Of a stretch of 64,000 bases of DNA, positions 1-64,000 are shown one piece after another; positions within the stretch are counted from its first letter, which is position 1; every line of letters starts with the position of its first letter. The stretch spans positions 3,846,001-3,910,000 of the forward strand of contig CM119373.1 in NCBI GenBank assembly GCA_051294905.1, given 5' to 3'. Source of the DNA: Botryllus schlosseri. Its lineage: Eukaryota. The notes beneath the pieces are model-generated. The model saw only the letters and a program-made list of their open reading frames with translations, had not been told where the DNA came from and searched no databases. The position numbers and the translations under genes are program-made.

Positions 1-306
1 AATTCGTCAATCAGACTATGCATCCATTTGCCGTAACTGCGTTGTCAAAGACACGCCCACTCACCTCAAACGTTGTTAAAGTTTTTAACGTTAAAGCGCG
101 ACGCTGATAGGGTGGTGGGGGGAAAAAAGCATAATCAAGCATGCGCTTCCTAACTTGTCATGGGCGGCGTATCGCTTCGCTACCGCTCGCTCTACGCCTC
201 ACTAAGCACACATGCAATATATCGATCGTCACGCGTTGCAGCAAATGGAAAGGGTCAGCAGGACAGAAATGCTGTTCAACAAAATATCGTTCGTGTTAGT
301 GCCCAC

Positions 307-1817
307 TAGGGTTGTCCATAATTTGGAAAATCTTACAAATCCTCGGTTGTAATGTCGACCATAGAACGGCGACCATAGAACGGCGAGAAGACTAGTAATC
401 AAGAAACCACGGCTCTTGATTGGATAATCGGCTATGCTTCAATGACCACGTCAGCAGCAGCTTGCTGATTAGGTGAACAAGGAGTCTGCTACTGGCGGCG
501 ATTCTGAAAGCGCAATGTATGTAGGATGACAGATAATGATTTAGGATTGATTCAAGGTATCTTGAGGTACGAAATACATGATGTACAAACAACAGCTGCT
601 TCACAAAAACGTCTAATGCATGACTGCTTCATTGTGAAGGAAACCGCTGTAGCCTATATGCCTTGTTTTCAACGAGGGAAAGCATAGGCGCTTATGCAAG
701 TGGCGACGGATTCCTAGTTTCAGAAATAATATATCATTATTGAATACAAAGATAAAGCTTAACAATGACACTATAAGTTAGGTGATCTTATTGGGCTCAG
801 GCTGCAGTACATAGTTGAAGTTTTGAATGCCTAAGCGATCGGCTGAATCAGACGGTTAGGCTTAGCACTCATCAGATGTTTGCAGCAAATTGAATTCACT
901 TGTAAATGTTTTCAAAGTCCCTATAATGATGTCGCAGAAACGAGGTTTAAATGCAAGCACAGGCCCTGCTTGATATGATATGCAAACTATGCTGGATACT
1001 ATGCACTATGCAGCATTGTCTGTGTTTACCTTTACACCCCTTTTCTGCGCGATTGTTAAGGAATTTGACAAATCATATCCAGCATATTATGTGCTTACTT
1101 TTACGCCTCTTTTCTGCGTCATCATCAAGGACTCTGACAACACTTGCAAGTGAATACAGTTTGATGCAAGCATCTGACAAGTGCCAAGCATAACCCGCTG
1201 ATTCAACTATGTACTACAACCTGAGCCCAATGAGATCACACAAACTATAGTCTGATTGTTAAGCTTTATCTTTGTATTCAATAATGATATATTATTTCTG
1301 AAACTAGGAATCCGTCGCCACCTGCATAAGCGCCTATGCTTTCCCTCGTTGAAAACAAGGCATATAGGCTACGGCGGTTTCTTTCACAATAAAGCAGTCA
1401 TGCTTTAGACGTTTTTGTGAAGCAGCTGTTGTTTGTTCATCATGTATTTCGTACCTCAACATACCCTTAATCAATCCTAAATCATTATCTGTCAACCTAC
1501 ATACAATGCGCTTTCAGAATCGCCGCCAGTAGCAGACTCTTTGTTCACCTAATCAGCAAGCTGCAGCTGACGTGGTCATTGAAGCATAGCCGATTATCCA
1601 ATCAAGAGCCGTGGTTTCTTGATTACTAGTCTTCTCGCCGTTCTATGGTCGGTGGCACGCCCATTCTTCGGCAGCTACTTTCAAACGCTTTGCACGAAAT
1701 CTTAACGGCCTTTCTGTGAGCTTCTTTCAGGCCCAGTGTCGTTTTTTATCAATAATCTATCGAATAAGACATTACAACCGAGGCTTTGTAAGATTTTCCA
1801 AATTATGGACAACCCTA
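307..1817. mobile_element. Fold-back hAT-type MITE
   Basis: Terminal inverted repeat (TIR) TAGGGTTGTCCATAATTTGGAAAATCTTACAAA; perfect 8-bp TSD GTGCCCAC (299-306, 1818-1825); internal inverted arms about 371-820 and 1200-1650. Confidence 0.9.
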
Positions 1818-1997
1818 GTGCCCACACGTATGTCAAACCATTCACCCAGAGCATAACCAATACATTGCGCTTCCTCACTTGTCACGGGCGGCGTATCGCT
1901 TCGCTAACGCTCGCTCTACCCCTCACTAAGCACATGTGCAGTATATCGATCGCCAAGCTTTGCAGCATATTGAAAAGGTCACATATGTCAGACCATT

Positions 1998-2130
1998 CAC
2001 TCGCGAAATCACGTGATTGTCACGCCCAGATGCCCATGGTGAATTTGTTATTGTTGGTGCGTATAGGACTCAATAAATAGCGCAGTAGTCAAAGTAATCT
2101 GGGCGTGACAGTCACGTGATTTCCCGAGTG
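1998..2130. repeat. Small inverted-repeat element with ~35-bp arms
   Basis: CACTCGCGAAATCACGTGATTGTCACGCCCAGAT ... ATCTGGGCGTGACAGTCACGTGATTTCCCGAGTG. Confidence 0.6.
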
Positions 2131-2439
2131 TCAACACCACCTTTGAGTACACGCTGACAATAACAATTGAATATCTTCGATCCACTCCCTATACGCCTCA
2201 AGAAGCACAGGTGCATCATATCGAAAGGATCAACAGAAGCTAAATACCTCTGATCCACCTTTTACTCATTGAGGCCCACGACAGGATATATTTTGTCGCC
2301 CAAAACACCTGGACCGGGTACTAGAGACATAATCCTGTTTAATTCGTGGTCACGACAGCGCCGATATGCCTATTTCTCTAAAATATTAGAATTTTTCTCT
2401 AACTGATGACATTTAAACCTCGATCTCCTGGGATATGGA

Positions 2440-3478
2440 ATCGCGCGAAGCGCGAAAAAAATTCAAGTTGAATAAATATCCTTGAACATACGACCAACGA
2501 AATAATTTTGGGCCCCTTCGAGCTCCCCCAATTGGGGATGTGGGTGCGGCCTGTCCTGGTAGATCATAAGCTAAAAATTCTAAGTAGATTACTTTCGTCC
2601 GTTGCTGCATTCGCGTCGCGAAACACAATGATCAGATCCCCGCACTGTGTGATTGGGACTTTAGTGATACTGTTGTGGAGAATATTATTTTCATTCTGGG
2701 CCAGCATCGAACAATTCATTGGTGAATGGGGTACTACAGAGAAGTGGAGAAAGATTTTTCAATATGCATGATGTACTTTGTATGTCTTGTACCAAAACAA
2801 CTGAAGTTGCGATGTCAGAATATTCAATCCAATGATACAATCAATTCCTGTGACTCTTTCAGTATGTACAATGATTTCCAGGCCCGACATTTTAAACTGA
2901 CTTCAAAGATTAATGCGCTCCGATAAATTCTCAATCCATTAAGATTCGTTGTTGCGGTGGTGCAGTATACCTCCGCCAGAAGTTGCTAATAATTCGAAAT
3001 TATGGCTATGTTTAGCTTGCAATAATACGGCCTGCCGAAGTACAGTAAATCTGTACATCAATTGCACTTCATTGCGAGTTCATTGCATACCCCTTTCAAC
3101 GTAATGCGACATATGACCCTGCCGGAATACTTGGTTACTTCAGCATTATCTTCCAGTTATTATACGCTTGAAATTATTTTAGTTGCTGTTAGCCGTAGGT
3201 TGTCATATCCAGTAGAAAAAGCCACCGTTTCTCCCTATAACGTTTTCGATTTGTACATGATGACTTCATGCGTGCCACTACGTCTAATCAGATTTGGATG
3301 AAAAGCTTTATGTAGCCTACGTATAATTAGATAATACGAATATATTTTTAGCGAATAACATAAGAAATATAACTAAACTTCTACATTAATTCTGAAATTT
3401 TCTAAATGGCTCTGTGGCCCACCTCAAAATGCTCTGTGGCCCACCAGTGGGCCATGGCCCACCCTTTGAGAACCCCTG
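2440..3478 (-). mobile_element. Truncated copy of the hAT MITE family at 53791-54972
   Basis: Reverse-complement similarity over about 1 kb, ending GAGAACCCCTG. The other terminus was not found. Confidence 0.75.
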
Positions 3479-3599
3479 GTCTATACTTTATGTACAGCCT
3501 TTTTTCCATGTTGGTTAACGCCTCTAATCAGAACGAGACGAATAAGTTTGGTTTATCGCCCTATATGGGGGTGACCAGGAGGAAAGGAAAGGACGTAGT

Positions 3600-3907
3600 T
3601 TATTTTTGTCCTTGATGTTTCTGCGGCATATACACCGACTCATGATATACATACACACGATCTGCGCATATGCATACCATGAGTGCATGATGTGCATATG
3701 CCGTTGGACAAGGAAGTGCAGATATAGCCTTTACGACTTTCTAAGTCATGCACCACCCCTCCATGCTATCCCAGTAATGCATGAGCGCCAAGCAGGGAAG
3801 CCATGGATACCAGTGTTACTAATTAGGTCTTTGGTCTGACCCGGCCGGGAATCGAACCCACGACCTACCGATCAAGAAGCCGAACGCTTAACCATTACGC
3901 TATCTTG
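3600..3907 (-). mobile_element. tRNA-derived SINE
   Basis: Minus-strand A box TAGCGTAATGG and B box GGTTCGATTCC, then CAGACCAAAGAC...CTGGTATCC...CCCTGCTTGGCGCTCA core. Second copy at about 63070-63349. Confidence 0.8.
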
Positions 3908-5239
3908 ATCGGCGACCAACAAGTTTTTTTGGAGGGAGGGGCTGACGAAGTGCTGTTTCGGCCCTGAGTAAAGGTAAAACGAAGACCTGAGCTATCGTGA
4001 GATCCATGAATCACTAACAAGGAGTTGCAAGAGCAGGTTCTTGCGAAAAGTATGTAACGTGATATACCACGGATCGTATGAATACAAAGTATGTACAAAA
4101 TCGCTTTTAAAGGTAATCTAATTTTTCGACTGTCCCTATTTTTGGGTCCATGTCGATGGCAACCCTGCTAATAATTATATCATATAGCCCAGCCCAATTA
4201 CATTTGAAAACAAGTTATTTCTGAACAGCCCTACTGTGTACATTCCTCCTTCCATTTGAGTTATTCTACTCTTTCTGACAGTCTCCATCAAATGAAGCCA
4301 TTGAGACGGTCCCGGTTTTCAACAGTACTATCACGGAACAGTATCGAAGGCCCCATCTCTCTGGGGATTGGGTGGCGCCTATTAATTCATCATCGCAAGT
4401 ACGTAGAACACAATTGGACCACATAATTCTGGTTGCCTATTTATACTCGATGGCAGACGTGTTCAGTAACGAAGTGCTAGTACTTTTGAAACTGAAGTAG
4501 ATTTTGCCTACTTGTACTACTTGCTGAAGTAATTATGATTTGAGACTACTTCTACTTTATGGTTTTCACTTTTTGAGGCAGAGCTAAGCCTGCCATACTT
4601 ACTTTTTACTGACTTGAAAATAAATACTGCTACTGGAGTAGAAATTTACATTATTACTTCTACTTGAATACCGACGGTGTCTTGTTTGAACACCTCAGGT
4701 CACCAAGTACTTGTTCTTCTCAAAGTACTTGAGTAGATTTTGCACTCGCACTACTTCCACAAGGGGTTGCGATTTTATTCTACTTCTACTTGACAGTGAT
4801 CTGATTTTGTGGCAAAACTAGGTCTGGAATACTTGCTTTTTTACTTGTAAATTGTTACTTCCACTCGAGTACCGACGATGAATACTGTGACCGTCGCTGC
4901 TCTGGTTCGATAAGAGCTTTTCATCAAAATCGTATTCAATTTCCAAGTTTTTTCCAATTCTGTCATTCTAGTTCTCATCTAATATGGAAAAGATGAATAT
5001 TCTATAGTAAAATGCCAGCTTTTGTTTTCTCGCAGACGATTAAGAAAAGGATTTCAAACAAGTCCAAGTCCTAGAATATTTGACGGATGATTATTAGTCG
5101 TGTCGACTACCTCAAGAGTTTTATGAATGTCTCAAGCCAACTCATTCCCAGCTAGACAGCAAGCTGCTCCCGCCTATTTTTAACGTTGTAGCCTATTGTG
5201 CTTCACGGGGGCGCTTTTTCACTTGCCCTTGATGAAAAC

Positions 5240-5706
5240 CAGACTTGGACAACTAGATAATTCCAGTTGTGTAATTATACTGATAAGACCGAAACCCCCG
5301 TAATGTAATTTTAATCTCATTTGTGAAATGTGTGTGTGCTCTCATTTTTAATTCCAATCTACTTTCCGGTTTTCCTGAATACGGAGGGTGAACTGTATCA
5401 TGCAAAAGAACCAAGCTCTATGCACAGACATTTGATATGAAGTGAACTTGATTTTTGTTGTATTTCTTTCTGATTCGGAATTTATGCAATTTCACAAGTT
5501 TTTATGAATTCGGTAATTCTAATCTAATATTGGGAAAATCTGTCGAATTTAGATCAAATGTGTAGCTATCATTGCAATCTAATTTGGAGAGGAACGTTGT
5601 TGTTATAATAATGCTAATTCTAGTCTAATTTGAACTACTGCATAGCTATCATTCTAACTCTAATCTAATTTGGAAAATCTGTAAATTTTCTAGTTGTCCA
5701 ACCCTG
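5240..5706. mobile_element. hAT-type MITE
   Basis: TIR CAG(AC/GG)TTGGACAACTAGA; TSD ATGAAAAC/GTGAAAAC (7 of 8). Confidence 0.7.
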
Positions 5707-6658
5707 GTGAAAACTCCTGACCTGGGTTCTTGGGAAACGTGAATTCTGCTCCCATGGTAACACTGTGACGACGCGCAGCGCGTTTTATCTCAGACATTCC
5801 GCAATATTGTGTTGCAAGATTTTTTTGGGGTTATGATAATGTTGCTATAAAAAAAATTCTGGTATCTGTGAGAGAAGAGAGATCGGTGGGTAGTGGACAT
5901 CTTTCAGTTCGGAATCAGCTCATTGGAATTTCGTCTGATAATACACCACGCAAGACAGCGATACAATTAGGAAGCTGTGGAAACGTCGTAGTCGTCTCTG
6001 AAGTCGGGCACCCACCTGGATGTAGGCGATGCAAGAGGCATGCACATTAGGGTTGTTCAAGAATAATGTTTTTTTCCAAATTTCACCCGCTTAGTGATAA
6101 AATTGTCAGGTTGCGTATAAAGACGCTACACACCAAATTTCAATCAATTTCCATCAGTAAAAACCGTGCAATCTTGAATTTAAATTTCGACCATTTTTGA
6201 ATTTGTGCTATTTGCTGTGGCAGATTTCCGACACTTCGGTATGACCAGACAACTTGTTCCAGGCATGTCTGACGTGAGAATGACGCTTTTTTCACGCGTC
6301 TACGTCTTGGTAAAGGCCTGTAATAGGGTTTGGATGATCAAATTGCTAATATATGAAAAATGAATATGACACTGATAAGCTGAAACCACATTGAAAGAGC
6401 CCCGTCAAAACGATGGTGATATACACATTGCATATATATATACAGCACTCAGCGCTGAAATCCGTGACCATAAAGAGAAAGTAAATCGCCTAGCAGGTAA
6501 AATGCAGTAAAATATGTTTCCGACTTTCGGCGATATCTTTTTTCGCACTAGTGTGAATTTCACGTTATCAGAGCAAAAAACTTGTGGGTGGATGTTGTCT
6601 CCACAACGCATTATGACATTTGATTTTTTCCGATATCCTGCGATAGAATTGTCTAATG

Positions 6659-7452
6659 CAGGGGCGGGCAACTTCTCCAGTGGGGAAGGGGGGGGGGGGG
6701 GGTTTGCTGAATCGATACATTATTCGTCTAATTATTTATCCACAAAGAGCTGTTGAAAGAAAAGTTTTTTCTGGATTCCAGTCATTCACTGATTAAATTG
6801 TCAGGTTACCCTAAAAAACGCTGCAGACCAAATTTGGTTCAATTTTAACAAGTATAAGCCGCCGCAGAGCCAATTAGAATTTTTGAATTATTAGGAAATT
6901 TTTTAAAAAATCGAATGTTTCTGTCACCCCATGAAATTATTGAATTGTCCTCAAAGATGGAAAACAAATTTGACTCAATTCCAAATGGTAGAAGCGGAGT
7001 TATTTGAGTTTTTCGTTGATCATTCTCGGATTATCCTTGATTGGTGGATTGTATTGCAAGGAAAAATCGTATTTAATGGATGCATTTTAACGACAGCAAT
7101 GTAACTTTAAAGCCATTTCTCGACAATAATCACGATGACAATGTGGATTTCAGAACAGCATTGTCATACAGGCACCACCACTCCACCATGTCTGCTTCTG
7201 ATCAGCCAACAAACGGTGCTATCATAGTGTTCTAAGGAACACTATGGTGTTATCCTTAACTAAGATTTCAAGGCGTTCTATAAGCCCGGTAACCCAAATT
7301 TGCCAAGATATCAATTCAATAGGGTTTTAGGTGACGAGTTAGGTGGTTGTTTATGTCAGCAAGTAGTGAGGAATCTCGGAAGACTGGGGCCGCGGGCCAC
7401 ATTATCATTTAAGACGGGAAGCTGTCCGCAGGCCGTATGTTGCCTGCCCCTG
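6659..7452. mobile_element. hAT-type MITE
   Basis: TIR CAGGGGCGGGCAAC / GTTGCCTGCCCCTG; perfect TSD GTCTAATG. Confidence 0.85.
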
Positions 7453-7571
7453 GTCTAATGTCTTGCTCTAGCAAGCGGACTGCTACATTTTGTGGACGTT
7501 CAGAGATCTCACATCATTCTCCAGATATTTATAATATATTGAGGGAGCTCGAGTATCTTGTGATTCGATGT

Positions 7572-7997
7572 TCAGGTCATCATTAGGTTAATAGCGATGC
7601 TGGTCTCATGTTTCAGTTTGTCGATTTCATAATAAATAAATGCACGCTCAATATTTGGGATGAGGCGTGCTCGAGACCTCTCTATCGTACCTTTGATAAA
7701 CTTCGGTAACGTCTTTTTGGCGATGCAAGCCTTCAGAAAGGCTGTTGTAGATAAGGCAGTTCTCAATCTTCCCCGACTCTTTATCAGCGTATTGATGGTA
7801 TTTAGCTGCTGCTTGTTGTACCGTTTTCGGAAGTATTTGAAGAGACTCTTTGGGGTACAGAACTTTAACATACATTTTAATAATATATTCATAGTAAAAT
7901 ATATTAAAACCCGAAGATTTTCGAGCTGACAGTTTTGAAGGGCAATCGTCAGCAAATGGAGAATTTCAAAAACATGCATCTAGCTACATTGCATACA
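7572..7997 (-). mobile_element. Penelope-like element 5' relic (terminal repeat plus N-terminal ORF fragment)
   Basis: ORF ...LFKYFRKRY...FLKACIAKKTLPKFI resembles the N-terminus of Penelope-like ORFs. 7835-7997 is repeated at 8972-9137. Degenerate hammerhead motif at 7909-7943. Confidence 0.6.
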
Positions 7998-8276
7998 ACT
8001 AACGGTAACCGGCCTCTAAACCGTTTCCGATATCACTGTTTCCGTGCTTACTGCTGCCGAATCACAAAATATCAAAAGTTGTGGACGTGAGACAATTTTA
8101 CTATGAACTGCCGCAATCCTGTTTGGTTTCATAATAAACAAACAGAAGAAAATACAGGCGAGCCTGAACACAAAATTGAAAAATTCCAAAGACGAGGAAA
8201 ATGACGCGTTCGTGAGGTGGCGCCATCGTGCGGAATTTATTCAGTAACCTTTTCATTCCGCGAGATGTCGCTGTCG

Positions 8277-11200
8277 TCACGGCCTTTGGTAGACCTTCAT
8301 CTCCAAGCAACACAGTATGACGACACCATCCCGATCCCACCAGATTCCATCCACCAGATTCCAGTCCCCGTTCGGGTAGCTTCGGCTTAGGCAGGTATGC
8401 CACCAGCCTCCTTCGTATGGAGAAGCACAACCAGATGTTGGGGAACCCACGTCCTTCGTTGAGAATTGTGCATGGTTGTTGGGAAGTGTGAGAGGATCTC
8501 CGACATCCCCGGAGTATCCGGATATGTACAGTCTGTAGAAGTCGGATCCGGGTCCGATCCGGAAGTCGCTGAAAAATAAGAAACGGATCGTTTTAAAGTC
8601 TTTTCAAAACCAGTCACGCGTGGCAAGTGTTTTGTTGGTCCGCTCACTCAGGTTTTAAAGGAAACTGGACATTCGCATTGGGGAAAGTAATCGGTTTGTC
8701 CACTTTCTTGAATTTACGCTATATTTCAAATTTGTCTATGAATCGATACGTAGTAATCAAGATCACCTGTATTTCGCCACCAGATGATATTTTTTGCCTT
8801 TCCTCATCATGTTGATTTCCAACGACATGTCGTCTGCCTTTGTCAATTGATGCAATGTCTCGAGCCCTGGAAACAAAACGTTGTGAGATGATAAAACGCG
8901 TTTGTTTTCAATTTTCGCCGTAAAAATGCCACAGACCTCTAAACGACTGTTTTCGTGATCACAGAACCAGGATTTGAAGAGACTCTTTGGGGTACAGAAC
9001 TTTTATATAGATTTTAATAATATATTCATACTAAAATATATTAAAACCCGAAGCTTTTCGAGCTGACACTTTTCAAGGGCAATCGTCAGCAAATGGAGAA
9101 TTTCAAAAACATGCATCTAGCAACATTGCATACAACCAATTATGACGTCATAGAAACAAACAACATGAAATCATAGTGTCCTATATGGTGTCGACACAAG
9201 CAAATCTCACGGTTCAATGAAATTGTACCACGTCATACTTTATATTTAATCCAAGGCAAATTGACGGTGATTTTTGACCGGCTTGCCGAGCATTAAATTT
9301 GATGAATCGGGTATCAATCGAAAGCTGACGCTGTACTGCTTGCGAAAATATAAATTTTATTCCCCTCATGGCCCTGGAACCCCCACAATCAGCCCCAAAT
9401 TATTCATTGTTGAGTAGATTGGCAGTGTGACGCAACAATGCTGTCTGGCGAAACGAGAGTAGCTCAAGAGCAAGGATGTGACCGAGCGGCGAGAGTGGGA
9501 TCAGCTAACGTCGCGGCAATAACAATGTGCAACCGCGCCACAGAGAAACGCTGCGCTGTTGATACTTTTTCTATGCGCTTCGGTACAAGCGAGCACACAC
9601 CAGTGTTGGGATGACTCGAGTCATGACTTGACTCGAGTCAGACTCGAGTCAACTTTTTCGAATGACTTGACTTGACTCGAGTCACTTTGCAAAAATGACT
9701 TGACTTGACTTGACTCGGCGCTTCAAAAATGTGGATTGACTCGTGACTCGGAGCAGAATTTACGAGTCAATAGGCCCATTTACATGACGCTTTAAGTCAG
9801 CTTCGAAGCTGACTCGTCGATCCGACTCTCTCGTATTCGATGAAGAGAGAAAGGCAAACTGCCTCAAGTCGACTCAAGCCTCAAGCTGTCGGGTAATGTG
9901 GTTTACGATCGGCTTGAGTATTCGGCCATCGGCGTCCCGCGATTTTCGTTCGACGGCGCTGGCTTTTGCCGCGTGGGCTCTTGGCATCGTAATTCATGTT
10001 TTTCATCTGTTGTTGAGAAATTGGCCAAACATGGCAAGGAAAAGTGGGGTTACTTTGTAAGTGCTCGCTTGTTTACGATGGAATGCATGTAATACACCAG
10101 TACCGGTGTAGCAACCGTGCTCTTTTATGACAGTCTTATTAGCGATTCCCTGTGTGTTCTTTGATATTTGGCTGCGACGCTTCGATCTGTAGTAGCCTAG
10201 TTGCTGTCATCAGCTACATAAAATGGCAGACAAGGTAAAACGTTACATCTGTATTTCCGCTTCTCAGACTAGGCCTATACAGTGCGGAAGATATGTGGAT
10301 TGTACCGGTATTACAATTCGACTACGACATGCATAGTGAACTGTGCATAGTGTGCTACATCGATACGGGAATACATGAACGATTGCTGCATTTCGTACAT
10401 ACTGTTCCACTGGCTAAACTGATGCGAGCGCGCGTGTGATGGGATGGAGCTGGTGTCTCTCCCGGGAGGATGATATTGAGATTTGTGACTCTCCTGGTGA
10501 TGATGAAGCGCAGCGGTGTTGAGAATATTGCTTTGTTTTTAGTTCTGGGTTCTGAGTTATAGTGTTCTGCGGATATGATGCGGTCGTGCGGGTGCTCACG
10601 ATTTTCAACTTGCCCTTTTGATATTGTTGGTTTTGAGATTGTATTCATGGTAGCCTATGTGTTTGTTGTGAGGGTGCTGAAATTGGCACTTCCCAAAGTT
10701 TAATTGGTGTGTTGTAGCAGTTTAGTAGTAGTGCTCTATATTGCTCTTTGTGGCAGTTTTTTTTAGACATTCTTGGTATTGTTAACTTCCTATTTGGTAT
10801 ATCATGCCGAAAAGATGCTTCAATAATGTCTCTGCAGTAGTTGCTGTATCGTGACTCTTGAGTCACCGGCATACATGGGGTAGTCTGTTACAGAGGAGCG
10901 GCCGAACAACTAGAGGGAACATGGGGTTTGCAAGTGGGTCACTGACCTTATTTTAACCGCATCGACAAGTGATGCCTGAAATATCAAAACAGTCGTTACT
11001 CCCGCCTACTCCACGGCCCATCTTCGTTGACGCCGAAAAAGCTAGCTGATAACTTATACTTGTTTTTTTCCTCTACAATCATGATATGAACAAGATTATT
11101 TTCCTCTACAAATATCGATATTATGAGTATCTCATCATCCTCGTTAATTTCGAGGATAAGAAACGTTTCAGAGTACGACCAAACACACATTGTCGTTGTA

Positions 11201-14200
11201 CCTTTGCCCACCAGACTTACTACGAATATAAATTTGTAAGGGGTAAAGCGACACCCGGTCGTCCACGGTACAGCTTCCTGAAGGATCATGTAAACAGGGC
11301 CCTTTTACGAGTCAGCTCGGAGATGAGGCGTGACGTCACCGGAGACGACTTGAACGCCAAGTCGAGTTGAACATGTAACCAGGCCTAATTTCAAGTCATC
11401 AAGTTAACGGTGTCGACTAAATCAATGTATTTTGTGCTTGTTCGCATTATTCACGATACGCCGTTGTAACTTGTGAGAGAAACCACTGATTGTACGTTTC
11501 ACTGATCTTACATTGTTACATAACAAATACACTGACCGCAAACGAAATGATCACAGCTTGCGCTGTCGTAGTTGCAGATTAATTTAATAGCAACGTATCG
11601 CTGTTTATTGGACGACAATGTCCTTACATTGCACGGCGCTCACCTTTACCAACCATCTTGTATGATTTAAATCGATCAAATATATTTATGCATTCATATC
11701 CTCACGTATGTGTATAGATGACTAGTGTAGTGTACGATATCAATTTCTTTCATCTTCTCGAGGCTTCGTATTCGATCCTATATTTTGGCTGATAATAAGA
11801 GAATGTAGCGTGTAGCTCAGAGTTGTCAAACTCAACTGACGTCGCGGGCCGCAGCAGTCAAATGATTCCAAAATATTACTAAATCTTAAGTAAATATATG
11901 CACTTTTCCGCATTCTCGGAATTGGGTGTCAATGTCAGCGATTTTCTCCCGACGATGACTACAATTACAACTCCGCTGTCGGGAAGGTATAATGTGCTAT
12001 CTTGAAGGAATATTTATTAGTAGTATTTCTTACTACAACTTCGAGAAATGTGTTGGATAAAATCACGCAATTTTCAACATATACTCAGAATTTCTTCTCG
12101 GGCCGAATGAAATCATTTGGCGGGTCGTATGTTTGACGCACCCTTGATGTAGCTATACAGTTACTTACGTATTTTATGAGCAGTTCTACTTGTGCGTGAG
12201 CGATACAACGCATTTTTGCATGTATATTAAACTTTATATTCGTTATTTGATTAAAGATGAATGATCAATTGATCTCTTTAACACAGCTAGTAAAATATAA
12301 TGAATTTGAATGATCATGATCACTCATACATCGAAAATTCAATTTGACTTGAATTGTGACTTGACTCGTGACTTGACTTGACTTGACTTGACTCGAGTCA
12401 CCTCCAAAAAACGAGTGACTTGACTTGACTCGAGTCACCTTTGAAAATCGATTGACTTGACTTGACTCGAGTCAAAATGTGCAATGACTCGATATGACTC
12501 GTGACTCGAAGGCAGTGACTTGATCCCAACACTGGGCCACACACCAACCTTTCCTTGACTTGTGAGGGTAGAACTGGGTCCACAGAATGTATTTGGTCCC
12601 TACCAATTTTCGCGCAATATCCTTCAGCTGATAGAGATATGTAGGCTACGTCTAAGTAGTTTACATTGGATATGTCAGATTATTATGATATCGATTGCCT
12701 TAGCCCACTTGTTGCGTAGGGCTCCAGAGATGCGTGGCGCTGTTGATTATTTCTATAGGCGCTTCGCTAAAAGCGAGCACACATTACCAGCCTTTCCTTG
12801 ATTTGTAAGGGTAGAACTGGGTCCACAGAATGTATTTAGGCCCTACAGATTTTTGCGCATTATCCTTCAGCTCAGAGAGATATTTAGGCTACGTCTAAGT
12901 AGTCTACATTGCATATGCCAGTTTATTATGATATCGATTGCCTTAGCCCGCTTGCTGTGTAGGCCTCCAGAGACACGTCGCGCTGTTGATGGCGGCGGGT
13001 GTCGATACTTTCTATAGTCGCTTTTATTGTTAAGTGTGAACAATGAGCGTTGAGCATGAGCATACATTACAAGCTTTTATTTGATCCGTAAGAGTAGGAC
13101 TTGGCCCGCGAATGCAGCAGGTAAAATGTTGATTGTTGAATAAAGTTTTACAGCAGGAGTGTCGAATTAAACTGGTATCGCTGTCCGGATTCAATCCGTT
13201 ACTAGAAAGCTTGCGGGCCATACCTGCCAAATGATTCCAAAATGTTACCACCAAATCTATGCCTTTGTTTTTCACTGGAATATATCTGATATCACTATAA
13301 ACATTGACGTTGGAATTTGGTTTATCATTTTTTAGTCACCAAACAGTTTTTTTGAATGCCGGGGACCTTTTGCGTCAAAAGTAATACAGTGGTATCACAG
13401 ATATTTGAATTATTTTCATTCTGTAGCCTGTATTTATATTCCTAATGTAACTTACGTAAAACGGATTTGCAGTATTTTTTTTCGCATCTGTGAATAACTG
13501 AATGTCCATTGTCCATTCGGCCCAACAGAGTTTGCACTTTTTCGCCTTCTCAGAATTTGGTGTCAAGGTAAGCGACGTGGTGCTAATGGGGACTAGAGTG
13601 AAAACTCAACACTGTAGTTGTATTACTACAATATGATATATTTACATTATCTAAATTTGCTGTCTTGAATGAATCTTATTACTTGAAAGTATATTTTTCT
13701 TACTAGAAATTTAAATTTCTGTTTGAAATGTACTGGGTAATACAAACATTCTTCCATTTACTTGGAATTTCTTTCCGGGTCGGATGAAGTCGTCCGGCGG
13801 GCCACATCCTGCCCGCGGGCCGTAGGCTATGTTTTACATCCCTGATTTACTCTTATGGCGTGAGGTATTTGGAGACTTGCAAAACCTCGCTTTGTTGACT
13901 AAAATGTCCATCCCTCTCTTATGGTGACACCTTAGCCATTAAATAAATGAGATATTTGTGTTTAAGTGGTTGCAAAGTTACTAGAAATATATTAAATAGT
14001 CAATTGCTGTATCCCTGGCTGCCCATGGTCGACGGCAAAGGCAAAGGACTTGAATACGACGAAGTCATTTTTCAAAATACCACGTGTCGACTTGGCTAAA
14101 ACTGACGAAGAAAGGTCACACAGGGAGGAGCTTAGAAGGCTTGTTTTATCTATGCGAGATTCACACAAATATGATAATATAAAGTTTCAGCTTAAAAAGG

Positions 14201-17200
14201 AGAGGTAAATATTTCGATCCCTTGTTTTCCCTTGATAATACATATTGTGTCAAATTTTCGGAGATCGTTCGTTAGTAATTTCTCTACTCAAGTAGCAGTA
14301 GAAGTGGCGATTTCCAAATAAGTAAAATAGTAATTAGTTTAGGGCCTTCGTCTAAAAAAGACTGAAAACTTGTGAATGAAAGAAGACGTTGCCTAAAATC
14401 ATAACCACGTCGGTAAGTAGCCTAGAAAAAACCTACTTGAAAACGTAGCAGTGTTGGGATGACTCGAGTCATGACTTGACTCGAGTCAGACTCGAGTCAA
14501 CTTTTTCGAATGACTTGACTTGACTCGAGTCACTTTGCAAAAATGACTTGACTTGACTTGACTCGGCGCTTCAAAAATGTGGATTGACTCGTGACTCGGA
14601 GCAAAATTTTCGAGTCAATTTCAAGTCATCAAGTAAACGGTGTCGACTAAATCAATGTATTTTGTGCATGTTCGGATTGTTCACGATATGCCGTTGTAAC
14701 TTGTGAGAGCAACCAGTCATTCACTGATTGTACATATCACTGATCCTACATCACAAATACACTAACCGCAAACAAAATGATCACAGCTTGCATTGTCGTA
14801 GTAGCAGATTAATTTAATAGCAACGTATCGATCTTTATTGGACGGTTCTGTCCTTACATTGCACGGCGCTCACCTTTACCAACTTGTATGATTTAAATCG
14901 AACAAATATATTTTATGCATTTATATCCTCACGGATGTGTATCGATAGATGGCTAGTGTATTGTACGATATCTATTTCTTTCATCTTCTCAAAGCTTCGT
15001 ATTCGATCCTCTATTTTGGCTGATCATAAGAGAATGTAGCATGTAGCTCTGAGTTGTCAAACTCAACTGACGTCGCGGGTTGAATTCAAATATTCAGATC
15101 ACTCGTGGGCCGCACAGTGATGAGCGGAGTCTGCTTTTCGAGACTCCGAGTCCCTCCGGCAACTTTCGTCTCTGATGCAAAGTCCCTCCGACTCCGGGGA
15201 TCTCAATCCCAGACTCCGAGATAACCCGAAGAATCTTGTTCAGTCTTCGAAATATATCCAGACCATTGTCGAAGAATCCCAATCGATGTTTTCGATAGCC
15301 TGTCTGATATTCATACCAGTTATTTTAGTTTTTTTAATTGCCGAACAGTCGCAACATTAATTCTGAGAGTCAAGTTCTCTCCAACAAAATGGACAGTCAA
15401 GCAAATAGAAATGCGACCCTTTAGATCGGTCCACATCACATATCTGAGTTGATGCCAGCCAGCTCATAACACTTGATAGCAACTCTTAGTTCCTCTGGCA
15501 GCTTCTGCTTCAAAGATGAAGCCTCCTCATCCAACTTACGTTTCACCGTAAATCTGGATGGCAAAACATCTTCTGCACAACACCACGGCAAACCGGCACT
15601 TCTTCGGTATTTTCCACCCGGCGATCAGTGTTCCCCATGATCACCTTCTCCTTCGATTACTCGCTTACTTGCATTTCAACTGCGATCAATTCTTCTTACA
15701 AGCTTCGATATGTCTTCGAAGATGCGACGTACCACGTGTCAACTTGTGATGCTTTAGCTCAGGGCTGGCCAACCTTTTCAGCCGAAGGGCCACATTCGAA
15801 CGACGAAATATTGCGCGGGCCACTAGCCGCGCGAAGCGCGAAAATTTTTCTAAGTTCATAGCTCAATAATATTGTCACTTGACTAAATTGCGGGCCTGCA
15901 GTATATCGCTGGGCTAAGTTTGCCAGTATTGGACTATTCAGCGCCTGGACAAATCAATTTCGAAAGCTTCGACCAACATGCGTCAATCATTTTGTGCCTA
16001 GGTTTCATAGTCGACGGTCTTTCTGCGAGCGCAAACGCTAGGTCGCATATGTTGAACGACACTTTGTCTCGTAATCGAGAACATAGTTAGACTCAATTTG
16101 ATACATTAGACGTTCTTTCATTTTCACAAAGGGGTAACAATATTAAAAGCAAGAAATCGGATGACTACATGTTGCGCGAAGCGTGTAGAAAATATTTACT
16201 TTTGATAAATTTATCGCAAATTATTCTGCTTTGTAGTGTACGAAGATCTACCAATATCTGACTGGCTCATGGAAATGCCAATGCGTCGTAACTGATATTT
16301 TAGTCATCACATTTCAAGTGTTGCGGCGAAACTAATCAAATTTTTGGTTGGCCTTGCAAGTTCACAATCTGTGCAATTCATTTTTTTATAACATTACCAA
16401 GTTCGGAAATTACCTCGCGGGCCACTCAAAACCTCCTCGCGGGCCACATGTGGCCCGCGGGCCACGGGTTGGCCGGCCCTGCTTTAGCTGAACATTGCAA
16501 TTTTGACATCTTGCAAACCCAGTATACTGGCCGTTATTATCATGCAGCATCAGAGTGAAATCCTTCCACACGTCACTCTTTCTCTGCGTCTTTGTGAGTA
16601 ACCCACTTGAAGTCGACGGTGCTTCAGCCATTATATTAAAACGACGAAGGAAGACCAGTCAGTTCGAACTAACTACCACTAACACCACTGAAATCGACGA
16701 TCACATCACAGGTTTCAGTATATGAATTTTCGCATCGCCATGAACCAGTTGATGGAACTGCACTGCACTAAACATACATGATGCATCACTGACGCACCGA
16801 TCGACGACGCTCCTTGGAGTTGACTAAATGACTAGTGACTTCCAATTTTGAAGCTGATACATGATATCTGGAATTTGGAGTCTGAGACAGACCAGCAGCA
16901 GAAACTTGATTGCGGTGCTGATTTTTCTTATCACATCAAAGTCATTTTTCAATCAAACCAAACATTACATGACGAAAATTCAGAAGAGTTCTGGATGACT
17001 GACTACGTCAATCAATATTGAAGGAAGCGTAGTTGAGTTGATGCGAGCAGAGCAAAGCAGACGGGTGTAGTTATTTAGTGTGGCTGTTCAGAATTTCGGA
17101 ATATTCTGTCATTACAGGGTAAGATCAGCTTACCTTAGTGATTCATGTATTGTTGAAATCTTAGATGCTGGTATGCCTCTGTGAGCGGATCTTACTAGCG

Positions 17201-20200
17201 AAAATTCGTCGCAATGTCATTAAATCATGTAACACATTGCATAAGTTATTATTGTTTCCATCCAGATACTTGCTTGTTGTATATTATTGTTTCCATCCAG
17301 ATACTTGCTTGTTGTATGTATATTTCTCACAGATATAAAGGTAATATTGATGCAACACTTATTATCGATATCTCTTACTGCAAATTGCAAGTACGATGAA
17401 AGTTGCGAAAAGTTATCACAAAAGTGGTATCGGATAAATTATCTTGTTTCAACTGATACCAACGTTGGGAATACATTTTCACAAAATGGACCTGTTACTA
17501 TGTTGAATGTCATCAGGATAATGGGATATATTCCGTTATGATCATGAACTTGCTGGAAGAATCAGGGTAGCTAAAGGCTGTACCATAGGGAAGCCCCGCT
17601 GTATGTTGCTGATTGTAAATGTTTCGCACAATTACTGGGGTAGCATGAAAATTAGTCACGAAACAAATACGCAAGGAGGAATGTGATGTGACTATACGCA
17701 AGGAGGAATGTGATGTGACTATAGAAGACCGCAATGTCAGCAACGTGGAAGATTCTGGAGATCTTATCTCATAATATGGTGACATTCAGCAGTGGATTCA
17801 AAGACTGCATCTCAAGGCAGGGAGCAAATGATGCACTGCGAATGATATTGGGTGCCTTCAAGTTTGTGAACTACAGACACTGCTCAACGGAAATGCCTTG
17901 CTAGATCACTAGGTTACTCTCCATTGCAGTGCAGATGGCTGATTTTTGTGCACTTGGCAATCATATTACCGGTCATATTACAACTTTACAAGGTGTCAAC
18001 TGTCTGTGTTTGTAATCAATAGTGTCTTCTGGTCAAAGCTATCGAAAGATATCGGGGGCAAAACTTAACAATGCTCCGGAAAACTCCGGAAAAATATCTG
18101 TTGTAAACTCCGACTCCACTCCGGGTATCACAAAATTGGCAAAACTCCGCTCCTAATCCACTCCGACTCCGCTCCGGTGCTCATCACTGGGGCCGCACCA
18201 GTCAAATGATTGCAAAATGTTACTAACTCGTAACTCCATATATGCACTTTTTCGCATTCTCGGAATTGGGTGTCAATGTCAGCGATTTTCTCCTGACGAT
18301 GACTACAATCACAACTCCGCTGTCGGGTGGTTATAATGTGGCCTATGAACATACTCAAAATTTGCTATCTTGAAGGAATATTTATTAGTGATATTTCTTA
18401 CTACAAATTCGAGAAATGTGTTGGATAAAATCACGCAATTACAACAGATAGGCCTACTCAGAATTTCTTCGCGGGCCGAATGAAATCATTTTGTGGGTCG
18501 TATGTTTGACACCCCTGATGTAGCTATTCAGTTACTGACGTATTTTATTAGCAGTTCGACGTGTGCGTGAGCGATATAACGCATTTGTACATGTACTTTA
18601 ACTTTATATTCGTTATTTGATTCAAGATAAATGACCAATTGATCTCTTCAACATAGCTAGTAAAATATAATGAATTTGAATGATCACTCTTATTCGAAAT
18701 TTCAATTTGACTTGAATTGTGACTTGACTCGTGACTTGACTTGACTTGACTTGACTTGACTCGAGTCACCTCCAAAAAACGAGTGACTTGACTTGACTCG
18801 AGTCACCTTTGAAAATCGATTGACTTGACTTGACTCGAGTCAAAATGTGCAATGACTCGAGATGACTCGTGACTCGAAGGTAGTGACTTGATCCCAACAC
18901 TGAAACGTAGAAGTGGTTAATTACGAACCACCTTTGGATGTAACAGTCACGCTATCTAGAATTTCAAAGTTTGTTGCTAAATATCTTTTCCCGATACATT
19001 TTACACCCGTATGTGACTTAATTATTATCATCCAGCTTGGAAACTAATTATATGCCATTCAGCTATAGCAGGGGTGGGCAATTATTTTTCTCCGCGGGCC
19101 AAACGAGAAACCGAAAATATGTTGGCGGGCCGAGTCATAAATTTTAGCTGTATTCTCCAATGTATTGATTTTATTTCAAAATTGAAAGTAGTGAATTACA
19201 CTAAATGGTGCTCAGTGGATGTTTTTATATTGGGAAATGAGGAAGTGACGGTTAATTACCAATAAAATATTTATTCGCCGTCATATTTCGAAACAATGTT
19301 AATCAGGATACGTGTTGAACTCTCTTTAATCCCCTATCCACGTTTTTCTGCCAATACATTAAAATGTATGTGGAATGGTCGAACAGCACTTCGTCAGTCC
19401 CCCTTCAAAAAAACGTTGGCTTTGGGCCCCTGTCTAGTTATAAACCAAAGTTGCCCCAGACCAAACCCCCATCGGGATGCACATTTTTAACACTACTTTT
19501 GAGTGATTTTTTTTGTATCGCCTAATCATCATAAATTAAAAGATCCACACGATTCCAAATTGGTATTTCTTTACTGCCAAATATTGCCTATGGACAATTG
19601 GACATCGTGGTTTTCGGTCAACATAAGGGCGGTCCTTTTTTTGCAAAACTTCATATATCATGGTGCGTCGTGGTCCGGTAGTCGCTGACGCCGAAATGCC
19701 CAAAATCTGTAGGGCCTAAATACATTCTGTGGACCCAGTTCTACCCTTACAAATCAAGGAAAGGCTGGTAATGTGTGCTCGCTTTCAGCGAAGCGTCTAT
19801 AGAAATAATCAACAGCGCCACGCATCTCTGGAGCCCTACGCAACAAGCGGGCTAAGGCAATCGATATCATAATAATCTGACATATCCAATGTAAACTAAT
19901 TAGACGTAGCCTACATATCTCTATCAGCTGAAGGATATTGCGCGAAAATTGGTAGGGACCAAATACATTCTGTGGACCCAGTTCTACCCTTACAAGTCAA
20001 GGAAAGGCTGGTGTGTGTTCGCTTTTAGCGAAGCGCCTATAGAAATTATCAACAGCGCCACGAATCTCTGGAGCCCTACGGAACAAGCGGGCTAAGGCAA
20101 TCGATAACATAATAATCTGACATATCCAATGTAGACTACTTAGACGTAGCCTACATATCTCTATCAGCTGAAGGATATTGCGCGGAAATTGGTAGGGACC

Positions 20201-23200
20201 AAATACATTCTGTGGACCCAGTTTAACCTTACAAATCAAGGAAAGGCTGGTAATGTGTGCTCGCTTTTAGCGAAGCGCCTATAGAAATAATCAACAGCGA
20301 CACGCATCTCTGGAGCCCTACGCAACAAGCGGGCTAAGGCAATCGATATCATAATAATCTGACATATCCAATGTAAACTGCTTAGACGTAGCCTACATAT
20401 CTCTATCAGCTGAAGGATATTGCGCGAAAATTGGTAGGGACCAAATACATTCTGTGGACCAAGTCCTACTCTTACCGATCAAATAAAAGCTTGTAATGTA
20501 TGCTCATGCTCAATGCTCATTGCTCACACTTAACCATAAAAGCGACTATAGAAAGTATCGACACCCGCCGCCATCAACAGCGCGACTTGTCTCTGGAGGC
20601 CTACACAGCAAGCGGGCTAAGGCAATCGATAACATCATAATCTGACATATCCAATGTAGACTACTTAGACGTAGCCTAAATATCTCTATCAGCTGAAGGA
20701 TATTGCGCGAAAATTGGTAGGGACCAAATACATTTTGTGGACCCAGTTCTACCCTCACAAGTCAAGGAAAGGTTGGTGTGTGCTCGCTTGTACCGAAGCG
20801 CATAGAAAAAGTATCAACAGCGCAGCGTTTCTCTGTGGCGCGGTTGCACATTGTTATTGCCGCGACGTCAGCTGATCCCACTCTCGCCGCTCGGCCACAT
20901 CCTTGCTCTTGAGCTACTCTCGTATCGCCAGACAGCATTGTTGCGTCACACTGCCAATCTACTCAACAATGAATAATTTGAGGCTGATTGTGGGGGTTCC
21001 AGGGCCATGAGTGGAATAAAATTTATATTTTCGCAAGCAGTACAGCGTCAGCTTTCGATTGATACCCGATTCATCAAATTTAATGCTCGGCAAGCCGGTC
21101 AAAAATCACCGTCAATTTGCCTTGGATTAAATGTAAAGTATGACGTGATACAATTTCATTGAACCGTGAGATTTGCTTCCGTGGCCCTGGAACTCCCACA
21201 ATCAGCCTCGAATTTTTCATTGTTATTGAGATTGGCATTGGGACGCAACAATGCTGAACAATGCTGTCTGGTTCCTTTTTTCTTGAGCTACTCTCTCGTT
21301 TCGCCAGACAGCATTGTTACGTCCCAATGCCAATCTCCATAACAATGAAAAATTCGAGGCTGATTGTGGGAGTTCCAGGGCCACGAGCGGAATAAAATTT
21401 ATATTTTCGTAATCAGTGCAGAGTCAGCTTTCGATAGATACCCGTTTTAATGCTAGGCAAGCCGGTCAAAAATTACCGTCAAATTGCCTGTAGCCAAATG
21501 GAAGTTGTGACGTGATACAATTTCACTGAGGCGTGCGATTTGCCTGTGTCGACACCATATAGGACACTATGATGAAATACAGGCAAACCGCGAGCGCAGC
21601 TAGTGGCCAATTTTTAGATTCACTAAAAATTCCTTCTGCTGACACAAGCGCGTTCGGTGGATTTTAATATAAGTTTTTTCAGTGCAGACAGATGGAAATT
21701 AGTGCGGCCTCTACCTAATATAGAAAATCTTTCATCGCGATAGTTTTTAGCGCAAGTTGCATACTCAGCCAAATGGTTGCCGATGGCAGAGTTCATGCCC
21801 ATGGCCTGATTACGTTCTAGTAATCGCAGATCAGTTACGGCTGCGTCTTCGCGAGAGTCCAATGTGCGTGATCTAATAACGCTCGGAACATGTTGTTTGA
21901 TGCGTTCCTGCAAGCGATGAGTTGTTCTTCCCACGTACCGACAATCACAGTGGCACTTGAAATCATAGACTATATTGCTTTGTTGAGAAGCAGGAAGAAC
22001 ATCTTTGCGCGTTGCAGGAAGCAATTGTTTGGTGGTAAACACAACATTAGTTTTTACGTTATCGTAACAGCGATTGCAATGCAGGGCTGCCGTATTTTCG
22101 TGGCTCCAACTATGGACAGTATGCAGCGCCTGCTAGCAGGGTTTGAAAATAGGTAGTGTAGCGGTCCCTGCAACGACTTGTTGCAAGACACGCTGGTATA
22201 GTGCTTGAGTGGAGTGGAGTGGAGTCGACGCTACAGCTACAGTTCCCGTTATACGCACTAGTCCACTGACTAATGACCGCTCTGAGTATACTCTTGCAAT
22301 CCTGATCACACACGCAGATCAAAGGAGCTTTCTTTAATAGCACAGAACAGCCAAATAGTAGAAATTAGTGGTCAGAAACTTGTAGATTTACCAGGTTCAA
22401 ATGATACTGCGGTTCAATAGGAAATAGAAAGAATAAATGATGCGAAATGGAGCCAATTGTCTATCTTACGACTGAAGCGTGAGCGCGCCGACCTCAATAT
22501 GCGGGCTCTGAGACCACGTGCGTCGCAGACTGCCTGTGCCGTCACGCTTGTGGCTTCGAGAGTGACCTACTTACGCTTTCGCGTACAACGGAATTGGGAC
22601 AGCCATTTACAGGTAGGGATATCTTGTCTGTCAATATGGCGTCACAAGACCAACGCTTTGCCTATAGATGGCATGGGAGTGTATTTTGGGACATTGCGTT
22701 TGTGCGTTGCAGCCAAATTTACCAACTTGAAAGAGTCAAGTTACAACCTCCCTACCGAGCCAGAAATCTCCATCACGATCCCCGAATCCGTTCACATAAT
22801 CATCCCAACCACGATTAAAACTCACGTTTCCGTATTTTCTGCGCTGGAAAACCTGAAACGAAATTCAGCAAGTACAATAAAAGTCGCAGAAATCTCACGA
22901 ATTGTCTTGTTTCTTCGAGGTTATGGTTCGGAATTTTGTGTCGCTTTGACCCGCGATTTAAACTTCCGTTCGTCATAAACCTAGGTTCATATCTGAAAGA
23001 TTAAAAATTCTACTCACAGTCCATTTCTCGAGTGCAGCACGTCGTTTTTGTTTGTGAAACTTCATCTCTGAGTAGCGCAGGAGGTGAGGTGAGGGGAGAT
23101 CTTGATCATCACCACCATCCAACCACCACCAAATTCCTTTACGGTCTGTTTTATTAAAGTTTCCATTCAGATTGCTGGCGCTGCAGTTGCCATACCACCA

Positions 23201-26200
23201 GCCTCCTTCGGCCCACTTAGAAGAGCAATTATCTGACGACCAATCGTCGTGATCCGCGTCATTCGTCGAGAATTGTCGATTGTTATGATATATGAGAGCA
23301 TTGTAGGTTGCATTCCCGGAGTATCCGGACACGTGCAGCGTGTAGTTCTCGGATCCGGATCCAATGGTGAAGTTGCTGGAAATGAGAAATGAAGTTAGTT
23401 TATACAGCTCAGTGGTTCGGAGTCTTATCGAACCAGTCGTGCACGACAAGTATTTTGTTGACTTGCTCACTCAAGCACCTTGCACTTGCACTTTGCACTT
23501 TCCGAGAGAACTACTGACTTTTCGCGTTTTGCGCTCTGACTCGATGTGAGGTGGAAAGCGGTTATGAATGACACACTCTGGTCTGTCATGAGTCATGATT
23601 GGGGCGACTATTTGGTGATGTAAACAATGAGGAATCTTGACCCAAAAATTTTGACCGGGAAAAAATTATCTTGGCAAAATTTGTAAACAATTTGTGGCTA
23701 ACGCTCTAATTTTGACTTATTTTCGACAATTAAAAACAATTACCACCATAGTCATGACGCGAGATCAATTATTTGATGCATTCGACTGGAATACAGCTCA
23801 CACTCACCTGTATCTAGCCCACAAATGTTCTATTTTATATTTCGAGATCATGTTGATTTCCAACGACATGTCTCCTCTCTTTGTCGCTTGATGCAATGCC
23901 TCGAGTCCTGGACACAAAACGTTGTGAAATGATAAATCGCGTTTGTTTTCAATCAATTACGTTCCAACGCAAATGCCAAAGAACGCTACACGAAGTAAAA
24001 TATTTTAGTCATCACAGAATCATGGTTGTAATGATTCGAGTCGCGCTTTTTTGTTGACTCGACTTGACTCAAGTAATTTTCGTAATTACGGAAAGTGAAT
24101 CGACTCGGCTTGATTAGATTTGTGCGACTTCTAGTCGAGTCAGTGCGCATGGCACGGCCAAGATAGGCATTTCATTGTAGCTTAGATGAATAGAAAGTTA
24201 CCAAAGTATTGGTATTATGTCTGTGTGGTACTTGAAAAAAGGGCTGCAAATTTTGAGATTCAGGAAAATCACTATTAGGACCATCACCAAAGTAATTCAG
24301 GTATTATTTGGTTTAAAATCCTTGAGCACTTTTTGTCAAGAATGTTATAGTATGGTGTCAGAATCTATTCGCCAGTCGAACTATAGTAAAATTGAGTGAG
24401 TTCTAAATTAAATATTTAATTCGATGAAAATATTGACCAAACATATTGACGTAATATATATATATATATATATATATTTAAACAAATGAGATATTATCAA
24501 TTTGATGGCAGCCTAAAATAACCCTGGTTGTATTCATATACAGACGACTCATCTTTTTATTCAACTGACAAAGTCGCTCATATTCCGTAAGGCTTAATGA
24601 AAATCAGCTATTAATTTGATCATAACGCATACACGCAAGAAACATTAACAAGATGTTACAAGGTGGTCATCTCGATTAACACATCTGTACATCATGCGTA
24701 TTTCTATTTCGACCTATTTTTTATTTTTATTTATGAAGAAGCAGACCCTCCGCAGCCATTACTTTTCCACGCAAAAATTCCATAAAACGCTACACGAACT
24801 AGGATATTTTTGTTATTACAAAATCAAGTAATTTATTACCAAGATAATGACCGAGTTACGATAACGGAAAAAATCCTACAACTTGAAGGAAACAAATTAC
24901 AACAACCCCACCGAGCCAGAAATCTCCATCACAATCTCCGAATCCATTCACGTAATCATCCCAACCTCGGAAAAAACTCACGTTTCCGTATTTTCTGCGC
25001 TGGAAAACCTGAAACGGAATTCAGCAACAAGCAATCATTGTTGCAGAAATCTCACGAATATCCGTTCGATGTTTTGGTCCAAAATTTTGTTCAATCTGAC
25101 TTCAACTTTTGTTCATCATAAATTCCACTCACCTTCCATTTCTCGTGTGCAGCACGTCTTTTGTAAATCTTCATCTCCGAGCAGCACATGGCGTCATCCC
25201 ACCCCCACCACCAGATTCCCTTCGAGTCCGTTTTGTTGAAGTTTCCATTCAGGTTGCTGTAAGTGCCTCTGTCGTGATACCACCAGCCTCCTTCGAATTC
25301 AGAAGCGCAATTCCAGTACGACCAAGCATCGTGGTCCGCGTCGTACGTTGAGAACTGTTGATTGTTGTGCATTGACAAAGCATCCCAGGTTGCATTCCCG
25401 GAGTATCCGGATACGTGCAGAGTGTAGTTCTCGGGTCCGGATCCGACACTGAACCGCCTGGAAATATCAAAAGCAATTCTCATTAGCCTACATCATTCTT
25501 TCCATTCGGCCAAAGGCTATTTACGCCGCTAATCTATAAATTTTCCCTCGAAATTTGCATCGTAGTTGAGTTTGGTGATGACGCAGCAATGGCCGATTGC
25601 AGCCGACTGATTTTCAAGCTCACCTGTATCCCGCCCACCGATGATCCTTTTCATCTTTCGACATCATGTTGATTTCCAACGACATGTCATCTGCCTTTGT
25701 CAATTGATGCAATGTCTCGAGCCCTGGAAACAAACGTTGCGAGATAAGGGGAAAAAGTTATTACATAATAATTACTCAGAGCCAGACAATGACCAACAAA
25801 ACGTTGTGAAATGATAAAACGCGTGACGCGAAATCAAGTTATTTATGACCAAATTACCGTATCGACAAAATTCTACGACTCAAAGCCATCAACATCTTTC
25901 TCACCGAGCCAGAAATCTCCTTTGTGATCCCCGAATCCATTCACGTAATCATCCCAACCTCGGAAGAAACTCACGTTTCCGTATTTTCTGCGCTGGAAAA
26001 CCTGAAACGGAAATCAGCAACAAACAATCAAAGTTGCAGAAATCTCACGAATGGTTTTTTGTTTACGAGTCCGCCAGTCTACGGTCATGGTTCATAATTT
26101 TGAGTCGCTTCGACGGGTTTTCAACTGTTGTAGCCTACGTCTTAAACCAATGATCTGAAAGATCCCAATTCTACTCACAGTCGACTTCTCGCTAGCAACA

Positions 26201-26274
26201 CATGGAGTCTTCTCATCTTGTGCTCTGATTTGAAGCGGGTAACTCACGATTCCAAATATCAAAATAAGCCACAT
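8277..26274 (-). CDS. Secreted protein with three tandem fibrinogen C-terminal (FReD) domains; 10 coding exons, about 553 aa
   Basis: GT-AG exons that join in frame: 26274-26179 (MWLILIFGIVSYPLQIRAQ..., signal-peptide-like), 26001-25905, 25723-25624, 25457-25133, 25008-24912, 23907-23808, 23375-23018, 22852-22756, 8866-8767, 8568-8277 (TGA). Total 1662 nt. Each repeat carries FReD motifs VFQRR..G.VSF.RGWDDYVNGFG...GDFWLGLE.LH, Y.L..SGYSG, FST.D, GGWW, GIWW and EMK. Confidence 0.85.
9772..11386. mobile_element. PIF/Harbinger-like insertion
   Basis: Absent from the sister copy (empty site GTC-AAT-TTC). Ends AGGCCCATTTACATG / CATGTAACCAGGCCT; 3-bp TSD AAT. Minus-strand WSYSETFLILEI resembles a Myb/SANT-like start. 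Confidence 0.65.
11818..12146. mobile_element. Small hAT MITE embedded in the GACTT element (also 15049-18517 in copy 2)
   Basis: Ends CAGAGTTGTCAAAC / GTTTGAC..CCCTTG; TSD (G/A)TGTAGCT in both copies. Confidence 0.7.
15115..18189 (-). mobile_element. Defective hAT (Hermes/hobo-like) transposon with BED-finger transposase relic
   Basis: TIR CAGTGATGAGC / GCTCATCACTG; TSD GGGCCGCA. Minus strand from 16631 reads KSDVWKDF...ARCQNC..QLK | HHKLTRGTSHLRRHIEAC, then VLPSRFTVKR and DMWTD...LTVHFV, with stops and frameshifts. Confidence 0.88.
15760..16481. mobile_element. hAT MITE interrupting the BED finger
   Basis: TIR CAGGGCTGGCCAACC / GGTTGGCCGGCCCTG; perfect TSD CTTTAGCT. Confidence 0.9.
19705..20790. 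repeat. ~240-bp tandem repeat (about 4.5 units); about 2 inverted units at 12545-13085
   Basis: AAATACATTCTGTGGACCCAGTT recurs near 19718, 19961, 20201, 20443 and 20726. Confidence 0.9.
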
Positions 26275-26339
26275 CTTCAAATTTGAACTTGAAATTCAGC
26301 GAGATGTGCAAAAGCAACTTGATTTCAAATACATCAGCC

Positions 26340-26346
26340 TTATATA
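26340..26346 (-). promoter_or_regulatory. Candidate TATA box of the triple-FReD gene
   Basis: TATATAA on the minus strand about 65 bp upstream of the ATG at 26274. Supported by position only. Confidence 0.4.
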
Positions 26347-27505
26347 GTATCGGCTGTCAATTTCTAAAATAATTTACTTCAATTTTTAAAATTGAGAAAT
26401 TGTACTTCCAGGGATGCGATCCCGGTGATCTACGTACCCGTTTGATACACAATTTCAAGCGCGCAACCACTCAGGTCACAGTGATAGCAATGTCTGGCGA
26501 CTTCGACAGTGATTGATATTACGCGATTATTCTGAGATATAAAGTTAAACTTTTTAATATAAACTTGTCGGCACAATCTTGTTAACGATGCGTTTCCTAC
26601 TGTATTTAATAAGATAGATTATGGTGGGCTGATTGATTTATATAGATAATGCGACCTACTTTAACTGAGCCCTACAAACAATCACTTTTCCCCCAATATA
26701 AAACGCATGTATAAGTTCTACACAACCAACACTATACCATCAATTGCCATACGTTTGCATAGAATATGACAATTCGCTTCGTTGACTGCCATTTTGAGGA
26801 AGACAGCTTCCTGATATCGTTTATGAAATTCTTTGAACCGCATTTCTTAAGAAGCTCACGCGATCAAGCATCAGATCGGAGAGAAAGTTTCATTTGAAAA
26901 AGTATGAATCTAGCGAGATGTTATTACTCGTTTCACCGATCAACCGTTTTTGCAATGCAGTTTTTGAATATTTGCCATACGCAATAAGTAGCCTGCAGGC
27001 ATACCATCAGCATTGGACGGATAATTCTCCTTCGGATAAAATGATATTAAACATCCAACAGCGAGAAACTTTATATTTTCTGGTTCTCAAATCCCAATAC
27101 GTCAGCTTCATCAGTCCAATCTGATATTTCTCACCAATGCCAAAATAGTTAACTTCAGTTCAGACACGACCTGGTGTAGCCCACTGTATAATACACTGCT
27201 TATATCGTATACATGAGCTTATTTTGAGAAAATGGAAGTCTATATTAAAATAAACGTTAAAAACGCGACAGATCCCCACTTGCGCATTCCCAAGAAGAAT
27301 CGGATGAGCAAATTGTGATGAAATTTCTGTTTGCCTTCATATTATTCGATTGTACTTTGCTAATCGTTGAGCGTTGATTCAAAAAAATATCGTTCAAAAA
27401 TCATCCAAAAATATCATTAGCTATCAGCGATCATTAACCCGTTGTAGAGTGTAGATACTCATGGTTATGAAGGAGGGGGTGGAGTTAGGGCTGAATTGTA
27501 GGCTA

Positions 27506-27767
27506 CTGTTGGTTCCTGTTTCCTATAAACAGAGTCCGGGAAGCGAAGGGAGTCCGAATCTCAGTTCACTCATTAATGCTGCATAGTCTTGCGATCTCCC
27601 CTTTTCTTTCCAGACTATATTAATTGCACATAGCACAGAAACATGAATTTAGCGTTGGTGAGCTGTTGGTTCCGGTTTCGTATGCACAGAGTCCGGAAAG
27701 CGAAGGAAGTACGGATCTCATCTTATGATGCAATCTCCATTTTGTTTCCAAGACTATATTAATTGCA
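27506..27767. repeat. Imperfect direct duplication (2 units)
   Basis: CTGTTGGTTCC.GTTTC.TAT..ACAGAGTCCGG.AAGCGAAGG...AGACTATATTAATTGCA occurs twice. Confidence 0.7.
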
Positions 27768-28608
27768 GTATCTTTTCTTAAACTCTATGTAATTTCGTGG
27801 GCCCCTTATCAAAAGTCACGCTATACCCAGAGGGGGTCAATGTACTCAAGTAAGCTACTCAAGGACAAGTAAAAGTAGTGCTTTTAAAAGCAACCTAGAA
27901 TTACGTCAAGTAGAAGTAGAAGTGACTGAATTTAAATCTACTCGAATTGAATCAAGCTCCGTTCATATCTAATGAGAGTACAGTCGTATAAGCAGGGCAT
28001 AGAAACATTTCACCATCTATAGATTGGTATAAGAATCAGAGCATAGACAGATTTCAAAAATTTGATTAGAATTGGATAGCCAAGCATTTGGCATCTAACC
28101 GGCATCTAATTAGACAATTAGAATTAGACCTATCTAGCTGTCCATTAGGGCTGTTCAAAATTTGGAAAATCTTTGGAATGCTGCGTGTCCATGGCGTTAT
28201 AGCGTGTTCTATGTCATGGGCGCGCGTTCTTCTTGGTCCGCGGCTCGGTATAGATACCGTTGACACGTTAGCGTAAAGTCTTTTGTTAAAACAACTAAAA
28301 CATGACGATGCTTGTCCGACGGAGACTGAAAAGCGACTGCTCCTCGGACGGTGACTGCAAGGCGACTGACAACATTGGTTCGCAACATCAAGAAATACCC
28401 AACATAATCAGTAATCAGCGCGAGGGTAATTACGGTAATAATGGAGCGGTACACTACAGCGTAATATGTAAATTATTGTTAAAACACAATAATGGGCCTG
28501 AAAGAAGCTCGCAAGAAGTCGGTAAGATTTGTCTAAATGCGTTTCAAAGTCGTTGTTGAAGAGTGGGCGGGCCGCCACAGCAGACTTGCGAAAAGGCGGG
28601 CGAACACG

Positions 28609-31600
28609 AGTAGTGTATGTGATCGGTCGCGAGCTAACGTTTTTTGCATGGGGCTCTTATGGGCGGGGTGGCACGGTGCCGAGAAACCGGGGGTGGCACG
28701 GTGACCCTTATGTCTTATGGCGGGGGTGGCACGGTGCCATTGTGTCTTATGGCGGGGGTCGCACGGTAACCCTTTTCAGGATAGGCTGCGGCGGCACGGT
28801 GACGTGAAAACTCGTGGTCGTGACTCGCCTTTTTTGCTATAGGCGGTGGCGGTGATTCGCCTGTCATGTATTCTTACGGGATCTGTGGTGACTCGCCATG
28901 TGTTCTTATGGGTGCGGTCGTGAATCGCCCTTTCGGGTATAGGCATCTCTCGCACGGTGTGGAATATGTATCAGGTATATTGATCACGTGATTGGTCCTT
29001 AGTTAATGTTTACATTCCAAATTATTATATATGACCAATTTGAAGTAATCCCAACGTTTACGGTGAGTGCGGTATATTATATCGTTATTCTTATGGACGC
29101 GGCGATGATTCGTACTTTGGGGTAGAGACTGCGGGCGGCATGTCGTACTTTTAGCAAAAAAGGGTGTGAAATAGTTTGCTAAATCTAGGAATCACTTGCT
29201 TGGTAATATTTTGGTAATTAGTTTACCACAGAGCCGGCGTAGACGGTGATTCAAATACCAACAATAGCCGCGTTCACATACTAACACTTCAAAAAGGTGT
29301 GAAATATTTGTAAAATCCTACGATCGCCCACAAGATAACACCTCAGACATAGGCATCTTTCACGACTTGGTGTCATAACCATACCGATCGCTCACGCGGT
29401 GAAATTTTAGTAATCAGTTTGTCACAGAACTCGATTTCGCTGGTAAGATTTAATAAGTAACGACTAACAGAACCGCCAGTGTCGGTAACTTGAACAGCAA
29501 CAAATTGCCACTTATTTCCGTCCTAACCCTAATCCTTTGTGAAGTGAACGCTTATTCAAAAAGGTGTGAAATAATTTTAAAATCCTACGACCGCTCACAG
29601 GGTAATGCTCCAGACATAGCGATCGCTCATGATTTGGTGTTACAGACATACCGATCGCTCACAAGGTAATACTTCCGTAATTAGTTTGTCACAGAGTCGT
29701 CACAGACGGTGATTCGTAAACCAACAATTTGACACGCAATCGCTATATGTTTTGACACCTCGGATAGTGGTTGACTTTAGTTGCGTGATAAGTTCCATGA
29801 AAATATTCAATCAATGTATTAATTTGTCAACTAGAAATGAAACTCACTAAACAACTCAAGTTAATTCGTATCTTAATGTTTTAATTCGGTACAACTCTGA
29901 TCCTTTTAGAAATTCTTTTAATGCGATCTTTTGAATCGACCGTAACCTGAATATTACTGACGCCGACTTTCAGCCACATCGAATTATTCGCACATTCCGC
30001 GTCGCTGTTTTCACACCTATAGAATCAACACCAACTATAACTCTACAAGAATCAAGAATCACAAGTATGTGCATTATACAGGTATTGTCTTTATCAACTT
30101 GAAATCAAACTCTTAACAAAAACACGCAACTTATCATTTACCAACTCTAGTATTACCAAAAAATCAGGTAGGTCTATTGTTGATTGAAAATCCTTGAGTC
30201 CTTATTATCAAAAACGTTATAGTGCGGCGTCGGAATCCATTCGCGAGATGTACTAAAGGTAAATACAGATAACCCAAAATGAACTATCTCGACTTTGACA
30301 TAGTCTGAATTGAAATAGATTGACAAACATAACTACCAACTTTCACCCAGTCACATTTCGAAATTATACGCATATCGATTTGAAACAAGTAATGAAATAT
30401 TACAACTATATTCGCGATCGAACTTTCCGTTTGGCAAAGATAGTTTCAGAAATACTATCACTATGATATCTCAACATTTTAACATCTTGCCATACACAAA
30501 AGAGTAAAATACAAAAACCTTGTCAAGTCAATCCGTTTGTAACTTACCCAACCAACTCAACAGTATCCTTATGAAAAGTAGACAAGACTACGCGAGTAAT
30601 CACCACAATCCAAAATCCAAAGCAAGTTCGGTTGTATTCATAGTCCGCCAACTCGTATTTTTTTATTCAACTGTAAAAGTCGTTACTATTCTGTAACCTA
30701 AAGTAATTACTACTCGGTGCGCACAACTTGAGATTAACATATGTTTTGAGTATATGATATTTGAATGTCTGACCGATGTAGTTAAGAATTCATTTCTTAC
30801 GATCGAACACCGGTGTTACATTGAAAGTTATCATGTTGTAAACATTCTTATTAACACGTTGGTTTGACATACGAGATTTTGTAATTGTCGATCACGACTT
30901 GATTAATAAATTATGACTTAATTAGACCGGGGTTGTGTTAAAAGTTATGACAGCAACAAACTTTTAAGAAACATTGTTATCAACATATTGATTTGTAAAA
31001 CTAGATTAGCGCGCCTGAAATGTTCTTGATTTGAAAGATATTCCGTGTTGGTACAAATCACTCTGCGTATCACGGATATCAGAAAATATTTTTACAAATG
31101 TAGTTGTTTCCAGTAACCAAGACTAAAGATGACACAACAATTTCGTTATTCAAACATTGAACACCCGGCGCAAAATGCTTTATCGGTCAAATTCGTGACG
31201 GCTAATTGAAACGACTACGTATAGAGTCAGTATATTACAATTTCATGTCGTTACTATTGAATCCAGCAATTGATACAATTTGTTGTCGGAGTTGTGACAG
31301 CGCATTGAAACATACACAACTTACAGAGTGTGAAAATATCACTTCGGGTATCAAGTACCGTTTGAAGCGTGCGATCAATACATAATTCCGTTTGCACTCT
31401 CTAAGAAGTTGTGAAGTCTACAGATTTACACTTCAAGACTTTGATCAACATATAAGCAATTTGGAATATCTTTACTGGACGCATCCTATTCTACTAGACT
31501 TGAGTATACGCGAAACTCATAGCATTGACAAAATCGCAATAGGCGCTACACTGAAATCTACAAAATGTGTTTGTATTGTTGTTAGTGATCATAAATTATC

Positions 31601-34600
31601 ATTTGAATAAGTAATTGTAATCATAAAACCAAACTTGCGAAAGTCATTACCATAACAAAAGAATATTGTAGGTTGCTTGCTAAATGTATGCCGGAAATAT
31701 TTGTAGAACGCTCACGACCAAAGAAATCGGAAATTTCCCCCCATTGTCATTCGTCAAAGTATATGTTGTCACAATACTCATCCCGTAAAAGATCTTACTT
31801 GTATGTGATTGAATCGCCGGTAATCAACCCACTAAACCGAACTCCAAAGAAATTATACTCATTCGATGGATATGAAACAGCGTCGCTTAATCGGTCTATA
31901 CCGTTTTTCTAAAGGTAAATCATATCCATCCAATGGAAAACAATTTTCACTAGCTTGGTAATGAAACCGAAGTCTTCATTCAATATTTTGTTTGTGTCAA
32001 ATACTTTGCAATAAACACACTGGAGTGGTTGAGCTTTACATCATCAGACTGTAATCTGTAAATCAAGCTTACATCCGATTTGTAACTGTATTGTTTACCT
32101 AACCGAGTTGTATGCACAGTTTGATATTTTTTCATTTAGTGATTGTTGAACATACCACTTCGAAATACTGCGTTGATCATAATTTCCATCATCGCGATAA
32201 GCGAAGTACATTTGTTTTGAATTCATAACAATCGGCTTTTCTATGACATGATAAATTATTGACAAGTTCTGCTTAGAAGATTGGTTGCATATCACGAAAA
32301 ATAATATACCACTCATATTAATACTGTTACTCCATTCATCGGTATTTTTTCCGTTGTCGATTTTCAAACGAGTAAAATTTATTACTTGAGTTGCTCTGCT
32401 TACTATATTTAAATGTAAACTCGCCCGTCTTTCAACAACAACCAATGTTAAAAAAGTATGCAATCAAACACAACAAGTTTTACTGTAGGACACTAATTAT
32501 TATTCCACATAACTCATTTCTTACCGAAGACATATGAAATATATTCATGTTACACGAAAATACTCGATATTCGCTCGTGCTACGAACATACGCAATGATT
32601 GGTGACGCTTTCAAACTGTTTCGATATCACAAGAACTTTATTGTCTGAATGGGTGTTCATGTATCTTAATATTCAAATAGTTCAACACAGAACTAGTACT
32701 AACAGAAACATCAGAGCTGTTTACACAAAAGTTTGTATGTGTACAGTATGCGAATACCATGTGTAAGTCCAGCACAATTGCGGTATCCATCCGAGTTTAG
32801 TTAACACAAATTTATTACAACGGAGCCACGTAAACTTTCGTGAAAGAAAAGCAGACTCACTTCCAGAGGGTTATGTCAACGCCATAGCAGTAAATCAGCT
32901 ACTCCAACAACAAAGTACATATGTTTTCTGGTCACGGTCCTTACATCTTTCACACAGATCAATCTACTTTGCTAACGAAGAGTGCTGAGTCATCACATGA
33001 TTGCCCTCACAACAAAACAGCTAGAAGATATTATCATACAAAAATATTTTTAACCCTTTGCGCACCAGTGACAAATCATACAACAAACATTTTTGTGAGT
33101 CGAATTGTTGTCCAGTGTCAAGTCTACCTGTTGAAACGTACATTAAAACAACACAGTCACAATTCAATTAAAACCACGAATCTATTTTCATTTCGTCACA
33201 AACTGTCACATACAGAAAAATAAATTTTCTTACCCCAACACATACTTGTAACCAATCGCTTTCATTAAACACACAACTCCATAAAAGTATTTACTTTCTA
33301 CAACATATACATTCCGATGTAGTCAAGAAATATTTGTATTAATCAAAATCATCGATTTCTGTTCACGGCGTTAGTGTGTGCATGTCATACCTGTGGGCCC
33401 CGTATTAAAATGAACACGACACGACTGAATGTAAGGGGATAGAAGTCTATCGCATCGATTTACATGTGGTCTTCGCTACGGTTTCAAAAAACGAATCATC
33501 TATTTTGCATTGGTCGAGACCGAGCGAACCAGTTACATGTATTCGCGGTAATGATTTTGCTAGTCATATGCGAATGATAAGGTTGCTACTCCGACAAATC
33601 AAATCAACATACAACAATATTCTGACGATCATAATAGCAATTTCATTTTCCGCCCCTTCGTAATTGTATACGCACGAAAAGTATATTGTACAACTCGGCA
33701 ACTACGTTTAACAAGACCTATCACACTACCTGCGTTGAACACAAGATACCTACCCAAGTCAAAATATCATACTGGTTTGGACAACTGGCGTTTACCTGTG
33801 TAAAATTATTATTTTCACTTGGAGGTCAACCGTTACCTGACTAAAAATACCATTATCCTTTGGAGATCTTTGGTTTACCCAGAGTAACAATACATTTTCA
33901 CTTGGAAATCTATCTTTTCCCTGAGCAACAAACCATTTTCACTTGGCTGTCCGTCGTTTGCCCGAGTAAAAATATCATTTTCCTTTGGAGATCTTGCGTT
34001 TACCCAGAGTAACAATACATTTTCCCTTTGGGTTCTATCCTTTCCTAGAGTAACAAACCCTTTTCGTTAGCAAATCTATTTTTTTCCTACAGCAACAAAC
34101 TATTTTCACTTGGAAAAATACTTTTACCTAGAGTAACTAATCATTCTCTTTTGGAAATATATTTTCTCCCCGGGCAACAAACCCTTTTTGTTTGGAAAAC
34201 TATCATTTACCTGAGTACCAATACCGTTTTCACTTGGAAATCTATCTTTTCCCTGGGTAACAATACCATTTTCGTTTTTGAAAACTGACAACCACACCCG
34301 ACAATTTGATATTTTTATATATTGTTACAACGGGCAGTGATAAAATATGCACCAACAACCACTCCGATACATTTGTGTAATCGCATATTCACTTGTGCTG
34401 GTGCATCCCATCAAAATCATCGGTTACCCACATGCAATGCGCTCTTGTATATCGAAATGCATGTTTTCGGAAATTGGCCAATAGGTTGCAATTTGTCTGT
34501 GATGTCCGGGTTCGTGCTTTGGATTTTCCAGAGTCAAAATGTCTGAATAAAACACCTCCTCGACGATGGTTGGTATGTGGATAACGGTGTTCGGAAAACG

Positions 34601-37600
34601 GTTGGATTTATGTCATCCATCGCGATAACAATTCCGGGTCGAGTTTTCCCCCGCATGTTTACTATATTGTGTCTTTATTGGTCAATGTATGTCTCAACAT
34701 TCAGTTTGAAATCGGAAGCCATGATAAAGTATGTAACCGGATCCGGATATCAACTCTGAATCGATAAACCAATGAACAATATTCAAAGTAAACATGTTAC
34801 ACCCTGTATTTCCACGAAAAAATACCATCCAGACATACGTCGCGCTTGTTTGCCCACACCAGTATACGCGTAAATGGATGTGTACATGCAATGTGTTGGT
34901 ATACAAACATCGGGGAGTAAGCCTTCGATCCACAGACATTATCATTGCCGGTAATTTTGATACAGATCAAATGTCATCACACCCGATAACAATTTCATAC
35001 CAATAAGCCACATTGCAATGACTCTGAGTCAATCTGAAGCATGACATACATACACACAAACTTGGAACCGTAACATGGGTTATTCGCACGACGGTGAAAG
35101 TGAACTATACAGCATATACCAATAGAGCGTTCACAGTCGAATATGCGAACCATGCACAATCATATACCCTGGTTTTTGTTGGATATGTACGAAACCAATA
35201 AATCGATACATTCGTTCTGCATCAAAATTACCGGCTATGATAATGTCTGTTGATCGAAGGCTTACTCCCCGATGTTTGTATACCAACAAATTGCATGTAC
35301 ACCTCCATTTACGCGTATACTGGTGTGGGCAAACAAGCGCGACGTATGTCTGGATGGTATTTTTTCGTGGAAATACAGGGTGTAACATGTTTAATTTGAA
35401 TATTGTTCATTGGTTTATCGATTCAGAGTTGATATCCGGATCCGGTTACATACTTTATCAGGGCTTCCGATTTCAAACTGAATGTTGAGACATACATTGA
35501 CCAATAAAGACACAATATAGTAAACATGCGGGGGAAAACTCGACCCGGAATTGTTATCGCGATGGGTGACATAAATCCAACCGTTTTCCGAACACCGTTA
35601 TCCACATACCAACCATCGTCGAGGAGGTGTTTTATTCAGACATTTTGACTTTGGAAAATCCAAAGCACGAACCCGGACATCACAGACAAATCGCAACCTA
35701 TTGGCCAATTTCCGAAAACATGCATTTCGATATACAAGAGCGCATTGCATGTGGGTAACCCATGATTTTGATGGGATGCACCAGCACAAGTGAATATGCG
35801 ATTACACAAATGTATCGGAGTGGTAGTTGGTGTATATTTTATCACTGCCCGTTGTAACAATATATAAAAATATCAAATTGTCGGGTGTGGTTGTCAGTTT
35901 TCAAAAACGAAAATGGTATTGTTACCCAGGGAAAAGATAGATTTCCAAGTGAAAACGGTATTGGTACTCAGGTAAATGATAGTTTTCCAAACAAAAAGGG
36001 TTTGTTGCCCGGGGAGAAAATATATTTCCAAAAGAAAATGATTAGTTACTCTAGGTAAAAGTATTTTTCCAAGTGAAAATAGTTTGTTGCTGTAGGAAAA
36101 AAATAGATTTGCTAACGAAAAGGGTTTGTTACTCTAGGAAAGGATAGAACCCAAAGGGAAAATGTATTGTTACTCTGGGTAAACGCAAGATCTCCAAAGA
36201 AAAATGATATTTTTACTCGGGTAAACGACGGACAGCCAAGTGAAAATGGTTTGTTGCTCAGGGAAAAGATAGATTTCCAAGTGAAAATGTATTGTTACTC
36301 TGGGTAAACCAAAGATCTCCATAGGATAATGGTATTTTTAGTCAGGTAACGGTTGACCTCCAAGTGAAAATGATAATTTTACACAGGTAAACGCCAGTTG
36401 TCCAAACCAGTATGATATTTTGACTTGGGTAGGTATCTTGTGTTCAACGCAGGTAGTGTGATTGGTCTTGTTAAACGTAGTTGCCGAGTTGTACAATATA
36501 CTTTTCGTGCGTATACAATTACGAAGGGGCGGAAAATGAAGTTGCTATTATGATCGTCAGAATATTGTTGTATGTTGATTTGATTTGTCGGAGTAGCAAC
36601 CCTATCATTCGCATATGACAAGCGAAATCATTACCGCGAATACATGTAACTGGTTCGCTCGGTCTCGACCAATGCAAAATAGATGATTCGTTTTTTGAAA
36701 CCGTAGCGAAGACCACATGTAAATCGATGCGATAGACTTCTATCCCCTTACATTCAGTCGTGTCGTGTCTATTGTAATACGGGGCCCACAGGTATGACAT
36801 GCACACACTAACGCCGTGAACAGAAATCGATGATTTTGATTAATACAAATATTTCTTGACTACATCGGAATGTATATGTTGTAGAAAGTAAATACTTTTA
36901 TGGAGTTGTGTGTTTAATGAAAGCGATTGGTTACAAGTATGTGTTGGGGAAAGAAAATTTATTTTTCTGTATGTGACAGTTTGTGACGAAATGAAAATAG
37001 ATTCGTGGTTTTAATTGAATTGTGACTGTGTTGTTTTAATGTACGTTTCAACAGGTAGACTTGACACTGGACAACAATTCGACTCACAAAAAATGTTAGT
37101 TGTATGATTTGTCACTGGTGCGCAAAGGGTTAAAAATATTTTTGTATGATAATATCTTCTAGCTGTTTTGTTGTGAGGGCAATCATGTGATGACTCAGCA
37201 CTCTTCGTTAGCAAAGTAGATTGATCCATGTGAAAGATGTAAGGACCGTGACCAGAAAACATATGTACTTTGTTGTTGGAGAAGCTGATTTACTGCTATG
37301 GCGTTGACATAACCCTCTGGAAGTGAGTATGCTTTTCTTTCATGAAAGTTTACGTGGCTCCGTTGTAATAAATTTGTGTTAACTAAACTCGGATGGATAC
37401 CGCAATTGTGCTGGACTTGCACATGGTATTCGCATACTGTACACATACAAACGTTTGTGTAAACAACTCTGATGTTTCTGTTAGTACTAGTTCTGTGTTG
37501 AACTATTTGATTATTAAGATACATGAACACCCATTCAGACAATAAAGTTCTTGTGATATCGAAACAGTTTGAAAGCGTCACCAATCATTGCGTATGTTCG

Positions 37601-40600
37601 TAGCACGAGCGAATATCGAGTATTTTCGTGTAACATGAATATATTTCATATGTCTTCGGTAAGAAATGAGTTATGTGGGATAATAATTAGTGTCCTACAG
37701 TAAAATTTGTTGTGTTTGATTGCAAACTTTTTTAACATTGGTTGTTGTTGAAAGACGGGTGAGTTTACATTTAAATATAGTAAGCAGAGCAACTCAAGTA
37801 ATAAATTTTACTCGTTTGAAAATCGACAACGGAAAAAATACCGATGAATGGAGTAACAGTATTAATATGAGTGGTATATTATTTTTCGTGATATGCAACC
37901 AATCTTCTAAGCAGAACTTGTCGATAATTTATCATGTCATAGAAAAGCCGATTGCTATGAATTCAAAACAAATGTACTTCGCTTATCGCGATGATGGAAA
38001 TTATGATCAACGCAGTATTTCGAAGTGGTATGTTCAACAATCACTAAATGAAAAAATATCAAACTGTGCATACAACTCGGTTAGGTAAACAATATAGTTA
38101 CAAATCGGATGTAAGCTTGATTTACAGATTACAGTCTGATGATGTAAAGCTCAACCACTCCAGTGTGTTTATTGCAAAGTATTTGACACAAACAAAATAT
38201 TGAATGAAGACTTCGGTTTCATTACCAAGCTAGTGAAAATTGTTTTCTATTGGATGGATATGATTTACCTTTAGAAAAACGGTATAGACCGATTAAGCGA
38301 CGCTGTTTCATATCCATCGAGTGAGTATAATTTCTTTGGAGTTCGGTTTAGTGGGTTAATTACCGGCGATTCAATCACATACAAGTAAGATCTTTTACGG
38401 GATGAGTATTGTGACAACATATACTTTGACGAATGACAATGGGGGGAAATTTTCGATTTCTTTGGTCGTGAGCGTTCTACAAATATTTCCGGCATACATT
38501 TAGCAAGCAACCTACAATATTCTTTTGTTATGGTAATGACTTTCGCAAGTTTGGTTTTATGATTACAATTACTTATTCAAATGATAATTTATGATCACTA
38601 ACAACAATACAAACACATTTTGTAAATTTCAGTGTAGCGCCTATTGCGATTTTGTCAATGCTATGAGTTTCGCGTATACTCAAGTCTAGTAGAATAGGAT
38701 GCGTCTAGTAAAGATATTCCAAATTGCTTATGTGTTGATCAAAGTCTTGAAGTGTAAATCTGTAGACTTCACAACGTCTTAGAGAGTGCAAACGGAATTA
38801 TGTATTGATCGCACGCTTCAAACGGTACTTGATACCCGAAGTGATATTTTCACACTCCGTAAGTTGTGTATGTTTCAATGCGCTGTCACAACTCCGACAA
38901 CAAATTGTATCAATTGCTGGATTCAATAGTAACGACATGAAATTGTAATATACTGACTCTATACGTAGTCGTTTCAATTAGCCATCACGAATTTAACCAA
39001 TAAAGCATTTTGCGCCGGGTGTTCAATGTTTGAATAACGAAATTGTTGTGTCATCTTTAGTCTTGGTTACTGGAAACAACTACATTTGTAAAAATATTTT
39101 CTGATATCCGTGATACGCAGAGTGATTTGTACCAACACGGAATATCTTTCAAATCAAGAACATTTCAGGCGCGCTAATCTAGTTTTACAAATCAATATGT
39201 TGATAACAATGTTTCTTAAAAGTTTGTTGCTGTCATAACTTTTAACACAACCCCGGTCTAATTAAGTCATAATTTATTAATCAAGTCGTGATCGACAATT
39301 ACAAAATCTCGTATGTCAAACCAACGTGTTAATAAGAATGTTTACAACATGATAACTTTCAATGTAACACCGGTGTTCGATCGTAAGAAATGAATTCTTA
39401 ACTACATCGGTCAGACATTCAAATATCATATACTCAAAACATATGTTAATCTCAAGTTGTGCGCACCGAGTAGTAATTACTTTAGGTTACAGAATAGTAA
39501 CGACTTTTACAGTTGAATAAAAAAATACGAGTTGGCGGACTATGAATACAACCGAACTTGCTTTGGATTTTGGATTGTGGTGATTACTCGCGTAGTCTTG
39601 TCTACTTTTCATAAGGATACTGTTGAGTTGGTTGGGTAAGTTACAAACGGATTGACTTGACAAGGTTTTTGTATTTTACTCTTTTGTGTATGGCAAGATG
39701 TTAAAATGTTGAGATATCATAGTGATAGTATTTCTGAAACTATCTTTGCCAAACGGAAAGTTCGATCGCGAATATAGTTGTAATATTTCATTACTTGTTT
39801 CAAATCGATATGCGTATAATTTCGAAATGTGACTGGGTGAAAGTTGGTAGTTATGTTTGTCAATCTATTTCAATTCAGACTATGTCAAAGTCGAGATAGT
39901 TCATTTTGGGTTATCTGTATTTACCTTTAGTACATCTCGCGAATGGATTCCGACGCCGCACTATAACGTTTTTGATAATAAGGACTCAAGGATTTTCAAT
40001 CAACAATAGACCTACCTGATTTTTTGGTAATACTAGAGTTGGTAAATGATAAGTTGCGTGTTTTTGTTAAGAGTTTGATTTCAAGTTGATAAAGACAATA
40101 ACTGTATAATGCACATACTTGTGATTCTTGATTCTTGTAGAGTTATAGTTGGTGTTGATTCTATAGGTGTGAAAACAGCGACGCGGAATGTGCGAATAAT
40201 TCGAAGTGGCTGAAAGTCGGCGTCAGTAATATTCAGGTTACGGTCGATTCAAAAGATCGCATTAAAAGAATTTCTAAAAGGATCAGAGTTGTACCGAATT
40301 AAAACATTAAGATACGAATTAACTTGAGTTGTTTAGTGAGTTTCATTTCAAGTTGACAAATTAATACATTGATTGAATATTTTCATGGAACTTATCACGC
40401 AACTAAAGTCAACCACTATCCGAGGTGTCAAAACATATAGCGATTGCGTGTCAAATTGTTGGTTTACGAATCACCGTCTGTGACGACTCTGTGACAAACT
40501 AATTACGGAAGTATTACCTTGTGAGCGATCGGTATGTCTGTAACACCAAATCATGAGCGATCGCTATGTCTGGAGCATTACCCTGTGAGCTGTCGTAGGA

Positions 40601-41574
40601 TTTTAAAATTATTTCACACCTTTTTGAATAAGCGTTCACTTCACAAAGGATTAGGGTTAGGACGGAAATAAGTGGCAATTTGTTGCTGTTCAAGTTACCG
40701 ACACTGGCGGTTCTGTTAGTCGTTACTTATTAAATCTTACCAGCGAAATCGAGTTCTGTGACAAACTGATTACTAAAATTTCACCGCGTGAGCGATCGGT
40801 ATGGTTATGACACCAAGTCGTGAAAGATGCCTATGTCTGAGGTGTTATCTTGTGGGCGATCGTAGGATTTTACAAATATTTCACACCTTTTTGAAGTGTT
40901 AGTATGTGAACGCGGCTATTGTTGGTATTTGAATCACCGTCTACGCCGGCTCTGTGGTAAACTAATTACCAAAATATTACCAAGCAAGTGATTCCTAGAT
41001 TTAGCAAACTATTTCACACCCTTTTTTGCTAAAAGTACGACATGCCGCCCGCAGTCTCTACCCCAAAGTACGAATCATCGCCGCGTCCATAAGAATAACG
41101 ATATATTATACCGCACTCACCGTAAACGTTGGGATTACTTCAAATTGGTCATATATAATAATTTGGAATGTAAACATTAACTAAGAACCAATCACGTGAT
41201 CAATATACCTGATACATATTCCACACCGTGCGAGAGATGCCTATACCCGAAAGGGCGATTCACGACCGCACCCATAAGAACACATGGCGAGTCACCACAG
41301 ATCCCGTAAGAATACATGACAGGCGAATCACCGCCACCGCCTATAGCAAAAAAGGCGAGTCACGACCACGAGTTTTCACGTCACCGTGCCGCCGCAGCCT
41401 ATACTGAAAAGGGTTATCGTGCGACCCCCGCCATATGACACAATGGCACCGTGCCACCCCCGCCATAAGACATAAGAGTCACCGTGCCACCCCCGGTTTC
41501 TCGGCACCGTGCCACCCCGCCCATAAGAACCCCATGCAAAAAACGTTAGTTCGCGACCGATCACATACACTACT
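28609..41574. mobile_element. 12,966-bp palindromic non-autonomous Polinton/Maverick-like element
   Basis: Ends are AGTAGTGTATGTGATCGG...CCGATCACATACACTACT, flanked by AACACG (28603-8) and AACACA (41575-80). Arms 28609-34966 and 35216-41574 are reverse complements, with mirrored ORFs in the track. Unique spacer 34967-35215. No intact ORF. Confidence 0.8.
33770..34285. repeat. Degenerate 41-42-bp tandem array, about 12 units, in the left arm; mirrored at about 35897-36410
   Basis: Units such as ATTTTCACTTGGAAATCTATCTTTTCCCTGAGCAACAAACC recur head-to-tail. Confidence 0.85.
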
Positions 41575-42518
41575 AACACAAAAGCACGGTTCTTGATTGG
41601 GTAATCGGCTAAGCTTCATTGATTACTGCAACAGCTGACTCGGATTCGGGTGCTTCGCTCTACTAAACTGAAAGTCTGCTGTGCTGAGGTCGAGTATGTT
41701 CCCAGCAAACACAGAACCGTAAAAGAACCCATCGGGATGGTTTCGAAGGGTTATTTTAGGGTTTCGATTTTTATGTTTCAGAGGTATGTTTAATATACGT
41801 AGAAATGAAGATCTTGAGGATCAAATTATTCGGGATGAATTCCAATTTGCTGGTAAGTATTCTGATGTGGGAAGTTATTTGGATCCGCGGTAGATAACGT
41901 TGCGCGTTTATAGAGTGCTATCATCAGTATAAATTCGTGTTACTCACTAACTCAATCGAAAAAGTCAATACGAAGACATCCCGCGCCGTGTTTAAGGACA
42001 GGCATAACTCTGATGAGTTTGGCGAATATTGGCATTGCGAAATCTTGCATTACATCCATTGTGTCGTTCTCGTTCGCGGTGAATATCTGTACACAAATTA
42101 TTATCGATCACTTTTAATTCGCGAGTCAACCTTGTACAAACGACCAATTCACTGTTTTTCTTAAGTTCTAGTTGCTAATTTTGAAATGTGAGTAGTTATA
42201 CTTCTAGTTCTTGTGGATGATTAAAATACTTATAAAGCAACCAGATCTGAACTGGAACTGAATGGTGATACCGATATCTTGTTGTGTGGTGTTATTGCGG
42301 CCATTTCTGTAGCGAAGAGTCATCACTATTGGCAGTGGCACAGTCAGGGGTAGGGCTTTGGGGGTCGAAACGCCTCCCTTCTCAAACCGGTATTCCCGTA
42401 CATTTGAAATATCGATTCTATGTCCAATATTTCCTAGCTAAATTGGCATTTAGTAATTCGTATCATCAGTTGTTGTTAGTTGGTTAGTTGCGGCCTTTTA
42501 ATGGGCGTTAGTTCTATG

Positions 42519-42897
42519 TAGGGTCACCAAAAGTCCTCTTTTAAGAGGATTTGTCCTCTTTTTTGATTTTTTGAAAGTGTCCTCGGATGACGCCTAAATG
42601 TCCTCTTGTTTGGGAATCTGTCCCTTTGTTGAGAATTATGGTTGAATAATGAATATACGTGGATATTGGACGAGATGTAGGAGAAATCAGCGGCCAAGCA
42701 ACGCTACGACGTGATTTCCTAGACTTGAGCCAGAAAAATGCGACCGGGTTTTGAGCCGGAAAGTTGCCCTTTTTTTAGTCAACCGACCAGAAAGTCGTGA
42801 AAAATTCACCATTTTCCCGGATTTTACTCCAGAATTGTAATACTGAAAATTTTGAAAAAGTGTCCTCTTTTCACATTTCCAAAATTTGATAACCCTA
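42519..42897. mobile_element. MITE of the AAAAGAGGAC-motif family (as 49245-49543)
   Basis: Ends TAGGGTCACCA / TGATAACCCTA and repeated GTCCTCTTTT. No clear TSD. Confidence 0.55.
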
Positions 42898-43755
42898 TAT
42901 ATCAGTCAGTGAAGAAATAATTTCCAAAATGTTGTCTTGATTTACTTCAGGACTAGGTATTGGAATGTAGAGGTTCGAAGAAAAATATTGATAAGGTAAA
43001 TGTAAGAGTTTATCATTGCGAACACCGCCATTCCATTTACCTCTGATCTGGAATGATTTTTCGCGAAGTAATTTTGTCCGATATCATTTTCATAGTAGAC
43101 GTTCAACGTTTGTACCCGACTGCCGTCAAATCTGGCTATTTTGAATCCGCCAATCTTCGTAGGATGCATAAATTGAATCTGGCAGAACAGAATATAGTAT
43201 GATAGGCGAATACAGAAATCACATATGTAGATCATATATGAAGTCGAAAAATACTGGTTTCCTCATATAACACCCATGCAGTTAGATCGTAGCATATTTT
43301 GGAAATGTCTTTAGCTATCTCCGTGTATGTCGTTCATTCACACATGGGACGAGCGTAAATGCCGAATTAAGTAGGTTACCAGAAAGCGCCGCTGAATGGA
43401 TTTGCAGACTGTACTATGGTAAAATATGGAAACTCGAACCATTAATTTACACTGCATACATTTGAAGAAACTGCTAGAGGTGCAGCATGTCAATATAAAA
43501 TTGTATAATGCAGTCAGTATATTAATATTAAAAGATTCCCGAATATTTTCAGCTGATATTCGGTTTTATTTCCATATGAATATATTATGCAAGTGTATCA
43601 ACATTGTGAGTTCGGTCTTTTCATACAGTTACATCAGGATGAAACCAGCGAAGTCTGAATAATGAGCAGGCAGCGACATTACCTCGAGATAGTTGCCATC
43701 GTTAGTAGCACACCACGCAGAACTGTTGACCAGTCGGGACTGTGATGGTGTACAT

Positions 43756-45849
43756 CAGTGATTCCCAAGCGCGGCCCTGAGGGCCGCATGCGGCCCCCAG
43801 ATAGCCTTCTTGCGGCCCCCAAAATATATTAAGAAATCGATTTATGACAAAAAATAAAATTTATATTTATAAAATACTCTTTCTTGACTTGGACTCTGTA
43901 GTTTTTAATTATAGAATTTCAGGAAAGTTGTGAGTATAGACTGCTAGCATTACGTCACTGCTGTTTCAATGCAATGTGCCCTAACTTTCCAGTTGAACAA
44001 GCAGTAGCTATAGATATAAAAAGGTATTGATAACTTTCAAAACCGGTGGAAAATCCTGAAAAAATGGTAAATTTTTCCCACTTCGTGGTCGCTTGACTAA
44101 AAAAAGAAAAGAGGCCCAACTCCCGGAGAATACAGTTTTTCTTTCACATTAACAGGTGGTTGACTGAAAAAAAAGGTCAACTTTCCGGTCCAGCTCCGGA
44201 AATAGTCCCCGTAGCGTTCCTACAGTGCTGATTTAATATATATCAGTCGAATTTAGCCCTATTTGCAACCAAAATCCTTAAAAATAAGACATTTGGTCGT
44301 CCTCCAAGGAAAGTTTTAAAAAAAATCAAAAAAAGAGGAAAAATCAAATTAAAAGGGGACGGCTCACGGCTGAATACGCCGAGATGCATACTGCTTCGCC
44401 GGCTGAAAGCAGCACAATTGGTGGTCCTATAGTCAGGACCGTAACTGCCGCAGCTCAAACCCCCCAATTGAGGGGGGCCGAGCTGGAAGGGGACCAAAAA
44501 TTATTTCGTGAATTAACATAACTTATAGAGTATTTTTTGACAATTTATGCAACTTTTTCAAAAAATTTTCGCGCGGGGTGCGATTTCAATTCGCTACATA
44601 TCTTCATTATTGGGTACTCTTCCCCAAGAAAAAATACGCAAGATTTATAGAAATTGGCATATCAGCGTTGGCCATGACCGCACCACAACGCATCAAGACA
44701 TAAAGTTTTAAGCCATATAACATGTGACTCCAAGAAGTGTTTCAGAACGATCGGCTGCGAGAAAGCCATGGCCGTAAAGGACTGCATTCATGCTGACCAA
44801 AAACTTCGAAATACGAAAGACTTCGTTATATATATACAAAATACATGAAAGCCATGGCCGTAAAGGACTGCATTCATGCTGACCAAAAACTTCGAAATAC
44901 GAAAGACTTCGTTATATATATACAAAATACATATAGGTTTAATTGTCCATAAAGGCGCCTAAATGACTGGCGCCGAATGTTCTTGTCTTGGCAATCTGAA
45001 CCTCACAAGACAAATACCATCCTGCAGGAAAGAAAATTATATGCCAGTGAAGAAATACCAATCTGAAATCGTGTGATCTTTCAGTTTAGTAGGTTTGGGC
45101 AATTCTACATTTTTTGATATAGCAGACAGGAGGTCACGAAATAACATCATGTAAAGAAGTCATACCTAGGGGTTTACCCGCCGAAGATGTTTAATTTTAC
45201 GGGCTTTGCAGTTTCAAAGACACCTCTCACTCAGCTCTACCGGTAAATCTGATTACGTGGGCAAAGAGGACATCCATTCAATTCCCGATCTTATTCACCG
45301 ATTTTACCATGAATTATCGAAATATTCGCGCGTCGCGCTGTCTCACTAAACAGTACAACTTTAATTTCGTGGCAAAAGCGAACAACGTGATGCGGGGTCG
45401 ATCAGTTTATCCCCCTATGGGAGCCCGGGGTCTTGAAGAAGTGCTGCTACGTTCCTGCCAACGGGTATACCCCGGAGATGTTTTATTACTATTGAGGGGG
45501 CCTATACCTTTTCAAACACACCTCACTCAGCTCTACCGGTACATCAGATTACGTGAACAGAGACAGGATGAAAATTGATAGTAATACATGACCGATTCAG
45601 TCATGAAACTAAATACATTTCTCGCGCTTCGCGCGTTTAGGCGAGAAAAGCTGATTCACTCAACGGACACCCAATGCAGCAGCGGTAAACAGTGTACAGT
45701 TTTGAAATCTCGCCAGGGCAATAAAACTACTCCGAAATAGCCATGATGACTGTTTGGGTCGGTTTCATAGCCGTAGTATTCGTGCGGCCCCGACCGCACT
45801 CTGAAATTCTAAATTTGGCCCTCACAACGAAAAAGTTTGGGAACCACTG
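43756..45849. mobile_element. hAT-type MITE inserted in a discoidin exon
   Basis: TIR CAGTGATTCCCAA / TTGGGAACCACTG; TSD GTGTACAT/GTGTAGAT. Confidence 0.8.
44761..44932. repeat. Perfect 86-bp tandem duplication
   Basis: GAAAGCCATGGCC...CAAAATACAT occurs twice. Confidence 0.9.
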
Positions 45850-46844
45850 GTGTAGATGGCGGATGAGACGAGTCTATTGGTTCCGAGCGAACATCGTCAG
45901 TAATCAGGTACCCTCCGCATTCTGTTATAAAATAGTCGCACACATGAAATTAAGACAGAAGGAATTGTTGATATAGCGGGAGCACTAACACGAGTTTGAA
46001 CCTCGTATAAATCAAACTGCAGCGAGCATATATTGTTGAATTAACCTCATGATTTTATACGATACGCCGTATTATATTTAGATCATACGAGGTGCTATGT
46101 TATCAGTTTTACCGTTCTATTGCATATGCTGCATTGGTAGCTATATAATCTATCGCTTCAAGCAATGGGAATAAGATTCTAGTAAGGAACAGCGATAAAC
46201 ATTTTACGATCCTTCCAACCCGCGTTGTTAAACTAACCATCACAAGGAATTTTACTCTCATATTATACAGTAGTTGTGCACCCTACATATTCATATATAT
46301 CTCAACTATCCAGTATCCTTCACTGCAAATAGAACGCGTAACCTCTTCTGTGTAGTATCTCAAGAAAGAGTATACACGGAATAATAAACCGACTGCGTAC
46401 CAGAAAGGAGATATAAAATTGGGAGACACATTTTAGACATAGCTGTTCAAAGTATCGTTAGCATTGCTAGTGTTGTAGATTAAGAAGTAATGGTCTAATT
46501 TTCTTAATTACAGGTTGAAGTAACGATTTGTAAGGCATTCCAAAGCTAATTCATATAGAAGTAATGAATAAAAGGTCTGAGAAGTACTCAAGTAAGTAAA
46601 TTTGAAAAGTAGATTATGACAAGACGTCGCATACTTTTAATAGCAAATCGGATGTGGGTTATCTTCGAGATTGCAGGATGTATCTTCGCGACAGCGTACA
46701 CTCGGCAATTTTCGAAAATATAATCTGCCACCATGATACAGCAGTAAATATGGTATTTTCACTCACAAAAGTGTTACAAATAAATCCCCAAACCACATTT
46801 TGCTTTACGGAGCGGAAACAGGAAATAGTTTTGCGTCAGAAAGT

Positions 46845-47348
46845 GTTGAAGAGCTTCTTGGAGGTACAGAACTTCAATATGCAATTTAACAGTCTATTCA
46901 TATTGAAATGAACCCGAATACTTTCGAGTGACCCTCGTCAGCGGGGATTGTCCGCAATTAGTAGAGAATTGGACAGAACATTGCATATCAACAATCGTCT
47001 CATACAATATGACGTCACCGGCATGGAATTTCGAATAATCGGGGGATGAGATCGCTTAAGCTCAATGTACTATTTTTTAGATGGTGCAGGAAGTCCTTCA
47101 GTAGGCACATACTGGGTTGGGGTATTTTGATAGAAGTCGCCTCCAAGAAAGACGCCAACCAAGTCTAAAAATAGTATATTGAGCTGAAGTGCTCATCGCC
47201 CCGATTATTCGGAATTTCATGCCGGTGACGTCATATTTTTGATCCGATTGTTGATATATAATGTTCTTTCCAATTCTATACTAGTTGCTGACAATTACTC
47301 CTGGCGAGCGTCAACCGATAATATTCGGGTTCATTCCAATATGAATAT
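46845..47348. mobile_element. Inverted pair of Penelope-like terminal repeats with hammerhead-like motifs
   Basis: About 46895-47085 and 47160-47348 are inverted copies, homologous to 7835-7997 and 8972-9150. Confidence 0.6.
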
Positions 47349-47493
47349 ATTATTCAAAAGGTGCTGAGTAGGCTACTACAGTGGAAGAATAGCCTGAAAT
47401 CATCTACCACCCGAGTAAATCGTGCAAATTGGCTTGAATTAAGTACTACGGACATGTAATAGTATTTTGGTACCAACCACCTCTCATTTGACA

Positions 47494-48167
47494 CAGTCGA
47501 CCCCGTTTAATTCGGACACCGGATAACCGTGACGACCGCTTTATCTGGATAAAATGCTTAGGAACGCAACAAAAGCAATAATTGCACGTAAAAATCTACG
47601 GTTAATTCAAACACAGGCTCGCAATTCTTATCGTTAGGTTATTGCACAATAAACAGTACTTCGTTCGTTTTAATACAATATGAGTGGTTATAGTGAAACA
47701 AAGGCTATCCATGCAGCAACGATCGACAATGAACTCATACAAAGCCGTTCCAGATTCATTTTAATTGGATACAATTGCGTGCATCTTTTAGAACAGATTG
47801 GTACCGTAAAGTTTAGCAGAAAAATTGAAATTGCCCACCACGGTTAAGAAGTTGCCTTGACTGTTCGGAAGTTGGTTGCGTTGGTGGCGAATTCATAAAG
47901 GATTTGAACTCTAATACCGTATACGGTATTTGTTAAATGATTTGAGATCTAAAATACTGCACCGCACAACTAACCTCAAGGGAAAACTAAAGTACGTGCG
48001 CATTTAATTCGATGCGCGTCAATTAATGCAGTATAGTGTAGCTGCAGTACCGTAATTTGAATACCTCGTTTGCCTCTACGCACGACCATGAAGCGCACAG
48101 TTTATTTACCGCTTAACTCTTTCAAAAGTGAGAAAACCAAATTGTTTGAATTCAGCAGAGTCGACTG
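47494..48167. mobile_element. Tc1/mariner-pogo-like MITE
   Basis: Ends CAGTCGAC.C.G.TTAATTC / GAATTCAGCAGAGTCGACTG; TA on the right flank, CA on the left. Confidence 0.55.
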
Positions 48168-48634
48168 TAAATATGTTTGAATCGTTGTTCACTGCGAATG
48201 GCAAATAGAATGCGGGCGGGATTTAGGTGGATAATATCGTAGCTGGATTCATGCAATCCTATGGACAGGTTATGATATTACTGTGGCAACTGTTGACGTC
48301 GCTCAGCGAATACTCCTGATCCGGGTCGTTGAGAATATCCATGCAGATATCGCAACGGGACAGTCTGCAAGACGCGAGAAGCAGTCCAAGCACTATAAAA
48401 TGAAATGCAGCTGTAATGGAACTCCTAGACTCATCACAGTTTATTATGAGCATGCTATGTTAATAGCTAAGTAGAGCAGAATAGTTTTAAAATTCCTATC
48501 AATCATATTGTATATATAGAGGTGATAGTTTAGGCGTCCTTGCGTCGCTTCGATTCCTACCTGGCGACAGTGTCGAGATTTTGGTATGTTCAATCATATC
48601 ACAATCAATCGATGGATGAATGGACAGAAGAATT

Positions 48635-48810
48635 GAACGAGAGACCAACCAACCAAAATACATAACAACATACGGCAGTGATGGTGGTACAGAAAAGATG
48701 CAATTATGCATGCACAGTATTCGGTTTTAGATAGGAATGATCGATACGACCTTCAGGGTCAACTAGTCTGGTCACACCCGCATCGAACAGGTACATTTGA
48801 CTCTATACAA
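48635..48810 (-). mobile_element. Short 3' fragment of the LINE family at 59227-60063
   Basis: Reverse complement matches 59895-60030 (CAGACTAG.TGACCCT...TATCGATCATTCCTATCTAA). Confidence 0.75.
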
Positions 48811-49244
48811 TCTGGCTGTAAAAATGTTAGTAAAAAAAAGAATAAGTAAACGATGGCAGCAAATGATCAATGAAGCCATGTTTGGGCGAGGTAGGGCAAC
48901 AGTGATTAAATGCCTGGGCCGTACCACTGGCGTAGCAGCATGTGCTGCCGCCCCTGGCTCATGCTTAAAATGCCGCCTCCTAAGTAGACCGCAGCAAATT
49001 TGGACATAGATTCATGTTCAAACAATCTTGTCAATAAAAATAATTACAAATAATATGCCGCGTCTCAGCCTCGCCGTCTCAACGTTAATAAGGCCAAAAA
49101 TAATAAAGACAAGAAATTGCGAACGAATGTATTGTGAAAATAGAAAATCAATAGCCGCCTCAAAGCAAAATCAGCGATAATATCCTCAAATTCACGTTTT
49201 TAAACGTAGTCTCTTTCTATAGACAGAATGCATAGAGATGATAG

Positions 49245-49543
49245 TAGGTTTACCATATTTTGAAAATGTAAAAAGAGTATGACACTTTTTCAGAAATTTG
49301 CAAGATGCAAAACCGGAGTAGAATTCGCTCAGAGCTAAATTCACCGTTTTTCACTCCGAAATATCCGCCGGAGCGTCACTTCTGTGCTAATTTGCGGCAT
49401 ATCACTCGCAATTTGCTCTAAATTTGACCTAAATTTTCAAAAAAGAGGACAAAATCTCAAAAAAGAGGACAGAAGGGCGTCCTCCGAGGACACTTTCAAA
49501 AAAGTCAAAAAAGAGGACAAATCCTCGACGTATGGTAAGCCTA
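49245..49543. mobile_element. hAT MITE in the transposase C-terminus
   Basis: TIR TAGGTTTACCATA / TATGGTAAGCCTA; perfect TSD GATGATAG. Confidence 0.88.
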
Positions 49544-50112
49544 GATGATAGCCGATCATCATTCATGGTAGAACGTAAATTAGACTTAATCAGTTTGAGC
49601 TTTGAGAAGCTCCTCACACAGCTCGCAATTGAAACACCAATGGTCAGATAAATTTTCAGGCACGAGCATAAACATGGTGTCGAATCAAGTAGCTTTGCAT
49701 TAACTAACCACTGTAAAACATCAAACGCTGTTGCACTACGGTCAACGCGGTTTTACTGCTTCGCATCAGCCTCTTAACTCTTTTAAAATCTCAAGTTGAA
49801 CAACTTCAGGTGATCATATCTTAATTTGTTTTCGTCCTAGAGGCCCTCATATTGGTTTGTACGAAAAGCTAGCAATCTTCTGATTTATATGATCCTTAAT
49901 TCGAAGGTATAAGGCATGACAATATTCGCAGATAACTCCAAAAAGTCCAGCTTGTCGTCATAAGTGCTTCTAAAAGCGCTGGTGAATAAATTGTGACTTT
50001 CGCTTTGCAGCAGCGCGCGGGAATTCAAAAATCGAAACGTATTATTTAGGTGGTTTATGCCGGTAAACCTAGTTTCAGCTTCAAGTTTTAATCTGTCATG
50101 CATCGTCTAACT

Positions 50113-51310
50113 CAGGGGTGGGCAAACTACGGCCCGCGGGCCGCATGCGGCCCGCGAAAGTCTAAAGAAACTTATTAAAAATATTGATAAATCCGTACTA
50201 AAAATCGAACTAATGCAGGGACTTGATTCAATTTTTTAGCATATTTCACCATGATATTTTTAAGCAAGTGGTTCTCAAACTGCATGGGGGGCGCGCCCAC
50301 CTTGCGGGCGTGGAAGCATCTGAAGAAAGGCGCGAAGCTGAGATCAACCGAATATGTTTTTCGCGCTCTGCGCGATTTACTTCAAATTCACATTTGTTGC
50401 TCTGTATTTATAGTCTGAATTTCATATTTAAAAATCTCTCATCCACAGTCGTAGCCTTCCATGCCATCAAACTATCCGCTAGGTTTGCTAGCATCCTGGT
50501 TGCCTTTTGTGATATGACGATAAATGGGATGCGATATCTTCCACCATCATAAGGGGGGGGGGGGGGGTGTCTTGCAAAGTTTGAGAACCACTGTTTTAGG
50601 TTAAACACTTCCTATATTATTTTTTATGTTTAATGTCTGGCGCGACAGCCCGATTTTAAAGCTAACGCAGTTTCAAAGGTCTCAACTGCTAAAATAACAG
50701 AAATCCTAAACGAGATTGACGTAATTCGGATCCGGAGTGTGATTTCAGATTGGTCACTCCAGTTTTAATTTTTTCATTGATGTGCTGGTTATAAAAAACG
50801 ATTCGAGCTTGTCTTAGGTAAATTCGTTCTCTGTATGCCGAGAATGAGGGTATTAAATATTTTATCTGCACACAGTAGAATCGTGTTTGAAGCTAACATG
50901 CTTATGATGGCGTCAGCATCGTGTGTCCTGGAACTGAACCAAAAGTGGAATTAGCAAATCTATGAACAGATCACTGCTGACAGATTTAAATTTCAATCCT
51001 GTTCTAAGAATCGGGACCGCGACTTTCATCTCTGTAGTTTTGACAAATTTGGTTATTGTGGTCGACCAGCCTATAAAATCTCGCCACTGTTTCTGGCGCA
51101 TTTACGATATCATCAAAGCAATGCTTGCTTTATTTCAAATAAGCATCTCCATGTCCTCACTAATCATTCAAATATGCATCTCCATGTCCTCACTATAATC
51201 AAATACCAACATTGCGTTTTGGTTTATAATCCCAATTTTATATAGTGCGGCCCGCGAATGGATTTAAATGTTGAATGCGGCCCGCGAGCTCAAAAGCTTG
51301 CCCATCCCTG
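50113..51310. mobile_element. Composite hAT MITE containing an inner MITE at about 50265-50593
   Basis: TIR CAGGGGTGGGCAA / TTGCCCATCCCTG; perfect TSD GTCTAACT; inverted sister copy at 61693-62716. Confidence 0.9.
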
Positions 51311-51559
51311 GTCTAACTTCTTCAACAACACTGAGGCCAGCGTTTTCTGAATAGTTCGCCACGCATTCTCCTTTTTCTGCGAACTCTTCGAACAATCGGC
51401 CTTGACGGCTATTTCGGAGTGGTTCCCATCACCATGTTAACATATTATTCGTGTTTTTGGAATCAGCGCGACACTAGATTTCGATTGAGACCTGTTGCAC
51501 AGGACGCCAGCTATAGGACTACCAAGTGCGCTTCTTTTAGCCGGCTGTGTACACTGTGC

Positions 51560-51790
51560 CTAGCGAGATAGTGTAATGGTGATGCGTCCGGCTTCTTGAT
51601 CGGTAGGTCGTGGGTCAGACCAAAGATTAGAAAACTGGTATCCGCGGTTACCCGCTAGGCGCTCAGCAATCACAAAGGAGCAAAAACGTGGTGCAGACTA
51701 GATGACCTTACTATAAAGTCCGTATCGCATCTCCATCGTCAAAGCATCTCGATGGTGCAGGCGAAAAAGGACACCATATCTCTCTCTCTC
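51560..51790 (+). mobile_element. tRNA-derived SINE with LINE-like tail and (TC)n end
   Basis: Same head and core as 3600-3907, with the B box deleted between GGGT microhomologies. Tail contains CAGACTAGATGACC; flanked by CACTGTGC direct repeats. Confidence 0.8.
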
Positions 51791-53790
51791 ACTGTGCAGC
51801 CTCATTTTGCCGCCCCCTTGGAGCCTGCCGCCCCTGGCGCAGAGCCAGAACCGCCAAGTGGCTGCTACGCCACTGGGCCGTACACTCTCAGCGAAGACAG
51901 TGTGTGTTCACATCCAAAATGGCGGTACGCGAAAACACAACTTACCTACAGGAATTATATATCGCGGTTATAAATCCTACGGGCTTACGTAATACCTTCC
52001 TTAATTCCTACGTACAAGCATGGTTTGGATTAAAATGTTGTGCTTGATTTATACCACGGTGCAAGTCTGATGGCATAGGTCCGGGTTTCATGAACCACGG
52101 GTGTATATTCACACCCTTGAAATCACAGGTGGTACACGAGTGTAAATACCATCGTTTTTTGCTAGGAGTGTGCGGAGGTATTGGGATTGAGCTAAATATT
52201 TTGCTACCTAGGCTACAACCTTTCGACCTGATAGCTACCCCTGTATCTGTCACGATACTTTTGTAATTTATGCTTGCATATTATATTTGTAGCATGGTAT
52301 ATGCTATATGGAAGTTTACATAACAGTGCATATGTACTATTTTGAATTCCAATCCCATTGCTGCTACTACTATTCTAACGACATGCTAAATATATATCTT
52401 TGCACTAATAGAACGTACCGTATATCGGAGTCTTCATAGTTCTCTCAATAGAAAACGGGATATGTACACTGAAAATTATGAAAATGACATTCAATTGATC
52501 AATATCGTCCCCAAATGGTTTTGATTATGCGCGACATGTAACCACGTTAAATTGCCGCATAATATCAGCTATAATCAAGTCAATCATACACCATTAATCC
52601 TCCCTCCCATACCTCTACCGTTTGTTTTCACTATAGTCTCCTTACAATAGTATATAAAACCTTAAACGGCCTCACAGAAGTACCTTTTATGATCACAACT
52701 ACTTACTGCGCTGATTTTGCTCAATAAACTGGAAAATAATAGTCGGATATGATCAATATTAATCAGTCTTTGAATCATTTAAAATGTGTTGATTATATCG
52801 AAAAGAGTTAGTTCTAACCGACGGACATATCAAACTGGATTTGCAACATCGTTGTTTAGCTTACTGACATCATATTATAGCCTTCGGTTAAAAACAATGA
52901 TTTATTAGGTACAACTATCTCACTTGGCAATAAATAAGGTAAACTAATTATAGAATTGCAAAGCAAATATTGATTAGTCGGCTAAACACCAATATACCTC
53001 AACCTCTGTAAACATAGAGTATTTATATACAAACGCTATTTTCCTGCACAGGTGCGCTTCTGCTCTTGAGAGTTGGTCATATCGGTGCAACCCTTATATA
53101 TTGAACCGATTCTACGTAAACGACACGTAGCTTCTAATGACTACTGCGCTCGCGTGTAATATAGCCAGGCAATACAGAACACGTATTTACATTGTTGTGT
53201 AATAACTTTGATGGCAATTTTGATGCCTTACGTATCTCGATAGCAATTTATTGCTATATTACGTTCTGTAAGTGTTCTCTGTCGATTTCAAACACGGCAA
53301 ATTGCGCCTATCGACGGCATACAGCCTTTACAGGTGAAATCACCATATATGTCTTTTGTTTGAGAAACGATGTAGGCCCTATTGCTTCAAATCCGGACGT
53401 GCAAGTATGGGTAATTGGCGCGGCACGGCAAGATTTATCGTAGTCCGTACTGCGCAAGTTTTTTCGTACAGGACTAGTGCGGTAATATAGAAATCGTGCC
53501 TTTATACTACCAATCCATACGTAGCCTATTCGGGCTACCAGGGTCACTTGTCATGGTGTCATAGATAGTTGTTTCTTGATCGTTTAAGCGATCGTACCCC
53601 TTGATCGTTCAATGACATTTCTCGTAGCCCCTGCCCATTTTCAACACATCTTCTGATGATACCAATGTTAAAATCAAAGGGACCATGACATGAAATCGCG
53701 GAAATTCTTGTGTTGAATAAATTTGCACCGAAACGATTCCACTTTTGGTCGGTTTTCAAAGAAATTTTGGGTTCTGGATAGAGTCTAGGC

Positions 53791-54972
53791 CAGGGGTTCT
53801 CAAAGGGTGGGCCATGGCCCACTGGTGGGCCACAAGAGCATTTGAGGTGGGCCACAGAGCTATTTGGAATTTTTTAGAAATATTGTAAGTTTAGTAATAT
53901 TTGTTGTGTTAATCGCTAAAAAAATAAATTTATATTAGTTGATCATACGTAGGCTACATTAAGCTTTTTATCCGACTCTGATGAGACGTAGTGGTATGTA
54001 TGGAGTCAGCATTTCAAATCGAAAATGGGAGGCAGAAACGGCGGCTTTTTCCACTGGCTGTGACTACCTATGGCTAAAAGGAACTAAAATAATTTCGCGT
54101 ATGTAATACCTGCTGGAAGGTAATGCTAAAGTAACCAAGTATTCCGGCAGGGTCATATTGTCGTATGCCGCTGAAAGGGGTGTGCAATAAACTCGGAATG
54201 AAGTGTAACTGATGTATCGATTTACTGTACTTCGGCAGTTCGTATTATTGTAAGTTAAAAATGGCCATAATTACAAATTATTAGCAACTTCTGGTGGAGG
54301 TATATACTGCACCACCGAATATTAATGGATTGAGGATTCAGCGGAGCGCATTATTATTTGAAGTCTGTTTAAAATGTCATGCCCGCAAATCAATGTACAT
54401 AATGTAAGAGTCACATAAATTGATAGTATCACTGGATTGAATATTCCGACATCCCAACTTCAGTTGGTTCAGTACGTGACATAGAATGTAGTAGCCTACA
54501 TTGTACAGCATGCATAATATGAAAATCTTCCTCCACTCCTCTTTAGTACCCCATTCACCAATGAATTGTTTGAAGCGGGCCCAGAATGATTATATTGTTC
54601 CCCTCAATAGTGGAACGAAAATCCCAATCACACAGTGTATGCGGGAATTCGATCATTGTGTTTCGCGAAGCGAATGGAGCAGCGGACGATCATAAATAAA
54701 GTTTTAGCATATGATCTACCAGAGCCGTAACTGCCGCACCCAAACCCCCAATTGGTGGAGCTAGAAGACTATTTCGTTGGTCGTTTGTTGGAAGATATTC
54801 ATTCAACTTGAAAATTTTCGTCGCGCTTTGCGCGAATTCGTGACCCGGCGTGTTTATACTTTGATGTCATCAATAAATAAGGAGAAAATATGACTTTAAG
54901 ATTAGAGGTGGGCCACAGCACGTTTTCAAACCGGAAAATGGGCCACGGCCAAGAAAGGGTTGAAAACCCCTG
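53791..54972. mobile_element. hAT MITE
   Basis: TIR CAGGGGTTCTCAA / TTGAAAACCCCTG; TSD GTCTAGGC/CTCTAGGC. Confidence 0.85.
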
Positions 54973-55305
54973 CTCTAGGCCAAATTCCGCAATGCATCTC
55001 GTACCTCCTCATTTCGCGTTTCGTACCACCAAGCGGTCCACAGACCCCAGGTTGGCGTCTCCTGAATTAGATTAATTACAGCGAAAGGCCAGTAATCTAA
55101 TACCAGTCTAATTTTTGAATTTTTTGCTTTCATTTAAATTTTAATATAATTTGTAGTTTTCATGAAAATGCTATAGGAGAACTGTATAATGCGAAACGAA
55201 ACAAGCTTGGTGTGGGATATTTGTCATTCCTATGCTTACGAGATTAAACTCAGATTTGCTACGAACTGAACTTGATTTTTGTTACATTTCATTTGCGAGT
55301 TCACT

Positions 55306-55966
55306 AATATTGCGGCAAACGATACGTTCATATTGCCAAATTTATTCCGCGGGAAGCTTTTCGACTGGCTCCCTTCAGCAGTGAGTGCCAGTAAATGAGG
55401 TTAACCAAGTTCGAAATATAGAAAGAATTTTGTCGTTGTGGCGTAATAATGACAAGTACACACAAAATCAGTTGTAAAACAGCCGAATAACAAAACAACA
55501 CTAATGGAAGATTCCCAGCGTTTAGAGATGTTCCTTCTGGCGACAGAGGATCGGCTTTTGCAACTTTATAATGGTTGATTCAAGGACCTTTAAATGAAAA
55601 AGAGAACGACCACGAGTAACTATGGAAAACTCAAATTAAATCAACCATTATAAAGCTGCAAAAGCCGATCCTCTGTCGCCAGAAGTAACATCTCCACACG
55701 CTGGGAATCTTCCATTAGTGTTGTTTTGTTATTCAACTGTTTTATAGCTGATTTTGTGTGTGCTGAACCGTAACCGTGCGCTTTTATACGGCCGTTCGCG
55801 ACTCTGTGTACTTGTCATTATTGCGTCACAACGACAAATTCTTTCTATACATGTATTTCGAACTTGGTTAACCTCATTTACTGGCGTTCACTGCTGAAGA
55901 GAGCCAGTCGAAAAGCTTCCAGTGGAATAAATTTGGCAATATGAACGTATTGTTTGCTGCAATATT
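55306..55966. repeat. Fold-back element with ~275-bp inverted arms
   Basis: 55306-55580 is the reverse complement of 55639-55966 apart from a ~45-bp extra segment; ~60-bp spacer. Confidence 0.85.
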
Positions 55967-56481
55967 GAAGTTCTGTACTTCGAAAATCCTATTTGAGTTC
56001 ACTAATTTTAATGCAGATTTGAATTGAAAATAATGTGTATTCATAATTCCAATTCAAATATAATTTGGAAAACAAACTGTTTAGTTATAATTCTAATCTA
56101 ATTGAGAAAAAACTGAAAATTTTTCAGGTGTCCCACACTGGACATCTGAGGTATGCAACTGTATTTATGGCTTTACTATACTATACCATTGAATGCATAA
56201 CCTTGTGTTTGCCAATACGGAGGGTCGGATGCCTTCCTATACAGCTCGTTACGATAAAAGATCTATATTTCGCCCGTTACATACAAGCACCAGCAACCAA
56301 TTGTCGCTTTACTTACCCCTACCATAATATGCCCCAATCTGTATGTAACTTCGTCATGCATATAGGCTCAATTGCTCATTGCTCAGTATTCGATTTACCA
56401 AGGCTTGCAAAACTCTATATCAGAAGATAGAGGGGAATTAGGCAATAAATGTGCATTGCCCAACTATATTAGGATGTGCAT

Positions 56482-57921
56482 CAGAGTTGGATCAATTGTA
56501 ATTTGTAATTGAGCTGAATGTATAATAATTACATTTTTTCATGTAATTGTAATTGTAATTGTAATTGAAGCATTTTTATTTTGCGTAATTAGAATTGTAA
56601 TTGTAATTTGATCAAAATTTTGCTCAATTACAATCTCAATTACATTTTCATGGAAACCTGACAATCACGACATAAAATAATCATTTAATCAATCATTTAT
56701 TCGTCGCACCAGTGAAAATCCGGCAGAACCATGGAGACGACGAGGGGCCTTAAGGCCTTAGTAAACAGTCACAACATGTAATAATTAGCTTATTTACATA
56801 GGTGTTCTATGCGTGCTGCGTTATAACTAGATAATTCGGCCCTTTGGGCGGCGTGAAAGCATCTGAACGGGGCGCGACGCTCCAGTGAACTGATATCTTT
56901 TCCGCGCTTGGCCCGATTTACCTCCGTTTTATGGTTATTGCTCGGTGTATAGTCTGAATTTCGTATTGGAGAATTCTCTCATCAACAGTCATAACCTTCC
57001 ATACCATCAAACTATATGTAAGGATGACGATAAGGGGGGCACGAAATATTCACTGTCATAGAGGGGGCGTGTCTAAAAAAGTTAGAGAACCAGTGGGCTA
57101 AACTAAATCTCAATGCTTCAAAAATGGATGAACAGCAAATAAACTCTTCTGAAACCTGTGCTGAACCATTTTCTACACCACGGTCAAAGATTTTTTAAAT
57201 CTCTGACCAGTACCAAGGCTTGTTGCAACAATAGCAAAAGGAATTCAAGTTTCCAACCAAGGCTTTATCAAACTTGATCACGCATTTGTAAAGATGTTAT
57301 CCCAATCTTACCTCCAATCTTGGCCAAATTTACTGGGGCCAAAAACTTTTCGCACCCTAATGTGTATCAAATGCAATCTAACAGTTTCCGAGCAAGTGAA
57401 AATGTAAATGCGAACCAAAATATTGAAATTTCTAGTTATCAGAAGGTTCTTTCCTTTTGCATTTATTTTAATTTTACGCACCTTATCGGTATCATCCTTA
57501 TCGCTGACGCCTTACCAATTAGATTTCATCATCCTGATTCAGCTCTGAGTGGCCTAATCGTATGATTACATTTCATTGACTGTCCTGTAGCCCATTCGCT
57601 GTAAGTCGCTCAAACCAGCTTGAAACATTTTTCTGTGCTTGTAGTTTTCAGTAGTCATGACTAGGAATAGTTCGAATACGTTCGAGTTTTTTTTTTTAAT
57701 TAAAGGGTATTCTACATATCAGGAATGAAACATGAATAGCTTGAGATTGTTGCTAATTACGTCGCTACGGTTGTCAAAGAACAACTCGTTACTGAATTAA
57801 TTGTAATTGTAATTATAATTGTAATGAAATACATGTTTAAGAGTAATTGTAATTTGATATTTTTAGCATTGAGTAATTGTAATTGTAATTGAATTAAAAT
57901 ATTGTAATTGATCCAACTCTG
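56482..57921. mobile_element. hAT MITE with (TAATTG)n subterminal arrays
   Basis: TIR CAGAGTTGGATCAATT / AATTGATCCAACTCTG; perfect TSD ATGTGCAT. Confidence 0.9.
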
Positions 57922-58098
57922 ATGTGCATTGTCCATGGTAGCCTTATCTGACTGAGAAAGTGGTATAGTAAGCATCCAGATCGACTATATACTCGTGCGA
58001 CTTCTATATCCCAGCTAACCCATCGAAAAATATTTTAATTTTCTTCAAATCTTTATTCACAAGGTAGTCTATTTCAGTAATGACCCTGCCTGACATCC

Positions 58099-61000
58099 TT
58101 AACACAAATTGCATGTCTTCTGACACATTCTTAGAACGGAAGGATATTGTCTCCCGTCGCAGTATGTCTTCCACGACGGACAGTATCGATTCTTGTCGTC
58201 GCATTCTGTAAAAGTGGGGATACGATTGAACTAAGGATGACAACCTGCCGCATCGACTGTGCAAGGTTAGGAACGACCTGGATTCGCCATATCGCAGTAT
58301 ACGAAGCATGAAGTAGGCCTACTCTACGAACGGCAGTTGAAATGACATTTCTGTGAAGTCGTGGTCGACCCACCGGCCACAGCATTGTCACAAAGTGCAG
58401 TGAAAAAAGGTGTGGTCGTTAATGTGATGTGGAAGTTGTTCTATATTTTTCGCAGAAGTCGCAGAATTGGTACACATCAATCATACTGTATTAGCGCCAA
58501 ACTGAGTAATACTTAAATACTCAACTCCAGAATCATTCTCGATTCAGAATGCAGAACAGGCTTACTCTATTTTCCTAGTTGTACTGACCGCCTCTGAGAT
58601 ACGACACAGCGTATTCACAAATTTTCTTACGTTGTTGAGTGCACCGGTTGCAGCTCTTTTTGCACTTGATAAGCATGTAGCTCGGGTTTCTAGTGCATTC
58701 ACCGACTCTGGCCCACGCTCTGCAATTCCTATTCTCGTCAACGCAGGATCCAGTAGGTTTTCTGGTGGTCGTTCTTTTGGTCGTAGTGGGTGTGATAGTA
58801 GAGGTGCCGCACTCTTTACAGCTTTTCTTGCAGTTGACAAGCATATAGCCTGGGTTTTTCTTACATTCACCTCTGTCCGCCCATGATTTACAGCGGTTAT
58901 TTTTATCCGTGCAGGATCCTCCGGGTTTGGTAATGATTGGGCGGGCCGTGGTGGTTGTGCCGCCCGAGCCCTTGGTGCAGCCGTACATAGCATTTAGCTG
59001 TTTCGCGTCTTCCGTTGATAGTCCGTTTCTCTGAACCAAATGATACAGTCTGCTAAGTCGATGCATTATCAAACAACCTTGTAGGCCTGCGATAAATATC
59101 AACAACGAGGAGATCATGAAATCAAAATCACGCAGAGGGCCCGCCTGCGCAAATGGCGCGACGCTCACCGCTACGCTATCCCAACAACTTATAAATTCCA
59201 AAATGTGTGTAAACTCATTATCAGTATCAAAACTAGCTCGGTGTGTGGGAATAATGACCCGTCTGCAATCTTTGGTTTCCAGATCAATACTACGAACCAT
59301 ATATTTTTCTCTTTTCCACTCTCACCTGCAATATGGAATCGTAGTATGGGGAAGTGCATGCAAAACATTTCTGTGCAGAATTCGAACCCTGCAAAACCGT
59401 GCGACACGGCTGATCTCATCTGTACCTTTACGTACCAATTTATCGCCTTACTACCGTAAGCATCGAATTTTGCGAGTTGATGAGCTATATCGCTTCGAAG
59501 TATCAAAAGTTGTTCACAAATATTTTTCCAATAGTCTGCCTCCTGTGTTTGATGACTTTTTCATACCTGCTAAAAATGTCCATTCCCATTACACGAGATC
59601 CTCGTCAAAGGGAAATATCTACTTACCCCCACCCAATAGCAACCTAACTAAGAGATCTATCGACTATTCGGGACCTATCATTTGGAATGCATTACCACCA
59701 CATATCCGTGAATTGCCTTATGACAGATTCAAAAAAGCCCTACTTGATCACCTCTTATCGTTACACTAACACTGTTGCCCTACCTCGCCCAGACATTGCT
59801 TCATTGATCATTTGCTACCATCGTTTACTTTTTCTTCTATTTTATTTTTTTAACTACTGTAACTTTTTTTACAGCCAGACTGTTTAGAGTCAAGTGTACC
59901 TGTTTGATTCTGGTGTGATCAGACTAGATGACCCTCACGGTCTTATCGATCATTCCTATCTAATACCGAATACTGTGCATGCATATTTTCTGTACCACCA
60001 CCACTGCCGTGTGTTATGTATTTTGGTTTGATGAAAAATAAAGACTCTCTCTCTCTCTCTCTCTCAGTACGTCTCCAGCCCAGCTCTACACTGACAGAAA
60101 CATACCTACTTCAGAGAATGATTTCACGTGGATTTCTCGTGGCTTAAAAGCATTGAATGCCTTGATTTAATAGAGGTGAAGTGATTTTGCACGCGTCTTC
60201 CTACAAGAGCTCCTTGGAAACGCCTCTGAAACTGAGTCATGATAATAAGTTGTAACCATTTCACAAGGCTCCGAGCCACTAGTCAATCTCACATTTTTAG
60301 TTTAAACTCGTGTCAAGTCGAGTCATTTTCAATTCACCCCCGAGTCAAGTCCGAGTCCAAGTCACCGAGCAGAGGGACGAGTCCAAATCATAGTATTATG
60401 ACTCGAGTCCGAGTCCAAGTCACTGTGTTGACTGCTCAGTTTCCCGTTGAAGTCTTGATTAAATCCACTTTTCATGTAACTCTGTTTGGTGATATCGAAT
60501 AGATCGAATTTTTAATGTACTTATTTTCCTCACTTTTAACAGTTTCTGGTCGAATTTTCAAGTACCAGTATTAATACTCGAAATCCCAACAGTGAGGTTA
60601 CTTTACTATTCTTCGAAATTACAATGAAAAGTCGGTCTTGGCCGTCTGAGTCTCGAGTCATATGACTTGCTCCGAATCATATCGAGTCGAGTCATTTCCG
60701 TATTTTAACAAAATTACTCGAGTCAAGTCGAGTCATCAGAATATCGCGACTCGAGTCGAGTCGTGACTCGAGTCATTACAACCCTGATACAGAGTAAGGA
60801 TAACGACAAAATCAGTTTCATGAATTGTTCCGATACCTGTCCGAGGCTTATTCCAGATCGTTTGGGAGTGATCGTTTGTCGACCGTTGGAAGAGAATGCG
60901 GTCGAGGAATAATGCATCAAGGAGTTGTAATCGTACGGGGAGTTGAAGGAGTTGATTTTGGACGTCCCTTGCTTTTGGAAGTTGTATTGAACGCCTGGAA

Positions 61001-62934
61001 AAAAAGCAGGAGTGAATAGAATCTCCTGACTCATTGATCATTGGTGACGATAGGATATGCATGTATATTGTATAGTGTATACTCAAACGCTCAATTCATT
61101 ATAATCCATATAGTTAGGTGTGGATTTGTGTATTCGAAATATATTTTGCCTAGTTACACTACTTCCGCAAATGGGTATAGTTTAGACTACTTCTACGCAT
61201 ATTTGAGTAGCAATTTACAACGCTACTTCTCCTACTTGACTACCAACGATGATTACTTTGAACACTTTTATAGTTCTGGTCTCTTATGAAGGCATGTAGA
61301 CCTATGCTGTATAGATATGTTTTCTAATAGGGCAGTTACAAAAGTTATAGACAAGATCAACAGGCAAGTCACAGAAACAGACTGTTTTGACAGCATAGGT
61401 TTTTTTTCTGCAATTCATTCTACATCGCCCATGACTTGGTATGGTTTTTCAATTATGGATATAACAAAGCCATAATGAGTGGTGCAACACTGCAGCTAAT
61501 GTAATAATTGATTATTGAAGTGACAATATTACCACGATAATCCTGACCGATTGTCAGCAGCAATGTACCGTGTAGTCGCTAATTTGCGATATATTGCCTT
61601 GTGATATCTTGCAATGAACTAATAGTATCCATCACTATCATATATTGCAATTTAGAATTGTGTTGTTTGAAGCCACTGACAAGCAGATAGAGCAGGGGTG
61701 GGCAAACTTTTGAGCTCGCGGGCCGCATTGAACATCTATATCCATTGGCGGGCCGCACTATATAAAATTGAGATTATAAACAAAAACGCAATATTGGTAT
61801 TTGATAATATAGTGAGGACATGGAGATAATATATGTGGTTGTTTAAAACAAACAAAACATTGCTTTGATGATATCGTACTCGCGTCAGAAACACAGTGGC
61901 GAGATTTCAGCGGCTGGTCGACCTCAATAACCAATTTGTCAAAACTATAGAGATGAAAGTCGGTTAGAAGCGGATTGAAATTTAAGTCTGTGAGCAGCGA
62001 TCTGTTCATTGATTTACTAATTCCACTTTTGGTGCGGTTCCAGGACACACAATGCTGACAGCATCATAACCATGTTAGCTTCAAACACACTTCTACTATG
62101 TGTAGATAATATATAAATACCCCAACTCTACGCATACCGAGAACGAATATTGTCAATTCCGGTTAGGATTTCTGTGATGTTTACCAGTTGAAACCTTTCA
62201 AACTGCGTGGGCCTTGAGATCGAGCTGTCGCGCCAGAAATTAAACATAAAAATTATAATAGGAAGTAGTTACCTTAGAACAGTGGTTCGCAAACTTGTTA
62301 ACCCCCCTACCCTTTATGATGGTGAAACGCAAACAGGATGCAAGCAAGCAAACAAACAAACATAACGGATAATTTGATGGCATGGAAGGTTATGACGCTG
62401 GAGGAGAGACTTCTAACTATGAAATTCATGCTAAATACAGTACAATGATTATGAATTGGATTACTATCGCGCGGAGCGCGAAAATTTTTCTCAGTTGAGC
62501 TCAGCTTTGCGCCCCCTTTAGATGCCTTCACACCCCAAGGAGGGCGTGTACCCCAGTTTGGGAACCATTGTCTCAAAATTATAATGGTGAAATATACTAA
62601 GAAAAAGTTTAATCAAGTCCGTACATTAATTCGATATTTAGTTTATATTTTATCAATATTTTTAAAAAGTTTCTTTAGACTCTCGCGGGCCGCGGGCCGT
62701 AGTTTGCCCACCCCTGAGATAGAGTGACATGACGGGAATGATTGGACGGTTGCGTAAAGTGTATACACGGGTTGATCTTGAACCAATCGATTTCTCACCG
62801 CTGGGTATGTTTCCCCAGTTGATAGTAACGTAGCTGTCTCTGTCCGGGCGACTTTGTTCGTGCCAAAATCCTAGAGAATGCATGATCTCGTGAACTATTA
62901 TCCCCGTGTGACCGCATCCATATCCTATTGATAC
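58099..62934 (-). CDS. Astacin-family (M12A) zinc metalloprotease with three C-terminal ShKT domains; 3' four exons, 5' part outside window
   Basis: Exons 62934-62799 ([19 protein letters not shown] zinc motif), 60994-60837 (YDYNSLMHY Met-turn), 59030-58631 ([15 protein letters not shown], Thr-rich linkers, two ShKT) and 58205-58099 ([15 protein letters not shown]...CQKTCNLC*, a third ShKT missed by the ORF track). Phases are compatible; AATAAA at 58057-58052. Confidence 0.92.
59227..60063 (+). mobile_element. 5'-truncated CR1/L2-group LINE, antisense in an astacin intron
   Basis: ORF2 C-terminus [21 protein letters not shown]...LQNRATRLI...HSHYTRS...[11 protein letters not shown], stop at 59769; 3' GACTAGATGACC motif, AATAAA and (TC)n tail. 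5' boundary approximate. Confidence 0.88.
60240..60786. mobile_element. Degenerate GAGTC/GACTC-array MITE (related fragment at about 24021-24142)
   Basis: CGAGTC-rich arrays ending TCATTACAACCCTG; the left end is eroded. Confidence 0.55.
61693..62716. mobile_element. Composite hAT MITE, sister of 50113-51310
   Basis: TIR CAGGGGTGGGCAAAC / GTTTGCCCACCCCTG; perfect TSD AGATAGAG. Confidence 0.9.
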
Positions 62935-63069
62935 CTGTTAATAATGCGTTATCAAATCGGTAAGCAGATGCGGTTCGTTAATTTACACCGGATATCATGC
63001 TAATTGCATTCATAACAGGAAGCCTAACAAACATTTATATAACCTACCGGATTATATTATATGACATCA

Positions 63070-63349
63070 TTTATTTTGTCCTTGATGTTTTTGTGGTATA
63101 TACATAGACTCATGCTATACATACACACGATATGTGCGTATGCATACCGTGGGTGCATGATGTGCATATGCCGATGGAAAGGAAGGTGCAAATATTCTCT
63201 TGTAAGACTTTCTATTTTTTAAGCCACCCTTTCATACTATCCCAGATATGCTGGGCGCCAAGCGCGGCAGCCGTAGATACCAGTTTTACTGATCTGGTCT
63301 TTGGTCCGATTTGGATTGAACCCACGACCTATACCATTCAAGAAGCCGA
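63070..63349 (-). mobile_element. tRNA-derived SINE, 5'-clipped sister of 3600-3907
   Basis: Colinear similarity (TTTTGTCCTTGATGTTT...GAACCCACGACCTA...TCAAGAAGCCGAA). Confidence 0.75.
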
Positions 63350-64000
63350 AAAAAGATAACAAGGATATAAGAATATAACTATTGTACATTATCGAAAATG
63401 AACTACACTCAACGGTAGTCCGTATAAACTTTTTCGAAGTGGCGTACTAAAACAGTCTTTGCTTACTTGCAATGTACGCTGTTTTATAAAGCAAAAGAGA
63501 GTTTTCTTTTAGATTTGCATCACTTTATCCCCCGTAGCCCCCGTATGGCGGAAGCTGAATACGTTTCGAAGAGTGTTACCGTTCCTAGTGTCAGTAACTA
63601 AATTGTATTGTATTGGACCACAGGCGCCCCATACTGAGATCCATTGCACAATGCTCAGCCATAAAATATTCCATTTAACTTCGGCAACGTATCGAGATAA
63701 AACAATATTATGGAACATGTAATCGATTTTGTATTCGTATCAAGACATGCTGTATAATTACTATCTACAATTACCTTAGTATTGTGAATATCTTATAGTC
63801 CGTGACAAAATTGGTCATTTAGCTTGTGTTGTTGATCAAATTAAATAGCTTGTGATGCAAAAGGCCTACGTTGTTATGTGATTATAAGAACCGTAACATG
63901 ATTATATTATTTAATAATATTATAAGGTATAAATCAATAGAAAGCATGCGAGGCCTCAACCAAATGTACTTTTGGAAACTTCTAATTTAATACTTTTTTA

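Follow-up and report, generated by a model that had tools for sequence, protein, structure and literature searches.

A predicted Botryllus schlosseri gene with three tandem fibrinogen-like domains that lack subdomain A

In the passages of PMC5928061 and PMC5693923 that deal with the fibrinogen-like fold of FReDs, subdomain A counts as a constant component of the structure, and the last strand of the domain returns into the sheet of subdomain B. Subdomain A itself comprises one helix, two strands and one disulfide; the part of PMC5928061 that describes it presents its architecture as the most conserved of the subdomains. For the lectin site, an excerpt of PMC3908420 reports that Asp393 and Asp395 of FIBCD1 bind calcium, that Cys401-Cys414 links the calcium to the acetyl site, and that the pocket residues Tyr405, His415, Tyr431 and Trp443 are common to tachylectin-5A and the ficolins. 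Chains with several such domains were described in 2005: according to excerpts of PMC1242226, the Anopheles gambiae FREP EAA05042 carries three FBG regions, and EAA10466 carries two, connected by a hinge of about 20 amino acids. In the literature searched (main texts without supplements, few subscription journals), we found no description of a tandem FReD protein lacking subdomain A. No such case appears in the portions of PMC10825690, PMC5693923, PMC8878817, PMC9835746 and PMC11401434 consulted, and a term search of a 2024 review of tandem-repeat lectins (PMC11186620) returned no mention of fibrinogen or ficolin domains.

Here we describe a predicted gene of this kind in a 64,000-nt stretch of Botryllus schlosseri DNA (contig CM119373.1, positions 3,846,001 to 3,910,000; hereafter the window, in whose numbering all positions are given). 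The gene lies on the minus strand and runs from an ATG at 26274 to a TGA at 8277 through 10 exons, all with AG acceptors and GT donors. Conceptual splicing yields 1662 nt, corresponding to 553 amino acids plus stop, with 0 internal stops; 18 of 18 splice sites are GT/AG, and no frameshift occurs in the 10 exons. The coding part of exon 1 (26179..26274) supplies 32 residues, comprising a signal-peptide-like start and a tip, C-V-A-S-E-K-S-T, that is homologous to the linkers between the repeats. It is followed three times by a unit of 97-nt, 100-nt and 325/358/292-nt exons, the first two sizes being constant across all repeats, with intron phases 0, 1 and 2 recurring in this order three times along the gene. 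Repeat 1 is composed of exon 2 (25905..26001; VFQRR...FWL, 97 nt), the 100-nt middle exon 3 (25624..25723) and exon 4 (25133..25457), which encodes the P subdomain, the last strand and a linker. Repeat 2 has the same layout, with the 97-nt VFQRR exon 5 (24912..25008), the 100-nt middle exon 6 (23808..23907) and exon 7 (23018..23375), again with P subdomain, last strand and linker. Repeat 3 consists of the 97-nt VFQRR exon 8 (22756..22852), the 100-nt middle exon 9 (8767..8866) and exon 10 (8277..8568), with the P subdomain and the stop.

The two phase-0 GTGAGT donors that the sequence-only reading had placed at the ends of repeats 1 and 2 are indeed there, as AAG/GTGAGT at 25133 and ACT/GTGAGT at 23018, the latter identical to the donor of exon 1. 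From the EMK strand to the next VFQRR, the linkers measure 12 and 14 residues; they follow the pattern C/R-V/A-A-x-E/K-K/R-W-T/K, and both contain dibasic runs (K-R-R and K-Q-K-R-R). That reading had also let each domain begin with W-x-VFQRR, which holds for repeats 2 and 3; repeat 1 starts with S-T-VFQRR, the conserved Trp being gone. Residues 1-11 of exon 1 form a short hydrophobic core, judged by hydropathy only (Kyte-Doolittle 2.6-3.4), and the predicted product contains 12 N-glycosylation sequons. With just 32 residues ahead of the first VFQRR and no Pfam match in exon 1, the product has no collagen or coiled-coil stalk, as had been proposed. Two consensus matches frame the gene: a candidate TATA box, TATATAA, on the minus strand at 26340..26346, about 70 nt 5' of the ATG, which points to exon 1 as the first exon, and an AATAAA at 8236..8241 (minus strand), about 35 nt 3' of the stop.

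The domain assignment is supported by Pfam PF00147 (Fibrinogen_C), which matches exons 2, 4, 7 and 10 with 32, 51, 57 and 32 bits, above the curated cut-off of 22; exon 3 alone gives no PF00147 match. In the model of 221 positions, the matches start at 45 for exon 2 and at 111-112 for exons 4, 7 and 10. Profiles of subdomain B1 and of the P/C-terminal part each find three matches on the spliced product, so identified from sequence only. All three repeats lack the N-terminal subdomain A of a canonical full FReD. A profile of the 50 residues ahead of the QRR strand (77 pieces from 135 proteins) gave nothing significant against the 3902 six-frame peptides of the window, the best E value being 0.25 at a distance of 27 kb; this search included three positive controls, which probably overlap the training set. 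A similar profile, run against the spliced product, found no match even with E values up to 1000 allowed, and tblastn with seven canonical FReDs retrieved neither A-like sequence nor a fourth repeat from the window. The headless state of the repeats is thus confirmed by profile and tblastn over the window and by profile over the product, and no A-subdomain exon was found in the 64 kb. By its B and P matches, the predicted product counts as a FReD protein; it is neither a canonical full FReD nor of the acetyl-binding ficolin type.

The short introns between the repeats record how the gene may have been built. Intron 4 (25009..25132, minus strand, 124 nt) and intron 7 (22853..23017, minus strand, 165 nt) are homologues of intron 1: pairwise, introns 1, 4 and 7 share 100/121, 128/154 and 99/123 identical aligned columns, and 0 of 200 shuffles per pair score as high. 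The last ~25 nt of exon 1 furthermore have aligning counterparts at the tips of exons 4 and 7. Together, these alignments define the duplicated unit as an exon tip, a phase-0 intron and three exons. Neither intron 4 nor intron 7 contains AATAAA, ATTAAA or a TATA motif, and together with the intron 1 homology and the AATAAA after the repeat-3 stop this points to one internally duplicated gene rather than three. Intron 8 (8867..22755, minus strand) differs in scale, with 13,889 nt of repeat-filled sequence in which AATAAA occurs 11 times on the gene strand. Over its final ~100 nt it shows homology to the 3' ends of introns 2 and 5, which marks exon 9 as the natural partner of exon 8. A putative decayed fourth linker and intron lie 3' of the repeat-3 stop, reached by 2/500 shuffles with the exon-7 query and by 441/500 and 140/500 with the other two queries.

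Between the repeats, dS is 0.41-0.49. Nei-Gojobori dN/dS is 0.43 for repeats 1 and 2 (95% bootstrap interval 0.27-0.69), 0.60 for repeats 2 and 3 (0.39-0.90) and 0.66 for repeats 1 and 3 (0.42-1.01), the last interval touching 1. Constraint is tightest in the VFQRR exons (0.13-0.32), while the middle exons (0.77-1.44, with wide intervals) are indistinguishable from 1. These values fit purifying but relaxed selection on the repeats since the duplications.

Searches of protein databases and representative sets returned no full-length orthologue. The nearest relatives are the Logan proteins P0006, P0139 and P0142, with a 54-59% match over the last-exon region. In a tree of 59 rows and 109 columns, whose bootstrap had not settled, the three last exons group with these proteins (support 96/94); repeats 1 and 3 fall next to P0006 (98/89), and the placement of repeat 2 beside P0139 and P0142 is weaker (90/70). 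This grouping implies that the three repeats are not each other's closest relatives. Judging from the tree, either the repeats are older than the P0006, P0139 and P0142 sequences, or different family members contributed to a mosaic gene.

Compared to the Anopheles FREPs, the predicted gene shares the presence of several FBG domains per chain, many of them incomplete, as well as tandem duplication, and some FREPs likewise carry signal peptides (excerpts of PMC1242226). The FREP truncations are, however, mostly C-terminal and partly attributed to annotation (same excerpts), whereas in the window precisely subdomain A is gone, B and P are kept, and the joint falls at a phase-0 intron ahead of VFQRR. 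With ficolins, tachylectin-5A and FIBCD1, the product has subdomains B and P in common, along with the calcium motif in repeats 1 and 2 and the pocket disulfide in repeat 2 and probably repeat 3. Unlike them, it is devoid of subdomain A and of a stalk of any kind (collagen, coiled-coil or membrane), has no acetyl-site His/Tyr in any repeat and carries three domains per chain.

A FReD chain without subdomain A has a structural precedent in PDB 1FZD (fibrinogen-420 alphaEC, 201 amino acids), whose alignment to a canonical FReD sets in only at residue 28 and which starts about 8 residues ahead of the QRR strand. Exon 2 aligns to 1FZD residues 10-44; in the other single-domain chains, tachylectin-5A excepted, its alignment starts at 42-57. 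1FZD is a single recombinant fragment, and the natural fibrinogen-420 alphaEC protein possesses the A part, whereas the window gene would represent a natural design. In a set of 285 database proteins, skewed to multi-domain proteins because these head the ranking (best 150 of 7925), at least two FReD C-terminal halves occur in 70 and at least three in 8. Of the 65 internal junctions in this skewed set, 46 contain an A hit and 19 none; 14 of these 19 have gaps of 43-192 residues, mostly cysteine-bearing. A near-direct join of last strand to first strand was recognised by eye in 5 of the 65 (P0165, and P0176 with three cluster mates). Like the window gene, P0165 (Logan) and P0176/P0277-P0279 (JGI/IMG) connect their FReDs from the last strand to a QRR-like strand through a few residues, and P0176 also has a signal-like start directly ahead of a headless first domain. 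They differ in having two repeats plus extra Cys-rich domains, and both families fall outside the window clade on a weakly supported backbone, compatible with a common or a separate origin.

For P0165, a fold from a 32-row alignment yielded two FReD folds and reached a mean pLDDT of 81.3 (71-97 per 10-residue block from residue 61) with a pTM of 0.56; the single-sequence fold gave a pLDDT of 30.4. The first domain of the model superposes on 1FZD with Z 24.1 and an rmsd of 2.1 over 169 residues. P0165 is an analogue; its model predicts a fold that is well known and does not prove the window protein stable.

Mapping the FIBCD1 residues onto the repeats by alignment through P0016 revealed three unlike pockets. 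The equivalents of Asp393 and Asp395 are kept in repeats 1 (exon 4) and 2 (exon 7) and both lost in repeat 3 (exon 10). Both pocket cysteines are retained in repeat 2; repeat 1 has Gly in place of Cys414, and repeat 3 has a Cys one alignment column off, probably equivalent. Position 405 is F, W and Y in repeats 1, 2 and 3; position 415 is T, S and S by alignment (L in repeat 3 if the Cys is shifted) and never His; the loop of Tyr431 is shorter in every repeat, and position 443 is W in repeat 1 only. None of the repeats therefore carries the S1 acetyl pocket set of Tyr405, His415, Tyr431 and Trp/Tyr443. In the wider family, the Cys414 position is followed by His in 89 of 317 motifs; the frequent absence of this His argues against acetyl binding, not against function. 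The residues do not show three equal lectin sites.

To look at expression, four of the 24 listed RNA runs were mapped on 22400-26700 at 90% likeness, with 3-13% of each run read. The runs contributed 432, 120, 118 and 786 mapped reads (1456 in total), of which 3, 0, 1 and 1 (5 in total) are at least 99% alike. In the three bulk runs, 97-99% of the mapped reads continue into unlike sequence, which identifies them as paralogue and repeat reads, and paralogue reads are present in all four runs. The joints 25133/25008 and 23018/22852, which the sequence-only reading had singled out for an RNA check, were not seen in these four partly read runs; with almost no locus-specific depth, the 5 joints listed include none of the 7 introns within 22400-26700 (introns 8 and 9 lie outside). 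Joints 23085-25208, 25312-23234 and 25711-25927, with non-canonical ends or foreign letters in between, were set aside as paralogue reads split between repeats.

The junction type itself was found in the single-cell run X1. Three reads with three starts run along an exon-4-like end as far as SEMKIYK and then over 33 in-frame letters into a VFQRR exon, the 33 letters translating to the 11 codons R-E-R-C-V-A-H-K-R-W-T; in three further reads, again with three starts, two other letters connect an exon-4-like tip with a VFQRR exon. At position 25990, 14 of 15 X1 reads disagree with the window, which makes paralogues or diverged alleles the source of most or all such reads. The six paralogue-like reads, passing from the last strand into a VFQRR exon, indicate that the FReD family uses this junction type, although they are 90-nt reads from one run with 26-30 letters on the shorter side, for which back-spliced RNA or a look-alike first exon is possible. 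At least two fibrinogen domains share a single open frame in the predicted gene; their junction type is seen in paralogue-like reads only. In the paralogue linker and in exon 1, a Cys lies a few residues ahead of W/S-T; as this matches the V-Y-C-D-M position of canonical FReDs, the linker may be a remnant of the last A strand. As a prediction from sequence, with indirect RNA support from paralogue-like reads of the same junction type, the model of one reading frame with three FReD repeats, 10 GT-AG exons and 553 amino acids stands.

We postulate that the locus holds a single gene belonging to an invertebrate, lineage-specific FReD subfamily, and that it arose when a unit comprising the 3' tip of the upstream exon, a phase-0 intron and three FReD exons was duplicated in tandem within the gene. 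Its product would be secreted and carry many N-glycans, with three B+P modules in a chain and subdomain A missing from each. By analogy with the family, each module would fold on its own, and linkers of 12-14 residues would suffice because the last strand lies in the central sheet near the first. Three dissimilar modules, strung together flexibly, would then provide avidity and breadth in place of oligomerisation through a stalk. Of the three, repeat 2, whose calcium site and disulfide are intact, would most likely be the principal binder, and the N-acetyl group bound by ficolins is probably not what the protein recognises. We give this reading, in which the protein serves extracellular recognition or adhesion and owes its avidity to the chain, a probability of roughly 55%. 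Several observations weigh against it: in the four partly read runs, own-locus joints are missing and only 5 of 1456 reads are at least 99% alike; repeat 1 is without a conserved Cys and Trp and repeat 3 without the calcium site; the repeat 1-repeat 3 dN/dS interval touches 1 and the middle exons range over 0.77-1.44; intron 8 consists of 13.9 kb of repeats with 11 AATAAA; subdomain A is the subdomain most conserved in architecture (PMC5928061, in part); and the hydrophobic core of the signal peptide, judged by hydropathy, is short.

The same observations feed a different account, in which the architecture is real in the family and the present copy is either silent or in decay, or intron 8 truncates it so that about two repeats are made. 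We consider this doubtful but a serious possibility. The scarcity of locus reads beside paralogues expressed in all four runs, the losses of Cys, Trp and the calcium Asp pair, and the length and AATAAA content of intron 8, together with a stop five codons into the read-through of the exon 8 donor, all favour it. Yet the 10 exons have stayed free of stops and frameshifts at a dS of 0.4-0.5, with all 18 splice sites intact, and the overall dN/dS interval lies below 1 in two of three pairs. Moreover, the runs were partly read and their tissue is unstated, and diverged alleles or inducible expression would look alike. That the three regions are separate FReD genes or fragments wrongly merged, which end at read-through stops or possess hidden A exons, appears highly improbable. 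Tandem families do often give merged models, some truncated FBG domains have been attributed to mis-annotation (excerpts of PMC1242226), and the four partly read runs lack own-locus junctions; but introns 4 and 7 are short, homologous to intron 1 along their length and devoid of poly(A) or TATA motifs, A-like sequence is missing from the window, and paralogue-like reads show the same junction type. The sequence already largely refutes this account.

Two further accounts accept the single chain and differ in its fate. A chain cut at the basic linker runs into three separate headless FReDs of different specificity is improbable in our view. Dibasic sites do occur in both linkers, and cuts there would leave N-termini 7 residues ahead of VFQRR, close to where the 1FZD chain starts. 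Runs of basic residues that follow the EMK strand, however, also end domains for which no further repeat is shown (P0009, P0139, P0142 and P0177), and the linker sites do not resemble R-x-K/R-R, the furin consensus. The sequence-only reading had suggested a single-chain pseudo-trimer, with the modules packed round a pseudo-three-fold axis in imitation of a ficolin trimer, for which three repeats, short linkers and the missing stalk would speak, as would the homotrimeric state of ficolins (PMC10825690, in part). We regard this as quite improbable: the pockets are unequal and none keeps the acetyl-site set with His415 and Tyr431, both analogue families have two repeats, and the P0165 model, with a pTM of 0.56 despite confident domains, does not indicate fixed packing. 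The weak trace of a fourth linker and intron after the stop, if real, would make the number three incidental.

Set against the published multi-FReD proteins, which are common in databases, and the headless FReD already crystallised, the gain from a gene with three B+P modules on a flexible string is modest. The gene is best seen as an unusual variant of a familiar immune-type FReD family, of which this copy may be decaying. A bolder interpretation, which we hold to be unlikely, is an undescribed secreted animal FReD family that has dropped subdomain A and turned B+P into a chainable module, with the linker as the remnant of the last A strand. Duplication of the exon unit would there create single-chain receptors, modules packed together would replace subdomain A and oligomerisation, a different pocket in each would allow combinatorial recognition, and the same design would occur in at least two other lineages. 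If true, a natural secreted family of this kind, with B+P units on linkers of about 12 residues, would define the minimal FReD and would represent a route to multivalency that needs neither a collagen nor a coiled-coil stalk.

Repeat 1 (exon 4) and repeat 3 (exon 10) of the gene have paired cysteines (Cys-Cys) located two to three residues ahead of the EMK strand, the last strand of a FReD repeat. The pair also occurs in P0006, an unnamed Logan protein from the group of nearest relatives, whereas canonical FReDs have no such pair preceding this strand. In repeat 1, it might substitute for the lost pocket disulfide (Cys401-Cys414 of FIBCD1). Downstream of the repeat-3 stop, window 8160-8276 bears a weak likeness to the tip of exon 7 and intron 7 (2 of 500 shuffles, exon-7 query), including a TTCAG|G acceptor-like end; the likeness was non-significant with exon-4 or exon-1 queries in the 500-shuffle test. 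Judged from sequence, this segment is possibly a decayed junction towards a lost fourth repeat.

Intron 8 harbors two arrays of one ~240-bp unit in mutually opposite orientation (12543-12990 and 19702-20505), accompanied by arrays of 37-bp (12344-12474) and 5-bp units (18704-18842). A decayed ORF (21623-22650), starting about 100-600 nt beyond exon 8, has what we take to be the appearance of a GIY-YIG/Penelope-type retroelement end, and gave no match in a Pfam search. Copies related to it are transcribed: the single-cell RNA run X1 reaches a depth of up to 292 at 22400-22543, where the reads carry fixed differences from the window.

An inverted duplication lies 2.3 kb upstream of the gene, its 6.37-kb arms (28609-34974 and 35208-41574) sharing 98.9% identity and flanking a 233-bp spacer; it is either an assembly artefact or a recent foldback-type duplication. 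Imperfect palindromes, 75-84% self-complementary (370-1651, 46895-47347 and 55306-55966), resemble miniature inverted-repeat elements. On the minus strand, the Pfam search placed exons of an astacin metalloprotease that has two ShK-like domains at 58575-61095. These exons are overlapped by a plus-strand 241-aa ORF (59044-59769), which resembles a retroelement C-terminus and had no Pfam match.

Among database proteins, the unnamed P0176, P0277-P0279 (JGI/IMG) and P0165 (Logan) each contain two headless FReDs joined by a short linker, and the P0176 cluster features additional Cys-rich domains, EGF- and trefoil-like as judged by eye. As far as the searched literature shows, the design of these proteins is undescribed.

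Follow-up and report, generated by a model that had tools for sequence, protein, structure and literature searches.

A very abundant family of palindromic elements in the genome of Botryllus schlosseri, probably non-autonomous derivatives of a resident Maverick lineage

The replication of Maverick (Polinton) transposons has, to our knowledge, never been directly observed, and both protein priming and a folded single-strand intermediate have been inferred; a 'racket' intermediate has been proposed for Polintons. Other systems with inverted repeats include defective genomes that have been reported in incomplete particles of adenovirus and the foldback elements, among them Drosophila FB, with target site duplications (TSDs) of 9 bp, and Galileo, with terminal inverted repeats (TIRs) of up to ~1.2 kb. 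The Maverick signature consists of 5'-(AGT)2//(ACT)2-3' ends and 6-bp TSDs (excerpted text of PMC8097293 and PMC8969392). The excerpts of PMC8097293 give the length of intact vertebrate Mavericks as 12.7-24.6 kb, the mean length of their TIRs as ~400 bp (range 46-1447 bp), and their copy number as 22 per vertebrate genome on average (median 8).

The window analysed here, a stretch of 64,000 nucleotides of the Botryllus schlosseri genome, contains what is most probably an old copy, with a deletion in its centre, of a family of non-autonomous transposons that is very abundant and is named P here. The element starts with AGTAGTGTATGTGATCGG and ends with ...CACATACACTACT, and its features are as follows (positions are those of the window).

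28603-28608, no strand: left copy of the TSD (AACACG), read directly; 5/6 positions match the right flank, AACACA
28609-34974, plus strand: left palindrome arm, 6366 bp, delimited by inverted-repeat blocks; 70 mismatches and 1 gap relative to the right arm
28609-28629, plus strand: terminal box, in which (AGT)2 is followed by a hexamer that varies and by GATCGGTCG, the conserved family end, as seen in the window copy and 8 other copies
28688-28929, plus strand: subterminal tandem repeats of ~32 bp in two short arrays (Tandem Repeats Finder)
33811-34277, plus strand: internal tandem array of a 41-bp unit, ~11 copies (Tandem Repeats Finder and repeat families I5-I12)
34975-35207, no strand: non-palindromic spacer, 233 bp, what is left of a unique centre that measures ~0.9-1.0 kb in the family
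35140-35223, minus strand: stump of the small gene in the centre, comprising its final ~28 codons (...MYRFIGFVHIQQKPGYMIVHGSHI), located by tblastn
35208-41574, minus strand: right palindrome arm, reverse complement of the left, ending ...ACTACT, delimited by inverted-repeat blocks and arm alignment
near 35906-36372: mirror of the 41-bp-unit array
near 41254-41495: mirror of the subterminal repeats, with coordinates computed from arm symmetry
41575-41580, no strand: right copy of the TSD (AACACA), read directly

The inverted arms reported by a first-pass annotation of this DNA are real: they are made up of two adjoining inverted-repeat blocks (28609-33094 with 37089-41574, 4486 nt, 99% identity; 33090-34974 with 35208-37092, 1885 nt, 98% identity), and a global alignment of arm against arm has 70 mismatches in 6366 aligned bases (1.10%) and one one-base gap. 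Transitions account for 42 of the 70 mismatches, and 9 of the 70 are located at CpG. A spacer separates the arms as had been described, with a length of 233 bp instead of the 249 bp given. The AGTAGT...ACTACT ends and the flanking hexamers, whose single difference is a G to A change in a CpG (giving CpA), were read directly as that annotation had stated them, and together they match the Maverick signature as published in the excerpted text of PMC8097293. The spacer aligns at 87-88% identity to the first ~170-230 bp of the centres of two other copies (C5 and C2), ~760 bp of which is missing from the window copy. The stump of the central gene, which matches residues 64-91 of the protein of another copy (C4) at an E-value of 4e-7 by tblastn, sits within a stop-to-stop open reading frame (ORF) at 35131-35406 of the minus strand. 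The left arm is colinear with arms of nine other copies, with 66-90% identity per aligned block.

In the 495-Mb genome, there are 1148 forward and 1138 reverse occurrences of the 20-nt core AGTAGT-N6-GATCGSTC, compared to 0 and 3 of the reversed control. Family P numbers about a thousand copies, which fall into many diverged sublineages, and if most of the copies are full length, the motif counts would correspond to ~15 Mb in total, or ~3% of the genome. The canonical P element is a near-perfect palindrome of 13-15 kb with arms of 6.2-6.9 kb and a unique centre of ~0.9-1.0 kb, and its ends consist of (AGT)2-3 followed by a conserved GATCGSTCG box and then by subterminal repeats. Long inverted arms were present in all nine of the other copies fetched, a sample drawn by similarity to the window's end and not at random. 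All ten copies with both ends resolved are flanked by 6-bp TSDs, of which eight are perfect and two match at 5/6 positions (excluding the window copy, nine copies, eight perfect and one at 5/6), and the target sequences differ, which speaks for transposition. Palindromic copies with different 6-bp duplications, for which a search had been recommended by the first-pass annotation, were thus found at many loci on many contigs; three copies are nested at C1:16768420-16810257. The array of 41-bp units was found in 7/7 compared copies, where it gives stop-free frames on both strands.

The genome contains four lineages of Mavericks (A to D), all of which have AGTAGT ends, with TIRs of roughly 200-455 bp; 6-bp TSDs accompany these ends in lineages A, B and C. 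Lineage D consists of elements of 15-21 kb that encode PolB and integrase and possess the P-type terminal box. The lineage-D integrase is 51-52% identical to that of lineage A, with an unbroken frame of 359 aa, and the PolB frames, with 42-45% identity in the C-terminal domain, are 1212-1242 aa long and contain no stops. Both genes are located inside the same P-type end pairs, which delimit the following lineage-D elements.

C1:5923771-5942033, lineage-D element within a P-type end pair
C1:19020275-19041196, lineage-D element within a P-type end pair
C1:19598838-19616100, lineage-D element within a P-type end pair
C15:9185123-9200177, lineage-D element within a P-type end pair

An identical 20-nt end is common to these coding elements and to palindromic or small-ORF-bearing elements. 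The ends of the first lineage-D element listed match nt 1-441 (96%) and nt 1-455 (95%) of a P copy, in a comparison of one coding element with one P copy, the link between lineage D and P being drawn otherwise from coordinates; the match stops at ~nt 455 of the 800 nt tested. The first-pass annotation had named the lack of any Polinton with these ends as grounds for refutation, and the outcome is in its favour: coding Mavericks with the P-type terminal box are present in the genome in the form of lineage D, and one of them shares a TIR of ~450 bp with a P copy at 95-96% identity. Lineages A, B and C were rejected as partners of P because the TIR is not shared, and a box-like site inside a lineage-B copy was dismissed as a chance match. 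AGTAGT ends and 6-bp TSDs are nevertheless found in these three lineages too, so that more than one lineage could act as helper. A whole-genome Pfam search gave 9 candidates and 0 matches for PF03175 (pPolB) and 0 candidates for PF00770 (adenain), with controls also blank; these blanks are misleading, the PolB proteins of this genome being too divergent for PF03175, and the PolB of lineage A was recognised by its motifs only, with no sequence match in Pfam or PDB.

The arms of P were examined for genes. Neither PolB nor integrase was found in the window element by ORF, Pfam and tblastn searches, in agreement with the first-pass annotation. No ORF of the window arm exceeds 122 aa, and none of the 71 stop-to-stop ORFs of at least 45 aa in the window element reaches the Pfam cut-off. 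By tblastn, the PolB of lineage A has no match in 8 P copies or 30 terminal loci, and 0/43 lineage-A ORFs match P arms. No rve integrase belonging to P was found by Pfam and tblastn; the sole rve match in a P copy comes from an LTR retrotransposon that has inserted into one of the arms of the C14 copy. An ORF of 224 aa in both arms of the C7 copy and another of 155 aa in L049 had no match in a Pfam search. Rfam searches of the window element and of one full centre gave nothing, and in a protein atlas search all hits scored below 0.9 and recognition was low. Open frames conserved in the arms were attributed to the tandem arrays and rejected as artefacts, and a codon-periodicity scan of substitutions was discarded after its own positive control failed. 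A few short frames (60-122 aa) are common to 3-4 copies. The 27 terminal-box matches noted in viral contigs are single, contig-internal and unrelated to P arms, and were likewise rejected.

The centre of P contains a single ORF of 91-94 aa, with ATG and TGA in 5 copies; the family thus does have a gene, most of which has been lost from the window copy. A first look at the genome yielded 1201 candidates for this ORF, which is stop-free in 145 of 150 scored genomic copies, and dN/dS values of 0.12-0.34 in 6/6 pairs indicate purifying selection. The 91-aa protein had no match in Pfam at an E-value of 0.1 or better, and no relatives of the gene were found in the viral contigs or metagenome contigs searched. 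An alpha-crystallin/CS-type beta-sandwich or a WD40-like protein was considered for it; the best fold matches have Z 5.3 and a Foldseek E-value of 0.02, on the basis of one model, the other four predictions having pLDDT of 33-44. WD40-repeat proteins match the 91-aa profile at E-values of 1.7e-7 and 2.2e-4, with an hhalign probability of only 44%. The protein encoded in the centre probably serves as an accessory factor specific to the family. In a bulk RNA run, 126 reads were found, all of them only partly on the window stretch; as the window copy lacks the gene, those reads say nothing about its expression.

The two arms of each P copy evolve in concert, as within-copy arms are near-identical while copies differ by 12-25%: in all seven copies measured, the nearest relative of an arm is its partner (98.1-99.9% identity over 5.6-6.8 kb), whereas arms of different copies are only 75-88% identical over 1.3-5.7 kb. 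The P lineages also differ by lineage-specific segments on the kilobase scale. The copies with imperfect TSDs, namely the window copy (1.10% arm divergence) and the C1 copy (97.0-98.3% arm identity), have the most diverged arms, compared to 0-0.53% in the six measured copies with perfect TSDs, and this parallel between arm divergence and TSD decay argues against strong conversion in place. The C7 arms are asymmetric, with 8 gap events affecting 118 columns, and one-sided central deletions are present in both C7 and the window copy; thus, symmetry is not enforced in place.

Comparison with known systems shows P to be like Mavericks in its (AGT)n ends, 6-bp TSDs, terminal inverted repeats and size order (13-15 kb), but unlike them in having no PolB, integrase, ATPase or capsid genes, in the extent of its inverted repeats (~93% of the element) and in its copy number of about a thousand. 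In common with non-autonomous, MITE-like elements that share TIRs with a partner, P has ~450 bp of shared ends and an unrelated interior, and it far outnumbers the partner; unlike these, it has almost the length of its partner, forms a near-perfect palindrome and retains a gene of its own under selection. Snap-back or copy-back defective viral genomes resemble P in being helper-dependent palindromes with two identical replication ends and arms that are, in the mechanism proposed below, regenerated from each other, whereas P is long-lived, diversified and integrated in the germline, with no recognisable parental sequence past the TIR. Long inverted arms and internal tandem repeats are features also of foldback elements (Drosophila FB, Galileo), which differ from P in their transposase families and TSD lengths, and P differs in turn in that its arms consist for the most part of unique sequence and exceed the Galileo TIR tenfold in length.

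On this evidence, P is probably a non-autonomous, TIR-sharing derivative of the lineage-D Mavericks with a new architecture. The first-pass annotation had instead traced the window element to a single snap-back event: copy-back of a Polinton end would have produced a defective-interfering genome, which then integrated at this locus. The palindromic shape, the Maverick ends and the lack of replication genes all suit such an origin, and defective snap-back genomes are described as highly symmetric palindromes in the excerpted text of PMC13506859. Yet the palindrome is the standard form of about a thousand copies in many diverged sublineages, the arms have neither nucleotide nor protein similarity to lineage A (none of the 43 ORFs), and the lineage-D match extends only over the outermost ~455 nt, and there is no evidence for the arms being a copied-back Maverick end; this origin is unlikely, and as a one-off event it is already refuted, but a snap-back could be the remote, eroded origin of the whole P family.

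A foldback-type cut-and-paste transposon, mobilised by a non-Maverick DDE transposase and with arms kept alike by gene conversion within the chromosome, would account for the great length of the inverted arms and for the tandem sub-repeats inside them and is compatible with the only gene of P being far too small for a transposase. This interpretation is still less probable than a snap-back accident, as the end motif, the TSD length and the TIR of ~450 bp are common to elements with PolB and a retroviral-type integrase, and as arm divergence tracks TSD decay. Long palindromes can trip assemblers, and a falsely mirrored contig segment was also considered, but the architecture recurs at many loci, where its ends are precise and each locus has its own 6-bp duplication, and real substitutions separate the arms within a copy. 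A contig of a public run, possibly the assembly's own source, spans the arm/spacer junction at 34917-35023 with no difference, the contigs of this run being unitigs of ~100 bp that are too short to span the palindrome or to reveal an empty site. The same layout with different 6-bp duplications at many loci excludes chance, and excludes an assembly artefact as the main reading; there is next to no probability left for the latter.

As a derivative of lineage D, P would be replicated in trans by lineage-D proteins, with protein priming at its (AGT)n ends, and would be integrated by them as well. The palindrome may be regenerated at each round of propagation, as suggested by the near-identity of the arms of each copy while lineages drift by 12-25%. 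The likeliest route would be for a single strand to fold back, as an extreme, hairpin form of the Polinton 'racket' intermediate, after which the growing strand or repair would copy one arm with the other as template. After insertion, the arms would decay independently, in the manner of LTRs. The same pattern of divergence could also result from efficient gene conversion in master copies.

A more far-reaching proposal, which we regard as tentative and rather doubtful, is that P is a true satellite, or hyperparasite, of the lineage-D Mavericks, with hairpin replicons, candidate packaging by the helper and a recruiting factor of its own. P would then be a linear, protein-primed replicon, the displaced strand of which snaps into a hairpin of 6.5 kb, and this would let it outpace the helper in replication and renew the palindrome automatically by copy-back. 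Packaging in helper capsids would explain why its length stays near-constant at 13-15 kb while its sequence drifts freely, and the 91-aa protein, encoded in the loop of the hairpin, would recruit or redirect the helper machinery. If true, no satellite system of animal Mavericks/polintoviruses would have been described before P, which would also offer a natural read-out of their replication.

Full-text searches of the literature, outside Repbase and subscription journals, turned up no description of palindromic non-autonomous Mavericks; elements such as P can easily be mistaken for assembly errors, or be given no class in repeat annotation. Long palindromes are usually considered fragile and could give rise to long hairpin RNA, and an animal genome is found here to tolerate near-perfect palindromes of 13 kb in about a thousand copies, which possess a small conserved gene with no named relative. 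The sequence evolution of P, in which arms are apparently renewed together at each propagation and then decay after insertion, reports on the replication of Mavericks, for which this family offers about a thousand natural replicates together with resident candidate helpers that look intact.

The element (12,966 bp) consists of two inverted arms around a non-palindromic spacer and represents one copy of a family of palindromic, Maverick-ended elements, here called P.

28609-41574: window element, 12,966 bp, two inverted arms plus spacer
28609-34974: left arm
35208-41574: right arm, inverted relative to the left arm
Between the arms: non-palindromic spacer, 233 bp

It starts with AGTAGTGTATGTGATCGG, ends with the reverse complement of this start, and is flanked by AACACG and AACACA; the first-pass annotation described arms, ends and flanks correctly, but gave the spacer as 249 bp. 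Alignment of arm to arm shows 70 mismatches in 6366 aligned positions (1.10%), including 42 transitions and 9 mismatches at CpG, and one single-base gap. No ORF longer than 122 aa is present in the arm, and none of the 71 ORFs of at least 45 aa passes the Pfam cut-off. Summed depth in public-run contigs of three samples is many-fold above the flank inside the element, and one short public-run contig, from a run that is possibly the assembly's own source, crosses the arm/spacer junction without difference.

Bulk RNA-seq reads cover the flank at 28200-28436. Read ends hang loose before 28377 and after 28420, much as at the edges of a short spliced exon (about 28377-28420) lying ~190 bp upstream of this copy, which may therefore sit inside an intron of a host gene. 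Host-type ORFs in the surroundings, which point to the genome of an invertebrate animal, are:

22973-23467 and 25091-25489, minus strand: two ORFs with Fibrinogen_C domains (E 9e-17 and 4e-14)
58575-59318, minus strand: ORF with ShK domains (E 4e-16)

The element's terminal 500 bp gave 86 matches in the 495.5-Mb assembly (40 of 2671 first-look candidates scored), many of them as inverted pairs spaced 11-22 kb apart. Among nine such pairs retrieved, six have a plain palindromic form, each arm being 5.5-6.8 kb long; copy C11 measures 22.8 kb and contains four segments of arm and two centres; and the C1 and C14 copies are palindromes carrying foreign insertions, that of C14 being an LTR retrotransposon in which gag, protease, RT, RNase H and integrase domains are present. 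The conserved terminal box, AGTAGT-N6-GATCGSTC, was counted genome-wide at 1148 forward and 1138 reverse positions (reversed control, 0 and 3). Among the first 100 places listed for this motif, all on C1, 34 form end pairs with a common variable tag, and 20 of the 34 measure 12.5-15.6 kb. A nest three deep at C1:16768420-16810257 (14.7, 28.7 and 41.8 kb), in which each element has a different end tag, indicates that P inserts into its own copies.

All ten P copies resolved at both ends carry target-site duplications (TSDs) of 6 bp, eight perfect and two matching at 5/6 positions, that differ in sequence: AACACG/AACACA (window), GGCGCC, GACGAT, GATGTT, GACATC/GACATA, GGGGTT, GATGTG, CACGTG (twice) and CACGAG. 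The right end is missing from C14, an eleventh copy. The first-pass annotation proposed a search for other palindromic copies with different 6-bp TSDs, and such copies exist; it was too narrow in treating a single element, as the palindrome is the normal form of P. An assembly artefact was rejected, because long inverted arms recur in 9/9 other copies fetched and the TSDs lie at different targets; this repeated architecture with locus-specific TSDs indicates a real transposon. An ACGT-like core is seen in several targets among the 10 P copies and 3 Mavericks (CACGTG twice, CACGAG, GACGAT and TACGTA of Maverick A), and GATGTG, GATGTT and GACATC could be CpG-decayed forms of such targets; there may be a weak palindromic target preference in this small sample.

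In 7/7 copies measured, the closest relative of each arm is the partner arm of the same copy. Arms are 98.1-99.9% identical over 5.6-6.8 kb within a copy (0 to 70 mismatches) and 75-88% identical over an alignable length of 1.3-5.7 kb between copies, from which it follows that kilobase-scale lineage-specific segments occur in both arms. The C7 copy has a lineage-specific block with a 224-aa open frame, which has no Pfam match, in each arm:

L044:1407-2078, minus strand: 224-aa open frame of C7
L045:669-1340, plus strand: the same frame in the other arm

The most diverged arms are those of the two copies with decayed TSDs, the window copy (1.10%) and C1 (97.0-98.3% identity), and the six perfect-TSD copies measured show 0-0.53% divergence; by our own count, the chance of this ranking among eight copies is 1 in 28. 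Read most simply, the pattern has the two arms identical when inserted and diverging afterwards, in which case symmetry would be restored in propagation, not in place.

The C2, C5, C4 and C8 copies have a common non-palindromic centre of 888-983 bp. The window spacer aligns only with its first part (87-88% identity to C5 and C2), indicating that ~760 bp were deleted from the window copy. The centre contains an ORF of 91-94 aa, with ATG start and TGA stop, constant in strand and place in these four copies. It is also whole in C14, making 5/10 copies examined; the window copy retains its last ~28 codons (35140-35223, minus strand), and 4/10 have no trace of it. Values of dN/dS are 0.12-0.34 in all six pairwise comparisons; on this sequence evidence the central gene is under selection. 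Genome-wide, 150 of 1201 first-look candidates for the protein were scored, all sharing 90% or more identity with the query; an internal stop is absent from 145 of them, and matches inside the listed C1 end pairs lie mostly near the pair midpoint. Arm frames open in at least 5/7 copies were found only within tandem arrays and on both strands, which marks them as a repeat artefact; the same seven-copy test recovered the central ORF as positive control. The lack of genes reported in the first-pass annotation holds for PolB and integrase, but one gene does belong to P and has been lost from the window copy. The central protein has no Pfam match, and its six relatives in public assemblies are unnamed proteins of 90-95 aa. 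It is modelled as all-beta (pLDDT 76.8 in the best prediction, 33-44 in the other four); matches of the predicted fold to small beta-sandwiches (Z up to 5.3) and of the profile to WD40-repeat proteins (hhalign probability 44%) are weak leads.

The first resident Maverick was reached through a search for the Pox_A32 ATPase.

C2:2211650-2229478: lineage-A Maverick, 17.8 kb, AGTAGT...ACTACT ends, terminal inverted repeats (TIRs) of ~255 bp, TSD TACGTA

Its genes lie on a single strand. Among them are those for a 350-aa integrase (rve and chromo domains) and a 274-aa A32-type ATPase, together with an ORF of 1314 aa, the PolB, in which family-B polymerase motifs follow one another in order. Searches with this PolB and integrase revealed four lineages: A (97-100% identity to the queries), B (about 67-76%), C (about 60-70%) and D (integrase 51-52%, PolB C-terminal domain 42-45%), with PolB and integrase frames unbroken in most copies. 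A perfect 6-bp TSD flanks one copy of B and one of C, both with AGTAGT ends and TIRs about 200-215 bp long. The terminal box and any other DNA similarity to P are absent from A, B and C, and 0/43 Maverick-A ORFs have tblastn matches in P copies or 30 P terminal loci. These lineages were rejected as partners of P for want of a common TIR or DNA similarity.

Comparison of the first 40 nt of the TIRs (L051:4151.. for A, L055:2524.. for B, L053:4358.. for C) shows a C-rich CCAATC motif ~28-38 nt from the end, common to these otherwise unalike TIRs and absent in P. A (G/T)TGCCAC-like heptamer is repeated in the lineage-C TIR and in P subterminal repeats, possibly by chance. Between its exonuclease and polymerase motifs, Maverick-A PolB (L050:5281-9222, minus strand) has a segment with a HGCFFHSCDRCY motif (residues about 830-845) and, near residue 324, a stretch resembling C2H2 (zf-C2H2, E 0.014), possibly nuclease or zinc modules that were inserted. 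At 5/35 scored PolB places of lineages A, B and C, the nearest listed small (central) ORF is 35.3-39.3 kb away; the next nearest is at 103 kb, and the chance expectation is about 0.085 in such an interval.

PolB place/small-ORF place
C4:15227232/15191926
C11:2516691/2552902
C2:36479217/36442192
C12:13174927/13137101
C10:14685364/14724681

Lineages and orientations differ among the five, and the spacing could be TE-nest geometry, targeting or artefact.

Of four lineage-D integrase matches on C1 within the range of listed ends, three fall inside P-type end pairs (17.3, 18.3 and 20.9 kb), each adjoined by a PolB match with an open frame of 1212-1242 aa; a 15.1-kb P-type pair on C15 likewise holds lineage-D integrase and PolB. 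The exact 20-nt end AGTAGTGTAGTAGATCGCTC, with 13+14 occurrences in the genome, bounds elements of two groups. One group is two PolB/integrase elements; the other comprises the verified palindrome C15:753707-767608, a pair of 13.8 kb whose small ORF lies close to the midpoint, and a pair of 24.5 kb containing two small ORFs. The ends of the coding element C1:5923771-5942033 match this palindrome over nt 1-441 (96%) and nt 1-455 (95%), where similarity stops. A coding Polinton with the same ends, which the earlier annotation proposed to look for, is therefore present in the host genome. Judged by these end matches, P and lineage D are a classic non-autonomous and autonomous pairing, the TIR match coming from one coding element and one P copy. 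The suggestion that the arms were copied back from one Maverick end is not supported; in what was tested, there is no similarity beyond the TIR. A 14.3-kb pair, C15:6997554-7011833, has ends 82-85% identical to the first 450 bp of a palindromic copy and a lineage-D integrase match with no listed PolB match (126/252 PolB candidates scored); it may be a PolB-deleted intermediate between coding and palindromic forms.

Lineage-D PolB would probably start P replication through protein-primed initiation at the repeated (AGT)n ends, end reiteration having been tied to 'jumping-back' (PMC8097293). The displaced single strand of the palindrome would fold on itself at once, as an extreme of the 'racket-like' single-stranded form put forward as a Polinton intermediate (as related in PMC4196379). 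If synthesis or repair then copied one arm from the other, each propagated copy would be born symmetric; lineage-D integrase would insert it with a 6-bp duplication. The mirrored kilobase-scale lineage differences would follow from such symmetry at birth. Copies with more than one centre have the look of partial dimers that integrated as one unit. The C11 copy (L035-L037, C11:14931870-14954715), with arm segments in alternating orientation and a perfect TSD, GATGTT, resembles a partial dimer or a copy whose central part was duplicated in tandem. Further multi-centre copies are suggested by four places where two small ORFs lie close together on the same strand:

C12:7182342/7193528
C11:18267059/18273032
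C13:4150498/4158032
C11:22198396/22207233

Such copies are consistent with an extrachromosomal replicative phase, without proving one. The length of P stays at ~13-15 kb despite sequence drift, near the 15-21 kb of lineage D, which suggests, speculatively, a packaging constraint.

Autonomous Mavericks encode PolB and integrase and P encodes neither, so P is not a member of that group; it has the cis features that define Mavericks and qualifies as a TIR-sharing non-autonomous derivative. Full-text searches of the accessible literature, a body without Repbase and many journals, returned no description of palindromic non-autonomous Maverick derivatives of this kind. P is unusual in that inverted repeats make up ~93% of the element, in its retention of a selected loop gene, and in its abundance, about a thousand copies versus a published vertebrate Maverick average of 22. 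P combines Maverick-type cis signals and no enzymes of its own with a coding partner that shares its TIR, arms that evolve in concert and a small gene under selection.
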